A DNA stretch of 64,000 nucleotides from an uncultured Desulfovibrionaceae bacterium (lineage in GTDB: Bacteria; Bacillota; Dethiobacteria; DTU022; UBA8154): NCBI GenBank assembly GCA_964581355.1, contig CAZOOA010000003.1, positions 8,503 through 72,502 on the forward strand, read 5' to 3'. Both the position numbers and the translations under genes were made by a program. Below, one piece after another: positions 1 through 64,000 of this stretch; position 1 is the stretch's first letter, and each line of letters starts with the position of its first letter. The notes under the pieces were generated by a model. It did not search any database, was not told the origin of the DNA, and saw nothing but the letters and a program-made list of their open reading frames with translations.

Positions 1-1
1 A

Positions 2-628
2 TTGATCTTGTGGTCTTCCCAGGAGTTTTCCTTTATTGAGTTGGCCGATGAGTTTGCTACAGGCAGCAGCATGATGCCCCAGAAAAAAAATCCCGATATC
101 CCGGAACTGGTTCGGGCCAAAACGGGCAGGGTGTATGGAAACTTGATGGCCCTTCTCACCGTTTTTAAAGGGCTGCCATTAACATATAATAAAGATATGC
201 AGGAAGACAAGGAGCCTTTTTTTGATACCATTGACACCATTAAAAGTGTGCTGGAAATATTTCCTCCCATGCTGCTTTCCATGGAGATCAAACGCGACCG
301 GATTAACAGGGCTTTGAATGACGATTTTTCCACAGCTACAGAATTGGCCGACTATTTAGCCCAGCAAGGGGTCCCCTTTAGGGAATCGCACCGGGTAGTG
401 GGAGAGATCGTCCGCTTCTGCCTGGATAAAGGTAAAAAACTACCGGATCTTACCAGCAAAGAGTTGCAAGGCTTTCATCCTATGCTTCAATCTTCTGAAG
501 CCCGTGCCGTCCTGGACCACAGGACAGCAGTAACAGCCAGGCGCTGCAGGGGGGGAACCTCTCCAGAGGCACTCCGGGAACAGCTGCAGCGGGCTAAAGA
601 GTTCCTGGGAAAAAGTGTTTTTGGTTGA
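2..628 (+). CDS. argH: Argininosuccinate lyase, C-terminal part (truncated by window edge)
   Basis: Fumarase-superfamily signature GSSMMPQKKNPD, followed by KGLPLTYNKDMQEDKE and VPFRESHRVVG typical of ArgH. Confidence 0.96.
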   Translation: MILWSSQEFSFIELADEFATGSSMMPQKKNPDIPELVRAKTGRVYGNLMALLTVFKGLPLTYNKDMQEDKEPFFDTIDTIKSVLEIFPPMLLSMEIKRDRINRALNDDFSTATELADYLAQQGVPFRESHRVVGEIVRFCLDKGKKLPDLTSKELQGFHPMLQSSEARAVLDHRTAVTARRCRGGTSPEALREQLQRAKEFLGKSVFG

Positions 629-802
629 GCAGGAATTTTGGGACAACTCAAAGAATTATAAAGTATGAAAATGGAGTTTTAAGTTTCCCGGTACGACTCC
701 GGTTATCTTCGCGGCAAAGCGTTAAGGCTCAGTTCAAGCTTCCGCGTTCATAAAATGTGCTATTCAATTAAAGGAGGTGGGCCTGTAATACAGGCCAATA
801 TT

Positions 803-1651
803 ATGTTTAAAAAAGTGCTACTTGCTATGGATTCTTCTGCAGCAGCCCTGGAGCTTTTTAACTGCATTCCCGATCTGCAAAAAAAAGGATTGGAAGAGCT
901 GCTGATTGTGCATGTGGTCAACATGGAAGCTCTGCGTGGGGAAGACGCCGAGACGTACAGACAGAGGTTTGTTTCCAGAATTGAAGATAAAATGAAAGCC
1001 ATTGAAGAGGAAGACATTAATGTCAGGCTGATTACCCCTCATGGACACCCTGCTGAAGAAATTGCTAAAACGGGAGAATCAGAAGATGTAGACCTGATAT
1101 TGATCGGCTCAATCGGGGAAAGTATTATTCGGGAGATTTTCCTGGGCAGTACGGTTAACGAACTGATCCGGCTTTCCAGCAAACCTGTCCTGATCGAAAA
1201 ATATATCACCCTGGGGGAAAAAACCCGCCGGATCCCGATCTTCTTACAGAAATGGGCTACAGTGATGCTGCCTACAGACTTTTCCGAGTCTTCAGAAGCA
1301 GTTTGCCAAAAATTTCTGGATAATGCGGACAAGCTGCACCGGGTAATCTTGCTTCATGTTGTTGATAAAGGACATACCGATGCTGACATTAAAAAACATA
1401 CGGAAAATGCACAAAAACACCTGCAAAAATGGGAGGAAGCGTTTCAAGCCAAAAATGTTGATGTAGAAGTGAAAGTTTCTTCGGGGGTTGCTTCCCAGCA
1501 GATCAACGATATTGCCGAGTTTGAAGGCGTAACCTTGATTGCCATGCCGACCCGTGGATTGGGTTATTTTGCCAACCTGTTAATTGGAAGTACGGCAGAT
1601 GCAGTAGTCCGCCGCTCCAATCGGCCCGTCTTATTATTTAGGGATAGTTAA
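803..1651 (+). CDS. Universal stress protein with two USP domains
   Basis: MFKKVLLAMDSS start, ILIGSIGESIIREIFLGSTV and MPTRGLGYFANLLIGSTADAVVRRSNRPVL motifs. ATG 803 preferred over ORF-track start 755 from domain start and SD position. Confidence 0.9.
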   Translation: MFKKVLLAMDSSAAALELFNCIPDLQKKGLEELLIVHVVNMEALRGEDAETYRQRFVSRIEDKMKAIEEEDINVRLITPHGHPAEEIAKTGESEDVDLILIGSIGESIIREIFLGSTVNELIRLSSKPVLIEKYITLGEKTRRIPIFLQKWATVMLPTDFSESSEAVCQKFLDNADKLHRVILLHVVDKGHTDADIKKHTENAQKHLQKWEEAFQAKNVDVEVKVSSGVASQQINDIAEFEGVTLIAMPTRGLGYFANLLIGSTADAVVRRSNRPVLLFRDS

Positions 1652-1960
1652 TATGGAGTTATACTATATAGATTAAACCAGAAGCTTTTTTGCTTTGGCT
1701 GTCAGCAGCGGACGTTTTTGAGTACATGACGGATTTTGTTTGTAATATACGTTCTGTTTAAAAAGTCACAATAAAGCTTAATCCTGTGTTACTTACCTGT
1801 TTCAGGCTTCATCAAAGCTAAAACAGCTTCAAAGCGGGATATTTGTGCCTTTACCCTCTGCGCTTATTACTGATCAACGCGGTTAGCCTGCGAGCCTGAG
1901 GTTCTTTTTTTCAGCACGTGCCAGTAATTTTGCGCTTTCTGCACTTTACCCTCTTTTTGA

Positions 1961-2033
1961 GTAACTGCTCAGCCCTTATTTAAATGCGCAACACGCTCCG
2001 CAGCTTCGCTTAAAAATAGCGCTAAGCAGTTAC
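1961..2033. mobile_element. MITE-like element (family 2), 73 bp
   Basis: Terminal inverted repeats GTAACTGCTCAGC (1961-1973) / GCTAAGCAGTTAC (2021-2033), 12 of 13 match; CTTTTTG on both flanks (1953-1959, 2034-2040); related end at 13632-13644. Confidence 0.6.
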
Positions 2034-2290
2034 CTTTTTGGTTCCTTTAAGCATTATTTATGGTCCACCCGTCCACACCCTGCTTCGGTTTTCTTTTCCC
2101 CGTTATATACCCATCCCTTCTCTTATTAACAAGACCTTCTCCAGCATCAAAGGTTAGTATGAAAATCAAACAATTCACTTGGTTTTTTTGTTGCTTTTTG
2201 CTCCCGGAAGAGGGTATAATCAAAAAAGCTTGTTTAGCAAAACTCCAGGACGGAAGCTTTGCTCTGATCAAACAGAAAGAGTTGCCTTGC

Positions 2291-2809
2291 ATGGAAAATA
2301 TGCCCAGGAAATACAGCCATCATTATGTGCCTTCTCCGCAGCGTATTACCCGGATCATGGAGATGCTGCAACAAAACCAGCAAGAAATGGATGCTCTAGT
2401 TGCTGAAGTATTGGCTGCCAATGGCGACCTGATAGCAGTTGGGGAGCCCAGGTTTTTGCTGCGGTTAGGCAGCTATCTTTATGATTATTACCTGCTGCTG
2501 GAAGAAATTATGCTGGCTCTAGCTTCTCTGGCGGATCAGTGGACCCCAGGCAGTCTGGATTGGCATGTGCGACTGTTAAAGCTTCTGAGTTCACCGGTAA
2601 AAGAGGTCAGGCCGCCAGCTTTTTCTCCAGACACGGCTTCGTTTCTGGAAGGGTATCTCTATTTTTATCTTTCTTTTCATCACAATTGCTCCAATCTATC
2701 TCGAGAAAAAATGAACAGGTTAGTTAATGATCTGGAACGGACCCACAAGATGGTCATGGAAGATTTGGCTCGATTTAACCGAGTCTTAAAAATGCTTTAC
2801 AGGTGCTAA
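2291..2809 (+). CDS. Hypothetical alpha-helical protein
   Basis: Long open frame ending just before the ferredoxin gene's RBS; no recognisable motif; start uncertain (ORF track opens at 2060). Confidence 0.6.
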   Translation: MENMPRKYSHHYVPSPQRITRIMEMLQQNQQEMDALVAEVLAANGDLIAVGEPRFLLRLGSYLYDYYLLLEEIMLALASLADQWTPGSLDWHVRLLKLLSSPVKEVRPPAFSPDTASFLEGYLYFYLSFHHNCSNLSREKMNRLVNDLERTHKMVMEDLARFNRVLKMLYRC

Positions 2810-2823
2810 GGAGGGAATAAAGT

Positions 2824-3060
2824 TTGGGCAAGATTATGATTAAAGCAGAAGGTTGTAAGGGTTGCAGGTATTGTGCCAGCGCCTGTCCCAGGGAACTTAT
2901 TGCCATCAATACGGACGAAATCAATATTCTCGGCTACAATCCGGCCCGGTTTGAAAACAACCCGGACAAGCCATGTGTTGGGTGCGCTTTATGTGCCGAG
3001 GTCTGTCCTGATGTGCTGATTGAAGTTTACAGGGAAAAGAAAGGGGCGAAAAACAAATGA
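2824..3060 (+). CDS. 2x[4Fe-4S] ferredoxin-like delta subunit of 2-oxoacid:ferredoxin oxidoreductase
   Basis: CKGCRYC..CP and CVGCALCAEVCP cluster motifs; first gene of the OFOR operon. Confidence 0.9.
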   Translation: MGKIMIKAEGCKGCRYCASACPRELIAINTDEINILGYNPARFENNPDKPCVGCALCAEVCPDVLIEVYREKKGAKNK

Positions 3061-4136
3061 ACCAGTGTAAGATGCTAAGAGGTAGTGTAGCTCTGGCAGA
3101 GGGAGCACTAATCGCCGGTTGCCAGTACTATTTTGGCTATCCAATTACTCCCCAAAATGATATTCCAGAGTATCTCTCTCAGCAGCTGCCTAAGCAGGGA
3201 GGCATTTTTATTCAAGCGGAGAGCGAGGTAGCTTCAATTAATATGCTCTTGGGGGCGGCAGCAGCAGGGGCCCGTGCCATGACTTCCTCATCAGGTCCTG
3301 GCATATCATTGATGCAGGAAGGTCTTTCCTACATGGCCGGTTCAGAATTGCCAGGCCTGGTTGTGAATATTACACGGATTGGACCGGGTTTAGGCGGCAT
3401 TGCGCCTTCTCAAGGGGACTACTGGCAGGCTACCCGGGGAGGAGGACACGGCGATTACCGGTTAATCGTGCTGGCTCCCAATTCAGTCCAGGAAATGTAT
3501 GATTTAACGATTAAGGCTTTTGAGCTGGCTGACAAATACAGAAACCCGGCCATGATTTTAGGGGATGCCATCCTGGGGCAGATGAAAGAACCAGTTCGGC
3601 TGAACAAACCTGATATTGAGCCACCGGAAAAACCTTGGGCGCTGCGTGGAGCCAGTGGTAGAAAGCCTCAATTAATCAAGTCTTTGTTCCTTAAAGATGG
3701 TGAAATGGAAAAGCACAACTGGCACCTGCAGGAGAAGTATAAGCGGTTAAGGGAAAATGAGGCGATGGTAGAAGCAGATCTGGAAGATAAAATGGACATC
3801 CTGGTTGTTTCTTTTGGATCCTGCTCAAGAATTGTGCAATCAGCTGTCCACATGGCCCGTTCCCGGGGAATCAGGGTGGGGCTGGTTCGTCCTATATCCC
3901 TTTATCCATTCCCGGAAAGGCAGATCAGGGAAGCTTCCAAGATTGCGCAGAAAGTTCTTACGGTAGAGATGAATACCGGGCAGATGTGGGATGATGTTCG
4001 ACTCTCCCTGGCCCCAGGGTGCCAGGCCCGTTTGATGGCCAGGCCGGGCGGGGGGATTCCTACGCCACAGCAGATCGTAGAGGAGATAGACTCTTTTTTG
4101 AAGGCAGGTGATCAGGTTGCAGAAAGTATTTGCTAA
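3057..4136 (+). CDS. vorB: 2-oxoacid:ferredoxin oxidoreductase alpha subunit (VorB / 2-ketoisovalerate type)
   Basis: GYPITPQ, QAESEVASINM, TSSSGPGISLMQEG motifs. Confidence 0.85.
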   Translation: MNQCKMLRGSVALAEGALIAGCQYYFGYPITPQNDIPEYLSQQLPKQGGIFIQAESEVASINMLLGAAAAGARAMTSSSGPGISLMQEGLSYMAGSELPGLVVNITRIGPGLGGIAPSQGDYWQATRGGGHGDYRLIVLAPNSVQEMYDLTIKAFELADKYRNPAMILGDAILGQMKEPVRLNKPDIEPPEKPWALRGASGRKPQLIKSLFLKDGEMEKHNWHLQEKYKRLRENEAMVEADLEDKMDILVVSFGSCSRIVQSAVHMARSRGIRVGLVRPISLYPFPERQIREASKIAQKVLTVEMNTGQMWDDVRLSLAPGCQARLMARPGGGIPTPQQIVEEIDSFLKAGDQVAESIC

Positions 4137-4869
4137 ACCAGAATCATTAATTGAAACGACCTTCCACTTTTGCCCTGGCTGCCACCATGGAACCGTTCAT
4201 CGCCTGGTTTGCGAAGCGATTGATCACTACCAGGCTCGTGAAAAAACCATCGGTGTTCCCGGCGTTGGTTGTGGAGTATTTCTGTATGATTATGTTGACA
4301 TCGATGTCTGTGAAGCCCCTCACGGCAGAGCTCCCGCTGTGGCCACAGGCTTGAAAAGGGTTTTGCCTCAAAGCTTAATTTTTACCTACCAGGGAGACGG
4401 TGATTTAGGAGCTATTGGGATGTCCGAAATAGTGCATACAGCCAACCGGGGGGAAAATATTACAGTAATTTTCGTTAACAACAGCGTCTACGGCATGACG
4501 GGGGGGCAAATGGCGCCGACCACTCTCTTGGGGCAGCAGACCACAACTTCTCCCTATGGAAGGGATTTTCATACGGATGGCTATCCCATCCGGATGACTG
4601 AAATGCTTGCTACCCTGGAGGGGGTTGCATTTGCCTCCCGGGTTTCGCTTCATACAGCGGCACATGTGAAAAAAGCCCGGAAAGCGATAATGAAAGCATT
4701 TGAGATGCAGACACAAAATATGGGTTTTACCTTCGTGGAGTTTATTTCTTCCTGCCCAACTAATTGGAACATGAATCCCCAAAAAAGTGTGGAACGCCTG
4801 GAGGAGGAAATGCTTCCTTATTACCCGTTGGGTACGTTTAAAGAACGGACAGCACCGGACTACTTATAA
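4108..4869 (+). CDS. 2-oxoacid:ferredoxin oxidoreductase beta (TPP-binding) subunit
   Basis: FCPGCHHG, GVGC, TPP motif QGDGDLGAIG...NN, YGMTGGQMAPTT. Confidence 0.92.
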   Translation: MIRLQKVFAKPESLIETTFHFCPGCHHGTVHRLVCEAIDHYQAREKTIGVPGVGCGVFLYDYVDIDVCEAPHGRAPAVATGLKRVLPQSLIFTYQGDGDLGAIGMSEIVHTANRGENITVIFVNNSVYGMTGGQMAPTTLLGQQTTTSPYGRDFHTDGYPIRMTEMLATLEGVAFASRVSLHTAAHVKKARKAIMKAFEMQTQNMGFTFVEFISSCPTNWNMNPQKSVERLEEEMLPYYPLGTFKERTAPDYL

Positions 4870-4884
4870 ACGAGGTGGTTAAGA

Positions 4885-5439
4885 ATGTACTATGATGTTA
4901 TCCTGACCGGTTTTGGTGGGCAGGGCATTCTCTTAATTGGAGACATTTTGGCCCAGGCGGCCATGATGGAAGATAAGCATGTAACATGGATGCCCTCTTA
5001 CGGCGTGGAAATGCGAGGTGGAACCGCCAACTGCACAGTGGTTATTTCTACTGAAACTATCGGTTCACCCCTGACCGATCAACCCCATGGCGTGATCTGT
5101 ATGAGTAAGCCTTCCCTGCTAAAATTCCAGGGTAAAATTAAAGAAAAAGGTCTGCTGGTTGTAAATACTTCCTTCGTTGAACAGGAACTGGTCACTCGAG
5201 AAGATATTGAAGCAATATGCTTACCAGCCAGTGAGATAGCATTCCAGGAAGTAGGCCAGCATAAGATGGCTAACATGATTGTTTTAGGGGCATTCCTGGC
5301 GGCCAGCAAGGTTGTCGACCCGCAGACGGTAGTAAATTCCCTGGCGGAATTGTTTCAGGGAGAAAAGGAAAAGCTCATTGCTCCCATGGTCCAGGCACTG
5401 CATTGCGGTATGAACTACCAAAATACACAGGAGGTGTAA
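4885..5439 (+). CDS. 2-oxoacid:ferredoxin oxidoreductase gamma subunit
   Basis: GFGGQGILL, SYGVEMRGGTA, ANMIVLGA motifs. Confidence 0.92.
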   Translation: MYYDVILTGFGGQGILLIGDILAQAAMMEDKHVTWMPSYGVEMRGGTANCTVVISTETIGSPLTDQPHGVICMSKPSLLKFQGKIKEKGLLVVNTSFVEQELVTREDIEAICLPASEIAFQEVGQHKMANMIVLGAFLAASKVVDPQTVVNSLAELFQGEKEKLIAPMVQALHCGMNYQNTQEV

Positions 5440-5441
5440 AA

Positions 5442-6023
5442 TTGTCTCGAGAAGAGCAGAATGAAATCAATGTAGGGGAAACGATAAAAAAATTGCGGCA
5501 GGAAAAACAATTAACCCTGCACCAGGTAGCCGAGCGCACCGGATTCTCCACGGCCTTGCTTTCCCAGATTGAAAACCACCTGATTTCCCCTCCCTTGGGG
5601 ACCCTGGGGAAAATTGCCCGGGCCCTGGAGGTGGATATGGGCTACTTCTTTGGGTCCAGCAGCAATGCCCAGTTTACCATTGTTCGGCACAATGAAAGAC
5701 GTCCCGTTTCCCGGGTTGCTTCCAGGCAGGGAGTCAAATACGGCTACTCGTATGAGTCCCTGGCTTTTGAGCAGAAAAATCGTCATATGGAGCCTTTCAT
5801 TGTCATCCTGGAACCAGCCACCCGAAAAGATCGACATGCCTACAGCCATGAAGGCGAAGAGTTCATTTTTGTCCTGGATGGCAAAATGGAAGTCATCCTG
5901 GGGGACCATGTTGATATTCTCGAACCCGGCGATTCAATTTATTTTCATTCAGAGATACCCCACAGGGTTCAGTGCGTCGACGGTGAAGAAACCAGAATCC
6001 TGGCAGTAATTTACACCCCTTAA
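5442..6023 (+). CDS. XRE-family HTH regulator with C-terminal cupin domain
   Basis: IKKLRQEKQLTLHQVAERTGFSTALLSQIEN HTH; HEGEEFIFVLDG...FHSEIPH cupin; TTG 5442 downstream of GGAGGTG. Confidence 0.9.
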   Translation: MSREEQNEINVGETIKKLRQEKQLTLHQVAERTGFSTALLSQIENHLISPPLGTLGKIARALEVDMGYFFGSSSNAQFTIVRHNERRPVSRVASRQGVKYGYSYESLAFEQKNRHMEPFIVILEPATRKDRHAYSHEGEEFIFVLDGKMEVILGDHVDILEPGDSIYFHSEIPHRVQCVDGEETRILAVIYTP

Positions 6024-6045
6024 GTATACTTAAGGGGTGTATTTT
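6012..6045. terminator. Perfect 30-bp palindrome, probable terminator between convergent genes
   Basis: TACACCCCTTAAGTATACTTAAGGGGTGTA (6012-6041) equals its own reverse complement and is followed by TTTT. Confidence 0.7.
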
Positions 6046-6123
6046 CAAATGCTGGCCTGGCCTTTATTGTTGAACTGCCCGCTGCAGAACGTCCCAGGCT
6101 GATATCTTTTGTTTTTAAAGTGG

Positions 6124-6312
6124 TTAGTAGCCTTCAAAGATATTCCATTTAAGAAATAACAGGGAGGCCAGAACCTGAACAATACCAATAAAAAATGTGG
6201 TTAACAGAAAGCCCTCGTCGTAAGTAAATGAACTGACTATACTCCAAACACCAATAATCAGGAGAATTACAAAAAGAATCCATTGACGGTATTGAAATTT
6301 TTTTCTCAACAC
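6124..6312 (-). CDS. Small two-TM membrane protein
   Basis: Two hydrophobic segments; GGAGGGAG RBS upstream on the minus strand. Confidence 0.65.
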   Translation of the reverse strand: MLRKKFQYRQWILFVILLIIGVWSIVSSFTYDEGFLLTTFFIGIVQVLASLLFLKWNIFEGY

Positions 6313-6522
6313 TCTCCCTCCAATCTTCTGGTTTAAATTTTATATGACTTTATGCCCTATGTCTATTATGACATGATTCATCATGAATTTCAAATTACCT
6401 TTTTTCTGGTTGTTTTGCCTACAAGCGGATATTTTTCGCACAAAAAAAGGAAAAAGAAGCATTTGTGACGAATTACCCCTAAATGAACCTTGGCATCTTT
6501 TTTTTGGGGAGATAATGTCACG

Positions 6523-7665
6523 TTGACTATCTATTATGGATTTATGACTGTTCTATCTATTATGATTGCAGGGCTGATTTACTTAGCAAAAAAGCCTTTC
6601 TTGGGGGTTCCTAAAAAATATCTGTATGCCATGGTATTATGGGTATTTCTGGTTTCCGCTTTTTTCCCAGGGTTGCTTAGTTTTTTTTCGTTACAATTTG
6701 CCCTGGTTAGCTCGACTTTTATCGCTCTTTTGGGAGCTGCCTTGCTTTATTCCCGGGCTGAACAGAAAGCGGGTGAAGCGGAAACATATGAAGAGATGAA
6801 AGTGAAAACGACAAAAGATTATTCTGTAGATGATGTTGTTTCCCTGGAAAATGAATTTTCCGCTGCAGCGATTGCTTCAGAAGAGCCTTTCACTTCATCG
6901 ACTTTTATAATGGATCAAGAAGGGTCAGCACATAAAGAACAAACAGGTCCGGATATCCCTTTTACACTTCAAGATCAAAAAGAAGTTCAGGAAGAGGGGG
7001 ATGAACGCAAAGAGCTGGAACAGGTTGAACCGGAACTGTTGCAACAGCAGACTGAAAAAGACGTAGAAGAAGACCTGGATGAGCCAGTGCCGCAGCAGCA
7101 ATTGGATCAGGATGAAAAGGCGCGGCAGGATGAGAAAGCGCGGATAGAAGAGGCCGCCCAGGAAGAACATAAAACAGAAACTCCAGAAGAACAACTGCTT
7201 TTAACAACAGGTGAACAAGCCAGCCTGTTTTTACCTGAATCTTTCGAGGAACCTAAAGAGGAGGAGGTACTATTTTTGCCCCAACAAAAAGATAAGATAA
7301 CTGAATTGATTAATAACGCTTTTATAGCCAAAGAACAAAGCAATTTCTCTCAGGCAGCAGGTATTTTTAAGTCGGCCCTGGCTTATGTTGATGATGTTTC
7401 CGTAAAAGGTATGATCTATACGGAATTGGTTTTTATTTACAAAGAAATGGGCAAGTACCTGGAAGCTGCTGGGCTAATGGAGGGATTTCTCACCGAGAAC
7501 GCAGCAAAACTTTCCCCATCTTTAAAAAACCATTTTACTCAACTAGTATCTTATTTGCGAACCCTTGACGAATTATTAAAAAAAGCGGAACATCCCGAAA
7601 TTCCTTTTTCACAAGTTCCTCGGTTGATTAAAGTAAGGGCAGAAAAGGTTTTCAAAGAAGACTAA
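6523..7665 (+). CDS. Membrane-anchored protein with acidic linker and C-terminal TPR-like helices
   Basis: Three N-terminal hydrophobic segments, E/Q/D-rich middle, AAGIFKSAL..YKEMGKYLEAA TPR-like end; start uncertain. Confidence 0.7.
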   Translation: MTIYYGFMTVLSIMIAGLIYLAKKPFLGVPKKYLYAMVLWVFLVSAFFPGLLSFFSLQFALVSSTFIALLGAALLYSRAEQKAGEAETYEEMKVKTTKDYSVDDVVSLENEFSAAAIASEEPFTSSTFIMDQEGSAHKEQTGPDIPFTLQDQKEVQEEGDERKELEQVEPELLQQQTEKDVEEDLDEPVPQQQLDQDEKARQDEKARIEEAAQEEHKTETPEEQLLLTTGEQASLFLPESFEEPKEEEVLFLPQQKDKITELINNAFIAKEQSNFSQAAGIFKSALAYVDDVSVKGMIYTELVFIYKEMGKYLEAAGLMEGFLTENAAKLSPSLKNHFTQLVSYLRTLDELLKKAEHPEIPFSQVPRLIKVRAEKVFKED

Positions 7666-7689
7666 CCATTTTATAAGGAGGATGAAACG

Positions 7690-8541
7690 ATGAAAAAAAG
7701 TCAGGAAATTGTCAATTCCCCCGTCATCAGTATCGCTGATGGGACACAAATCGGCTCGATTAAGGGTTTGGTAATTAACCCTCAGCAGAAAAACGTGGAA
7801 TTTCTACTCCTGGATGAACAGGGAAGTGGCCAGAAATTAAGAGGGCTTCCATTTCTTGCGGCAGAAGGCTTTGGGGAATATGCGATTACAGTGGAAAATG
7901 AAAATGTTATTATTGACACATTAAAGGTAGGGGCTTTAACCGAACTGGTGCAGCAGGGAGTTAATGTTATCGGCAAAAAAGTAATTACTAAAAAAGGAAA
8001 ATACTTGGGGGATATAACCGAGTTCTCCCTGGATATTTCCAACGGCTCCCTGGCTGAGATTTATTATAAAGCCGAGGGTGAGGAAGAGAAATCCATTTCT
8101 GCGCAAAATGTTTTGACCATCGGGAAAGAAGTAGTCATTGTTGAGGAGATGGTATCTGCAACTGCTCCTTCAGCAACCGGTGAAAGCGAAGCCCTGCGGG
8201 GCACTGAACCTTCTTCAAATTTTAAACAGGGAGATGAAAGATCGCAGCAGGGTGAAGTTGATTCGCAGCAGCTGGCAACTGAAGAAAAGCCCGCTGGCGC
8301 GGATATATCGAAGCAAGAACCGGCACCTTCTGAAAAAAGCGATCTGGATCCCGCCGACATTTTTATTCAGAGGCAGCGTCAGCATATTATTGGCAAGGCT
8401 TTACTGAAAGATTTAAAGTCTGATACGGGTGAAGTGATTGCCTGGGAGAACGAAGTTGTGACAGAAGAACTATTTAATCGTGTTTATCAACTGGGCACTC
8501 AGAAGTTGATGGAGCTGGCCATGTCTGTGCGTGAAAGCTAG
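7690..8541 (+). CDS. PRC-barrel domain protein (two barrels plus C-terminal domain)
   Basis: VISIADGTQIGSIKGLVINP and VITKKGKYLGDITEFSLD PRC-barrel repeats. Confidence 0.8.
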   Translation: MKKSQEIVNSPVISIADGTQIGSIKGLVINPQQKNVEFLLLDEQGSGQKLRGLPFLAAEGFGEYAITVENENVIIDTLKVGALTELVQQGVNVIGKKVITKKGKYLGDITEFSLDISNGSLAEIYYKAEGEEEKSISAQNVLTIGKEVVIVEEMVSATAPSATGESEALRGTEPSSNFKQGDERSQQGEVDSQQLATEEKPAGADISKQEPAPSEKSDLDPADIFIQRQRQHIIGKALLKDLKSDTGEVIAWENEVVTEELFNRVYQLGTQKLMELAMSVRES

Positions 8542-8620
8542 CTTCAGTGATGAAAGAGTTGCCCCCGTTTCCTGTTTAAGAATTTGCCTGTTTAAAATGG
8601 AAGCCTGAGGGGGTGGTCAG

Positions 8621-9976
8621 TTGGCAGGGTTTTCCCGTAGATTCTGGTTGATGCTAATGATTGCAGCACTGGTGTTGGTTAATACTGGTGGGGGAGCTTG
8701 GGCTTCTTATCAGAAAAAATATCATGGTAACTCCATAGCTCCGGGCACGGAGGTTGCGGGAATTTCCCTGGGCGGGCTGGATAAGGAGGAAGCTCGTGCT
8801 GTCTTGGAACAAGAACTTGTCCTGCCTGATTCCATTTCTGTCCAGTGGGAAAGCAAAAGATTTTCCATTCCCCTAGATAAGGATGTGGCTTCTTTTGACC
8901 TTGACAAGGCCCTTGGTCAGGCACTGCAGGTAGGCCGTTCCGGGGAAAAAAGTGCCGGCTATGATTTAAACTTTATCAGGTGGTTCCCACAGGAAAAACA
9001 TTTGTTTGCCCCCATGGAGATAGCACCTTCTTATTTGGAACAACAGCTTGATGGGATTAAACAGGCTGTGGATAAGGAACCCGTGGATGCTGAGTTGACT
9101 ATCGAAAACTATCTCCCGGATATTAAGGAAGAAAAAAAGGGGGTTTTTCTTGATCGGCAGCAAAGCCAGGAGTCGATTCTAAAACATGTTAGGCAGGGGC
9201 AGTATCAGCAGATCCCCTTGATTGTTAAGAAAACAGCTCCCCAGGTTACTGAAGAAGACCTGCCGGACTTTAGTCAACGACTTGCCTACTACGAGACACC
9301 TCTTGATTTGGAGCAGGAAGATAGAGTGTACAATATTTCGCTGGCCAAAGAAGAAGTAAGCACACTGGTCCTTGAGCCTGGAGAAGTTTTTTCTTTTAAT
9401 GAGATCCTGGGGGAAGCGACGGCCGATAAAGGCTACCGGGAAGTGCTGGTTATTGAAAACCGGCAGTTTGTGCCCGGGGTTGGTGGGGGAATATGCCAAG
9501 TGGCTACAACGATTTACCAGGCTGCATTAAGGGCTGAATTGGAGATTGTTCAACGCAGCAACCACAGTCGGCCGGTGTCCTATGTTCCTTTGGGGTTTGA
9601 TGCAACCATTGCTTACAATAGACTGGACTTGCAGTTTTACAATAACCGAGACTTTCCTGTCATGATGGTAGGCCGGATCAATGAAAGTCTCCGCTTTGAT
9701 TTTTACGGGGCCGAGGCGGATCCTGACCGGGAGATTGAGATCATTGCTGAAAAAGAGGAGGTTTTAGAACCCCGGAGCCTGGAAAAAAAGACAACGAGCC
9801 TCCCTAGAGGAGAGCGAAAAGTTGTTCAGCAGGGCGAGGATGGGTACCGGGTGAATGTTTACCGGAGAATTTATGAAAAAGAAGAGAAAGTGGCACGGGA
9901 ACTGGTTTCTACAGATACATATATGCCGATCAACGAAATTGTTCACATTGGTATAATGGATGCCAGAAGAAAATGA
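8621..9976 (+). CDS. VanW-family exported protein with C-terminal G5 domain
   Basis: Signal/anchor, FSFNEILG, GVGGGICQVATTIYQAAL, RSNHSRPVSYVPLGFDATI (VanW); VVQQGEDG..V.R...SDTY (G5). Confidence 0.88.
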   Translation: MAGFSRRFWLMLMIAALVLVNTGGGAWASYQKKYHGNSIAPGTEVAGISLGGLDKEEARAVLEQELVLPDSISVQWESKRFSIPLDKDVASFDLDKALGQALQVGRSGEKSAGYDLNFIRWFPQEKHLFAPMEIAPSYLEQQLDGIKQAVDKEPVDAELTIENYLPDIKEEKKGVFLDRQQSQESILKHVRQGQYQQIPLIVKKTAPQVTEEDLPDFSQRLAYYETPLDLEQEDRVYNISLAKEEVSTLVLEPGEVFSFNEILGEATADKGYREVLVIENRQFVPGVGGGICQVATTIYQAALRAELEIVQRSNHSRPVSYVPLGFDATIAYNRLDLQFYNNRDFPVMMVGRINESLRFDFYGAEADPDREIEIIAEKEEVLEPRSLEKKTTSLPRGERKVVQQGEDGYRVNVYRRIYEKEEKVARELVSTDTYMPINEIVHIGIMDARRK

Positions 9977-10031
9977 ATTACCTTATTCGCAAAAGAGCTC
10001 GTTTTGTTTGAGCTTTAAGGGGGGGGTTGCT

Positions 10032-11825
10032 TTGTCGTCGTCAAGGAAGAACGGTCAAATTGGTATTGTTGAGGGAAAAATAAAAGTCGTGAACCCTGAA
10101 GGGGAAGGAAAGCCGGCTGTATTATACCCACCCGATGAGGGAGTTACTATTTTGATAAATGGTGAACTGGTTGAAGGTGCCGTGGAGGTCAGGGAAGAGG
10201 ACACAATCGAGGTAAACAAAACATCCCTTTTAGAAGAAGCCAGGATAGATGTCAAAGTTTCCTCCGATGGTCTCTCGGCTACAGCGGCGGTATTTCCTAG
10301 AATAACGGGAAAATATCATTTAAAAGATAAACCAATGTCGGCAAGCTTAAAACCAGAAATTGGAAAAGAAGAATTGTCCGAGCCGGTCCTCACTGTAATG
10401 GAGGCGGAAGCAGAATTAAAGCAAAAGAACGTGGTTGATGGGATCGATTATGTTGCCTTAAAAAATGCCCTGGAAAAGGCTGAAGGAGAGCATGTGGAAG
10501 TTGCCCGGGGAAAGCCCAAGGAAGAAGGGCAAAATGGTTATGTAGAATATTTAATTAATACAGAAGTTGAAGCGATCAACTACGAAGGAGAAGAAGAACG
10601 GGTTGATTTCAGGGAGCGTTATCGCTACCCCTCCGTTAATCAGGATGATGTAATCGCTGTGATTCACCCTCCGGTCAATGGTGTCCCCGGCCAGACAGTC
10701 ACAGGAAACGTGCTACCCCCCAAGCCAGTAAAACCAGCACGGGTTCGCGTGGGGGAAGGTGTTTATTATAACGAAGACGAAACTGAGGTTATTGCTGCCA
10801 GGGATGGACGTTTGTTTGTCAAAGGCAACAGCATCAAAGTTGCCAATCTGCTTGTGCACAATGGTGATGTGGACCTGGAAAGCGGAAACATCCGTTTTAA
10901 CGGGGACTTAACGATACATGGAAACATCATGGAAGGCATGGTGGTGGAAACTCAAGGTGATTTGCAGGTGGAGGGAAATGCTTACGGGGCGAGTATTGCA
11001 GCTGGTGGCAGTGTTTCTTTAAGCAAAAATGTGATTAAGTCGCAAGTTGAAGGTGGAACGTATTATGCATTTATTGACCAGGCATTCCCCATTTTAAGAA
11101 GAGTAGGGGAAGATTTTAGCAGTTTTTTGGTCAGCTTAAAAGAAGTGATTAAAGGTGTTGCTGGCAAAGGGCAAAAAATTGATCAAAACAAATTAAATAA
11201 AATTATCCATGCAGTTTTGGAAAAAAGCGCCCCGGATATTGGTGAGCAAGTAAAAAACCTGGAAAAAATGCTGGAGAATAAAGAAGACCCCCGCCTGGAT
11301 TCGCTTAAAAGCATTATCAGGCTTCTTTCAGCCATGATTGCGACGGATTTGTCCCTGAACGAATTTAAAGACCTGGAAAAGATAGATGCGTCAATTAAAT
11401 CTGCCCTGGACACTTTTGAAAAAACCCTGCAAGAAAAGCCTCACTTTCAGGCATCCTATGTGCAGAATAGCACGATTAACCACGGCGGTCATGTAACCTT
11501 AACAGGAACGGGGGGGTATTTTTCCACTATAAAAGCCGCCGGGGAAGTCAATGTAGAAGGGGCATTCCGTGGAGGCTCCATTGAGTCCGGGGGAAATGTT
11601 AAGGTAAAAGAATTTATCTGTATTACCACTGCGGCGGAGGCGGCAGAAAAACGGACCATTATCCGCATTAAGGTTCCCAGTCATGCCACCATTGCTTTTA
11701 ATATTGTTCATGAAGACACGACAATCCAGGTTGGAAAACTGGTTTATCGTTTTGATAAGGAGTTATCTAATGTTAAAGTTTCCTATGACCCGGATAGCGG
11801 CATGCTTAAAATTACGAACTTTTAG
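10032..11825 (+). CDS. FapA / DUF342 family protein, paralogue 1
   Basis: VARGKPKEEGQNG, DFRERYRYPSV, VHNGDVDLESGNIRFNGDLTIHGNI beta-helix motifs. Confidence 0.85.
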   Translation: MSSSRKNGQIGIVEGKIKVVNPEGEGKPAVLYPPDEGVTILINGELVEGAVEVREEDTIEVNKTSLLEEARIDVKVSSDGLSATAAVFPRITGKYHLKDKPMSASLKPEIGKEELSEPVLTVMEAEAELKQKNVVDGIDYVALKNALEKAEGEHVEVARGKPKEEGQNGYVEYLINTEVEAINYEGEEERVDFRERYRYPSVNQDDVIAVIHPPVNGVPGQTVTGNVLPPKPVKPARVRVGEGVYYNEDETEVIAARDGRLFVKGNSIKVANLLVHNGDVDLESGNIRFNGDLTIHGNIMEGMVVETQGDLQVEGNAYGASIAAGGSVSLSKNVIKSQVEGGTYYAFIDQAFPILRRVGEDFSSFLVSLKEVIKGVAGKGQKIDQNKLNKIIHAVLEKSAPDIGEQVKNLEKMLENKEDPRLDSLKSIIRLLSAMIATDLSLNEFKDLEKIDASIKSALDTFEKTLQEKPHFQASYVQNSTINHGGHVTLTGTGGYFSTIKAAGEVNVEGAFRGGSIESGGNVKVKEFICITTAAEAAEKRTIIRIKVPSHATIAFNIVHEDTTIQVGKLVYRFDKELSNVKVSYDPDSGMLKITNF

Positions 11826-11833
11826 CCCGTTGG

Positions 11834-13300
11834 ATGAAAACCATGATACCTTTTGCTGATATTTTGCTTCAAACGGCCAATCGAAGGAACCTTTCTATTT
11901 ATATCGTGGGTGGCTTTCTCAGGGACCGATTGTTGCAACGTGCAAGCCACGATCTTGACCTGGTTGTCGATCTTGATCCTCGCACGATTGGAATGGAGCT
12001 GGCTGAAGCTACAGGAGGCACTTATTATGAGTTGAACCTGGAGCACTCTGCAGCAAGAGTTGATTTGTTTTGGAATGATCAGTTCTGGCAGGTTGATATT
12101 GGCAGCATTCGGGGGCGCAACATCCAGGAAGATATTCGTAACCGGGACTTTACGGTCAATGCCATGGCTTTACATTTGGAGAAAGCCCTGCCGGGTAAAG
12201 GCTGGGAGCACCATGTGCTGGATCCATTTCAAGGGAAAAAAGACCTGGAGAAGAAATTGCTCCGAGTTGTCGGGGAAGATGTTATCCTCGATGATCCTTT
12301 GCGTATAATCCGGGGCATTCGGTTTGCTTCACAGTTAGAGTTTGAACTGGAAGAGCAAACACAGTTGCTGTTCCAAAAAAATAGAAAATTGCTCTTCCGT
12401 ATTTCCGGTGATAGGCTGAAGATGGAAATGGGGAAGATTCTGGAAAATTCATCAGTAAAATACATTCGCATGATGCAGCGTCTGCGATTACTTGAGACGC
12501 TTTTTCCTTACCTGGAAAAGCTCCTTAAAGATGCAGAAGCCAAAAATGGGCTCAGAGGCTGGGAGCATTCCATGCAAACACTTTACTATTTGGAAAAACT
12601 TGTCAGCGAGCTTTTTTTTACCGAGCCCTGGAAATACGGCTTGGAGCGCTACCTGGCAGAAGAACTGTCGACAGGGTGGCAGCGAGTTAAAACATTAAAG
12701 TTGGCTGCACTGTTTTATAATATCAAAGCTGCAGAAGCCAGTCGGAGCCTGGAGAAAGCAGGCGCGGACTTTTTTCTGCCCAGCAAAACAGGGGGCTACC
12801 TGTTTCGTTACAGCCGCCGACTTCGTTTAAAACGTGTGGAAAGGAACCTCCTGGAAAATGCGGCATCTCTTTATACTGCACCCCTGAAACTGTACCTGCA
12901 TTCATCCAGGACTTCCCGGACCTTGTACCGTTTTTACAGGAACCTGGGTCGTGAAACCCCGGGAATCCTTCTTTTTTCCCTGGCGGATTATTTTTCCCTG
13001 GCTGATTCTCCCCAAGCCAGAAAACAGTTTAACCTGCCCCCAAAGGAAGATTATCGCAACTTTGTCAACAATCTGTTTTCGAGATATTTTATCGACCAAG
13101 AGCGCTATGTTCAGGCCGCTTCCCTGATTACGAAACATGAGCTGCAAACTTTTCTCGGGCTGGAACAGGGGGCAATGGTCTTGGAAATCCTGGAAGCTAT
13201 TGCAGAAGCCCGGGCGGAGGGAAAAATCAAAACCCGCAAAGAAGCCTTTGAGTTGGCAGAAAAAGAATACCGTCGAAGAATTTCTGGTAAAATCGACTAA
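11834..13300 (+). CDS. Class II tRNA nucleotidyltransferase, probable CC-adding type with degenerate HD domain
   Basis: VGGFLRD..HDLDL (DxD), RDFTVNAMA, DDPLRIIRGIRF; very short segment before the RD motif; LAALFYNIK in place of LHDIGK. Confidence 0.8.
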   Translation: MKTMIPFADILLQTANRRNLSIYIVGGFLRDRLLQRASHDLDLVVDLDPRTIGMELAEATGGTYYELNLEHSAARVDLFWNDQFWQVDIGSIRGRNIQEDIRNRDFTVNAMALHLEKALPGKGWEHHVLDPFQGKKDLEKKLLRVVGEDVILDDPLRIIRGIRFASQLEFELEEQTQLLFQKNRKLLFRISGDRLKMEMGKILENSSVKYIRMMQRLRLLETLFPYLEKLLKDAEAKNGLRGWEHSMQTLYYLEKLVSELFFTEPWKYGLERYLAEELSTGWQRVKTLKLAALFYNIKAAEASRSLEKAGADFFLPSKTGGYLFRYSRRLRLKRVERNLLENAASLYTAPLKLYLHSSRTSRTLYRFYRNLGRETPGILLFSLADYFSLADSPQARKQFNLPPKEDYRNFVNNLFSRYFIDQERYVQAASLITKHELQTFLGLEQGAMVLEILEAIAEARAEGKIKTRKEAFELAEKEYRRRISGKID

Positions 13301-13302
13301 TG

Positions 13303-13331
13303 TTGATTTTGCCCGAGGTTTATGATAAAAT
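13303..13331 (+). promoter_or_regulatory. SigA-type promoter of the riboswitch-fapA2 transcript
   Basis: TTGATT (13303-13308), 17-nt spacer, TAAAAT (13326-13331) with TGn extension. Confidence 0.7.
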
Positions 13332-13354
13332 TATTTCATAATTTAATATGTTCT

Positions 13355-13432
13355 TGAAAAAGGCAAACCTGCCGAAAGGCAGGGACGCAAAGCCATGGGT
13401 CTAAAGCGGTGCCAGGACTGCCAGGTTGCCAG
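13355..13432 (+). ncRNA. c-di-GMP-I (GEMM-I) riboswitch
   Basis: GGCAAACCTGCC-GAAA-GGCAGGGACGCAAAGCC...GGGTCTAA...GCCAGGTTGCC: GAAA tetraloop P2, GCAAA junction, GGTCTAA P3, GTTGCC closing P1. Confidence 0.92.
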
Positions 13433-13472
13433 GATGCATAATCCAACTGCTTTTTTTGCAAGCTGACTGATT

Positions 13473-13500
13473 GTAGCCTGGGATGACGGCTACTTTTTTT
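13473..13500 (+). terminator. Intrinsic terminator in the riboswitch expression platform
   Basis: GTAGCC-N9-GGCTAC followed by 7 T. Confidence 0.75.
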
Positions 13501-13644
13501 GTAGCTCAGCACTATTTGTAAGTGAAGCTTTGGGCACGTTTCTGGCGTTTCCGGAGCGCAGCGGATGACCGACAGGGAAAGTGCCAGAAACGTGCACAAA
13601 GCTTCGCGGCATGTCGCACAATTGCATCAAGGCTGAGCAGTTAC
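13501..13644. mobile_element. MITE-like element (family 2) with long internal hairpin
   Basis: Right end GCTGAGCAGTTAC (13632-13644) is the exact reverse complement of 1961-1973; eroded left end GTAGCTCAGC; near-perfect inverted repeat 13524-13552 / 13576-13605; CTTTTT on both flanks. Confidence 0.55.
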
Positions 13645-13681
13645 CTTTTTCAGGATTTCCCAGGAAAGGGGTGTTTAAGCC

Positions 13682-15496
13682 ATGCGTGAAAAGTTCTCTG
13701 CTGAAACCCGTTCAGACCAGGATGGGTATATAGAAATTAAAGATGGCCACGTAACAGTCCATGAAGCGTCCGGGCAGGGCATTCCCGTGATTCTTCACCC
13801 TGATCCCGGGGCTGCTGTTCGAGTGAATGGCAAAGAGATTGATTCTCCCAGCACCCTTAAAGCTTCGGATGTAGTGGAAATTGAACCGCTGGAAGAGACC
13901 GTCTCAGGTTCAGTTGAGGCGAGAATTGCTCAAGATGGCATGAAAGCGGAAGTCAAAGTCAGTCCCGGCCTGCAGATTACAAGAAAGGTAGATGATTTAT
14001 CGGCCCAGGGCGAAGTCTATTTGAAGCTGGAAGAAAACCGCCAAAAATATCCCGATATTTCAGTTCAAGATGTCAATAATGCCCTGGCAGAACAGGGTGT
14101 GGTCTTTGGCCTTGATGCACCTGCCATAGAACAGGCTGTGAAAGAGGCAGCAGATGAGTGGGTGGTTGTAGCTCATGGAAAAGAGGCAGTGCCGGGAAAA
14201 GATGGTTACGTGGAACTCCATGTCGATGTGGAGCTTAAGTCGATAACCCATGATCAGGAAGCCCTGTCCCGGGTAGATTACAAGGAAAAAATAGAAATCC
14301 CTTCGGTCAGTGAAGGAGATCTGCTGGCCACAATCCATCCACCTGAACCTGGTAAACCTGGAAAACGGGTTACGGGGGAAGCGCTGGAACCACCTCCCGT
14401 GGAACCAGTCCAGGTGCAGTGCAAAGAAGGCTGTACACTAAGCCCCGAAGGAGACAAAGTATTAGCTCAAAAGGCCGGGCGACCTGTGGTTGAGGGCAAA
14501 AAGAATGAAAAGTTCACCATCGCTCCCCTATTCGTCCATAATGGTGATGTGGACATGGATAGTGGAAATATTCGTTTTTCCGGTGATGTTAAAATAGCAG
14601 GTGATGTGCATGAGGGCATGCTTATTGAAGGGGCGGGCAGTGTGGAAGTTATGGGCAGTACGGCAGGGGCGCGCGTGTTAGGCGGGCAAAACGTGGTTTT
14701 TCATAAAAACCTGATTAACACAAAGGTTGAGGCAGGGGCGCTGAAAGGGTTATATAAATCCTTACTGCCTCTTTTAAGTGAAGTTGAAGAAACATTATCG
14801 ACTCTGTATTATGGTGTGGAACAGCTGAAAGAAGTGATGACCAGCAGGGGCAAGTCTGTTGAAGAAAAGGAAACCGGCCGCCTGGCCAAACTAATCGCCG
14901 ATAAAAAGTTTGAGCAACTTCCTCAAACAGTGGAGGAAGTCAGCAGCCTCGTTAACCAAACGAATTTTGTGTTACCTCGAATACTAACAGATGCTATCAG
15001 CAGGTACGAAAACCTGTTTAAAGAAATGGGTTTCCTTGATATTCAAAGCAATGAAGAGTTGATGCAGTTGGTCGAAGAAGCTAAGGAAACCAGGGATTTT
15101 GTGGAGCGAACCATGGATGAACTGGTAGGGGATGTAATGGCCAGTTATGTACAGAACTGCACAGTGGTTTCCAGCGGCAATATTACTATAAACGGGCCAG
15201 GCACTTATAATTCTTACTTCTATGCTGGAGGGGATGTTCATATTGAGCGAATTTCCAGGGGTGGAGGGATTACGGCAGAAGGAAACCTCTTTATAGGAGA
15301 AGCGGGTTCGCCAGGCATGGCCATAAAACCGAGGAAAATTCAGCTTTCTTCCAGTTCTGTAGCCAAATTTCGCAAAGTATATGAAAATGTTATTGTTGTT
15401 TTTGGTAAACGGATCCACAAGTTTGAAGAAATGCAAACAAATGTGAAAGTATATTACTCTGCCGAAGATGACCGGATCATAATTATCAATTTATAG
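13682..15496 (+). CDS. FapA / DUF342 family protein, paralogue 2
   Basis: VAHGKEAVPGKDG, VDYKEKIEIPSV, VHNGDVDMDSGNIRFSGDV; collinear with paralogue 1. Confidence 0.87.
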   Translation: MREKFSAETRSDQDGYIEIKDGHVTVHEASGQGIPVILHPDPGAAVRVNGKEIDSPSTLKASDVVEIEPLEETVSGSVEARIAQDGMKAEVKVSPGLQITRKVDDLSAQGEVYLKLEENRQKYPDISVQDVNNALAEQGVVFGLDAPAIEQAVKEAADEWVVVAHGKEAVPGKDGYVELHVDVELKSITHDQEALSRVDYKEKIEIPSVSEGDLLATIHPPEPGKPGKRVTGEALEPPPVEPVQVQCKEGCTLSPEGDKVLAQKAGRPVVEGKKNEKFTIAPLFVHNGDVDMDSGNIRFSGDVKIAGDVHEGMLIEGAGSVEVMGSTAGARVLGGQNVVFHKNLINTKVEAGALKGLYKSLLPLLSEVEETLSTLYYGVEQLKEVMTSRGKSVEEKETGRLAKLIADKKFEQLPQTVEEVSSLVNQTNFVLPRILTDAISRYENLFKEMGFLDIQSNEELMQLVEEAKETRDFVERTMDELVGDVMASYVQNCTVVSSGNITINGPGTYNSYFYAGGDVHIERISRGGGITAEGNLFIGEAGSPGMAIKPRKIQLSSSSVAKFRKVYENVIVVFGKRIHKFEEMQTNVKVYYSAEDDRIIIINL

Positions 15497-15500
15497 TAGG

Positions 15501-16265
15501 TTAATCACCTTTGCCTCCCCATTTGGTGACGATAAAGGCTCCTGCCAGTGCGGCAATAAAAACAGGAATACTTATGTTATCTGGAAACAGTGCGCGTCCT
15601 GACCCAATGATTAAACCGGCGATAAAAAAAGAAAAGAAGGGCCTGTAGCGTTTGTATATTAGGGATATTACCCGTGCCAGGACAATAAGACCCAAACCAC
15701 AACCCAGGGCAAAAACACTCAATGGCAGCCAGGTAAAAAAGCGGAGAAAGCCCAGAATTTCATGGTAAATTCCCAGGATTAGTAAAATAGCGCTGCCTGA
15801 TATTCCCGGAATTAACATGGTTGCGCTGGAGATAATTCCGGCAGCAAAAATAACTGGAAGAGACTCAGGGTTCCCCAAGTGAAACATACCCAGGGGTTCC
15901 AAGGCAATCAACAATCCCAGAAGTGCCCCTCCTGCCAGGTAAAAAATACGTTTCCAGGTAAAAGGGATAAACAACCGGTTATCCCTGTCTTTTAATAACA
16001 GGGGGGCAGAAGCCCATAGTGCGCCCAGAAGAAAAGCATAAGATGGCTCCGGCCAGCTGTCCAGCAGGTGGCTGAAAAAATAGGCCCAAATGACTAGCCC
16101 TCCACCTACCCCCAATCCAAACGTTATATAAGGCCTCAGGTTAAGTGAAGCTATATCCTCCAATACCTGATTGTAAATCCCCATGATTACAAAAGCTGTT
16201 CCTCCACTCATTCCGGGCAAGATCAGTGAAAGGCCGAGAAACATCCCCTGCAGCAATTTTTTCAA
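15501..16265 (-). CDS. DUF368-like integral membrane protein
   Basis: ILPGMSGGTAFVIMGIY and MLIPGISGSAILLILGIY repeated motif; multiple TM segments. Confidence 0.8.
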   Translation of the reverse strand: MKKLLQGMFLGLSLILPGMSGGTAFVIMGIYNQVLEDIASLNLRPYITFGLGVGGGLVIWAYFFSHLLDSWPEPSYAFLLGALWASAPLLLKDRDNRLFIPFTWKRIFYLAGGALLGLLIALEPLGMFHLGNPESLPVIFAAGIISSATMLIPGISGSAILLILGIYHEILGFLRFFTWLPLSVFALGCGLGLIVLARVISLIYKRYRPFFSFFIAGLIIGSGRALFPDNISIPVFIAALAGAFIVTKWGGKGD

Positions 16266-16436
16266 TCCAGTGCCTCCATCCAGTGTCTTCTCATAGAAGG
16301 GAGTTTTTGCATCATGTTATTTTTCTACCTGAGCTTTGAGTATACCTTCTTTAATTGACAAAGAGATTGAGTTATAATAGCATTAAACTGTTAAGCACAG
16401 GTATTAATAAAACCTGGAGCGAAGGAGGATATAATT

Positions 16437-16604
16437 ATGGAAGAAGTAAAAAAAGTGCTGCAGGATTCTGCCCCGGAAGGAAAGCTTCCCTGTATCATGG
16501 CTTTTAAAATAGCCCGGGAGCATAACGTCTCAGTTGCTGAAGTAGGGGACCTTTGTAACGAATTGAAAATAAAGATTGTCAACTGTCAGTTGGGTTGCTT
16601 TTAG
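16437..16604 (+). CDS. 55-aa Cys-rich small protein ending CQLGCF (not in ORF track)
   Basis: AAGGAGG RBS then MEEVKKVLQDSAPEGKLPCIMAFKIAREHNVSVAEVGDLCNELKIKIVNCQLGCF*; four Cys. Confidence 0.8.
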   Translation: MEEVKKVLQDSAPEGKLPCIMAFKIAREHNVSVAEVGDLCNELKIKIVNCQLGCF

Positions 16605-16923
16605 TATGATAAACCGTGTCTTGGCGCTGTCGTCCGGACGACTGGGTAACTCTGTGGAAGGCGCTAAGGTTCCCTCGGGGTCCTCGGGCGGCCTTCCCGG
16701 TTTAACTCCCGTCCAGGTCGATCCCGGCGGCCGACGTCCTGTCGGCCGGACCGCCCGAGGACCTTCGGTCACCAAACGCCTTTGGCCACAGAGACCAACG
16801 TCGCCGGACGAATGCGCCATCTCCCCGGTTAGGGGAGCGGAGTGTTGAAAACCAGATCTTCGATCATAAGCAAGGTTTTTCATCCCCTGTTGTGGCCCGC
16901 GAGGGCCGTGGCGGTTAGTATGA
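16601..16923 (-). mobile_element. Non-coding hairpin-rich element, family 1 copy A
   Basis: TTAGTATGA direct repeat at 16601 and 16915; inverted repeat ATGATAAACC (16606-16615) / GGTTTTTCAT (16874-16883); conserved end shared with 25304-25352 and 58082-58131. Confidence 0.7.
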
Positions 16924-16984
16924 AAAACCGTGTATTGGCGCTGTCGTCCGGGCGACTGGGTAACTCTGTGGAAGGCGCTAGGGT
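16915..16984. repeat. 70-bp direct repeat of 16601-16670 (partial head-to-tail second unit)
   Basis: 66 of 70 positions identical, period 314 bp. Confidence 0.95.
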
Positions 16985-17023
16985 CTGCGGAAGGTGGATG
17001 TAAGAGAAAAGAGGTGCGGCTTT

Positions 17024-18277
17024 GTGTTAACTGTTTTGCCAGTTTATCAAGCGCAGGAACAGATTCTTCATTCCATGTCAGGTGTCACTACCAGTGCAAT
17101 GCTGGCTGCTGCTGCTGAATCCCTGGGGAAAGTGGTGGCAGAGCAGGTGGTATCCCCTGAAATGGTTCCACCCTGTGCCCGTTCGACCATGGATGGTTTT
17201 GCTGTCCGTTCTGAAGATACTTTTGGAGCAACGGACAGCCTGCCCTCGCTTTTGCTATTAAAAGGTAAGATTTCCATGGGGGTAGAGCCAGAACATAAAC
17301 TGGGTTCCTGGGAAGCCATGGAGATTTCTACCGGTGGCATGCTGCCAGAAGGTAGCGATAGTGTTGTGATGCTGGAATACTGTGAAGTGATGGGAGACCA
17401 GGTGGCTGTCTACCGACCGACGGCACCACTGGAAAATATTATTTCCGCGGGTGAAGACTATAATCCGGGTGATGAAGTGCTGCCCTTGGGGCATAAAATC
17501 AGACCTCAGGATTTAGGAATTCTGGCTGCACTGGGGATTACAGGGGTTCGGGTTTACTCCCCGCCCCGGGTTGTTATTTTTTCCACAGGAGATGAAGTGG
17601 TCTCCCCTGATCAATCGCCGAATCCAGGCCAAATCCGTGATGTAAATGGACCGACCTTGTCAGCTCTGGTTCTGGAAAGCGGGGGGATTCCAGACTACCG
17701 GGGCATTATACCTGATAGCCATGAAGCCCTGGAAGAGGGACTTCTTCAGGTGCTGGACAACTGTGACCTGGTGCTTGTTTCGGGTGGAAGCTCCGTTGGG
17801 ACAAGGGATGTTACAGCCCGGGTTATGGATCAATTGCCGGGAAACGGTGTGTTGTTTCACGGTGTTTCCATGCGTCCGGGAAAACCTCTGATTTATGGAG
17901 TGGGACAGGGCAAGCCTGTTTTTGGACTGTCCGGTAATCCTGTTTCTGCCATATTTGGTTTTTTGCTGTTTGTCAGGCCCCTGCTGCGTCAACTGCAGGG
18001 TCTGCAAGCTTTTCCGGCTTACCCACCGTACGTGAAGGCCTGCCTTGACACGAACTTTGCCTCACCGGGGGGGCGGGAAGATTATGTGAGAGTTATGCTT
18101 GATGACTTTGCGTGTCAAGACAAAGAAACGGCATCCAATGATTTGCCTCGGGCAAAACCGGTTTTTGGAGGCCCGGGGCTTTTGAACCCTGTAGTCAAGG
18201 GGGACGGTTACTTTGTAATTCCCAGGGATGTAGAGGGTCTGAACAAAGGAAGCCCTGTGAAAGTATTTCTATGGTGA
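17024..18277 (+). CDS. moeA: Molybdopterin molybdotransferase MoeA
   Basis: STMDGFAV, ISTGGMLPEGSDSVVMLE, STGDEV, SGGSSVG, RPGKP, LSGNP motifs; GTG 17024 after GAGGTG. Confidence 0.93.
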   Translation: MLTVLPVYQAQEQILHSMSGVTTSAMLAAAAESLGKVVAEQVVSPEMVPPCARSTMDGFAVRSEDTFGATDSLPSLLLLKGKISMGVEPEHKLGSWEAMEISTGGMLPEGSDSVVMLEYCEVMGDQVAVYRPTAPLENIISAGEDYNPGDEVLPLGHKIRPQDLGILAALGITGVRVYSPPRVVIFSTGDEVVSPDQSPNPGQIRDVNGPTLSALVLESGGIPDYRGIIPDSHEALEEGLLQVLDNCDLVLVSGGSSVGTRDVTARVMDQLPGNGVLFHGVSMRPGKPLIYGVGQGKPVFGLSGNPVSAIFGFLLFVRPLLRQLQGLQAFPAYPPYVKACLDTNFASPGGREDYVRVMLDDFACQDKETASNDLPRAKPVFGGPGLLNPVVKGDGYFVIPRDVEGLNKGSPVKVFLW

Positions 18278-18293
18278 AGGAGCGTTTAATCAA

Positions 18294-20210
18294 TTGGCTA
18301 GGAACGTATATCTTAGCAATACATCGCTGAGCAAGGCCCGAGATCTTTTCCTGGAGCACGCCCTGAAACATCCTTTATTGTCAGAACCGATTCCTGCCGA
18401 GGAATCAGTGGGCCGGGTAACATCTGCTCCGGTTTTCGCCGAAATATCTTCCCCTCATTATCATGCAGCAGCCATGGATGGACTGGCTGTGCACTCCTCT
18501 AAAACGTTTGGAGCAACGCTTACAGCTCCCAGGCAGCTTGTCATCGGGGAAGAGGTTTTTTATGTGGATACTGGTGGCATGGTGCCCCATGGCTGTGATG
18601 CGGTGATTATGATTGAAGATGTTTTCTACCCGGATCCGGATAATGACAGGATTGTGGAAATCCGGTCCCCGGCAACTCCGTGGCAGCATATCCGGTCTAT
18701 TGGAGAAGATATTGTAGCTACAGAAATGATTTTGCCTTCATACCATAAAATCAGGCCCTTTGATTTGGGTGCGGTGCTGAACGGCGGCGTTAACCAGTTG
18801 ACTGTGCTGAAAAAGCCCCAGGTGGCTTTAATTCCTACAGGGTCAGAACTCGTGCCACCGGGAAGACTTCCCGGCCCAGGTGAAATAACCGAATCCAACT
18901 CTTATATGTTTGAAGCAGCCATCAAGGAGTGGGGAGGGGAAGCGTTCAGGCTTCCTATTATCAGGGATGAACCGGAAGCAATCAAGGAAGCTGTCCAGCA
19001 GGCAGTGAAAAATTTTGACCTGGTACTGGTCAGTGCGGGCTCTTCTGCCGGGCGGAAGGATCATACTGCGGCGATTATATCTGAGCTGGGAGAAGTCCTG
19101 GTTCATGGAGTTGCGATGAAACCTGGAAAACCAGTAATTTTGGGGATAATTGATGATGTTCCTGTGATAGGCGTGCCGGGATATCCGGTAGCTGCGTACA
19201 TGAACATGGAGCTTTTTGTCCTGCCGCTGCTATCCCGCTGGCAAAAGCAGGAGCCGGTTGAACGGCCTGCTGCAGAGGCATACAGTTCGCGTCGGGTACT
19301 TTCCTCATTAAAAGATGAAGAATTTTTACGCTTAAAGATTGGCAGGGTCGATGATCGCCTGGTGGCTACACCCCTGCCCAGGGGGTCCGGTGTATCCTTA
19401 TCCCTGGTAAAAGCGGATGGCTCTACCTCCATTCCCCAAAATAAGGAAGGAATTGAAGTGGGGGAAAAATTTAGGACAGAATTATGGCGCCCCAGACGGG
19501 AAATTGAAAACACAGTGGTCTGCCTGGGCAGTCACGATTTGAGCCTGGATATCTTGGCCGATTTCCTGCGCCGCAGGGCAAGCGAATACTTTCTTTCTTC
19601 CGCCCATGTAGGCAGCATGGGCGGAATTATGGCCTTGAAGCGAAAAGAAGTGCATCTGGCAGGGATCCATCTGCTGGATACGGAAAGCGGGGTTTATAAC
19701 GTTCCGTACCTGAAACGATTTCTCCCGGAGCTGGAGTTAGTCCTGGTGCATCTGGCAAAAAGGGAACTGGGGTTGATTGTCGCCCCCGGAAACCCCAAAA
19801 AGATTCATTGCCTGGATGATTTGACCAGGGAGGATGTGGTGTTTATTAACCGGCAGCAGGGCGCTGGAACCCGTCTATTCCTGGACTACAAACTGAAAGA
19901 GACTGGACTTGACCATAAAGCCATTACGGGATACAACCGGGAGGAGTTCAACCACCTCTCTGTAGCTGCATCTGTTAAAGCAGGAAGTGCTGACGCCGGA
20001 CTGGGGATTCGGGCGGCAGCCCGTGCCCTGGAAACAGATTTTACCCCCCTGGCCTGGGAGCCCTATGAGTTGGCCCTGCCGACAGATTTCTTTCATAGTG
20101 AGGCCTTTCAAGCACTGCTGGAGATCATCCGTTCTGCCCCCTTTGGAGGGGCGGTGGAAGCGATGGGTGGCTATGATTTAAGTGAAAGCGGCAGCCACCA
20201 GTTTATCTAA
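18294..20210 (+). CDS. MoeA fused to a C-terminal periplasmic-binding-fold (LysR-substrate-like) domain
   Basis: AAMDGLAV, KPGKP, PGYP MoeA motifs, then GSHDLSL, GSMGGIMAL, FINRQQGAGTR PBP domain. Confidence 0.9.
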   Translation: MARNVYLSNTSLSKARDLFLEHALKHPLLSEPIPAEESVGRVTSAPVFAEISSPHYHAAAMDGLAVHSSKTFGATLTAPRQLVIGEEVFYVDTGGMVPHGCDAVIMIEDVFYPDPDNDRIVEIRSPATPWQHIRSIGEDIVATEMILPSYHKIRPFDLGAVLNGGVNQLTVLKKPQVALIPTGSELVPPGRLPGPGEITESNSYMFEAAIKEWGGEAFRLPIIRDEPEAIKEAVQQAVKNFDLVLVSAGSSAGRKDHTAAIISELGEVLVHGVAMKPGKPVILGIIDDVPVIGVPGYPVAAYMNMELFVLPLLSRWQKQEPVERPAAEAYSSRRVLSSLKDEEFLRLKIGRVDDRLVATPLPRGSGVSLSLVKADGSTSIPQNKEGIEVGEKFRTELWRPRREIENTVVCLGSHDLSLDILADFLRRRASEYFLSSAHVGSMGGIMALKRKEVHLAGIHLLDTESGVYNVPYLKRFLPELELVLVHLAKRELGLIVAPGNPKKIHCLDDLTREDVVFINRQQGAGTRLFLDYKLKETGLDHKAITGYNREEFNHLSVAASVKAGSADAGLGIRAAARALETDFTPLAWEPYELALPTDFFHSEAFQALLEIIRSAPFGGAVEAMGGYDLSESGSHQFI

Positions 20211-20236
20211 ATAATATAAAGGCAGGTTTTGCGGTA

Positions 20237-20806
20237 ATGAATGAACAGCATAAACATCCGTCTGCAGGCATGATCCGCGTTGCAGTGATTACGGCTAGCG
20301 ACCGAAGCGCCCGGGGAGAAAGAGAGGACTTAAGCGGGCAGGTGATCCAGGAAATTGCCGGTTCTCAGGGCTGGGAGATGGTCCATTATAGCGTTGTTCC
20401 AGATGAGAAAGAAAAGCTAAAAAATGCAATGTTGCACCTGGCGGACCGGGAAGAAGCCTCCTTAATTTTGACGACCGGGGGGACCGGCCTGGCTCCCCGG
20501 GATTTTACTCCGGAAGCGACCCTGGAGATTATTGACAAGTTAGTTCCCGGCATTTCTGAGATGATGCGCCGGGAAAGCTTGAAAAAAACTCCCCATGCCA
20601 TGCTTTCCCGGGCTGTTGCCGGCACCCGTCACAAGTCACTGATCATCAATCTTCCCGGAAGCCCCAAAGCGGTCCGGGAGTGCCTGGATGTGGTTATTCC
20701 AGTTGTTCCTCATGCAGTTGAACTGCTGCAGGGTTCCGTCTCCGACTGTGCCCAAAACGCCCCAATGGATAAGAATAATTTGCCTTCGAGTGGGTATAAT
20801 ACATGA
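20237..20806 (+). CDS. mogA: Molybdopterin adenylyltransferase (MogA/MoaB family)
   Basis: ITASDR..REDLSG, TTGGTGLAPRDFTPEAT, NLPGSPKAVREC. Confidence 0.88.
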   Translation: MNEQHKHPSAGMIRVAVITASDRSARGEREDLSGQVIQEIAGSQGWEMVHYSVVPDEKEKLKNAMLHLADREEASLILTTGGTGLAPRDFTPEATLEIIDKLVPGISEMMRRESLKKTPHAMLSRAVAGTRHKSLIINLPGSPKAVRECLDVVIPVVPHAVELLQGSVSDCAQNAPMDKNNLPSSGYNT

Positions 20807-20952
20807 TGTTCCATCAAATGAAAATTTAAGTAAATGGCAGTTATAGTGAGAAATATGTTGTATTAGAGACATAATTAACAATAATGGCCTGAAAAGGTTA
20901 AATTTTTGATTTGCTTTCTTTACACCTGTAGCGGTAATATAACTATGGTTGA

Positions 20953-20979
20953 TTAGCACTCACCTGAAGCGAGTGCTAA
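20953..20979. promoter_or_regulatory. CIRCE element (HrcA operator)
   Basis: Exact TTAGCACTC-N9-GAGTGCTAA upstream of groES. Confidence 0.97.
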
Positions 20980-21043
20980 CAAAACTGTGCCAGCTTTATT
21001 CAAACAACTTTATAACAATAATAAATCCAAGGAGGTAGCCGTT

Positions 21044-21331
21044 ATGAACCTGAAACCTTTAGGTGACCGAGTAATTATCAAAGTCCTGGAAAAGGAGGAG
21101 AAGACCAGTTCAGGCATTGTTCTTCCCGATAAAGCCAGGGAAAAGCCCCAGGAGGGTGAAGTGAAAGCGGTTGGTGATGGCAAGGTGCTGGATGACGGGA
21201 CAAGAGTTCAGATGGATGTAAAAGTGGGCGACAAGGTGATTTTTTCCAAGTACGCTGGCTCAGAAATCAAACTGGATGGGGAAGAATACCTGATTCTGCG
21301 CCAGGACGATATACTGGCGGTTTATTCTTAA
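21044..21331 (+). CDS. groES: Co-chaperonin GroES
   Basis: [10 protein letters not shown]...[10 protein letters not shown]...KYAGSEIK; AAGGAGG RBS. Confidence 0.98.
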
Positions 21332-21427
21332 TGGAAAGGTATGCCAGTGCATGTTGAAATGGCTTACTTGTCTTTCCGGAAATTGAGGCAGTGATTTATA
21401 TTATTAGAATCTATATTACTTATTTAG

Positions 21428-23062
<1,635 letters not shown>

Positions 23063-23074
23063 AATGCCAGGAAT

Positions 23075-23105
23075 AAAAAAAACCGGGAACCATCCCGGTT
23101 TTTTT
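23075..23105. terminator. Bidirectional intrinsic terminator after groEL
   Basis: A8-CCGGGA-ACCA-TCCCGG-T7. Confidence 0.9.
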
Positions 23106-23186
23106 GTTTTTCAGCAGGAAATGGAAAAGGGTTTACCGAAATAATGAGTCGTTTAATTTCCAGTTTTGTTGAAGGAGCAAATAGTA

Positions 23187-24725
23187 ATGGCAATTGCAGA
23201 AAAAGTTGTTATTGTTGATTTTGGTGGTCAGTATACTCAATTGATTGCCCGGAGAGTTAGGGAACTTAAGGTTTACTGTGAAATTCTGCCGTATACTGCT
23301 TCAGCGGAGAAGTTAAAAGCGGCCGAACCGGGTGGGCTTATTTTTTCTGGAGGCTCAGCCAGTGTGTATGACGGAGATGCCCCGCAATGTAATCCCGGTT
23401 TCTACGATCTGGGGGTTCCGGTTCTGGGCATTTGTTATGGCATGCAGTTGATGGCCCGGGATTTGGGTGGAGAGGTTGTGCAGGCGCGCAACCAGGAGTA
23501 TGGCAAAACAACCTTACGCGTTAAAAAAAGCAATAAACTGCTTTCCGGAGTGGACAAACAGTTTACGGCCTGGATGAGCCATGGCGATTATGTGACACGG
23601 GCACCTGAAGGGTTTGAAGTTCTGGCTGAAAGTGACAATACCCCTGTTGCTGCCATGGCCGATGACAAAAGGCATTTCTACGGTCTGCAGTTTCATCCCG
23701 AGGTAATTCACACTCCCCAGGGAAAAGCAATCCTAGGGAATTTTTTATTTGGGGTTTGCAACTTTTCCGGTAATTGGACCATGGAAAATTTTATTGAAAC
23801 CACCATTGCAGAAATCCGGAGAGAAGTTGGTGATAATAATAAGGTGGTCTGTGGTTTAAGCGGTGGGATTGATTCGTCCGTAGCAGCTACCCTGGTTCAT
23901 CAAGCCCTGGGTGATCGCCTAACCTGCATTTTTGTGGACCACGGGTTGCTTCGCAAGGGGGAAAGAGAGCAGGTTTTGGAGACCTTCGAGGGACGATTTC
24001 ACATGAATATCGTAGCAGTAGACGCCAGGGATGAATTCCTGGAAAGGTTAAAAGGTGTTACGGACCCCGAGGAAAAAAGGAAAGTGATCGGCAACCATTT
24101 TATCCGGGTTTTTGAGCAGGAAGCCGAAAAAGTGGGCCAGATCGATTACCTGGTCCAGGGGACCCTTTATCCCGATGTGATTGAAAGCGGTACAGCGACT
24201 GCATCGGTGATTAAATCCCATCACAATGTGGGTGGCCTGCCGGATGACATGAAATTTTCCTTGATTGAACCGCTGAAATACCTGTTCAAAGACGAGGTTC
24301 GCAAAGTGGCTGCGGAGTTGGGGCTTCCTGAAGAAATTGTCTGGCGACACCCCTTCCCGGGACCTGGTTTGGCGGTAAGAGTTTTAGGAGAAGTAACCCC
24401 CGAAAAGCTGGACCTGCTAAAAGAGGCTGATGCTATTGTTATCGAGGAGCTCAAAAATGCCGGGCTTTACCGGGAGATTTGGCAGGCTTTTGCTGTGCTG
24501 CCAGGAATAATGAGCGTAGGAGTGAAGGGAGACCGCAGGGTTTACGGTCATACAGTGGCTTTGCGGGCTGTGACCAGCCAGGATGGGATGACCGCCGAAT
24601 GGTATCCTTTCCCTTATGAAGTGCTGGAACGAATTTCTAATCGTTTGGTCAATGATATCCCGGAAGTAAACAGGTTTGTCTACGATTTAACCACCAAACC
24701 CCCGGGGACCATTGAGTGGGAATAG
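23187..24725 (+). CDS. guaA: GMP synthase (glutamine-hydrolysing)
   Basis: [53 protein letters not shown]. Confidence 0.98.
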
Positions 24726-24763
24726 AATAACTTTGAAATTAGTAAGAGGAGGTTGATTGTTCC

Positions 24764-25294
24764 GTGGCAAGGGTTTATGTTTTTATGGGTAGTGACTCCG
24801 ACTTGCCGGTGATGGCCGGTTGCCTGGAAGCATTGGAACGGTTTGGGGTTGAATACGAGGTTCATATATCCTCGGCCCACCGGGTCCCGGAAAAAACAGC
24901 AGAGATGGCGCAAAATGCTGCATCCAGGGGAGTGGAGGTAATAGTGGCCGGCGCAGGAAGCGCAGCACACTTGGCCGGCGTGATCGCGTCGCACACACCC
25001 CTTCCAGTGATTGCTGTTCCCTTTAGCGGTTCGGCGCTGCAAGGGGTTGATGCTCTGTATGCTTCTGTTCAGATGCCCCGGGGAGTCCCCGTGGCCACTG
25101 TGGCCATTGACGGGGCTTTTAATGCTGGTATCCTGGCGGTTCAGATCCTGGGATTGAAGGATGGGCAGTTAGGGGAGAAAATGGCTGCTTACAAGGAAGA
25201 GCTATCCCGCCAGGTCCAGGAAAAAGATGCCAGACTCCAGGAAGTAGGGTATAAACAATACTTGGAGGAAAAGGGGAAAAATAGCCGCAAGTAG
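24764..25294 (+). CDS. purE: N5-CAIR mutase / AIR carboxylase PurE
   Basis: MGSDSD, SAHR, AGAGSAAHLAG, VQMPRGVPVATV. Confidence 0.96.
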   Translation: MARVYVFMGSDSDLPVMAGCLEALERFGVEYEVHISSAHRVPEKTAEMAQNAASRGVEVIVAGAGSAAHLAGVIASHTPLPVIAVPFSGSALQGVDALYASVQMPRGVPVATVAIDGAFNAGILAVQILGLKDGQLGEKMAAYKEELSRQVQEKDARLQEVGYKQYLEEKGKNSRK

Positions 25295-25303
25295 AAGCTT
25301 TCT

Positions 25304-25713
25304 ATACTAACCGCCACGGCCCTTGCGGGCCATGGGCAGGGGACGAAAATGGTTTTCAAAACCGTTTCCCGCCTGGATGAGGTCCGCTTTCCCTGTATCG
25401 GCGACTTTGTCAAGCGGCTAAATAGAAATGAAGCTACCTTTTACGGTATACTCTGGTTGCACGCTCGCCACACCAGGGCAGCGCGGCGGTTGCCGGACCC
25501 GCCCGGTGCATGTGCAGTGAAGATGCAAGTTACTGCGAAACGAGGGCCGGGAGGGGACCCGGCCGGCATGGATGCCGGCCGCCTGGCAGCCGAAGCATGG
25601 AGGCTGAGTCTGCAGGTTGGTCCCCGGAGGGCCAAGTAGAGCAGCTTAACTTGCCTGAAGCGAACCTAAACCGGCGGTTCCGGCATTCGCCAACGCTGCC
25701 ATTTTCATACTAA
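25304..25713 (+). mobile_element. Non-coding hairpin-rich element, family 1 copy B, inside the pur operon
   Basis: ATACTAA at 25304-25310 and 25707-25713; CGAAAATGG (25344-25352) / CCATTTTCAT (25699-25708) inverted pair; 28 of first 29 bp identical to the reverse complement of copy A's end. Confidence 0.7.
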
Positions 25714-25729
25714 AGAAGAGGTGTTGCTG

Positions 25730-27031
25730 TTGATTGAAAGATACACCCGGCCGGAAATGGGTCGCATCTGGACCATGGAGAACCGTTACCAGAAATTCCT
25801 GGATATAGAGATCGCTGTTTGTAATGTTTTGGCTGAAAAAGGACTGATTCCACAGGACGCCGCCCGGGCTATTGAGCAGAAAGCTTCTTTTTCCCTGGAG
25901 CGGATAGAAGAGCTGGAAAAAAGCATCCGGCACGATGTGGTGGCATTCACTCGTTGCGTGGCAGAAAGCTTGGGAGATGAATCCCGGTATTTTCATTACG
26001 GGTTGACCTCCTACGACGTGGTGGATACAGCTCTTTCCCTGTTACTCCGGGAGGCTGTCCAATTAATCGAAAAGGGTTTGGAAGAACTTTTGCAGGCGGT
26101 AAAAATTCAGGCGTTGGCTCACCGGGATACCGTTATGGTGGGAAGGACTCACGGAATTCACGCCGAACCCATTACTCTGGGCCTTAAATTTGCCCTCTGG
26201 TGGGATGAACTGAGGCGTTACCGCTTTCGCCTGGAAAGAGCCCGGGAAGCCATTTCGTACGGGAAAATTTCCGGCGCAGTAGGTACTTACTCCCAGCTGT
26301 CCCCTGAGGTAGAATTGATGGTTTGTAGCCGACTGGGCTTAAAACCGGCACCGGTTTCCACCCAGATTCTGCAGCGAGACAATCACGGGGAGTTGGTTTC
26401 ATTCCTGGCCCTGCTGGCGTCATCCCTGGATAAGTTTGCTGTTGAGATCCGCAGTTTGCAGAAGACCGAGGTCCGGGAAGTGGAGGAGCCGTTTTACCAG
26501 GGGCAGAAAGGATCTTCAGCTATGCCGCACAAGCGCAATCCTGTTTCCAGTGAGCAGGTATGCGGGTTGGCACGGCTGGTTCGCTCTCACGCCCAGGTGG
26601 CTTTGGAAAACATACCTCTCTGGCATGAACGGGATATTTCTCATTCTTCTGCAGAAAGGGTAATTTTTCCCGATGCAACCATCCTGGTGGATTACATGCT
26701 GCACCAGATTACCAGGATTGTTTCCGGCCTGATCGTTTACCCGGATAACATGAAGGAAAACCTGGATAAAACACTGGGCCTGGTCTTTTCTCAAAATGTT
26801 TTGCTTTCCCTGGTGGAAAAAGGAATATCCCGGGAAGAAGCATATGACAGGATCCAGAAGCATGCGATGCAGGCCTGGGAAACAAATACGCCTTTCAAGC
26901 AACTCCTGGAAAATGACTCCTGGGTTTCTTCCTATCTTGATAACACTGAATTAGAATCCTGTTTTGACTACAGTAAGAATTTGCACCATGTACCGGCGAT
27001 TTTCCAGCGCCTGGGGCTGGAGCAGCAATAA
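25730..27031 (+). CDS. purB: Adenylosuccinate lyase
   Basis: IERYTR, RHDVVAF, GRTHGIHAEP, GSSAMPHKRNP. Confidence 0.97.
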   Translation: MIERYTRPEMGRIWTMENRYQKFLDIEIAVCNVLAEKGLIPQDAARAIEQKASFSLERIEELEKSIRHDVVAFTRCVAESLGDESRYFHYGLTSYDVVDTALSLLLREAVQLIEKGLEELLQAVKIQALAHRDTVMVGRTHGIHAEPITLGLKFALWWDELRRYRFRLERAREAISYGKISGAVGTYSQLSPEVELMVCSRLGLKPAPVSTQILQRDNHGELVSFLALLASSLDKFAVEIRSLQKTEVREVEEPFYQGQKGSSAMPHKRNPVSSEQVCGLARLVRSHAQVALENIPLWHERDISHSSAERVIFPDATILVDYMLHQITRIVSGLIVYPDNMKENLDKTLGLVFSQNVLLSLVEKGISREEAYDRIQKHAMQAWETNTPFKQLLENDSWVSSYLDNTELESCFDYSKNLHHVPAIFQRLGLEQQ

Positions 27032-27057
27032 AAAGAATAGAAAAGGAGTAAAGTACA

Positions 27058-27768
27058 TTGAAGAAAAAAGATTTTCTTTATGAAGGAAAAGCTAAAAAGA
27101 TCTTTCGTACCGATGATCCGGACCTGATGATCGTGGAATTTAAAGATGTGGCAACTGCTTTTGATGGCCTAAAGATGGAAAGCCTGGAAAACAAAGGGGT
27201 CTTGAACAACAAAATATCTTCGATTATTTTTGAGTTGCTTGATCAAGAAAAAGTGCCAACTCATTATGTTCGAGCCCTCAGTGACCGGGAGATGCTGGTT
27301 AAGTCCCTGGATATCATCCCGGTGGAAATTATTGTCAGAAACATTGTGGCCGGTAGTCTTACCAAGCGTATGGGATTGGAAGAAGGAATAACCCTCGAAA
27401 AAACCGTCCTGGAATATAACTTGAAAAATGATGAACTCCATGATCCCATGCTGAACCGCTACCATATTTATGCCCTGGACCTGGCAACAGCTGAGGAGAT
27501 GGACCAGATTGAAACAATTGCCTTAAAAGTAAATGATATATTAAGGCCTTACCTGTTAAACCGGAATATGGTTTTAGTTGATTTCAAGTTGGAATTTGGA
27601 CGCCACAAAGGTGAAATTTTGTTGGGGGACGAAATTACACCGGATACCTGCCGCTTTTGGGATGCTGTTTCCGGGGAAAAGATGGATAAAGATCGTTTTC
27701 GCCGGGAAATGGGCCAGGTAACCGAAGCATACCAGGAAGTGCTCAAAAGACTGCAGGAGGGAAACTAA
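27058..27768 (+). CDS. purC: SAICAR synthetase
   Basis: [34 protein letters not shown]. Confidence 0.97.
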
Positions 27769-27769
27769 A

Positions 27770-28027
27770 TTGACCACCTGGAAAGCCAAAATTGAAGTAA
27801 CCTTTAAGAAAAGTGTGCTCGATCCCCAGGGTGTAGCCGTGGAGAAGGCCCTGGGTGTCCTGGGGTACAACAACGTGGAAAATGTCCGGGTGGGAAAGTA
27901 CCTGGAACTGGTCTTGCGGACTGGAAGTGAGAGCGAAGCCAGGCAGCAGGTGGATGAGATGTGCCAGAGGCTTTTAACAAACCCGGTCATTGAGGAATAT
28001 TCTTACAGGATCGAACAGCAGGATTGA
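27770..28027 (+). CDS. purS: FGAM synthase subunit PurS
   Basis: KKSVLDPQG, VRVGKYLEL, LLTNPVIEEY. Confidence 0.96.
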   Translation: MTTWKAKIEVTFKKSVLDPQGVAVEKALGVLGYNNVENVRVGKYLELVLRTGSESEARQQVDEMCQRLLTNPVIEEYSYRIEQQD

Positions 28028-28048
28028 AAAGTTAAATCAGGGGAGGGG

Positions 28049-28792
28049 ATGGGTGCTTTAAAGGAGGCAGCGAGTCTCCGGCGCCCGGATTTTATGAAAT
28101 TTGGAGTTATTGTTTTTCCAGGTTCCAACTGCGACCTGGATGCATATCACATGGTCAGAGATGTATTAAATAAGCCGGTGGACTATATCTGGCACCAGGA
28201 AAAAACCCTGCGGGGAGCCGACTGCATCATTTTGCCCGGGGGGTTTACTTATGGGGATTACCTGCGTCCCGGCGCCATCGCCAGTTTCTCCCCGGTGATG
28301 GAAGCGGTGAAATCTTTTGCTGAAAACGGGGGCCTGGTATTGGGTATTTGCAACGGTTTCCAGGTTTTAGTGGAATCCGGCCTGCTGCCGGGGGCCCTTT
28401 ACCGCAATATTCACCTTCAATTCAGGTCTGCCTGGGCTTACCTGCGGGTAGAAAACCCGGACCTTCCTTATACCCGGAAGGCTGCTGCCGGGCATGTTTT
28501 GAAAATACCTGTAGCCCACGGCGACGGCAATTATTATTGTGATCCTGAAACGCTGGAACAATTGAAAAAATACAACCGCATCGCCTTTCGCTATGTTACA
28601 GCCGGGGGTGAGGCGGAGCCCGGGGCCAACCCGAACGGCTCTGTCGATCATATTGCGGGCATTTGTAATGCCCGGGGTAATGTGCTGGGAATGATGCCTC
28701 ACCCGGAAAGGGCTGGGGAAGCTCTTTTGGGCAGCGAAGACGGCCGCCTGATATTTGAGTCTATACTGGAACACTGGGGTGAAAGTGCATGA
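28049..28792 (+). CDS. purQ: FGAM synthase glutaminase subunit PurQ
   Basis: [32 protein letters not shown]; start may be 28094. Confidence 0.97.
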
Positions 28793-30993
28793 CAGAGAAG
28801 CTACATCAAATGATGGGTTTAAGCGATGATGAATATGATCTGATTCAGGAACTGATGGGCCGAAAACCCAATGAACTGGAATTGGGCATGTTTTCTGTGA
28901 TGTGGTCTGAGCACTGCAGTTACAAGTGTTCCAGGAAAGTGCTGCAGCTTTTTCCCACTGAAGGGGCAAACATACTGCTGGGACCGGGAGAAAATGCCGG
29001 TATTGTAGATATTGGGGAAGGGCTGGCTGTAGCCTTTAAAATGGAAAGCCATAATCATCCTTCCGCCATTGAACCTTACCAGGGTGCGGCAACAGGGGTG
29101 GGCGGGATTATCCGCGACATTTTTACCATGGGAGCCCGACCCGTTGCTCTTTTGGACTCCCTGCGTTTTGGCCCCTTGGATGATTTACGGGTCAAATTTC
29201 TTTTTGAAGGGGTTGTTTCAGGGATTGGCGGTTACGGAAACTGCGTGGGTATTCCCACCATTGGCGGTGAAACCTGGTTTTATCCCAACTACCAGGGAAA
29301 TCCTTTGGTCAATGTTATGTGTGCGGGGATACTTCCTGCCGGGCGAATTGCCCGGGGTATGGCGTCAGGAACCGGGAATACAGTGATCCTGGTGGGAGCC
29401 CGCACCGGGCGGGACGGCCTGCACGGGGTTACATTTGCCTCCGAAGAACTGACTGATACGTCGGAAGAACAGCGTCCGGCTGTGCAGGTGGGGGACCCTT
29501 TTATGGAGAAACTGTTAATTGAAGCTTGCCTCGAGGCCATTGAAAGAAACCTGGTAGCAGGCATCCAGGACCTGGGAGGCGCCGGTCTTACTTGCGCAAC
29601 ATCCGAAATGTCAAGCCGGGCGGGAAGCGGTATGGTTATCCACCTGGACCGGGTCCCCTGCCGGGAAAATGATCTAACCCCTTACGAAATTATGCTTTCT
29701 GAATCACAGGAGCGGATGCTAATGGTGGTAGAACAAGAAAAAATCGAAGCGATCAAGGAGATTTTTGACCGTTGGGGTCTGGAGTCCAGTGCCATCGGTC
29801 ATGTTACCGACGATGGTCTTTTGCAGGTTTATAACCACGGGAATAAGGTGGCCGAACTGAAGGCCGAATTTTTAACGGAGAAGGCCCCTGAATATGATCT
29901 GCCGGCCCAGGAACCGCCGTATTACCAGGAATTAAAGTCGCAAGATCTCCATTCTCTGCCTCAGCCTCACGACCTGGAACAATCATTTCTGAAATTGTTA
30001 TCTTCCCCGAACATTGCTTCCAAGAATTGGATATTTCGACAATACGATTATATGGTCCGGACCTGCACCGTCCAGGGGCCTGGTGGGGATGCGGCCGTGA
30101 TCCGGGTGAGAGGCACAAATAAAGGGCTGGCCTTTTCCTCTGACGGAAACGGTCGCTATGTCTACCTGGATCCTTACAAAGGCGGTATGATGGCTGTTAT
30201 GGAAGCAGCCCGCAATGTTTCCGTTTCGGGGGCAAAGCCCCTGGCTATTACCAACTGCCTTAACTTTGGCAACCCAAAGCGCCCCCAGATATACTGGCAG
30301 TTTAAACAAGCTGTGGAAGGCATGGCCGCCGCCTGCCGTGCCCTTGGAACACCTGTTACCGGGGGCAATGTGAGCTTTTATAATGAAACCAGCGGAGAAG
30401 CCATTTTCCCTACGCCTGTTGTGGGCATGCTTGGTTTGCTGGATGATGTTTCGCGCCAGGTTAAAAAAGGCTGGTCCCGGGATGGTGATCTGGTCTATCT
30501 GGTGGGCGACCTGCAGGGCAGCATGGCTGGCAGCGAATATCTCTATGTTGTGCACGGGATGTTGGCCGGGGAAATCCCTGCTCCCGACCTGGAAAGGGCG
30601 GCCCGGTTAAACCAGTGTCTGGTAAAGCTTGCTGCTGCCCGGCTGCTCTCTTCAGCCCACGATATCTCCGACGGGGGGCTACTGGTTGCACTGGCTGAAG
30701 CATCCATTGCAGGAAACAGGGGTATAGAGATAGAATTGTCCCTACAGCAGGATACCCGAATAGACGAATTATTGTTTGGTGAAGGTCAGTCCAGGGTTCT
30801 GGTCAGTGTGCATCCTGCAGAAGAGAAGGAGCTCCTGGACAAAGTTCATCAAGCGGGATTGCCCTGTCACCGGTTAGGCACCGTAGGAGGAAGCCAATTT
30901 ATTGTCACAACCGGGGGAGAGCAGCAGCTTGCCCTCCCCCTGGATCAAATTAAAGCTACCTGGGAGGAGGTCATTCCCCGTTGTCTCAGCTAA
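28789..30993 (+). CDS. purL: FGAM synthase subunit PurL (small form)
   Basis: [44 protein letters not shown]. Confidence 0.98.
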
Positions 30994-32438
30994 AGTTCGA
31001 ACCCTTTGGAGATAATTATCCAGAGTGCAGTGTCACCAGCGGCAAAGACCGTATGGAAGAGGCTTGTGGGGTTTTCGGCGTATTTGCATCTGGAGAAGAT
31101 CTGTTTCGGTTGACTTGCTTTGCCCTTTTTGCCCTGCAGCACAGGGGCCAGGAAAGTGCCGGAGTGGCTTTGAGTGATGGGAACGGTATTTATCTGAATA
31201 AAGGGGTAGGCCTGGTTTCTGAGGTCCTGACAGACCTGGACGCCATGAAAGATATCCCCTCTGTTGGTGCAGTCGGTCATGTCCGGTATTCCACTGCTGG
31301 AGGGGGGCGCCCCGAAAATGCACAACCGCTTTTGATCGAATACCGGCATGGTTCGTTGGCGGTGGTCCACAACGGCAACCTGATTAATGCCATGGAACTG
31401 AGGGAAAACTTAGAAGATCAGGGCTCCATTTTTCAGACCACTACAGATAGTGAGCTGGTAGCCCACTTGATAGCCCGATATGGTTATGGTGATTTGGAGG
31501 CTTCTTTAAAGTCTGCTCTGACTCACCTGCAAGGGGCTTACAACTTCCTGTTTTTAACGGAGAACAGTCTGGTGGGTGTCCGGGATCCCCACGGTATTCA
31601 CCCCTTATCCCTGGGCAAATGGAACGGGCATTATGTTCTGGCTTCGGAAACCTGCGCCTTTGATACCATTGGAGCGGAAGTAATCCGGGATATCGAACCG
31701 GGGGAAATGGTAATTATTGATCAAAACGGATTAACCAGCAAGCAGGTGCTGCCTTCCCAGCGCCAGGCCTTGTGTGTGTTTGAATTCATTTACTTTGCAC
31801 GTCCTGACAGCAATATTCATGGGAAAAATGTTCACCTGGTCCGCAAAGAGCTGGGACGCAGGCTGGCCAGGGAGCAGCCTGCCGAAGCTGATCTGGTTAC
31901 GGGAGTTCCTGATTCCAGCCTTTCTGCTGCCTCGGGGTTCGCTGAGGAGTTGGGCATTCCTTACGAAATGGGGTTAATCAAAAACAAGTATATCGGCCGC
32001 ACTTTTATTCAGCCCAAGCAGGAAATACGCAGTCTGGGTGTACAGCTCAAGCTGAACCCCATCTTTAAGGTTGTGGAAGGAAAAAGAGTTGTAGTAGTGG
32101 ACGATTCCATTGTTAGGGGTACAACCAGCAAGAAGCTGGTCAACATGTTTTTTAAAGCAGGAGCCCGGGATGTCCACCTGCGGATCAGCTCACCACCAGT
32201 AATTGCTCCCTGCTACTACGGTATTGACACGCCAACCTATGAAGAATTAATCGGCTCATACAAAGACACCGAAGCAATTCGGAAAGAGGTGGGCGCTACT
32301 TCCCTGGGATATCTCAGCTACGAGAGTACAGTTCAGTCATCGGGGCTATGTGAAAGCGAACTCTGTACGGCCTGCTTTTCCGGTAAATATCCAGTTGAGA
32401 TTGAGGGTGGAACGTATGAAAGATCCGAAAAGTTTTGA
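30981..32438 (+). CDS. purF: Amidophosphoribosyltransferase
   Basis: [33 protein letters not shown]-terminal CTAC. Confidence 0.97.
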
Positions 32439-33468
32439 TTATAAAGCGGCAGGGGTTGATATTGAAGCAGGCGAAAAAATTGTTTCAGAGATCAAGGAAC
32501 TGGTAAAAATGACCCATCGACGGGAGGTTCTGACGGGAATTGGCGGTTTTGCCGGCCTGTTTAAACCCGAACTTTCCGGCTACCGGGACCCTGTTCTGGT
32601 AGCAGCAACCGATGGAGTCGGGACAAAGTTAAAAATCGCTTTTGCCCTGGGCAAACACGATACAGTCGGCATTGATGCTGTTGCTATGTGTGTTAACGAC
32701 CTGGTAGTCCAGGGTGCAGAACCGCTTTTCTTCCTGGATTACCTGGCCACCGGGCGCCTGGAAAGCCAGGTTGTCAAAGAGGTTGTTTCGGGTATAGCCC
32801 AGGGGTGCCGGCAGGCAGGGTGTGCCCTGCTGGGGGGAGAAACGGCGGAAATGCCCGGGTTTTATCCCCCGGGGGAATACGATGTAGCCGGGTTTGCCCT
32901 GGGAATTGTCGATCAGAGCAGAATTATTACCGGCAAAAACTCCAAACCGGGAGACTGTCTGCTGGGCCTGGCTTCTTCAGGGATTCACAGCAACGGCTTA
33001 TCCCTGGTCCGTAAAGTCCTTTTGGAGCATGCCGGCTTTACACTGGATCAGCAGGTTCCCCAGCTGGGTTGTACCCTGGGCGAAGAACTTCTGAAACCAA
33101 CCTCAATTTATGTTCCCTATATCCTATCATTGCTGGAGGATTATGAAATTAAAGGGATTGCCCATATAACCGGTGGAGGAATCACGCAAAATCTGCCACG
33201 AGTCCTGCCCGAGGGGACAAGAGCCGTTATCCGTAAGGATTCCTGGGAGATTCCCCCCATTTTTACACTGGTTCAGGATGAAGGAAATATTGCCGAAGAG
33301 GAAATGTATAGGACATTTAATCTGGGTATAGGCATGGTTTTGTCCCTCTCCTCGGGTAGCAGGAAGAAGGTTCAGGACCGGTTGAAGGAGCTGGGGGTGC
33401 GTTCCTGGGAAATAGGTGCGATAGAAAAGGGTGAAGCAAGCCTTGCTCCTTATGTAGAATTTAAATAG
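32416..33468 (+). CDS. purM: AIR synthetase
   Basis: YKAAGVD, TDGVGTK, GGETAEMP, SSGIHSNG, AHITGGG. Confidence 0.97.
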   Translation: MKDPKSFDYKAAGVDIEAGEKIVSEIKELVKMTHRREVLTGIGGFAGLFKPELSGYRDPVLVAATDGVGTKLKIAFALGKHDTVGIDAVAMCVNDLVVQGAEPLFFLDYLATGRLESQVVKEVVSGIAQGCRQAGCALLGGETAEMPGFYPPGEYDVAGFALGIVDQSRIITGKNSKPGDCLLGLASSGIHSNGLSLVRKVLLEHAGFTLDQQVPQLGCTLGEELLKPTSIYVPYILSLLEDYEIKGIAHITGGGITQNLPRVLPEGTRAVIRKDSWEIPPIFTLVQDEGNIAEEEMYRTFNLGIGMVLSLSSGSRKKVQDRLKELGVRSWEIGAIEKGEASLAPYVEFK

Positions 33469-33483
33469 AGGAGGGATGACCGG

Positions 33484-34089
33484 TTGAACCTGGCTGTCTT
33501 GGCTTCCGGAAGTGGGAGCAATTTGCAGGCCATCATTCACGCTGTGGAACAGGGTTCGGTTGATGGGTTGGTTAAAGTAGTAATCAGCGACCGTGCTGAT
33601 GCTTTTGCGCTGCAAAGGGCCAAAAAACATGGAATAGAAACACGTTACATAAATCCGCTGGATTATTCCAACCGGGAGCAATTTGATAATCACGTCTGTT
33701 CCTTATTGGAAGAACGCCAGGTAGGCCTTGTTGTTTTAGCAGGATTCATGCGGCTTTTATCTCCGCTTTTCGTTCAGCGTTTCCAGGGACGAATCATGAA
33801 TATTCATCCCTCTTTATTGCCGTCTTTCCCCGGCCTGGACGGGGTTAGGCAGGCACTGGAATACGGGGTGAAAGTAAGTGGCTGTACAGTCCATTTTGTA
33901 GATGAAGGGCTTGATACAGGGCCGATAATACTACAGGAAGCAGTTCCGGTGCTGGAAACCGATGATGAAAACGCTTTACAGCAGCGAATTCACGAGGTTG
34001 AACACCGACTCTATCCTCAGGCAATACAGTTATATTTCCAGGGAAAACTATCTGTAAAAGGGAGAAGGTGTATTGTTCATGAAAGGTAA
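33484..34089 (+). CDS. purN: GAR transformylase
   Basis: SGSGSNLQA, LAGFMR, NIHPSLLP, TVHFVDEGLDTGP. Confidence 0.97.
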   Translation: MNLAVLASGSGSNLQAIIHAVEQGSVDGLVKVVISDRADAFALQRAKKHGIETRYINPLDYSNREQFDNHVCSLLEERQVGLVVLAGFMRLLSPLFVQRFQGRIMNIHPSLLPSFPGLDGVRQALEYGVKVSGCTVHFVDEGLDTGPIILQEAVPVLETDDENALQQRIHEVEHRLYPQAIQLYFQGKLSVKGRRCIVHER

Positions 34090-35629
34090 AAAAGCGTTAA
34101 TTAGTGTATCGGACAAAACTGGTGTTGTCCTGTTTGCCCAAGAGTTGGATTCCATGGGCTGGGAAATTATTTCCACCGGGGGTACTGCAAGGGCGTTGAG
34201 GGAAGCAGGGATTACTGTCAAGGATATCAGTGAAGTTACCGGCTTTCCCGAGATTCTGGACGGCCGGCTAAAAACCCTGCATCCGCTGGTCCATGGAGGC
34301 ATTTTAGGACGAAGAGAACTGGAAGACCATGTCAAGCAAATGCAGGAACACGCCATAGAGAACATCGACCTGGTGGCTGTTAATCTTTATCCTTTCCCGG
34401 AAGTGATTTCCAAAGAGGGTATAGCTTTGGATGAAGCCGTAGAAAATATTGATATTGGCGGGCCTACCATGGTTCGCGCTGCGGCAAAAAATTACCGGGA
34501 TGTGGTCGTTGTTGTGGAACCGGCAAACTACAGCATCGTGGTTGAGGAGTTGCGAAAAGGCGGCGATCTGTCCGACTCAATCCGCTACCAGCTGGCAGTG
34601 GATGCCTTTTCTCATACAGCCTATTATGATAGCATTATTGCCAACTACTTAAGGAAAAAAGTCGATAACGAAAGATACCAGCTGTTCCCGTCTCAGTTAA
34701 CTTTGCCCTTTCAGAAGGCCCAGGAGTTGCGCTACGGGGAAAACCCTCACCAGAAAGCGGCATTTTACCGGGAGCCTTTGCCAGCGCCGGGGACTGTTGC
34801 CGGGGCCCAGCAGCTCCAGGGTAAAGAAATGTCTTTCAACAACATCAATGACCTGCATGCTGCCTGGGAGCTGGTAAAAGAGTTTGAAGAGCCTACGGCA
34901 GTGGCCGTTAAACATGCGAACCCCTGCGGAGTCGGCTCGGCTGAGACACTTATTGAGGCATATCAAAAAGCCCATGACTCCGATCCGGTTTCCATCTTCG
35001 GCGGTATTGTTGCCCTGAACCGCGAGGTGGATGAAGAAACGGCAAGAAAAATGGCGGAAATATTCCTGGAAGTGATTGCTGCGCCTTCATTTTCGCCACC
35101 TGCCCTGGATATCCTGTCGAAAAAACAAAATATCCGCTTGTTGACTATTCCCTTGGAAAAGGACCCGGAAGGGGGCATGGACTGGAAAAAAGTAAGCGGT
35201 GGCCTTTTAATGCAGGATGATCCAGCTGAACTGTTTGACTCCCAGCAATGGCGAGTCGTAACGGGTCGCACTCCTACGGAGCAGGAGGTAAAGGACCTGG
35301 TTTTTGGGCTTAAGACAGTCCGGCATGTTAACTCCAATGCCATCGTCCTGGCCAAACGGGAGCAGACCTGGGGGATCGGGGCCGGCCAGATGAGCCGGGT
35401 CGGGGCCGTCAGGATTGCCCTGGGGCAGGCAGGACAAGAGGCGCGGGGCAGTATCATAGCATCAGATGCATTTTTCCCCTTTAAAGACGGGGTAGAGATG
35501 GCTGCAGAATACGGTGTTACCGCTGTTATTCAGCCAGGCGGCTCGAACCGTGACGAAGAGGTAGTCGAAGCATGTGAACAGTACAATATTGCCATGGTTT
35601 TTACGGGCAGACGCTATTTTAAACATTAG
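34079..35629 (+). CDS. purH: Bifunctional AICAR transformylase / IMP cyclohydrolase
   Basis: ALISVSDKTG, GRLKTLHP, IDIGGP, RYGENPHQ, KHANPCG, SDAFFPF. Confidence 0.98.
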   Translation: MKGKKALISVSDKTGVVLFAQELDSMGWEIISTGGTARALREAGITVKDISEVTGFPEILDGRLKTLHPLVHGGILGRRELEDHVKQMQEHAIENIDLVAVNLYPFPEVISKEGIALDEAVENIDIGGPTMVRAAAKNYRDVVVVVEPANYSIVVEELRKGGDLSDSIRYQLAVDAFSHTAYYDSIIANYLRKKVDNERYQLFPSQLTLPFQKAQELRYGENPHQKAAFYREPLPAPGTVAGAQQLQGKEMSFNNINDLHAAWELVKEFEEPTAVAVKHANPCGVGSAETLIEAYQKAHDSDPVSIFGGIVALNREVDEETARKMAEIFLEVIAAPSFSPPALDILSKKQNIRLLTIPLEKDPEGGMDWKKVSGGLLMQDDPAELFDSQQWRVVTGRTPTEQEVKDLVFGLKTVRHVNSNAIVLAKREQTWGIGAGQMSRVGAVRIALGQAGQEARGSIIASDAFFPFKDGVEMAAEYGVTAVIQPGGSNRDEEVVEACEQYNIAMVFTGRRYFKH

Positions 35630-35644
35630 AGGGGGCAAGCAGTA

Positions 35645-36913
35645 ATGGATGTACTGGTTGTAGGAGGCGGTGGACGGGAGCATGCGCTGATTTGGAAACT
35701 TTCGCAAAGCCCGGAAGTGGACAAAATATACTGTGCCCCCGGCAATGCAGGCATTGCTTCCCTGGCAGAATGTGTTCCTGTGGGCGCCGAGGACGGGCAA
35801 GGATTGCAGCAGTTTGCCCGGGAAAAGGGTATTCATTTAACTGTAGTGGGTCCCGAAGCACCTTTAATGGAAGGAATCGTGGATCTGTTCCAGGAAAACG
35901 GTCAGCTTATTTTTGGACCTGACCGCAGCGGGGCCATGCTGGAGGGAAGCAAGGCCTGGGCTAAACAGTTTATGTCCAGGCATGATATACCTACGGCCTC
36001 TTTCGAAGTTTTTGAAGAACCTGATAAGGCCTACGAACATATCAAATCCATTCAATATCCCGCTGTAATCAAAGCTGACGGCCTGGCGGCAGGGAAAGGG
36101 GTAATCATTGCCACTGACCAGCAGGATGCTGCTAAGGCAGTTCACGACTTGATGGTGGAAAAGATTTTTGGTGAAGCGGGGAATCGAATTGTCGTGGAGG
36201 ATTTCCTGGAAGGAGAAGAGGTTTCTGTTTTTGCCATTACAGACGGCACTTCATATGTAACTTTACCTTCCGCACAGGACCATAAGGCAATCTTTGACGG
36301 AGATAAAGGGCCGAACACCGGCGGAATGGGTGCGTACTCACCGGCGCCAGTCTTGACATCCAGGTATCAGCAGGAGGTCGAAAGCTTGATCCTGGAGCCT
36401 GTATTTAACGGGTTGGCAGCTGAAGGGATTATCTATAGAGGGGTGCTTTTTGTTGGGTTAATTGTTACCCGGCAGGGAATGCGTGTGCTGGAGTTTAATG
36501 TCCGTTTTGGGGATCCTGAAGCACAGGTAATCCTGCCCCGGATGAAATCCGATCTGCTGCCCTTGCTGTATGAAGGGGCCAGGGGTAACTACCGGGTGAT
36601 TGAGCCGCCCCAGTGGTATGACAATTACAGCGTATGCGTGGTTATGGCTTCACAAGGTTACCCGGGAAGTTATGAAAAAGGAAAAATTATTTCCGGTTTA
36701 TCTGAAACAGCCGGGATGGAACATGTCAAGGTTTTTCATGCCGGGACAAAGCTCCAGGATGAAGGGATTGTCACCGCTGGCGGACGGGTGCTTGGTCTGA
36801 CAGCCTGGGATAATTCGCTGCAAAAGGCAGTCGAGCGGGTGTACCATTTGGCAGAAAAGATTCAATTTGACGGAGCATATTATCGCAAGGATATTGCCCA
36901 CCGGGCCCTGTAA
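35645..36913 (+). CDS. purD: GAR synthetase
   Basis: GGGGREHAL, KADGLAAGKGV, GPNTGGMG, EFNVRFGDPE, GGRVL. Confidence 0.98.
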   Translation: MDVLVVGGGGREHALIWKLSQSPEVDKIYCAPGNAGIASLAECVPVGAEDGQGLQQFAREKGIHLTVVGPEAPLMEGIVDLFQENGQLIFGPDRSGAMLEGSKAWAKQFMSRHDIPTASFEVFEEPDKAYEHIKSIQYPAVIKADGLAAGKGVIIATDQQDAAKAVHDLMVEKIFGEAGNRIVVEDFLEGEEVSVFAITDGTSYVTLPSAQDHKAIFDGDKGPNTGGMGAYSPAPVLTSRYQQEVESLILEPVFNGLAAEGIIYRGVLFVGLIVTRQGMRVLEFNVRFGDPEAQVILPRMKSDLLPLLYEGARGNYRVIEPPQWYDNYSVCVVMASQGYPGSYEKGKIISGLSETAGMEHVKVFHAGTKLQDEGIVTAGGRVLGLTAWDNSLQKAVERVYHLAEKIQFDGAYYRKDIAHRAL

Positions 36914-36960
36914 TAAAGATAGGGTGGATAAAGATACGATAGAGGAAGTGAAACGAAAAT

Positions 36961-36997
36961 TTCCCCAATAAGCTTTGGCTTAAAGGGGATTTTTTTT
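36961..36997 (+). terminator. Probable pur operon terminator
   Basis: TCCCC..TAAGC-TTTG-GCTTA..GGGGA stem followed by 8 T. Confidence 0.7.
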
Positions 36998-37022
36998 GCT
37001 AATTGCTCAGAGCAATTAGCAA
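36996..37022. repeat. Perfect 27-bp palindrome (13-1-13)
   Basis: TTGCTAATTGCTC-A-GAGCAATTAGCAA. Confidence 0.9.
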
Positions 37023-37276
37023 GCGCAGCCTTGCTTGGGGGCGGGTTTAGAGTATGGGGACACATCTTTTGTAGAGAAATGTCCCCTTGCAAAGTTTCCA
37101 GAGCGTGGTGCAGGACAGACAGGAAAAGCGACAGAACAGTCTTCCTGCTTCGCGGTGTGTGGTGTAACAAATGGGCTGAGAAGTTACAATTATTTATTTA
37201 TTTCTGGCAGGGAAACCTTCTTGGTGTGTTTAATAATTATAAGTGATGCAGTTATGCATAACCTGCCTGGAGGTGT

Positions 37277-39031
37277 TTGTCTTTGCCCAAACAAAGCATA
37301 AAGTTGGAACAGGTTTTAAATGCCGTTTATAACGGAATCGTGGCCATTAATACCCGGGGTGAAATTATTTTGTTCAACAAATCAGCAGCCCGGTTTATGG
37401 GCATCTCCAAGGAGGAAGCCCTGGGCCAAAAGGTTGAGACATTAATTCCTAATACCGGCTTACTGGAAATCCTGGAAACAGAAGAAAGCCGGCCGACCCA
37501 AAAACTGCGGATTCGGGGGCGGACGGTGATCAGTAACAGATCCCCTATCTACGACCAAAACCGTGTCCTGGTTGGCGCCATTGGGGTGTTCCAGGATGTT
37601 TCAGAATTGGAAATCATGGCCAAAGAATTAAAAGAAGAACGCGAGATCAAGGAGGAGCTGGATGCAATTATCGAGTCTTCTTATGACGGCATCTGGATTA
37701 CCGACGGTCAAGGTTATACTTTGCACTTAAACAGCGCTTATGAGCGGATATCCGGCCTTAAGAAAGATGAAGTGGTCGGTCGCCACATGCAGGAGTTGGT
37801 GGATGAGGGCTATTTTTCTGAATCTGTTACCCTTCATGTCCTGGAGAAAAAGGAACGGGTGACTATTATGCATAATATTTTCAAAAAAAATGACAAAAAT
37901 GTTTTGATCACCGGGAACCCTATTTTTGATGAGAACAATGAGGTGGTTCGGGTTGTCACCAATGTCCGCGATATTACAGAATTAATAAACCTCAAAGAAG
38001 AAAGGGAAAATAAAAACCGCTTGGCGGCTCAATACAAGGAAGAGCTGGATCGGCTCAGGTCAGGCCAACTGAAACTGGACAACTTTGTTGTTCACAGCTC
38101 ACAGATGCAGCATGTTTTTGACCTGGCTGTCAGGGTGGGCCAGGTAGACTCGATGGTACTGATCAACGGGGAATCCGGTGTGGGGAAGGAAGGCATTGCT
38201 AATGTTATTGTCCAGGCCAGTGAAAGAAGAGACGGTCCTTTTATCAAAATCAACTGCGGAGCGATACCAGAAAACCTTCTTGAGTCAGAGCTTTTTGGTT
38301 ATGAAAAAGGGGCCTTTACCGGTGCAGACCGCAAAGGGAAACTGGGCATGTTTGAGCTGGCCAACAAGGGAACGATTTTTTTGGACGAAGTAGCTGAAAT
38401 TCCACTCAACTTGCAGGTGAAACTGCTCCGGGTTTTCCAGGACCAGCAGATTATGCGCATTGGTGGAGTTAAAACCATTAACCTGGATGTCCGGGTTATC
38501 GCGGCAACCAATAAAAACCTGGAAGAAATGGCCAGGAAGGGAACGTTCAGGGAGGACCTCTACTATCGCCTGAATGTAGTTCCAATTACCGTTCCTCCCC
38601 TGCGGGAAAGAAAAGATGATATCCCGGCATTGATTCACTTTTTTATCAATATGTACAACAAGAAATACAATATGTATAAACGTATTTCCGGCGATGCGAT
38701 TGACTGTTTGATGGAATACCCCTGGCCAGGCAATGTCAGGGAGCTTCAAAACTTGATTGAAAGACTTGTTGTCCTTTCCAGGGAGCCGGTGATTGCCCTG
38801 GATCAGATCCCCCAGCAGTTTAAGAACAGTTACGGGCCAGCAGAAAGCCTGAAGCTGGATGTGAACAACAATATGACGTTAAAAGAGGCCGTATCCATGC
38901 TGGAGCAAGAATTGATCAAAGAGGCTATGAACAGACATAAAACTACACGGAAGGCTGCCCGAGCCCTGGGGGTGGACCAATCCACCATTGTCCGTAAGCT
39001 GAAAAGACTGGAAAGCAAAGAAAGCAGTTAA
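37277..39031 (+). CDS. Sigma54-dependent enhancer-binding protein with two PAS domains
   Basis: Two PAS repeats, Walker A GESGVGKE, ELFGYEKGAFTGA, FREDLYYRLN, WPGNVREL, C-terminal HTH. Confidence 0.96.
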   Translation: MSLPKQSIKLEQVLNAVYNGIVAINTRGEIILFNKSAARFMGISKEEALGQKVETLIPNTGLLEILETEESRPTQKLRIRGRTVISNRSPIYDQNRVLVGAIGVFQDVSELEIMAKELKEEREIKEELDAIIESSYDGIWITDGQGYTLHLNSAYERISGLKKDEVVGRHMQELVDEGYFSESVTLHVLEKKERVTIMHNIFKKNDKNVLITGNPIFDENNEVVRVVTNVRDITELINLKEERENKNRLAAQYKEELDRLRSGQLKLDNFVVHSSQMQHVFDLAVRVGQVDSMVLINGESGVGKEGIANVIVQASERRDGPFIKINCGAIPENLLESELFGYEKGAFTGADRKGKLGMFELANKGTIFLDEVAEIPLNLQVKLLRVFQDQQIMRIGGVKTINLDVRVIAATNKNLEEMARKGTFREDLYYRLNVVPITVPPLRERKDDIPALIHFFINMYNKKYNMYKRISGDAIDCLMEYPWPGNVRELQNLIERLVVLSREPVIALDQIPQQFKNSYGPAESLKLDVNNNMTLKEAVSMLEQELIKEAMNRHKTTRKAARALGVDQSTIVRKLKRLESKESS

Positions 39032-39063
39032 GTGCCTGCCTGCTCTGGTTTTTGAAAGCAAAG

Positions 39064-39102
39064 TGATGAAAAATGGCATCATTATGATGTGTGCATGCAT
39101 CG
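39064..39102. promoter_or_regulatory. Tandem candidate enhancer (UAS) sites TGATG-N8-CATCA
   Basis: TGATG-aaaaatgg-CATCA (39064-39081) and TGATG-tgtgcatg-CATCG (39085-39102), 21-bp period, ~140-180 bp upstream of the -24/-12 promoter. Confidence 0.7.
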
Positions 39103-39241
39103 GCGCCCGCTTTTTGAGGTGAATTGAAAATATAAGAAACAGTCTGACTATAAAGGTTATTCTTTAAAAACCCTTTACAAGTCGGGGGCTGAAACGGTTC
39201 TTGATTCATAAGAAATAAAGAACCGTTTTTCTTTTCTGTTT

Positions 39242-39257
39242 TGGCATTGTTTTTGCA
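39242..39257 (+). promoter_or_regulatory. Sigma54 (-24/-12) promoter
   Basis: TGGCATTGTTTTTGCA: GG-N10-GC in TGGCA/TTGCA context, directly after an EBP gene. Confidence 0.88.
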
Positions 39258-39340
39258 ACTGAAATAGGACAGATAAAATTGTGTTTAGAGCATAATTGAT
39301 ATTTTAGAAAACCAAACAGAAAGGATGGACAAAAGAAATT

Positions 39341-41293
39341 ATGAAACAGCCGCTCTGGATCCCCAGTGAAGCCCGTATCAAGGAAGCCAATATGACTGAC
39401 TTTACCAGGAGGGTAAATGATCGGTTTGGCAAGGAGTTTTCCACTTACGAAGAACTGTACCAGTGGTCTATTGACAGTGCCCCGGATTTTTGGGAATTTA
39501 TGTGGGAATATGGCCAGGTCAAGCATTCCTCTCCCTACCAGCGGGTGGTCAGTAACATGGACAAAATGCTGGAATGTAAGTGGTTTGAGGGAGCAAAGCT
39601 AAACTTTGCAGAAAATTTGCTTCGTTATCGCGATAACCATACAGCGTTAATTTTTAAAGGAGAAGGGCAGGAACTGGTTTCGATTACCTATGAAGAGCTG
39701 TATGACCAGGTAGCACGTTTAAGTAAGTCGCTCCGGGAAATGGGGGTTAAAGTTGGAGACAGGGTCGCCGGCTTTATGCCCAACATGATTGAAACAGTGG
39801 TGGCTATGCTGGCCACAACCAGTATTGGGGCCATCTGGTCTTCCTGCTCTCCCGATTTTGGTGTGCAGGGGGCTTTGGATCGTTTTGGTCAAATAGAGCC
39901 AAAAGTTTTGTTTACCGCCAACGGATACTTTTACAATGGGAAAAGCCACACTTCCCTGGTGAAAGTGAAAGATATCGTAGCCCAGATTCCTTCAGTGGAA
40001 AAAATCATTGTGGTGCCCTATACCGAGGAAAAGGCTGATATCAGCGGCCTTTCCGATGCGGTTTATTATTCTGATTTTATCTCCTCGCAAAGTGGGCTGG
40101 AAGTCGAATTTGAGCAGCTGCCCTTTGATCACCCTGTTTATATTATGTATTCTTCCGGCACCACCGGAGCACCGAAATGTATCGTGCACGGTGCAGGAGG
40201 CACATTGATTCAGCATCTCAAGGAACTTATTCTGCATACAGATGTGAAACGGGATGATGTTGTCTTTTATTTTACTACCTGCGGCTGGATGATGTGGAAC
40301 TGGTTGGTCAGCACGCTGGCCGTGGGAGCTGCTGTCCTGTTGTATGATGGCAACCCCTTTTACCCGGATGCCGGTATATTATTTAAGGTGGCTGAAGAAA
40401 CAGGAATGACGGTATTTGGTACCAGCGCCCGCTACATTGCTTCCCTGGAGCAGGCTGGCGCCAAGCCAGGCCGGGACTATAATCTTGGTTCGGTAAAAAC
40501 CATGACCTCTACCGGTTCTCCGCTTTCCATCGAAGGCTTTTATTATGTTTACAGGGAAGTCAAAGAAGACATATGTCTTTCCTCCATCTCAGGTGGAACG
40601 GACATTATCTCCTGTTTTGCCCTGGGCAACCCCACGCTTCCGGTTTACCCGGGAGAACTCCAGTGCAGGGGCCTGGGCATGAAAGTGGAGGCATTTGATG
40701 ATAACGGCAACCCGGTGATAAACCAGCAAGGTGAGCTTGTTTGCACTCTGCCTTTCCCCTCCATGCCTGTCTATTTCTGGAACGATGAAGACAATGCCAA
40801 GTATCGCTCCGCATATTTCGAAGTTTATTCCAACGTCTGGCACCACGGGGATTATATTGAGATCACTGATACCGGTGGAGTGATTATCTACGGACGTTCT
40901 GATGCCACATTGAATCCTGGCGGAGTGCGTATTGGAACGGCGGAAATCTACCGGCAGGTGGAAACATTCCCCGAAATAGTTGACAGCCTGGTCATTGGCC
41001 AGAAGTGGGGAGACGATGAACGGGTGGTCCTCTTTGTCAAGCTCGCTGAAGAAGTAACGTTAAATGATGAACTGGTTACGAAAGTGAAGCAATCGATTAA
41101 GCAGGGTGCCAGTCCGCGGCACGTCCCGGCCAAGGTTTTGCCCATCGAAGATATTCCCTATACCATCAACGGTAAAAAAGTGGAGATTGCCGTCAGGAAA
41201 ATGGTTCACGGCGAAGAAGTGAAAAACCGTGAGGCCCTGGCCAACCCGGAGTCACTGGATTTATATCAAGACATTAAGGAATTGCAAGCATAA
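39341..41293 (+). CDS. Acetoacetate--CoA ligase (acetoacetyl-CoA synthetase)
   Basis: WFEGAKLNFAEN, WSSCSPDFG, YSSGTTGAPKCIVHG, WMMWNWL, GRSDATLNPGGVRIGTAEIY, NGKKVE. Confidence 0.92.
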   Translation: MKQPLWIPSEARIKEANMTDFTRRVNDRFGKEFSTYEELYQWSIDSAPDFWEFMWEYGQVKHSSPYQRVVSNMDKMLECKWFEGAKLNFAENLLRYRDNHTALIFKGEGQELVSITYEELYDQVARLSKSLREMGVKVGDRVAGFMPNMIETVVAMLATTSIGAIWSSCSPDFGVQGALDRFGQIEPKVLFTANGYFYNGKSHTSLVKVKDIVAQIPSVEKIIVVPYTEEKADISGLSDAVYYSDFISSQSGLEVEFEQLPFDHPVYIMYSSGTTGAPKCIVHGAGGTLIQHLKELILHTDVKRDDVVFYFTTCGWMMWNWLVSTLAVGAAVLLYDGNPFYPDAGILFKVAEETGMTVFGTSARYIASLEQAGAKPGRDYNLGSVKTMTSTGSPLSIEGFYYVYREVKEDICLSSISGGTDIISCFALGNPTLPVYPGELQCRGLGMKVEAFDDNGNPVINQQGELVCTLPFPSMPVYFWNDEDNAKYRSAYFEVYSNVWHHGDYIEITDTGGVIIYGRSDATLNPGGVRIGTAEIYRQVETFPEIVDSLVIGQKWGDDERVVLFVKLAEEVTLNDELVTKVKQSIKQGASPRHVPAKVLPIEDIPYTINGKKVEIAVRKMVHGEEVKNREALANPESLDLYQDIKELQA

Positions 41294-41379
41294 CTCCTCC
41301 GGTGCGGTGTTGACAGGGTTGCTCTGGTGTTTTTTCCGTAGATGCTATGTACATTACCTGAGAAGGAGGAGGGAATATA

Positions 41380-42993
41380 TTGGCTACCTTAGAAGAAAGA
41401 AAGCAGCAGAATTACGAGTTTTGGCTGCAGAAAGACCAGGAATTGCTTGAACGCCGGGAAGAGGCTTACAATGTGGGAGGCGAAAAACAGAAAGAGCGGC
41501 TGGCCAAGCAGGGCAAAAGTCCGGTTAGGGAGCTTATCAGCCAGTTGATTGACCCCGACAGTGATTTTTTCGAGGTGGGGTTGGATGCTGGTTATGATAT
41601 CGGTTATGAACAGCAGCAGCATATCCCCGGTGGAGGAATGGTTACCGGTGTGGGCAAAGTTCATGGCAAAGATTGCATGATTTTTGCCAATGAAAGCCGC
41701 ATGACTGCGGGAACCTACTACCCTATTACCTTGAAAAAGCACATGAGAGCTCAGCGTATCGCCGAAGAATGCGGCTTAACCTGCATTTATATTGCCGACT
41801 CCGGAGGACTGTTTTTGCCCCTGCAGCTGTATGCATTTGCCGATGAAGGAATGTTTGGTTCCATGTTCTATAACATGACCCGCATGTCAGCCAAGGGTAT
41901 TAAACAGTATACCCTGAGCACTGGGGGCAACACCGCCGGCGGTGCTTATATAGTTTACCTGGCCTGTGAATCTATTATGATCGATCAGATGGCCTATGCT
42001 TTCCTGGCTGGGCCTCCCATGGTGCGTTCGGCTATCGGAGAAGAAGTCAGCGCGGAAGACCTGGGGGGCGCCTATGTGCATACCCAGCATTCCGGGGGGT
42101 GTGACCATTTTGTCAGGAGTCAGCAGGAAGGGATCGCCAAGCTAAGAGAAATCATCGCTTTTGACCCGCCCCAGGAAACCCAGATTCACCGCTTTCCCTC
42201 CTGGAATGAACCCCACTTTAGTTCGGGTGATTTGATGGGGGCAGTCCCTTCCGACCCGTACCGTCCCATCAATGTGCGGGAAATTATCCAGTGTGTTGCG
42301 GATGACAGTTACTTTCAGGAATACAAGGCCAATTATGCTCCGGGACGGGGTGATTCCATTATCTGCGGCAAGATGTGGCTTAAAGGGATGCCCGTCGGGG
42401 TTGTGGCCTCCAACGGGACCGGAGTTATTTACATTGAGGCTGCCCGCAAGGCCACAGAGTGGGTTCTGCGCTGCGGCAACGATAAAACGCCTCTGCTGTA
42501 TATTCAAAACTCACCGGGATACATGGTGGGAAGCAATGAGGAGTGGGGCGGTATCGGGAAATACGGTGCAGACATGGTCCGGGCCTGCGCCTGTGTGGAT
42601 GTCCCCAAAATACAGTGGGTTATCGGTCCCGACCATGGAGCGGCAAACTACGGCATGTGTGGCCGGGCTTATCGTCCCCGGTTTGTTTTCCACACCATGC
42701 GGGCACGGACCACGGTTATGGCCGGCAAAACTGCGGCCTTTATTCTCGAAACCATTGAGAGGAAAAACAAGAAAGTCAAAGGCGAGGAAATTGATGAAGA
42801 GAAAATGACTGCGTTTCGTGAGAAAATGGTCGAAGGCTATGACCGGGAAGGGCATCCTTACGTGACCGGTTCCCTGCTTTATCACGACGGGATTCTTACC
42901 TGGGCTGAATCGCGCGACAAGCTGGCTCGCGCTTTTGAGGTCTCCCTATACCAGCCTATTCCCGATTCTCACTTTGGAAACCTGAAGTTTTAG
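41380..42993 (+). CDS. Acyl-CoA carboxylase carboxyltransferase subunit (3-methylcrotonyl-CoA carboxylase beta-like)
   Basis: AGTYYPITLKKHMRAQRIA, DSGG, TAGGAY, LAGPPMVRSAIGEEVSAEDLGG, GAANYGMCGRAY. Confidence 0.85.
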   Translation: MATLEERKQQNYEFWLQKDQELLERREEAYNVGGEKQKERLAKQGKSPVRELISQLIDPDSDFFEVGLDAGYDIGYEQQQHIPGGGMVTGVGKVHGKDCMIFANESRMTAGTYYPITLKKHMRAQRIAEECGLTCIYIADSGGLFLPLQLYAFADEGMFGSMFYNMTRMSAKGIKQYTLSTGGNTAGGAYIVYLACESIMIDQMAYAFLAGPPMVRSAIGEEVSAEDLGGAYVHTQHSGGCDHFVRSQQEGIAKLREIIAFDPPQETQIHRFPSWNEPHFSSGDLMGAVPSDPYRPINVREIIQCVADDSYFQEYKANYAPGRGDSIICGKMWLKGMPVGVVASNGTGVIYIEAARKATEWVLRCGNDKTPLLYIQNSPGYMVGSNEEWGGIGKYGADMVRACACVDVPKIQWVIGPDHGAANYGMCGRAYRPRFVFHTMRARTTVMAGKTAAFILETIERKNKKVKGEEIDEEKMTAFREKMVEGYDREGHPYVTGSLLYHDGILTWAESRDKLARAFEVSLYQPIPDSHFGNLKF

Positions 42994-43070
42994 TGGTTAA
43001 TTGATCAGGCTTTTGCCTGGGCCTAACGGTCCGGAAAAAATATTAAATCATTTAAAAGGAGTGAATTGTT

Positions 43071-44174
43071 TTGGCAGACAAGTTTCAAATGAATTTCCCC
43101 AAGAAAGTGCGCTTAGGAGACATCACAGTCCGCGATGGTTTTCAGCATGAAGAAAAATTTCTTTCCACCGATGCCAAAGTCTATTACGCAGAAGAAATGA
43201 TTCTTGCTGGCTTTAAAAGGGTGGAGTTGACCAATTTTGGCAACCCCCAGGGGATGCCCCAGTTTAAGGATGCAGACGAACTGTTCAAGCGGGTGCGGGG
43301 CAGCAAAAAGCTGCAGCGGGCCGGCATAAATTGGGACGATATTGAACTAACAGCTATTACCATCCGGGAAAGAGCAGTGGACCGGGCGATTCAGGCGAAA
43401 AAGGACGGATATGGCCCCGACCGGATCCTGATGATGGTTTCCACGGACGAGGAGCACCACTATGCCAATTCCGGCACAACACTGCCTGATTATTGGAAAG
43501 AAGCGGAGCGCTGCATTAAGAAAGCGGCCGACGCCGGAATCAAGATGTGCGGTTGTGTCAGCACTATCTGGGGCAGTCCCATCAGTGGTCCGACCCAGCT
43601 GGAAGAGGCTGTTAAATTCACCAAGTACTTCCTCGATATCGGTGCGGCGGATATTGAGCACGCTGACCACGATGGTTCAGCTCCCCCTGATCAGGTTTAC
43701 CGCTACTTTTCCATGATTTTGGATGCGCTGCCCGACACAGACCTGCATGTGGCCCACTTCCATGCCACCCGCGGTTGGGGTTTGGCCAACATCCTTGCTG
43801 CGCTCAATGCAGGCATCGATATCTTTGAAGGGACCCTGGGAGGTCTGGGTGGCCAGCCAGCCAACTTTGTGGACGACTGCCCCGTCCCCGGAACTGGTTC
43901 TTATTACTACAAGGACCCCAACGTTGTGGGCTTAACCCAGATGGAGGATATGGTGGTTATGATGGACGAAATGGGTATCGATATGGGTGTTGATGTAGAC
44001 AGGGTCCTGGAGTTGGGCACATTGATGGAAAAAACCATCGGCCGGCGTTTGCGTTCAGAAGCCATCTTGAACGGCCGCATTCCCAAGGAGGCCCGCCCGC
44101 AATACAAGCGTGCCGGTCTCCAGGAGAAAAAGCAGGAATTCGGTGAAAAGACAGGACAGAAGTTCCCCGAGTAA
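43071..44174 (+). CDS. Divergent HMG-CoA lyase-like (DRE-TIM) enzyme
   Basis: RDGFQ, HFH metal ligands, GGLGGQPANF in place of the GLGGCP loop. Confidence 0.75.
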   Translation: MADKFQMNFPKKVRLGDITVRDGFQHEEKFLSTDAKVYYAEEMILAGFKRVELTNFGNPQGMPQFKDADELFKRVRGSKKLQRAGINWDDIELTAITIRERAVDRAIQAKKDGYGPDRILMMVSTDEEHHYANSGTTLPDYWKEAERCIKKAADAGIKMCGCVSTIWGSPISGPTQLEEAVKFTKYFLDIGAADIEHADHDGSAPPDQVYRYFSMILDALPDTDLHVAHFHATRGWGLANILAALNAGIDIFEGTLGGLGGQPANFVDDCPVPGTGSYYYKDPNVVGLTQMEDMVVMMDEMGIDMGVDVDRVLELGTLMEKTIGRRLRSEAILNGRIPKEARPQYKRAGLQEKKQEFGEKTGQKFPE

Positions 44175-44256
44175 AAGGCAAAATGTCAATCGCTATAGTA
44201 GCTTAATAGGGTTGACATAACTGCCCTGTGCTTGATTGAATAAAGGGGGGAAAGCA

Positions 44257-45039
44257 ATGACCTGGGAGACAATCCGGGTGGAAGTGAAGGAGAATGTTGC
44301 TGTTATCACCTTTAACCGCCCCGATGCCCTCAACGCTATCAGCACGCAGTTGGCCAGTGACGTAATCTCTGTGATGAGAGAGTTGGCCGATGAACGAGAA
44401 GTTTGGGCTGCCATCTTGACTGCAGAAGGGGAAAAAGCCTTTTGTGTGGGGGCCGACTTGAAGGAAAGAAAAAACATGAGCAAGGAAGACATGATCAAGC
44501 AGCGGGAGTTGTTTGTCCGGGCTTTCAGAGCGGTATCTGAATTTCCCAAGCCGCTTATCGCTGCAGTGAATGGTTTTGCCATGGGCGGAGGCTTTGAGTT
44601 TGCCCTGGGCTGTGACCTGATCTATGCTTCGGATAATGCTGTGTTGGCTCTTCCAGAGGTTGGTCTGGGTATTATTCCCGGTGGAGGCGGGACCGTCAAC
44701 CTGCCCCGCTTGATCGGTAAAAGCAAGGCCAAGGAACTGATTTTTACCGGTCGGCGCCTCACTGCAGCGGAAGCAGAAGAGTGGGGAATTGTCAGCAGAG
44801 TGGCTCCCCGGGATGAACTGTTAAATGCCGCCCGGGAACTGTGCAGCGAAATCACGAAAAATGCCCCTGTGGCAGTTTGGCAAGCCAAAAAATCTGTTAA
44901 CCTGGGCATGGAAGTGGACATTGCCAGTGCTTTTGCCCTGGAGGCGGAATGCTATAATGTCTGCTTGAAGACGGAAGACCGTGATGAAGGACTTAAGGCG
45001 TTTAATGAGAAAAGAAAGCCTGTCTATAAGGGCTATTAA
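44257..45039 (+). CDS. Enoyl-CoA hydratase family (probable methylglutaconyl-CoA hydratase)
   Basis: AFCVGADLKER, GFAMGGGFE, LPEVGLGIIPGGGGT; context of a liu-type cluster. Confidence 0.88.
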   Translation: MTWETIRVEVKENVAVITFNRPDALNAISTQLASDVISVMRELADEREVWAAILTAEGEKAFCVGADLKERKNMSKEDMIKQRELFVRAFRAVSEFPKPLIAAVNGFAMGGGFEFALGCDLIYASDNAVLALPEVGLGIIPGGGGTVNLPRLIGKSKAKELIFTGRRLTAAEAEEWGIVSRVAPRDELLNAARELCSEITKNAPVAVWQAKKSVNLGMEVDIASAFALEAECYNVCLKTEDRDEGLKAFNEKRKPVYKGY

Positions 45040-45218
45040 GTGTCATTGTGTTGAACCTGCAACCGAGGGGCCGGCTTTGGCTGCTTTTGGACGGAACAGC
45101 CGGCCCCATTCAGGTTCACTTGGCCTTGTACGCTTGTGCAATGCAATGGAATGGGGTGATTGTTTAAACTTGTTTTCCGGTTCTGAGTCAGATTGAATAA
45201 TTACAGGAGGTGTTTGGG

Positions 45219-46379
45219 TTGGATTTTACATTTACCCAGGAACAACAGATGCTTGGAGACGAGGTTTACAGATGGGCGTGTGACTGGCTGGAGCCAAAAA
45301 TGGAAGAGATTGATGAAAAGGATGAATTTCCAGAAGATTTCTTTAAAGAAACAGCAAAGATGGATCTTAATGGTATTACCATTGATGAAGAGTATGGAGG
45401 TGCGGGGCTTGGCTATACCGAGGCCTGTATCGTTGCCGAAAATTTAGGTCGAATCTCTTCCTCTTTCGCCATGAACTGGGGGGCGCATCTCATCTTGTGC
45501 GTTGATAACATTCAACGCAATGCGTCCAAGGAGCAAAAGGAAAAATACCTGCCACCACTGGTTAATGGTGAAAAAGTAGGTTGTCTTGGTATTACAGAAC
45601 CCGATTCCGGTTCTGATGCCATGTCGATGCGGACTACCGCAGTCCGTGAAGGGGATCACTATATTGTAAATGGCAGTAAGACATTTATTACCAACGCCCC
45701 GGTAGCAGATTTAATGCTGTTTTATGCCAAAACAGCGCCGGACAAAGGGGCTCATGGTATCAGTGCTTTAGTTATGGATCTGGATACACCCGGTTATAGC
45801 TGTAATAAAATTAAAAAGTTTGGTATGCGGGGATCTCCTACAGGTGAGCTGGCCTTTAACGATGTCAAAGTGCCAGCGGATAATTTAGTCGGCGAGGAAA
45901 ATGGCGGAGTGAAAATATTGACGGGCGGCCTTTGCACAGAAAGGATCGTCCTTTCTGCTTGTGCCTTGGGTACCATGAGGGCTGCCATGGATTTAAGCGT
46001 AAAGTACGCCAAAGAGCGGCAGCAGTTTGGTCGTTCTCTCGGCAGCTTTCAGCTGATTCAGCAAAAACTGGCCGACATGTATTGTGCTTACCAAACCGCC
46101 AAGTGGTTGATATACTATGCAGCCTGGTATGTGGATCAACTGGAAGATAAGCGGGGCGGAAAGGGGACAGAGCTGGATAAGATTGCGGCTTCAGCTATCC
46201 TCTATGCTTCTGAAGCCTGCACCAAGGTCTGCCTGGATGGTGTGCAGATCCACGGTGGTTACGGATACTGCCTGGAATACCCCATACAAAGGCACCTCAG
46301 GGATGCCAAACTTTGGGAAATTGGTGCTGGAACTTCAGAAATAAGAAGGATGATTATTGCCCGCGAGATGTTGCGATAA
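45219..46379 (+). CDS. Isovaleryl-CoA dehydrogenase-like acyl-CoA dehydrogenase
   Basis: GLCTERIVL (IVD-type catalytic Glu position) and [12 protein letters not shown] (GAG in place of YEG). Confidence 0.85.
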
Positions 46380-46416
46380 TACGCAAGCTTTAAAAGTAAA
46401 GTTGTAAAAAAAGCGG

Positions 46417-46445
46417 CCCCCCGGCCATTTGTTGGGGCCGGGGGG
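46417..46445. terminator. GC-rich hairpin closing the liu-type operon
   Basis: CCCCCCGGCC / GGCCGGGGGG 10-bp stem preceded by an A-run. Confidence 0.55.
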
Positions 46446-46712
46446 AAATTCGCCGCAAGTAGACTGACAATTTTCTATATCCAAACAAGGCATTAAAGAT
46501 GCTCTATTCATAAGCTTTTAAATTTACTGAAAAAAGTTTTGATCAAAAAAAGGAGTTTGCGAAAAAAGGTAGAATATTTAATAGTGAAATGAACTAAACA
46601 TATACCAAAATGAACAAAATCATGGTTCCTTGAACGGGAATGAACTGGACTATATTCAAATCTTGTTTATATCAAGTTGATTACATAATTACTTTTTCAG
46701 GAGGTTGTTTTC

Positions 46713-47180
46713 GTGGGTAAAAAACGGAAAAATAAGGAGATACAAACCAAAGAAGCTAAAAAAGAAACTTTTAGCTCAAAAATGAAAAAAGCAAAAGAAC
46801 AAAATGAGTTGAACTTTGAGAACAACCCGCAACCCAAACCAGCAGAAGAAAAAGTGGACATTGCAGAGCTTCCCGAAGAGGAACAAAAAGTTACCCTGGA
46901 TGTTTTGGAAAAAGAACGTGTCCGGCGACTCACCTTTAATACTGAAGAAGAAAAAAGAATTTGGAATAAGATGAACAAAAAACGCAAGCTCAATACACCT
47001 TATTTTTTGCTGGGTGTAGGCATTAACTTCTTGCTTTACTGGGGCGGGGTGGATCTGTCTCAAAATATCAGCGTGGGGGCTATTGTGGGGCTCGGCGTTC
47101 CCCTGGCAACTATGTTTATCGGTGCAGAACTTCATTACCGTTTTTTTATGCAGCCCAAGGAACAGCACATGCAGCGTTAA
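46713..47180 (+). CDS. Hypothetical protein, charged N-terminus and two C-terminal TM segments
   Basis: GGAGG RBS; K/E-rich N-half; two hydrophobic helices. Confidence 0.7.
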   Translation: MGKKRKNKEIQTKEAKKETFSSKMKKAKEQNELNFENNPQPKPAEEKVDIAELPEEEQKVTLDVLEKERVRRLTFNTEEEKRIWNKMNKKRKLNTPYFLLGVGINFLLYWGGVDLSQNISVGAIVGLGVPLATMFIGAELHYRFFMQPKEQHMQR

Positions 47181-47535
47181 AAAACAAAGAAGGAAGGAGT
47201 AAGTATCAGAATATCCTTGGAATGTTTTTAAAGGAGAGCTTGTAAACAGGTAATCACGACAGGTGTAAGGCGCAAAATAGTCGGATAATTGCAAGAGTTC
47301 AAAACTTTATATTTTGAGAACGTTTGGTTAAAGGGGGTGATGTTTTCTGTCTAATTGCACTGTGTAAGCATAAAGGGCGAGGAGGTGAAATATAATCAAG
47401 CATTTTTAGTATCAGAAAGCAATTAAGTGTTAAGTAGTAGATTGTAACTTGCTTCACTTAAAAGGAGGTATTCATACTTATTCTACGTTGTTATTTGTAA
47501 GTTGATTTATAATTCATAAAAGGGGGTAAGTTCCC

Positions 47536-47799
47536 TTGTTTAAAGACATTCATCCCAGTTTCTGGTGGGGAATTGCCATTTTCTACGGGTATTGTATGGT
47601 CTTCATGATCATTGAAATGAGTGTCCCGGGTTTTATTTACCACACGAAAATCGGAGCGGCCCCAGCGGCCTATATCTATTCGTTGACTGTAGGCTTGTAT
47701 ATCATCCCGTTGATTGTATCGTTTATGTGGTTTTACCTGCCTGAACAGGACCAAAAACGCAGGGCTGCACAGAAGTCCGGGAAGGGGGTCGACCAGTAA
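47536..47799 (+). CDS. Small two-TM accessory protein of the solute symporter (DUF485-like position)
   Basis: Two TM helices; stop overlaps the symporter start. Confidence 0.75.
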   Translation: MFKDIHPSFWWGIAIFYGYCMVFMIIEMSVPGFIYHTKIGAAPAAYIYSLTVGLYIIPLIVSFMWFYLPEQDQKRRAAQKSGKGVDQ

Positions 47800-49448
47800 T
47801 GGCTGAAGTAAACCCTATTGTTATTATCACTGCGATTATCTATTTTATTGCCATGATTGTGATCGGCTACATGACCCGGAAAGCATCTGCGGACCCCATG
47901 GATTACTATGTAGCCGGCAGGAAGATCGGCGCATTTATCAATGGGTCGGCTCTCTCGGCAACGTATTTTAGCCCTGCAAGCTTTATGGGACTTCCAGCTT
48001 TCGTCTTTCTGCTGGGCTATCCTTTCTGGTGGGCCATGGTAGGGATTATCGGCGGATTGCCTCTGGCTTCCATGTTGACAGCGGCGCCGCTGCGTAAGTA
48101 TGCGCCTGTGTCTTTTACTGATTATTTCGCAGACCGCTATGAAAGCGAAAAGGCCATGCGAGTCGTGGCCGGCTTGCCGACAATCCTGGCTGGCTGGGCT
48201 TATATCGTCCTTTCTCTGGTGGGGATGGGACTGTTTATGATGGCTATTTTGCGGGTAAATTACGGCGTGGCGGTTGTAATCGGAACCATTATTATCTTCG
48301 TTTATGTGTTCCTGGGCGGGATGGTGGCTACATCCTTTTCCACCGGTTTCCAGGGGATTATTATCACTATTGCGGCCCTGGTTGCCGCCTTTGCCGTCAA
48401 TGCACATTATGGTGGCTTTGGCGCTACAGCAGATGCGGTTTTTGCCAACAACCCCGAGTTTTGGGCAGCGCCCGGAAGCGGGCATCTCCCAGGTGCATCG
48501 CCAGGTGATACTGCCCACCCGCTTATGTCGTACTGGACCGGCATGGTGAGTTTCTTCTTTGTCTGGCACTTCGGCTTTTCCACCATGCCTTATACCATCG
48601 TCCGCTTCTTTACAGCGATGGATGTAAATTCCGCACGGCGGGCTGTTTTTTGGGCTGTGGTGGTTGGTGGGGCAATGTATTGGGGGTTGGTCCAAATCGG
48701 AACAGCAGCTCGTGCGCTGATTGAGTCCATGCACCCCTTGCTGGATCCTGCGGCCGGGATCGAAAGCGCGGAGCAGGTGCTCGCCACCATTCAGGGTATT
48801 TACCAGATCGGGGGTGTGGCTGTCACCGACTATTCCATGGTGGCCGGCCTGGAAGCTCTGGGCAACCCGGTCTTGATGGCAATCCTGGTGGCTGGAGGCA
48901 TGGCTATCGCCATGGCTACAGGTGCAGGTTTCGTTATGGTGCTCAACGTTCTCTTCAGCCGGGATATTATGGGTAAAGTAATTGGCAACAAGTGGGCGAT
49001 CGAAAACCCCGTAGCCGGCATGCGACTGTGGACAACAATTATCCTGATCATTTGTGCCATTTTCGCTTTGAACCCCTTTGCTTTAGTTCTTGACCTGTCA
49101 GGCTGGGCCTTTATCGTGATTATCTGTACCACCGGGGTCCCCCTTATCTTTGGAATCTGGTGGCCGCGGGCAACCAAAACGGCTGCTTTTGCTACGATAA
49201 TTCTTTTCCTGATTGCCACCTGCTTTACCTGGTTGTATTCGCATATGGTTATAGGAAGTGCTCACTTCTTTTTCTGGTACCATGCCTTTGTGCCGCCGGC
49301 AGAAGCAGAACAGATCATTGCGACAGGCCACCAGAACTACTGGATTCCCTTGTCAATTATCTTTTTCATCGTGGTATCACTTTTGACAAAGCCTTGTTCC
49401 GATGAGACAATTAAAAAATATTGCACGGGACTAACCAGGGATGAATAG
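47799..49448 (+). CDS. Sodium:solute symporter (ActP-like monocarboxylate transporter)
   Basis: DYYVAGRKIG, SATYFSPASFMG, P..IVRFFT; about 13 TM segments. Confidence 0.9.
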   Translation: MAEVNPIVIITAIIYFIAMIVIGYMTRKASADPMDYYVAGRKIGAFINGSALSATYFSPASFMGLPAFVFLLGYPFWWAMVGIIGGLPLASMLTAAPLRKYAPVSFTDYFADRYESEKAMRVVAGLPTILAGWAYIVLSLVGMGLFMMAILRVNYGVAVVIGTIIIFVYVFLGGMVATSFSTGFQGIIITIAALVAAFAVNAHYGGFGATADAVFANNPEFWAAPGSGHLPGASPGDTAHPLMSYWTGMVSFFFVWHFGFSTMPYTIVRFFTAMDVNSARRAVFWAVVVGGAMYWGLVQIGTAARALIESMHPLLDPAAGIESAEQVLATIQGIYQIGGVAVTDYSMVAGLEALGNPVLMAILVAGGMAIAMATGAGFVMVLNVLFSRDIMGKVIGNKWAIENPVAGMRLWTTIILIICAIFALNPFALVLDLSGWAFIVIICTTGVPLIFGIWWPRATKTAAFATIILFLIATCFTWLYSHMVIGSAHFFFWYHAFVPPAEAEQIIATGHQNYWIPLSIIFFIVVSLLTKPCSDETIKKYCTGLTRDE

Positions 49449-49678
49449 TAGGGATGAATAGATGGATGCGTTTTGCGTTTTGAATTTGTCCTGGCTTGAA
49501 GCTGAAGCAGGGACAATTAAGAGATAAGCTGTGTTAGATTTGAAGGGGCCGGGAGGGCCACCCCCCCCGGCCTTTTCACGGGAAAAGTGTGACCATATTT
49601 TCAATTTTGTGAAAAAAATAATAAGTTAGCAGCACTGTTATATTTATACCTATAATTATATCTTAAGGAGGAGATAAG

Positions 49679-51364
49679 ATGACAGGAAACAACTTTTTAG
49701 TGGGGAAACAGCAGCGGCCGCCTAATGATTTTTTTGAAATCACCTATGGAGATTTGCTGGATCAGCGGGCCGAGGAGTACGGGGACAAGGAAGCCATCGG
49801 ATATTACAGTCAAATTAACAAAACGTGGTCCTACAAGGAATACCGGGATATTTGTAACAAGGTTGCCAAAAGCCTGATTAAGCTGGGCGTAAAAAAAGGC
49901 GATAAAGTATCTGCGTGGGCGACCAATATCCCGGAGTGGATCTTTACCTATGGCGGAACAGTAAAAATGGGTGGCATCCTTGTTACGGTCAATACCAACT
50001 ACCGGGCTCACGAGCTGGAATACCTGCTTAAGCAGTCTGACACCAATACACTGCTGCTTATTGACGAATTCAAGGGCAACAACTATCTTGAGTGCCTCTA
50101 CGAGGTTGTGCCGGAGCTTAAGGATGCTGAGCCCGGCAAGCTGAACTCCAGCAAACTACCCTTCTTGAAAAATGTTGTTTTCGCCGGCGAGGAAAAACAC
50201 CCGGGCATGTTTACCTGGAAGGAGTTTGAGGAATACGGAAACGACGTTACTGATGAGGAGCTGGCGCGCTATCAAAATGCCTGCGACCCGCATGATGTTT
50301 TTAATATGCAGTATACCTCAGGCACCACCGGTTTTCCCAAAGGTGTTATGCTGACCCATCACAATGTCATTAACAACGCCTGGTACGTGGGAGAGGCCCA
50401 GAACTACACCGATGCGGAACGACTAGCTATCCCGGTGCCTTTTTTCCACTGCTTTGGACTGACCATGAGCATTACGACCTGTTTGACTCATGGAGCCACC
50501 GCTCTTCCCGTTAAGTATTATGATCCGGAATGGGTCCTGGAAACCATTCACAATGGAGGCGCCACTGCCTGCCAGGGGGTGCCGACCATGTTTATCGGTG
50601 TTCTAAACCATCCCGATTTTGAAAAATACGATAAGAAACATATGCGTACAGGCATAATGGCCGGAGCAACATGCCCTATCGAGGTTATGAAACAGGTTAC
50701 GGAGAAGTTGGCGCCTGAAGTTACTATTTCTTACGGGATGACAGAAACTTCCCCCGTTGTTACCAAGACCCGGCCCACGGACACACTGGAGCGCAGAGTT
50801 TCGACCGTGGGGCGTCCGCTGCCGCACGTGGAACTGGAGATCCGCGACCCGGAAACCGGAAAAGAAGTTCCCCGCAATACGGTTGGAGAAATATGCTGCA
50901 GGGGTTATGTGGTCATGAAAGGCTACTATAAGATGGAAGAAGCCACAAAAGAAGCCTTTTCCGAAGACGGGTTCTATCGTTCCGGGGACCTGGGGACCAT
51001 GGATGAAGAGGATTACGTCACGGTCACTGGCCGCCTCAAGGATATGATTATCCGGGGCGGGGAAAACATCTATCCGCGTGAACTCGAAGAGTTTTTCTAC
51101 AAGCATCCCAAGATAAGCGACGTGCAGGTTATCGGGGTGCCCAGTGAAAAATATGGGGAAGAAGTTGCCGCTTACATTGTATTAAAGCAAGGCGAAAGCG
51201 CTACGGCAGAGGAAATAAAAGAGTTTGCCCAGGGCCAGATCGCCCGCCACAAAATTCCCAAGTATATCCAGTTTGTTGATGCATATCCCATGACAGCCAG
51301 CGGCAAAATTCAAAAGTACCTTTTGCGTGACCAGGCGATTGAAGACTTTAACCTGAAAGCCTAA
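49679..51364 (+). CDS. AMP-forming acyl-CoA synthetase
   Basis: QYTSGTTGFPKG, YGMTETSP, SGDLG, GRLKDMIIRGGENIYPRE, TASGKIQK. Confidence 0.93.
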   Translation: MTGNNFLVGKQQRPPNDFFEITYGDLLDQRAEEYGDKEAIGYYSQINKTWSYKEYRDICNKVAKSLIKLGVKKGDKVSAWATNIPEWIFTYGGTVKMGGILVTVNTNYRAHELEYLLKQSDTNTLLLIDEFKGNNYLECLYEVVPELKDAEPGKLNSSKLPFLKNVVFAGEEKHPGMFTWKEFEEYGNDVTDEELARYQNACDPHDVFNMQYTSGTTGFPKGVMLTHHNVINNAWYVGEAQNYTDAERLAIPVPFFHCFGLTMSITTCLTHGATALPVKYYDPEWVLETIHNGGATACQGVPTMFIGVLNHPDFEKYDKKHMRTGIMAGATCPIEVMKQVTEKLAPEVTISYGMTETSPVVTKTRPTDTLERRVSTVGRPLPHVELEIRDPETGKEVPRNTVGEICCRGYVVMKGYYKMEEATKEAFSEDGFYRSGDLGTMDEEDYVTVTGRLKDMIIRGGENIYPRELEEFFYKHPKISDVQVIGVPSEKYGEEVAAYIVLKQGESATAEEIKEFAQGQIARHKIPKYIQFVDAYPMTASGKIQKYLLRDQAIEDFNLKA

Positions 51365-51402
51365 CTGTAAAAGTTTGATGCACGTGAGGTTTTTACATTT
51401 TC

Positions 51403-51437
51403 AAGGTGCCCGCACCGTGCAGCGGGCACCTTTTTTT
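51403..51437 (+). terminator. Intrinsic terminator
   Basis: AAGGTGCCCGC-N8-GCGGGCACCTT followed by a T-run. Confidence 0.88.
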
Positions 51438-51552
51438 GAATAAAAACGGAGTTTTCCTTTTCACGGTATCGGGTCCGGTTATTTTTTTCTCTGTTATTGT
51501 TGTCATTACCAGGTGCCTGGTATAAAGTAAAAGAAAAACAAAGGTGGTCGTC

Positions 51553-52446
51553 ATGAACTTGAAAAAAGTAACTGTGCGAGAGGTAGGTCCCAGGGATGGC
51601 TTTCAGATGGAAAACAAACTGATCACCGCAGAGGAAAAGGTGAAAATAATTAACCAACTTGCTGCCGCAGGGTTGAAGAATGTGGAGTTCTCCTCTTTTG
51701 TTCATCCGAAAGCGGTTCCCCAGCTTAAAGATGCAGAAGAGGTTGCTGCTATGCTTCTACCTGCTGAGGATGTTCTGTTCAGTGCCCTGGTTGTTAATGA
51801 GAAAGGTCTGGCACGGGCAGTAAATGCCGGGGTTCGGGAAGTGCAGATGATTGTTTCGGCCTCTGAGGCCCACAGTCAACGCAATGTTCAAATGAGTGTT
51901 TCAGAATCGCTCAGCCAAGCCGTCTCCGTTGCTGAGCAGGCTTTAGGGCATGGTGTTGCAGTGCGTTCTGCCGTCGCCATGGCTTTTGGTTGTCCTTTTG
52001 ATGGAAAGATTGACCAGGAACAGGTGGAGCGTATTGCAGCAGAGATGGCGGAAGCGGGAATTGAACAGATAACCCTTGCTGACACGGCAGGCCTGGCGCA
52101 TCCCCTGCAGGTTAAAGAATTACTGCATGTTTTGCTGAAAAAAATGCCCGGGATTCGCTGGGGGTTACACTTTCATGATACCCGTGGGCTGGCCCTGGCC
52201 AATATTAATGCTTCCATGGAAGTTGGGGTCAGCCTGTTTGAATCATCAATTGGCGGCCTGGGTGGTTGTCCTTTTGTTCCAGGGGCTACAGGGAATGTTG
52301 CTACCGAGGATCTGGTAAATATGCTGGAAATGATGGGTTTGGAAACAGGAATATCCCTGGAGAAATTACTTGCTGCCAGCAGGGAAGTGCAAAAAATCTT
52401 TCAACGGGACCTGCCCAGCAAGCTGCTGGCCCTTTCATTACATTAA
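51553..52446 (+). CDS. Hydroxymethylglutaryl-CoA lyase (canonical)
   Basis: EVGPRDGFQ, HFHDTRG, GGLGGCPFVPGATGNVATED. Confidence 0.9.
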   Translation: MNLKKVTVREVGPRDGFQMENKLITAEEKVKIINQLAAAGLKNVEFSSFVHPKAVPQLKDAEEVAAMLLPAEDVLFSALVVNEKGLARAVNAGVREVQMIVSASEAHSQRNVQMSVSESLSQAVSVAEQALGHGVAVRSAVAMAFGCPFDGKIDQEQVERIAAEMAEAGIEQITLADTAGLAHPLQVKELLHVLLKKMPGIRWGLHFHDTRGLALANINASMEVGVSLFESSIGGLGGCPFVPGATGNVATEDLVNMLEMMGLETGISLEKLLAASREVQKIFQRDLPSKLLALSLH

Positions 52447-52920
52447 TGCTGATAATATTTTTTGGTAATGCTTACAACTATTTACAAGCGAAGCAGAAGG
52501 CGGTTCGTGCTCTGGGATAGACCGCCAAAAAGGCGGGGGTGAAAGAGGTTATAACAGTTTCGTTGAAGGAAGTGGCTGCACTATCATGATCCTGCCGATT
52601 CATGCGCTGGCAGCCGTAAAAATGAGCTTGAAGCTTTGACAGGGGAATACAGGGAAAAGCAGAAGCGTTCCTCTGCTTCGGTCCAACTGCTTCCTGGTTT
52701 TTTTCTCTTTACTGATTAAATTTCCTGTGTAGAAGGATTTTGAGGGTTTTGTATCGAAAGTTTAAAATAGATTTACTGTAAATTTTAAAGATTTCATTAA
52801 TGCAGGACGGATGAGCGTGTTATGGATTCCAATGCCGGAAGAAAAAGGTGTTCAAGCAAGCCGGGGCATAGTATGTTGTTTTAGAAAACACTTTTTATTA
52901 GCCATTAAGGAGGCGGTGTT

Positions 52921-54102
52921 ATGAAAGAGACGGTCATCGTAAGTTACGCCAGGACCCCCTTTGGACGAATGTTGGGAGCACTAAGCGAAATTCCTGCCGT
53001 TGATTTGGGAGCAATGGTGATAAAAGAGGTGATCAGTCGGGCCGATCTTGACCCTGCCTTGGTTGATAATGTTTTTATGGGAATGGTCGTCCCGGCGGGG
53101 ACTGGGCAGATTCCGTCCCGCCAGGCAACGATTAAAGCAGGTCTCCCCTACGAGGTGCCTTCGGATACGATTAACAAAGTTTGTGCTTCCAGTTTGAGGG
53201 CTGTAAATCTGGCTGATTCCTTAATCCGTAACGGCGATGCGGAAATTATTATCGCCGGTGGCATGGAAAACATGAGCCTTTGCCCGTACCTGATGCCCAA
53301 GGGAAGAAAGGGGTACCGCATGGGCCACGGCAAGCTGGTGGATTCAATGGTCCACGATGGCTTATGGTGCCCGTTCTATAATGTACATATGGGGCTGCAT
53401 GGCGAAATTGCGCGCACAGAATTCGGGGTAACCAGGGACGAGATGGATCGCTTTGCGCATCGCAGCCATAGCCTGGCTGTGTCTGCTTTCGAAGAAGGCC
53501 ATCTGAAAGAAGAACTTATGCCGGTCTCCATACCCCAAAAAAAAGGGGACCCGATCATTTTTGACCGGGATGAAGCACCTCGAAAAGATACAACCCTGGA
53601 AAAACTTTCTGCTTTATCCCCCGCCTTTAGTAAAGAGGGTACTATCACAGCAGGAAATGCTCCGCCGGTAAACGATGGCGCTTCAGCTTTAGTTTTGATG
53701 TCCCGTGATAAAGCTGAATCTTTGGGGCTTCGTCCCTTGGCTGCAATTGTCTCCCAGGGCATGGCCTCCAGGGAATCGGCATATATTTCTACCGTTCCCT
53801 ATTACGCCGGTGAAAAAGCGCTGACTAAGGCCGGCCTTACTTCGGATGATTTAGATTTAATTGAAGTGAACGAGGCTTTTGCAGCTGTTGCCCTGACCTG
53901 CATGAAGCTGGGGAACTGGCTGGAGGAGAAGGTAAATGTAAACGGAGGGGCTGTGGCCATCGGGCATCCCATCGGTGCAAGCGGAGGGCGTATCCTGATG
54001 ACGTTGATTTCTGAGTTAAGGCGCCGTCAGGGAACATATGGAATGGCTACCATCTGTAGCGGTGCTGCCCAGGGCGAGGCAACAATTATCAAAGCACTGT
54101 AA
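52921..54102 (+). CDS. Acetyl-CoA C-acetyltransferase (thiolase)
   Basis: NKVCASS, NEAFA, GHPIGASG, ICSG. Confidence 0.95.
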   Translation: MKETVIVSYARTPFGRMLGALSEIPAVDLGAMVIKEVISRADLDPALVDNVFMGMVVPAGTGQIPSRQATIKAGLPYEVPSDTINKVCASSLRAVNLADSLIRNGDAEIIIAGGMENMSLCPYLMPKGRKGYRMGHGKLVDSMVHDGLWCPFYNVHMGLHGEIARTEFGVTRDEMDRFAHRSHSLAVSAFEEGHLKEELMPVSIPQKKGDPIIFDRDEAPRKDTTLEKLSALSPAFSKEGTITAGNAPPVNDGASALVLMSRDKAESLGLRPLAAIVSQGMASRESAYISTVPYYAGEKALTKAGLTSDDLDLIEVNEAFAAVALTCMKLGNWLEEKVNVNGGAVAIGHPIGASGGRILMTLISELRRRQGTYGMATICSGAAQGEATIIKAL

Positions 54103-54183
54103 GAGTGTGGAAAACAGATAGGGCTATATCCAGAAGATAAAAAAGCAACGTTTTTTTTAATACTATAGAAGGAGGGCGTTTCC

Positions 54184-55038
54184 ATGCAGATAAAAAAGGT
54201 CATGGTGGTTGGTGCAGGCCAAATGGGGGGAGGCATTGCGCAGGTCTGTGCGCAAGCGGGTTATCCTGTCGTAATGAGAGATATCGAGGAAAGCTTTGTG
54301 GAGAAGGGTCTCGGCGCTATAGCAAAAAACTTGCAGCGAAGTGTTGACAAAGGCAGGATTAGCGAAGATGACAAGAAATCAGTCTTAGACCGAATACAGG
54401 GGACAGTGGAACTGAAAGATGGTGCCGATGCAGATATTGTTATTGAGGCCATTGTGGAACGAATGGATATCAAGGAAGAGCTCTTCAGTTCTTTGGACGA
54501 AATGTGTCCATCCCACACCATCTTGGCCAGCAATACTTCTTCTTTGCCGATCACCAATATTGCAGCTGTAACCTCGCGTCCAGAAAAAGTTATTGGTATG
54601 CATTTCATGAATCCGGTTCCGGTGATGAAGTTGGTGGAGATCATTCGCGGCCTGGCCACTTCCGATGAAACCTACCAGGTGGTTGAAGATCTAACCATGA
54701 AGCTGGACAAAGAGCCCGTAGAGGTAAATGATTTCCCAGGATTTGTATCCAACCGCATTTTGCTGCCAATGATTAACGAAGCCGTTTACTGCCTGATGGA
54801 AGGTGTTGCCCGTCCTGAAGCCATCGATAATGTCATGAGATTGGGCATGAATCATCCCATGGGCCCACTGGCACTGGCTGACCTCATCGGTTTGGATACG
54901 TGCCTGTCAATTATGGAAGTTCTGCATGAAGGGCTGGGGGACCCTAAGTATCGCCCCTGCCCGCTATTGCGAAAATATGTCGCTGCCGGTTGGCTGGGAC
55001 GCAAAGCAGGCCGGGGCTTCTACGATTATAGTGGATAA
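54184..55038 (+). CDS. hbd: 3-hydroxybutyryl-CoA dehydrogenase
   Basis: [27 protein letters not shown]. Confidence 0.94.
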
Positions 55039-55181
55039 AAAGCATAAGGTCCGATCACTTTAAAGGAGAACTCGCTTTTCTGGCTGGAGACTATTTTGCT
55101 GTGTAACCCTTTTATAACAGAGGCCAGGGCCGGGAAGCGGAAACTCTATTTCTATTCTATGAGGTTGGGAGTGTTCCATAG

Positions 55182-56321
55182 ATGGATTTTACTTTTTCCG
55201 AAGAGCAAAAGATGATGAAAAAGCTATTCCGTGAGTTTGCTGAGAAAGAAATTGCACCCCGCGCCGACCATATCGATAAAACAGGCGAGTTTCCCCGGGA
55301 AAACCTCCAAAGCCTGGGCCGGGAAGGACATATGGGCATCCCTATTCCCGAAGAATGGGGGGGGGCTGGAGCCGATTTTCTGACTTATATGTTCTGCCTG
55401 GAGGAAGTGTCCAGGGCTTGTGCATCTACGGGGGTTATCCTTGCTGTTCATACCTCCTTGGGTATTTACTCCATTTTATATCACGGAACCGAGGAGCAAA
55501 AAAAGAAATTCGTAACCCCCCTGGCCCAGGGAGACATGCTTGGCGCCTTTGCTTTAAGCGAACCCGAGGCTGGCTCCGATGCTGCTGCCTTAAAAACCAG
55601 GGCCCGCAAAGATGGGAATCATTATGTTCTGAATGGTAATAAAGTTTGGATTACCAGCGCTGGTGAAGCAGATGTTTACGTTGTCTTTGCCACCATGGAC
55701 CCCGAAAAGAAAACCCGGGGAATTACAGCCTTCCTGGTAGAAAAAGACACCCCGGGATTACTCATTGGACCCAAAGAGAAGAAAATGGGCTTGAATGGTT
55801 CGGCCACCTGCGAACTGATTTTTGATGACTGCCGTGTCCCTGCAGAAAACCTACTTGGAGAAGAAGGCGGTGGCTTCAAAATTGCCATGTCCCTGTTGGA
55901 TGGTGGACGCATCGGTATTGCCGCCCAGGGCCTGGGCATCGCCCAGGCTGCTTTTGATCAAGCTCTGCAGTATTCCAAAACCAGGGAACAGTTTGGCCGG
56001 CCCATTGGTGACTTCCAGGCTATCCAGTTTAAGCTGGCCGACATGGCCACAGAGCTGGATGCAGCCCGTCTTATGGTGTACCGGGCAGCGTTTCACAAAG
56101 ACAACGACCTGCCCTGTACCCGTGAAGCTTCCATGGCCAAGGTTTTTGCTACTGATTTGGCCATGAAAGCAGGAATTGAGGCCGTCCAGATTTTCGGCGG
56201 ATACGGATACAGCAGGGAATATCCGGTAGAGCGCTATATGAGAGATGCAAAAGTTACCCAAATCTACGAAGGCACAAACCAAATTCAAAGAATTGTTATT
56301 TCCAGGGAGTATTTAAAATAA
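55182..56321 (+). CDS. Short/branched-chain acyl-CoA dehydrogenase
   Basis: [30 protein letters not shown]. Confidence 0.93.
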
Positions 56322-56386
56322 ATAATTCGGCAGCAGTCATTTTAGTTTAACATAACTAATTTAAAAAAACGAAGGGGGAAGTATTA

Positions 56387-57526
56387 ATGAATTTTACGAT
56401 GTCGCCTGAACACGAAATGATGCGCAAGTCTATTCGAGATTTTGCCGAGAACGAAATTGCACCCGGAGCCGCAGAAAGAGACGAAAAAGAAGAATTCTCG
56501 CGGGAAATCTTCGAAAAAATGGCTGAAATGGAATTGACCGGTATACCGTGGCCAGAAGAGTACGGAGGAGCTGGCGACGATTATTTAAGCTACGCTATTG
56601 CAGTCGAGGAGATATCCCGGGTGGATGCATCGGCTGGAGTTACCCTTTCAGCCCATACTTCTTTGTGCTGCTGGCCCATTTACACATACGCTAACGAAGA
56701 ACAATTAAAGAAGTATTTGACACCCCTGGCCAAGGGGGAAAAGCTGGGCGGATACGGCTTGACAGAGCCACAAGCAGGTTCTGATGCAGGCAGTTTGCAG
56801 ACTACAGCTGTTCTTGACGGGGACCATTATATCTTAAATGGTAACAAGATTTGGATTACAAACGCTGATGATGCCGAGATTTACGTGGTGTTTGCTTCAA
56901 CAGACAAGAGCAAGAAGGCTAAAGGGATTAGTGCTTTTATCGTTGAGAAAGGCACCCCTGGCTTTTCCTTTGGTACTAAGGAAAAGAAACTGGGGATCCG
57001 CTCTTCGTCGACCAATGAGCTAATTTTCGACGACTGTAAGGTGCCCAAGGAAAACCTGTTAGGCAAAGAAGGCGAAGGGTTTAAAATTGCTATGACAACA
57101 TTGGATGGCGGACGTAATGGCATTGCCGCCCAGGCACTGGGCATTGCCCAGGGTGCATTGGATGCAGCAGCAGATTATGCTAAAACCCGGGAGCAATTTG
57201 GCCGACCCATAGCCGATTTTCAAGCCGTTTCTTTTATGATTGCCGATATGGCTACCAAGATTGAAGCAGCCCGCCTCTTAACCTACCAGGCCGCTTTCCT
57301 GGAAAGCCAGGGCCTGCCTTATGCCAAGGAATCTGCCATGTCCAAGCTTTATGCCTCTGATGTGGCTATGGAAACAACAGTAAATGCTGTCCAAATATTT
57401 GGTGGATATGGTTACAGCCGGGAATACCCGGTAGAACGCTTTATGAGAGATGCGAAGATCACCCAAATTTATGAAGGAACCAACGAAATTCAAAGGTTGG
57501 TTGTAAGCCGTTACTTGCTGAAGTAA
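56387..57526 (+). CDS. Butyryl-CoA dehydrogenase-like acyl-CoA dehydrogenase
   Basis: [30 protein letters not shown]. Confidence 0.93.
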
Positions 57527-57551
57527 AACTACTAAAAACCCGGCCGAGGAG

Positions 57552-58088
57552 TTGAAGAGGTTGTCGGAAACAAACAAAGGATTGGTGCTGGTCTACACTG
57601 GAGATGGAAAAGGAAAAACTACGGCGGCCCTGGGGCTAGCTTTCAGGGCCGCCGGGCACGGCTTTAAAATACTTGCGATTCACTTTTTAAAAGGAAGAGA
57701 CTATGGAGAGGCCAAAGCTGCTGAACACCTGCCTAATTTTGAAACCGTTAAGGCGGGTAGAGACAAATTTGTAAACCGGGATAACCCTGATCCTGAAGAT
57801 GTCAAGCTGGCAGCAGAAGGCATGGCCAGAGCCAGGGAATCGGCAGCAAAGGGAACACACAACCTCATTCTGCTCGATGAGATTAATGTCGCTTTGAACT
57901 ACAACCTGGTCTCCCTGCAAGAAGTTTTGGAGTTAATCGATACTCGTGCTCCCGGCGTTGATCTGGTTTTAACCGGGAGAAATGCTCCTCCGGAGATACT
58001 GGAAAAGGCTGATATGGTTAGTGAGGTCAAGGACATCAAGCACCACTTTGCTTCGGGGACCAAAGCGCGCGAGGGCATTGAATACTAA
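57552..58088 (+). CDS. cobO: Cob(I)alamin adenosyltransferase (CobO/BtuR type)
   Basis: YTGDGKGKTTAA, LDE, LTGR, GIEY C-terminus. Confidence 0.92.
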   Translation: MKRLSETNKGLVLVYTGDGKGKTTAALGLAFRAAGHGFKILAIHFLKGRDYGEAKAAEHLPNFETVKAGRDKFVNRDNPDPEDVKLAAEGMARARESAAKGTHNLILLDEINVALNYNLVSLQEVLELIDTRAPGVDLVLTGRNAPPEILEKADMVSEVKDIKHHFASGTKAREGIEY

Positions 58089-58165
58089 CCGACACAGCCC
58101 ATTCAGCAACAACAGGGGATGAAAAACCTTGTTTGCGTCCGAGGTGCTGGTTTTTCTTGAACTAA
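58082..58165 (+). mobile_element. Short or decayed family 1 element, copy C
   Basis: ATACTAACCG start; 23 bp (58109-58131) identical to the reverse complement of 16871-16893; GAAAAACC/GGTTTTTC inverted pair; ACTAA at 58161-58165. Confidence 0.6.
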
Positions 58166-58192
58166 GGCATACAATTAGGTGGTGTTAAAACA

Positions 58193-59140
58193 TTGGATAT
58201 TGTTGAGGGCTTACTAAAAGGTGACCGCAGGGCCCTGGCCAGGGCAATTTCCCTGGTAGAAAACGAAGATTCCCGAAAAAGAGAAACCCTGCAGCAGATT
58301 TATCCCCATACGGGCAATGCTTATATAATCGGTTTTACCGGTTCTCCCGGCTCGGGAAAAAGCTCCCTGGTGGACCGGATTGTCGGTATCATGCGCGGTG
58401 AAGGGAAAAAGGTTGGCATTATTGCTGTTGACCCGACCAGTCCCTTTACCGGGGGAGCTATCTTGGGAGATCGAATTCGCATGCAGGAGCATACAGAAGA
58501 CAAAGATGTATTTATACGCAGTATGGGAACACGGGGCAGCCTGGGTGGACTGTCCAGGGCTACCCGTGATGTGGTGCAGCTTATGGATGCTTTTGGCAAA
58601 GACATTATTATCATTGAAACAGTGGGTGTAGGACAATCGGAAGTAGATATCGTTAAAAATGCCGATACAACCATAGTTGTTTTAACTCCGGCTGGAGGAG
58701 ACAGTGTCCAAACAATAAAGGCGGGGATTATGGAGATTGCAGATATTTTCGTGATTAACAAAGCAGATCTGCCCAATGCAGATCGGACCCGCACGGAAGT
58801 AAGCGTGATGTTGGATTTAAATGAGAAAAGCAGCTGGAGACCTCCCATTGTCCAAACAGTTACCTTGAAAAATGAAGGAACCGATATATTATGGCAAGAG
58901 GTTCAGGGTCACAAAGGATACCTGGAAACAGAAGGGCTTCTGTCCAGTCTGAGACTGGCAAGGGCAAAACGTGATATTGAAGATCATATCGAGCATCTCA
59001 TCAAAAGCAGGGTTTGGGACCAGGTTATAGGGACTAACATGTTTGAAAAAGCCATCAAACAGATTCACAACAAGGAAACGGATCCCTTTTCTGCTGCACA
59101 GAGCATCCTGGAGCGAATCAGTCTGGACAACAAAGATTAA
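58193..59140 (+). CDS. meaB: MeaB/ArgK GTPase chaperone of the B12 mutase
   Basis: GSPGSGKS, VDPTSPFTGGAILGDRIRM, ETVGVGQSE, NKAD. Confidence 0.94.
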   Translation: MDIVEGLLKGDRRALARAISLVENEDSRKRETLQQIYPHTGNAYIIGFTGSPGSGKSSLVDRIVGIMRGEGKKVGIIAVDPTSPFTGGAILGDRIRMQEHTEDKDVFIRSMGTRGSLGGLSRATRDVVQLMDAFGKDIIIIETVGVGQSEVDIVKNADTTIVVLTPAGGDSVQTIKAGIMEIADIFVINKADLPNADRTRTEVSVMLDLNEKSSWRPPIVQTVTLKNEGTDILWQEVQGHKGYLETEGLLSSLRLARAKRDIEDHIEHLIKSRVWDQVIGTNMFEKAIKQIHNKETDPFSAAQSILERISLDNKD

Positions 59141-59204
59141 AAGCTTGTAGGTTGAGAAAGGAGGTGCGTGCCCGGTTTTTTCAGGAAAGAACCGGGCAAG
59201 AACA

Positions 59205-60872
59205 ATGTTTAATGAAGAAAAATTGAAAAAAATCAAAGAGGGCAAAGAAAAGTGGGAAAAAGAAACGTTACCCAAGTTTCAAAACAGGCCAGCCAAGTTT
59301 GTCACTGTTTCCAGCAAACCGTTGAAGGAACTGTACTCACCCCTGGACATTAAGGATTTGGATTATGAGAAAGATCTTGGATTTCCCGGTGAATATCCTT
59401 ATACCCGTGGAGTCCAGGGCAACATGTACCGCGGCCGAATTTGGACCATGCGCCAGTTTTCCGGGTTTGGAACAGCCAAAGAAACCAACGAACGCTACAA
59501 GTATCTTTTAAAACACGGCCAGACCGGGCTCAGTGTGGCTTTCGACATGCCAACCATTATGGGCTACGACTCTGACCATCCCCGTTCGGTCGGTGAAGTT
59601 GGGCGCTGCGGTGTGGCCATTGATTCCCTGGCGGACATGGAGATCCTGTTTGACGGCATTCCCCTGGACCAGGTTACCACATCGATGACCATCAACGGAC
59701 CGGCTTCAGTGCTCTGGTGTATGTACATTGCAACTGCTGAGAAGCAGGGTATTTCTTCGGATAAAATTGGGGGGACCATTCAGAACGATATCTTAAAAGA
59801 ATATATTGCCCAAAAGTCCTGGATTTTCCCTCCTGAACCGTCTATGCGCCTGATTACGGATATCTTTTCTTTTGCCTGTGATCATGTGCCCCGCTGGAAC
59901 ACTGTCAGTATCAGCGGCTACCATATCCGGGAGGCGGGCTCCACGGCAGTGCAGGAGTTGGCCTTTACCCTGGCTGACGGTTTCGCTTACGTGGAAGCCG
60001 GTATTGAAGCAGGCCTGGACGTGGATGATTTTGCTCCCAGGTTGTCTTTCTTCTTCAATTCCCATATTGACTTCTTCGAAGAAATTGCCAAGTACCGGGC
60101 TGCCCGCCGCATCTGGGCCAAGCGCATGAAAGAAAAATATGGAGCCAAGGACCCGCGCTCCCTGCTCCTTCGCTTCCATACGCAAACCGCGGGATGCAGC
60201 CTGACTGCGCAGCAGCCGGAGAACAATATTATCCGTACAGCTTACGAAGCCCTATCTGCTGTTCTGGGGGGGACCCAGTCCCTGCACACCAATTCCATGG
60301 ATGAAGTGCTGGCACTTCCCACAGAAAAAGCTGTCCGCATTGCCCTGCGCACCCAGCAGATTATGGCTTATGAAACAGGTGTAACCAATACCATTGACCC
60401 GCTGGCCGGCTCTTACTTCATTGAAGCGCTCACCGACGAAATGGAAGCAGAGGCCGAGGAATATTTCCGCAAAATCGAGGAGTTAGGCGGCGTGTTGCCA
60501 GCAATTGACCAGGGCTTCTTCCAACGGGAGATTGCCGATGCAGCGTTCCAGTATCAAAGAGAAATTGAAGAAAATGAACGGATAATTGTAGGAGTCAATG
60601 AATTCACCATTGATGAACCCATTGATACAGAAATCCTTAAAATTGACCCCGATCTGGAACGTGCCCAGTGCGAAAGAGTCCAAAAAGTTCGGGAAACCAG
60701 GGACAACGACCTGGCTCAACGCAGGTTGGAGGAATTAAAGAAAGCGGCCCAGGGGACAGACAACCTGATTCCCTACATGTTGGATGCCGTCAGGGCTTAT
60801 GCGACAGAAGGAGAAATTATCGGCATGCTGAAGGAAGTGTTTGGAGAGTATAAGGAACAACCCATTTTTTAA
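59205..60872 (+). CDS. icmA: B12-dependent acyl-CoA mutase large subunit, isobutyryl-CoA mutase signature
   Basis: MRQFSGF (Phe at the MCM Tyr89 site) and KEYIAQKSW (Gln at the MCM Arg207 site); [11 protein letters not shown]. Confidence 0.82.
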
Positions 60873-60897
60873 TACCGGGTAGGGAGGCTGAGAAAGA

Positions 60898-61320
60898 ATG
60901 AATAAAGAGCATAAAATCAGGGTTTTGGTAGCTAAGCCCGGCTTGGATGGACATGACCGGGGGGCCAAGGTCGTAGCCAGGGCATTAAGGGATTCCGGTA
61001 TGGAAGTGGTTTATACGGGACTGCACCAAACGGCAGAACAGGTTGTAGAAGCAGCGATCCAGGAAGATGTTGATGTAGTAGGCTTAAGCATCCTTTCCGG
61101 CGCTCACATGACTCTTTTCCCACGCATTCGGCAGCTTTTGAAAGAAAACAATGCCGACGACATTGTTTTAATCGGTGGAGGTATTTTCCCCGAGGATGAT
61201 ATGGATGAACTGCTGCAAAAAGGCGATGCGGAAGCCCTTTTCACCCCCGGAACACCTACCGAGGAAATAGTCAAGTGGATCAAGGATAACGTAAAAAAAG
61301 AAGGTGCAGGAACGACGTAG
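60898..61320 (+). CDS. icmB: Cobalamin-binding small subunit of the mutase
   Basis: GLDGHDRG (DxHxxG), GLSILSGAH. Confidence 0.88.
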
Positions 61321-61369
61321 AAAAAGAAAGATTTACTGTCCAGCTAGAACAATTGATATGTTATAATTT

Positions 61370-63462
<2,093 letters not shown>

Positions 63463-63552
63463 ATATAGAACAATTTGGTTTCCGGCTAGTAATTACTATG
63501 TTTTTATTTTTTTTAAGGGATTGCAAAGGATTTGATTTATACAGTTCATAAA

Positions 63553-63816
63553 CTAGTGCCTGGGATGCTCCTTGACCAGCTTAACTGCCTGGGTAATAGC
63601 GCCAACGATATCTATGTATCTTTGCAGTTCCAGCAGGTCAGCTTTACCGTATGAAGCCCCTTTACTGGTGACCACGTAGCGGGGGGGGAGTTTGTTTAAG
63701 GCAATGGCGGCAATATCCATACGACATTGTTCACATGAGCAGGTGCTCTTTTTATCCATGGTTTCATCAATTAGCTGTAAAACAGCGTCTTCCATCAAAT
63801 TTTTTAAAACAGGCAT
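63553..63816 (-). CDS. ComFB family protein
   Basis: NLMEDAV, CSCEQCRMDIAAIALNKLPPRYV, VKEHPRH; GGAGAGG RBS. Confidence 0.88.
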   Translation of the reverse strand: MPVLKNLMEDAVLQLIDETMDKKSTCSCEQCRMDIAAIALNKLPPRYVVTSKGASYGKADLLELQRYIDIVGAITQAVKLVKEHPRH

Positions 63817-63939
63817 TGTAACATCCTCTCCTTAGCTATAAATAATCGAAACAAATTGCTGAACTCGCCAGCAGTTATTCTTTAAATCTGTATTCGACAT
63901 AAAACAATTCATTCCTGCTTGCCCAGGGAGGTGAAAAAA

Positions 63940-64000
63940 ATGAATATTAACATTAAAGAAGTTGAGCATGTAGCTGAACTGGCCCGTTTAAATCTTTCCG
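63940..64000 (+). CDS. gatC: Asp/Glu-tRNA amidotransferase subunit C, N-terminus (truncated)
   Basis: GGAGGTG RBS then MNINIKEVEHVAELARLNLS; ligA-gatC adjacency is common in Bacillota. Confidence 0.85.
   Translation, partial: MNINIKEVEHVAELARLNLS

What the first reader, a model, noticed from the sequence alone, without database searches (positions are those of the whole stretch)
41380..42993. Carboxyltransferase with no biotin carboxylase or biotin carrier in its operon
Seen: an MCC-beta-like gene sits between the ligase and the lyase; no biotin carboxylase, no MKM biotinyl domain and no Na+-pump beta subunit is present in the 64 kb. Established: canonical MCC needs an alpha (BC-BCCP) subunit. 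Inference: carboxylation of 3-methylcrotonyl-CoA may use a shared carrier, transcarboxylation or ion-gradient-driven chemistry, which would save ATP in an energy-limited anaerobe.
Basis: partly seen in the sequence, partly recalled or inferred. Interest (0 to 1): 0.55.

Follow-up and report, generated by a model that had tools for sequence, protein, structure and literature searches.

The report
Orphan methylcrotonyl-CoA carboxyltransferase, no biotin carboxylase
A leucine/isovalerate-degrading operon of an uncultured anaerobic Bacillota bacterium encodes only the carboxyl-transfer half of methylcrotonyl-CoA carboxylase, and because the genome has no ATP-using biotin carboxylase, the CO2 must arrive some other way, most likely through the cell's single biotin carrier, which belongs to a sodium-pump module.

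Summary
41380-42993 is an intact 537-aa carboxyltransferase of the MCC-beta lineage. It lies in a putative sigma54 operon: acetoacetate-CoA ligase, CT, HMG-CoA-lyase-like, enoyl-CoA hydratase, acyl-CoA dehydrogenase.

The assembly (3.24 Mb, 100% complete by markers) has no biotin carboxylase, no ACC and no 5S/PycB. It has two carboxyltransferases, this one and an MmdA-like one. Its one biotin carrier lies on another contig in a delta/carrier/beta module of a Na+-translocating decarboxylase.

The CT belongs to a tight clade (61-91% identity across Bacillota and Thermodesulfobacteriota, plus one bin labelled Actinomycetes). No alpha gene lies next to any member examined, and canonical MCC-beta is at most about 43% identical. 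In Desulfococcus multivorans a cluster of the same gene order and sizes is made only on isovalerate.

Best reading (about 0.45): the CT is the catalytic subunit for 3-methylcrotonyl-CoA carboxylation and takes carboxybiotin from the shared carrier, charged by reversal of the Na+ pump. No step of this mechanism is shown. Deltaproteobacterial carriers lack the pump and have 5S-like carrier fusions, so the donor differs by lineage.

New variant of a known kind; interest 0.62.

The parts
37277..39031 (+). sigma54 enhancer-binding protein (PAS-PAS, AAA+, HTH), putative regulator of the operon
   Evidence: Sigma54_activat 231 bits, PAS, HTH_50. A sigma54 EBP is also present in most related clusters.
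39242..39256 (+). sigma54 -24/-12-like promoter element TGGCATTGTTTTTGC, 85 bp upstream of the ligase start
   Evidence: One mismatch to TGGCAC-N5-TTGC. The count in the window is not above chance, so only its position supports it.
39341..41293 (+). acetoacetate-CoA ligase (AMP-forming)
   Evidence: TIGR01217 963 bits, cut-off 521. In related clusters its slot holds either this ligase or a two-subunit CoA-transferase.
41380..42993 (+). MCC-beta-type carboxyltransferase with no alpha subunit: the finding
   Evidence: PF01039 347 bits. Best PDB matches are a chain deposited as PCC beta (9tps, 422 bits, identity not checked), human MCC beta (418) and P. aeruginosa MccB (400); GcdA scores 84-88. 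Monophyletic alpha-less clade.
43071..44174 (+). divergent HMG-CoA-lyase-like protein (367 aa; GGLGG-Q instead of GGLGG-C, with an insertion of about 18 residues), a conserved neighbour of the CT
   Evidence: PF00682 97 bits; NCBIfam HMG-CoA lyase 161 bits, below the cut-off of 246. Motifs. AF2 model pLDDT 89.9; best folds are HMG-CoA lyases, TM 0.91-0.94.
44236..45039 (+). enoyl-CoA hydratase (putative 3-methylglutaconyl-CoA hydratase)
   Evidence: ECH_1 244 bits. Conserved in related clusters.
45210..46379 (+). acyl-CoA dehydrogenase (putative isovaleryl-CoA dehydrogenase; substrate not assignable from sequence)
   Evidence: Acyl-CoA_dh N/M/C domains. No NCBIfam model above its cut-off.
47799..49448 (+). 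Na+/solute symporter (monocarboxylate-type), putative substrate uptake
   Evidence: SSF 150 bits; TIGR03648 187 bits, below cut-off.
49679..51364 (+). acyl-CoA ligase (putative isovalerate activation), followed by a strong terminator at 51403-51432
   Evidence: AMP-binding 313 bits; PRK12583 730 bits, below the cut-off of 832. Terminator.
51544..52446 (+). canonical HMG-CoA lyase (GGLGGCPF)
   Evidence: NCBIfam PRK05692 360 bits, cut-off 246. 270 bits to B. subtilis HMG-CoA lyase 1YDO.
52921..54102 (+). acetyl-CoA C-acetyltransferase (thiolase)
   Evidence: PRK08235 562 bits, cut-off 526.
54184..55038 (+). 3-hydroxyacyl-CoA dehydrogenase
   Evidence: 3HCDH_N 229 bits and 3HCDH 132 bits.

Best explanation
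The gene encodes the carboxyltransferase (beta-type) subunit of a 3-methylcrotonyl-CoA carboxylating enzyme in an anaerobic isovalerate/leucine catabolic pathway. The proposed route is isovalerate uptake and activation, dehydrogenation to 3-methylcrotonyl-CoA, carboxylation to 3-methylglutaconyl-CoA, hydration, lyase cleavage to acetoacetate plus acetyl-CoA, then acetoacetate activation and thiolysis. The organism has no biotin carboxylase. The CT therefore cannot work as a canonical ATP-dependent alpha6beta6 MCC. It must receive carboxybiotin from the genome's only biotin carrier, a 164-aa MmdC/GcdC-type protein encoded with a delta-like anchor and an OadB/GcdB-type beta subunit on another contig. 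Most likely the beta subunit runs in reverse: Na+ influx drives carboxylation of the carrier's biotin, and the CT passes the CO2 to 3-methylcrotonyl-CoA. The same carrier would be shared with the genome's second CT (MmdA-like). Shown: gene content, clade identity, absence of BC, the single carrier and conserved synteny. Inferred: the substrate, the CT-carrier interaction and the direction of the pump.
For: (1) The CT is MCC-beta-like, not GcdA- or PccB-like: human MCC beta 418 bits, P. aeruginosa MccB 400, PCC/MmdA/12S 177 or less, GcdA 88 or less. The nearest named cluster representatives are fungal and alphaproteobacterial MCC beta, and a tree agrees.
(2) The pathway context is conserved in 63 loci from Bacillota and Thermodesulfobacteriota and one bin labelled Actinomycetes: hydratase, two HMGL-type genes, ACAD, and acetoacetate-CoA ligase or CoA-transferase.
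(3) In D. multivorans the cluster EchA2(260)-Mcc(530)-HmgL(390)...AcsA6(650) has the same gene order and sizes. Those proteins were formed only in 3-methylbutanoate-grown cells, and no alpha subunit is listed (PMC5109826 and its Table S1).
(4) There is no BC in the genome and no 5S/PycB. HMG-CoA synthase is absent, so the route is not an anabolic one towards isovaleryl-CoA.
(5) There is exactly one biotinyl carrier, with an EAMKME motif and a Pro/Ala linker. It lies in the operon delta-like(202 aa)-carrier(164 aa)-beta(377 aa; TIGR01109 518 bits). The other Biotin_lipoyl hits are a BCKDH E2 and GcvH. BirA is present.
(6) The same module in the same neighbourhood occurs in the closest relative and in another BC-less carrier, G042.
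(7) In the order, OAD_beta occurs in 38 of 41 genomes and BC in only 9 of 41.
(8) FabD and FabF are present without any ACC, so a BC-independent carboxylation of acetyl-CoA is needed anyway.
(9) RnfD and a Na+/solute symporter in the cluster are compatible with a Na+ economy.
(10) From my own knowledge, not checked here: reversal of Oad and Mmd Na+ pumps to carboxylate pyruvate and acetyl-CoA was shown in vitro (Dimroth and Hilpert 1984).
Against: There is no direct evidence that the CT contacts the carrier or the delta anchor. The module is on another contig, co-transcribed with a 2-oxoacid:ferredoxin oxidoreductase rather than with a CT. The CT is only distantly related to GcdA, the known pump-associated CT acting on a glutaconyl-type substrate. 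Most deltaproteobacterial genomes carrying the same CT clade lack OAD_beta (30 of 40 carriers, including complete chromosomes). The pump therefore cannot be the clade's general partner, and a partner-independent mechanism would be more economical. The assembly has 175 contigs, and the MmdA-like CT sits 48 bp from a contig end. The operon uses an AMP-forming acetoacetate-CoA ligase, which weakens the energy-saving rationale.
Confidence: 0.45

Rival explanations
1. Transcarboxylation on the shared carrier without the pump. The MmdA-like CT loads the single biotin carrier from methylmalonyl-CoA (made from succinyl-CoA by the mutase operon). The MCC-beta-like CT then unloads it onto 3-methylcrotonyl-CoA. 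Neither ATP nor Na+ is consumed.
For: There are two CTs and one carrier in the genome. The MmdA-like CT lies in a sigma54-EBP, SucCD, mutase, epimerase operon that can supply methylmalonyl-CoA. In deltaproteobacterial carriers without pump the available carriers are fused to 5S/OadA-like proteins, meaning transcarboxylase-type donors. G050 has neither BC nor OAD_beta but does have a 5S-like protein with two biotinyl domains. Transcarboxylation is the accepted energy-saving solution for syntrophic propionate oxidation (PMC7382037; PMC2996986).
Against: It needs a stoichiometric supply of succinate or methylmalonyl-CoA, which isovalerate oxidation does not generate. Published stoichiometry (3 acetate per isovalerate, with CO2 required; Stieb and Schink 1986, as cited in PMC5109826) implies net CO2 fixation. 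No 5S-type donor exists in this genome.
Confidence: 0.15
2. A carrier-independent mechanism. The alpha-less CT works with free biotin or no biotin. The unfavourable carboxylation is pulled by the exergonic hydration and lyase steps, possibly in a complex with the invariant HMG-CoA-lyase-like neighbour.
For: The CT and the 367-aa lyase-like gene are adjacent, or separated only by the hydratase, in most loci from several phyla, whereas the host's biotin toolkit varies widely: none, PycAB only, AccBC, a PCC-type alpha, the pump. The lyase-like family is extremely conserved: 124 positions are at least 98% invariant in 126 sequences, including the metal and Arg-Asp site plus family-specific His residues. 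It coexists with a canonical HMG-CoA lyase in the same clusters. The CT clade sits on a stem of 2.05 substitutions per site. GcdA alone decarboxylates glutaconyl-CoA with free biotin (Braune 1999, as cited in PMC2996986). My rough estimate is that the sum of carboxylation, hydration and cleavage is near thermoneutral.
Against: No CT-family enzyme is known to carboxylate without carboxybiotin. The steady-state 3-methylglutaconyl-CoA level would be extremely low. The lyase-like protein folds like an ordinary HMG-CoA lyase and not like a 5S carboxyltransferase (TM 0.91-0.94 against 0.48), so it may simply be the operon's lyase, as D. multivorans HmgL (390 aa) was annotated. In Dethiobacter-type loci the CT stands alone, without it.
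Confidence: 0.12
3. A canonical alpha subunit exists but is missing from the draft assembly, so the enzyme is an ordinary ATP-dependent MCC.
For: The draft has 175 contigs and 4.6% contamination. Some relatives in the order do carry BC genes (9 of 41).
Against: Marker completeness is 100%. There is no BC fragment anywhere by HMM or tblastn, and no ACC CT subunits either. The closest relative with the same CT has only PycA/PycB. No alpha gene lies beside the CT in any locus examined from a broad set of taxa. BC-less genomes are the rule in this order. The complete control genome of Thermotoga maritima shows the same pattern: CT, OAD_beta, FabD and FabF present, Biotin_carb_C absent.
Confidence: 0.08
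4. The CT works physiologically as the alpha subunit of a Na+-exporting decarboxylase (3-methylglutaconyl-CoA or glutaconyl-CoA to the enoyl-CoA plus CO2). On this reading it conserves energy rather than consuming it.
For: The only biotin machinery is a decarboxylase-type pump. The operon's ACAD scores 312 bits against the non-decarboxylating glutaryl-CoA dehydrogenase model. ACAD, CT and hydratase would also fit a glutaryl-CoA route.
Against: That score is below the model's cut-off of 470. The CT is MCC-beta-like, not GcdA-like. Two HMG-CoA-lyase-type genes and acetoacetate activation are conserved with it and have no role in glutarate breakdown. There is no HMG-CoA synthase to feed a decarboxylative route. 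The D. multivorans cluster of the same architecture is induced by isovalerate.
Confidence: 0.07

Closest known systems
3-Methylcrotonyl-CoA carboxylase beta subunit (MccB/LiuB; human MCCC2, P. aeruginosa PA2014, M. tuberculosis AccD1)
   Same: A full-length two-lobed carboxyltransferase. It is the best sequence match to solved MCC beta chains (386-418 bits). It falls within the MccB-like group in the tree. It is embedded in leucine/isovalerate catabolic genes.
   Different: No alpha (BC-BT-BCCP) partner lies beside it or anywhere in the genome. Identity to canonical MCC beta representatives is 43% or less, and the clade sits on a separate long branch. Its constant neighbour is a divergent HMG-CoA-lyase-like protein instead.
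Na+-translocating glutaconyl-CoA / methylmalonyl-CoA decarboxylases (GcdABCD, MmdABCDE)
   Same: The genome holds the full membrane and carrier set: a delta-like anchor, a biotin carrier with a Pro/Ala linker, and a beta subunit. The CT genes are encoded elsewhere, as for gcdA of Acidaminococcus (Braune 1999, cited in PMC2996986). The chemistry is the same vinylogous carboxyl transfer as Gcd, with an extra methyl group.
   Different: The CT is not a GcdA orthologue (84-88 bits). The proposed direction is carboxylation, which has been shown only in vitro for Oad and Mmd. Physical association is untested.
Desulfococcus multivorans isovalerate cluster (Dmul_28430-28480: AcsA6, HmgL, Mcc, EchA2)
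   Same: The same gene set and sizes: a 530-aa single 'Mcc', a long 390-aa HmgL, a 260-aa hydratase and a 650-aa AcsA6. No alpha subunit is listed, and the proteins are specific to 3-methylbutanoate-grown cells. A Desulfobacterales homologue of the CT is 72% identical (P0027).
   Different: Orthology with the D. multivorans proteins themselves could not be checked, because their sequences were not at hand. That organism is a sulfate reducer, and its biotin toolkit is unknown to me.
Methylmalonyl-CoA:pyruvate transcarboxylase (12S/5S/1.3S) and the orphan gcdA-oadA pair of Geobacter bemidjiensis
   Same: Both illustrate carboxyl transfer between two CT-type subunits through a shared biotin carrier without ATP. 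Deltaproteobacterial carriers of this CT clade encode 5S-like proteins with one or two biotinyl domains, as noted for G. bemidjiensis.
   Different: This genome has no 5S/OadA/PycB. The neighbouring HMGL-like protein folds as an HMG-CoA lyase, not as a 5S subunit.

Membership tests
MCC beta subunit (MccB/LiuB) | Full-length acyl-CoA carboxyltransferase domain (PF01039, N and C lobes) | tested here: met
   347 bits, profile positions 4-482 of 493, residues 43-526.
MCC beta subunit (MccB/LiuB) | Closer to characterised MCC beta than to PCC beta, MmdA, GCC beta or GcdA | tested here: met
   Human MCC beta 418 bits, P. aeruginosa MccB 400, Mtb AccD1 386, GCC beta 299, PCC/MmdA/12S 177 or less, GcdA 88 or less. 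The single top hit (9tps, 422 bits) is deposited as PCC beta and its identity was not checked. The tree groups it with the MccB-like sequences (SH-aLRT 97) against an MmdA/PccB outgroup, on its own long branch.
MCC beta subunit (MccB/LiuB) | Genomic association with isovaleryl-CoA dehydrogenase, methylglutaconyl-CoA hydratase and HMG-CoA lyase | tested here: met
   ACAD, ECH and two HMGL-type genes lie in the window. The association is conserved in the related loci.
MCC beta subunit (MccB/LiuB) | A partner alpha subunit (BC + BT + BCCP) forming the alpha6beta6 holoenzyme | tested here: not met
   No Biotin_carb_C in the genome. No BC by tblastn. No alpha gene adjacent to the CT in any related locus.
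MCC beta subunit (MccB/LiuB) | Carboxyl transfer from carboxybiotin to C4 of 3-methylcrotonyl-CoA | not testable with these tools
   This needs an enzyme assay.
Na+-translocating decarboxylase, alpha (CT) subunit | Beta (OadB/GcdB), delta/gamma anchor and biotin carrier present in the genome | tested here: met
   C4 operon: OAD_beta 530 bits and TIGR01109 518 bits; a 164-aa carrier with EAMKME; a 202-aa protein with a TM segment and a weak OAD_gamma match (23.9 bits, below the cut-off of 27).
Na+-translocating decarboxylase, alpha (CT) subunit | Orthology of the CT to GcdA or MmdA | tested here: not met
   GcdA 84-88 bits. NCBIfam mmdA 221 bits against a cut-off of 999. The genome's MmdA-like CT is a different gene, on C12.
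Na+-translocating decarboxylase, alpha (CT) subunit | Physical association with the membrane module, and Na+ dependence | not testable with these tools
   The genes lie on different contigs (C3 and C4). No interaction or transport data are available.
Transcarboxylase (12S/5S/1.3S) | A 5S-type subunit (HMGL-like TIM barrel plus PYC_OADA domain) in the genome | tested here: not met
   The five HMGL-like hits are LeuA-type synthases and the two lyase-type genes. PycB queries hit only the carrier's biotinyl domain.
Transcarboxylase (12S/5S/1.3S) | The neighbouring HMGL-like protein is 5S-like | tested here: not met
   No PYC_OADA domain. Best folds are HMG-CoA lyases (TM 0.91-0.94); 5S gives 0.48.

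The most novel reading that the evidence does not exclude
The alpha-less MCC-beta clade and its almost invariant HMG-CoA-lyase-like neighbour form a self-contained carboxylase-lyase machine. It would need neither a biotin carboxylase nor a dedicated carrier, with CO2 addition to the dienolate pulled by the exergonic downstream cleavage. This would explain why the pair is conserved across phyla whose biotin toolkits have nothing in common. It would be a new way of making a C-C bond with CO2 without ATP.
Probability: 0.1. Interest if true: 0.9.

Novelty: new variant of a known kind. Interest (0 to 1): 0.62.

Why it matters
Anaerobic breakdown of leucine-derived isovalerate is a thermodynamically tight step in methanogenic and sulfidic ecosystems. 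Its carboxylation has simply been drawn as 'MCC'. The gene clusters that carry it out in Syntrophales, Syntrophobacteraceae, Desulfobacterales and Syntrophomonadaceae-like Bacillota encode only the beta-type subunit. At least this genome, a second BC-less Bacillota carrier, and two deltaproteobacterial bins of unknown or at least 90% completeness (G048, G050) show no biotin carboxylase at all.

If carboxybiotin is supplied by a Na+ pump running backwards, or by transcarboxylation, the ATP cost of the pathway changes, and with it the minimum energy quantum for syntrophic isovalerate oxidation. The enzyme would also be an in-vivo case of a reversed decarboxylase pump.

The same genome has a full FAS II set and no ACC. 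The same answer would therefore explain how BC-less bacteria, including Thermotoga by the control searches, obtain malonyl-CoA.

Tried and rejected
(1) GcdA identity was rejected: 84-88 bits to GcdA against 400-418 to MCC beta.

(2) The neighbour as a 5S-type carboxyltransferase, which would make a 12S/5S transcarboxylase pair, was rejected. It has no PYC_OADA domain, its RDGxQ / E / HxH site is HMG-CoA-lyase-like, and its fold is closest to HMG-CoA lyases.

(3) A BC-BCCP alpha (684 aa) lies 11.7 kb upstream of the CT in one complete Syntrophales chromosome. It sits beside its own PccB-like CT, and in G051 the BC is on a different contig from the CT. I read it as a possibly shared PCC-type alpha, not as MccA.

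(4) The BC in the closest relative is PycA, next to PycB. BCs in other Bacillota carriers are PycA, AccC, or part of an ECH-BC-ACAD-PccB-like cluster.

(5) The weak third Biotin_lipoyl hit is GcvH inside gcvT-H-PA-PB, judged from gene order and sizes. The second is the BCKDH E2.

(6) The 431-aa ATP-grasp on C24 matches no BC domains and no NCBIfam model.

(7) The Na+ pump as the universal partner of the clade was rejected: OAD_beta is present in only 10 of 40 carrier genomes.

(8) Literature searches for a described alpha-less or Na+-dependent MCC, or for a 'methylglutaconyl-CoA decarboxylase', found nothing.

The contexts of the lyase-like gene in cultured organisms (Koleobacter, Dethiobacter alkaliphilus, Metallumcola, Desulfomonile tiedjei) could not be read.

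(10) The protein atlas gave only HMGL-like neighbours.

(11) The careful ML tree did not finish in the time allowed, so only the quick tree (SH-aLRT, no bootstrap) is reported.
Full report
WHAT IS THERE

The ORF at 41380-42993 (+) is intact and 537 aa long. It matches the acyl-CoA carboxyltransferase domain over its whole length (PF01039, 347 bits). Homologues of the same length align end to end at up to 91% identity.

It is the third gene of a plus-strand series, with short gaps and no convincing internal terminator:
- a sigma54 enhancer-binding protein (37277-39031);
- a -24/-12-like element at 39242-39256;
- acetoacetate-CoA ligase (39341-41293; TIGR01217 963 bits);
- the CT;
- an HMGL-like protein of 367 aa (43071-44174);
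- an enoyl-CoA hydratase (44236-45039);
- an acyl-CoA dehydrogenase (45210-46379).

Further genes follow: a Na+/solute symporter, an acyl-CoA ligase closed by a strong terminator at 51403-51432, a canonical HMG-CoA lyase (51544-52446; 360 bits against a cut-off of 246), a thiolase, a 3-hydroxyacyl-CoA dehydrogenase, two more ACADs and a B12 mutase set. The window is therefore a branched-chain fatty acid catabolic island.

THE MISSING PARTNER

The window's contig has no hit for Biotin_carb_C, Biotin_lipoyl or OAD_beta. The same holds for the assembly (3.24 Mb, 175 contigs, 100% complete, 4.6% contamination):
- No Biotin_carb_C.
- CPSase_L_D2 hits only two CarB, D-Ala-D-Ala ligase, PurD and an unrelated ATP-grasp.
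- tblastn with three biotin carboxylases from related genomes gives only those ATP-grasp proteins, at 27% identity or less.
- Only two Carboxyl_trans genes, so no AccA/AccD either.
- No 5S/OadA/PycB-type protein.

The second CT is MmdA-like (848 bits to TIGR01117). It ends a sigma54-EBP, SucCD, methylmalonyl-CoA mutase, epimerase operon 48 bp before a contig end.

The Biotin_lipoyl hits resolve as follows:
- a BCKDH E2;
- GcvH, judged from its place in a gcvT-H-PA-PB gene series;
- one true biotin carrier: 164 aa, an N-terminal beta-strand motif, a long Pro/Ala linker and EAMKME.

The carrier lies between a 202-aa protein (one TM segment, a weak below-cut-off OAD_gamma match and an MmdD/GcdD-like C-terminus) and an OadB/GcdB-type beta subunit (TIGR01109 518 bits). 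This module sits downstream of a three-subunit 2-oxoacid:ferredoxin oxidoreductase. BirA is present. The genome therefore holds a Gcd/Mmd-type membrane module with no CT of its own, and two CT genes elsewhere.

IS THE ABSENCE REAL?

Several results argue against an assembly gap.
- In 41 genomes of the same order, BC is found in 9 and OAD_beta in 38.
- The only sampled relative with the same CT (91% identity; named hit Syntrophomonadaceae CSSed10_9) has a single BC. That BC is PycA next to PycB. The relative has the same oxidoreductase-delta-carrier-beta arrangement.
- A second BC-less Bacillota carrier, G042, has the same module.
- The control genome of Thermotoga maritima shows the same pattern: CT, OAD_beta, FabD and FabF present, Biotin_carb_C absent.

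The genome here also has FabD (332 bits) and FabF (635 bits), both above cut-off. It must therefore make malonyl-CoA without a BC.

WHAT KIND OF CT IT IS

Against solved structures, scores are: 9tps, deposited as a PCC beta and not otherwise identified, 422 bits; human MCC beta 418; P. aeruginosa MccB 400; M. tuberculosis AccD1 386; geranyl-CoA carboxylase beta 299; PCC, MmdA and 12S at most 177; GcdA 84-88.

In a library clustered at 50% identity, its clade is a single cluster (representative 61% identical, 762 bits). The next representatives drop to 421 bits and 43% identity or less. Those that carry names are fungal mitochondrial and alphaproteobacterial MCC beta and an actinobacterial acyl-CoA carboxylase beta.

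A quick ML tree puts 20 members from Bacillota and Thermodesulfobacteriota in one clade (SH-aLRT 100). The clade sits on a stem of 2.05 substitutions per site, inside the MccB-like group (97), with MmdA/PccB as outgroup. The careful search did not finish, so there is no bootstrap.

CONSERVED NEIGHBOURHOOD

Across 63 loci (Dethiobacter and Syntrophomonadaceae-like Bacillota, Syntrophales, Syntrophobacteraceae, one bin labelled Actinomycetes), the CT usually travels with:
- the 367-aa-type HMGL protein (64-91% identical);
- a hydratase;
- a second HMGL-type gene;
- an ACAD;
- either the acetoacetate-CoA ligase or, in the same slot, a two-subunit CoA-transferase;
- often a sigma54 EBP.

No locus has an alpha subunit beside the CT. 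In some Bacillota loci (L019, L020, L023, L073) the CT stands alone. In L019, the one annotated, it lies between a short-chain fatty acid transporter and leuS; the other three have matching ORF layouts.

Published proteogenomics of Desulfococcus multivorans lists EchA2 (260 aa), Mcc (530), HmgL (390) and AcsA6 (650) in one cluster. These proteins were formed exclusively in 3-methylbutanoate-grown cells, and no alpha subunit is listed (PMC5109826 and Table S1). This architecture matches the present one and is the best functional evidence for an isovalerate role. Orthology to those exact proteins could not be checked. HMG-CoA synthase is absent from the genome, so the pathway is catabolic.

THE PARTNER DIFFERS BY LINEAGE

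OAD_beta is present in only 10 of 40 carrier genomes. These are mostly the Bacillota carriers. It is absent from 30, including complete deltaproteobacterial chromosomes.

BC content also varies:
- none in G000, G042, G048 and G050;
- PycA/PycB only in G011, G043, G073, G056 and G064;
- AccB/AccC in G044 and G045;
- a PCC-type alpha next to its own PccB-like CT in G055.

The four pump-less deltaproteobacterial carriers examined (G050, G055, G056, G064) each encode a 5S/OadA-like protein with one or two C-terminal biotinyl domains. This is a transcarboxylase-type carrier, like the one discussed for Geobacter bemidjiensis.

The simplest general statement is that this CT clade is a plug-in subunit that uses whatever carboxybiotin donor the host has. 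In this genome the only possible protein-bound donor is the carrier of the Na+ module.

MECHANISM, AND WHAT IS INFERRED

I commit, at 0.45, to the following. The CT transfers CO2 from the shared 164-aa carrier to 3-methylcrotonyl-CoA. The carrier is charged by the beta subunit working backwards at the expense of the Na+ gradient. RnfD and a Na+-coupled symporter are present.

Precedent from my own knowledge, not checked here: Oad and Mmd pumps carboxylate pyruvate and acetyl-CoA in vitro when driven by a Na+ gradient (Dimroth and Hilpert 1984). Reverse Gcd operation has also been proposed for Syntrophus aciditrophicus.

Rivals:
- transcarboxylation from methylmalonyl-CoA through the MmdA-like CT and the same carrier (0.15);
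- a carrier-independent reaction pulled by the lyase, possibly in complex with the 367-aa protein (0.12);
- an unassembled alpha subunit (0.08);
- a decarboxylase direction (0.07).

THE 367-AA NEIGHBOUR

This protein keeps Arg-Asp, Glu and His-x-His of HMG-CoA lyase. It has Gln at the catalytic-loop Cys, an 8-residue shift to a Cys that is not invariant, and a GTGxYYY insertion. In 126 sequences, 124 positions are at least 98% invariant.

Its AF2 model (pLDDT 89.9, with the insertion at low confidence) is closest to HMG-CoA lyases (TM 0.91-0.94) and far from 5S (0.48). It is in 68 of 121 Syntrophales genomes.

It is probably a lyase variant. Why it coexists with a canonical lyase and tracks the CT remains unexplained.

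COMPARISON AND VERDICT

The gene works like, and descends from, MCC beta. It fails one defining feature of MCC, the alpha partner. It is not a GcdA orthologue, although the genome offers it a Gcd-type module. I found no paper that addresses the missing alpha subunit.

I rate it a new variant of a known kind, interest 0.62. The mechanism is open and directly testable.

LIMITS

The genome is a draft.

Noticed in passing
window 43071-44174; also L035:11689-12915, L041:12521-13699: A very strongly conserved, uncharacterised subfamily of HMG-CoA-lyase-like proteins (GGLGG-Q-P-x-N-F, GTGxYYY, E-H-A-D-H-D-G-S). In 126 sequences, 124 positions are at least 98% invariant. It usually lies next to the alpha-less CT and often alongside a canonical HMG-CoA lyase. 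It is present in 68 of 121 Syntrophales genomes.
   Followed up: partly
G000 whole genome (C5:10137-13403 fabD/fabF; C12:50594-52132 MmdA-like CT; C4:62932-65182 delta/carrier/beta): A complete FAS II core (FabD, FabF above cut-off) is present, but there is no acetyl-CoA carboxylase of any kind. Malonyl-CoA must come from the BC-less biotin system or from outside. The Thermotoga maritima control genome shows the same pattern.
   Followed up: partly
G000:C4:62932-67660 (L082:8930-13660, minus strand): The Na+-decarboxylase delta/carrier/beta genes have no CT of their own. They follow a three-subunit 2-oxoacid:ferredoxin oxidoreductase (PRK08659 563 bits) in one gene series. The arrangement is conserved in the closest relative (L096).
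   Followed up: partly
window 55182-60872: Two ACADs, a cob(I)alamin adenosyltransferase, MeaB and a large subunit of an acyl-CoA mutase follow the thiolase and HBD genes. This may be an isobutyryl-CoA/butyryl-CoA (or related) mutase route, which would make the window a branched-chain fatty acid island. The B12-binding small subunit was not located.
   Followed up: no
L019:10001-14666, and the matching ORF layouts in L020, L023, L073: In Dethiobacter-type genomes the CT orthologue (76-82% identical) stands alone, without lyase-like or hydratase neighbours. In L019, the one annotated, it lies between a divergently transcribed short-chain fatty acid transporter and leucyl-tRNA synthetase.
   Followed up: no
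L123/L126 (G050:C86:29262-32712): A 5S/OadA-like protein with two tandem biotinyl domains occurs in a Syntrophales bin that shows neither BC nor OAD_beta. It recalls the two-domain OadA noted next to gcdA in Geobacter bemidjiensis.
   Followed up: no
G000:C63:14326-16263: A second acetoacetate-CoA ligase paralogue, 57% identical to the operon's copy.
   Followed up: no
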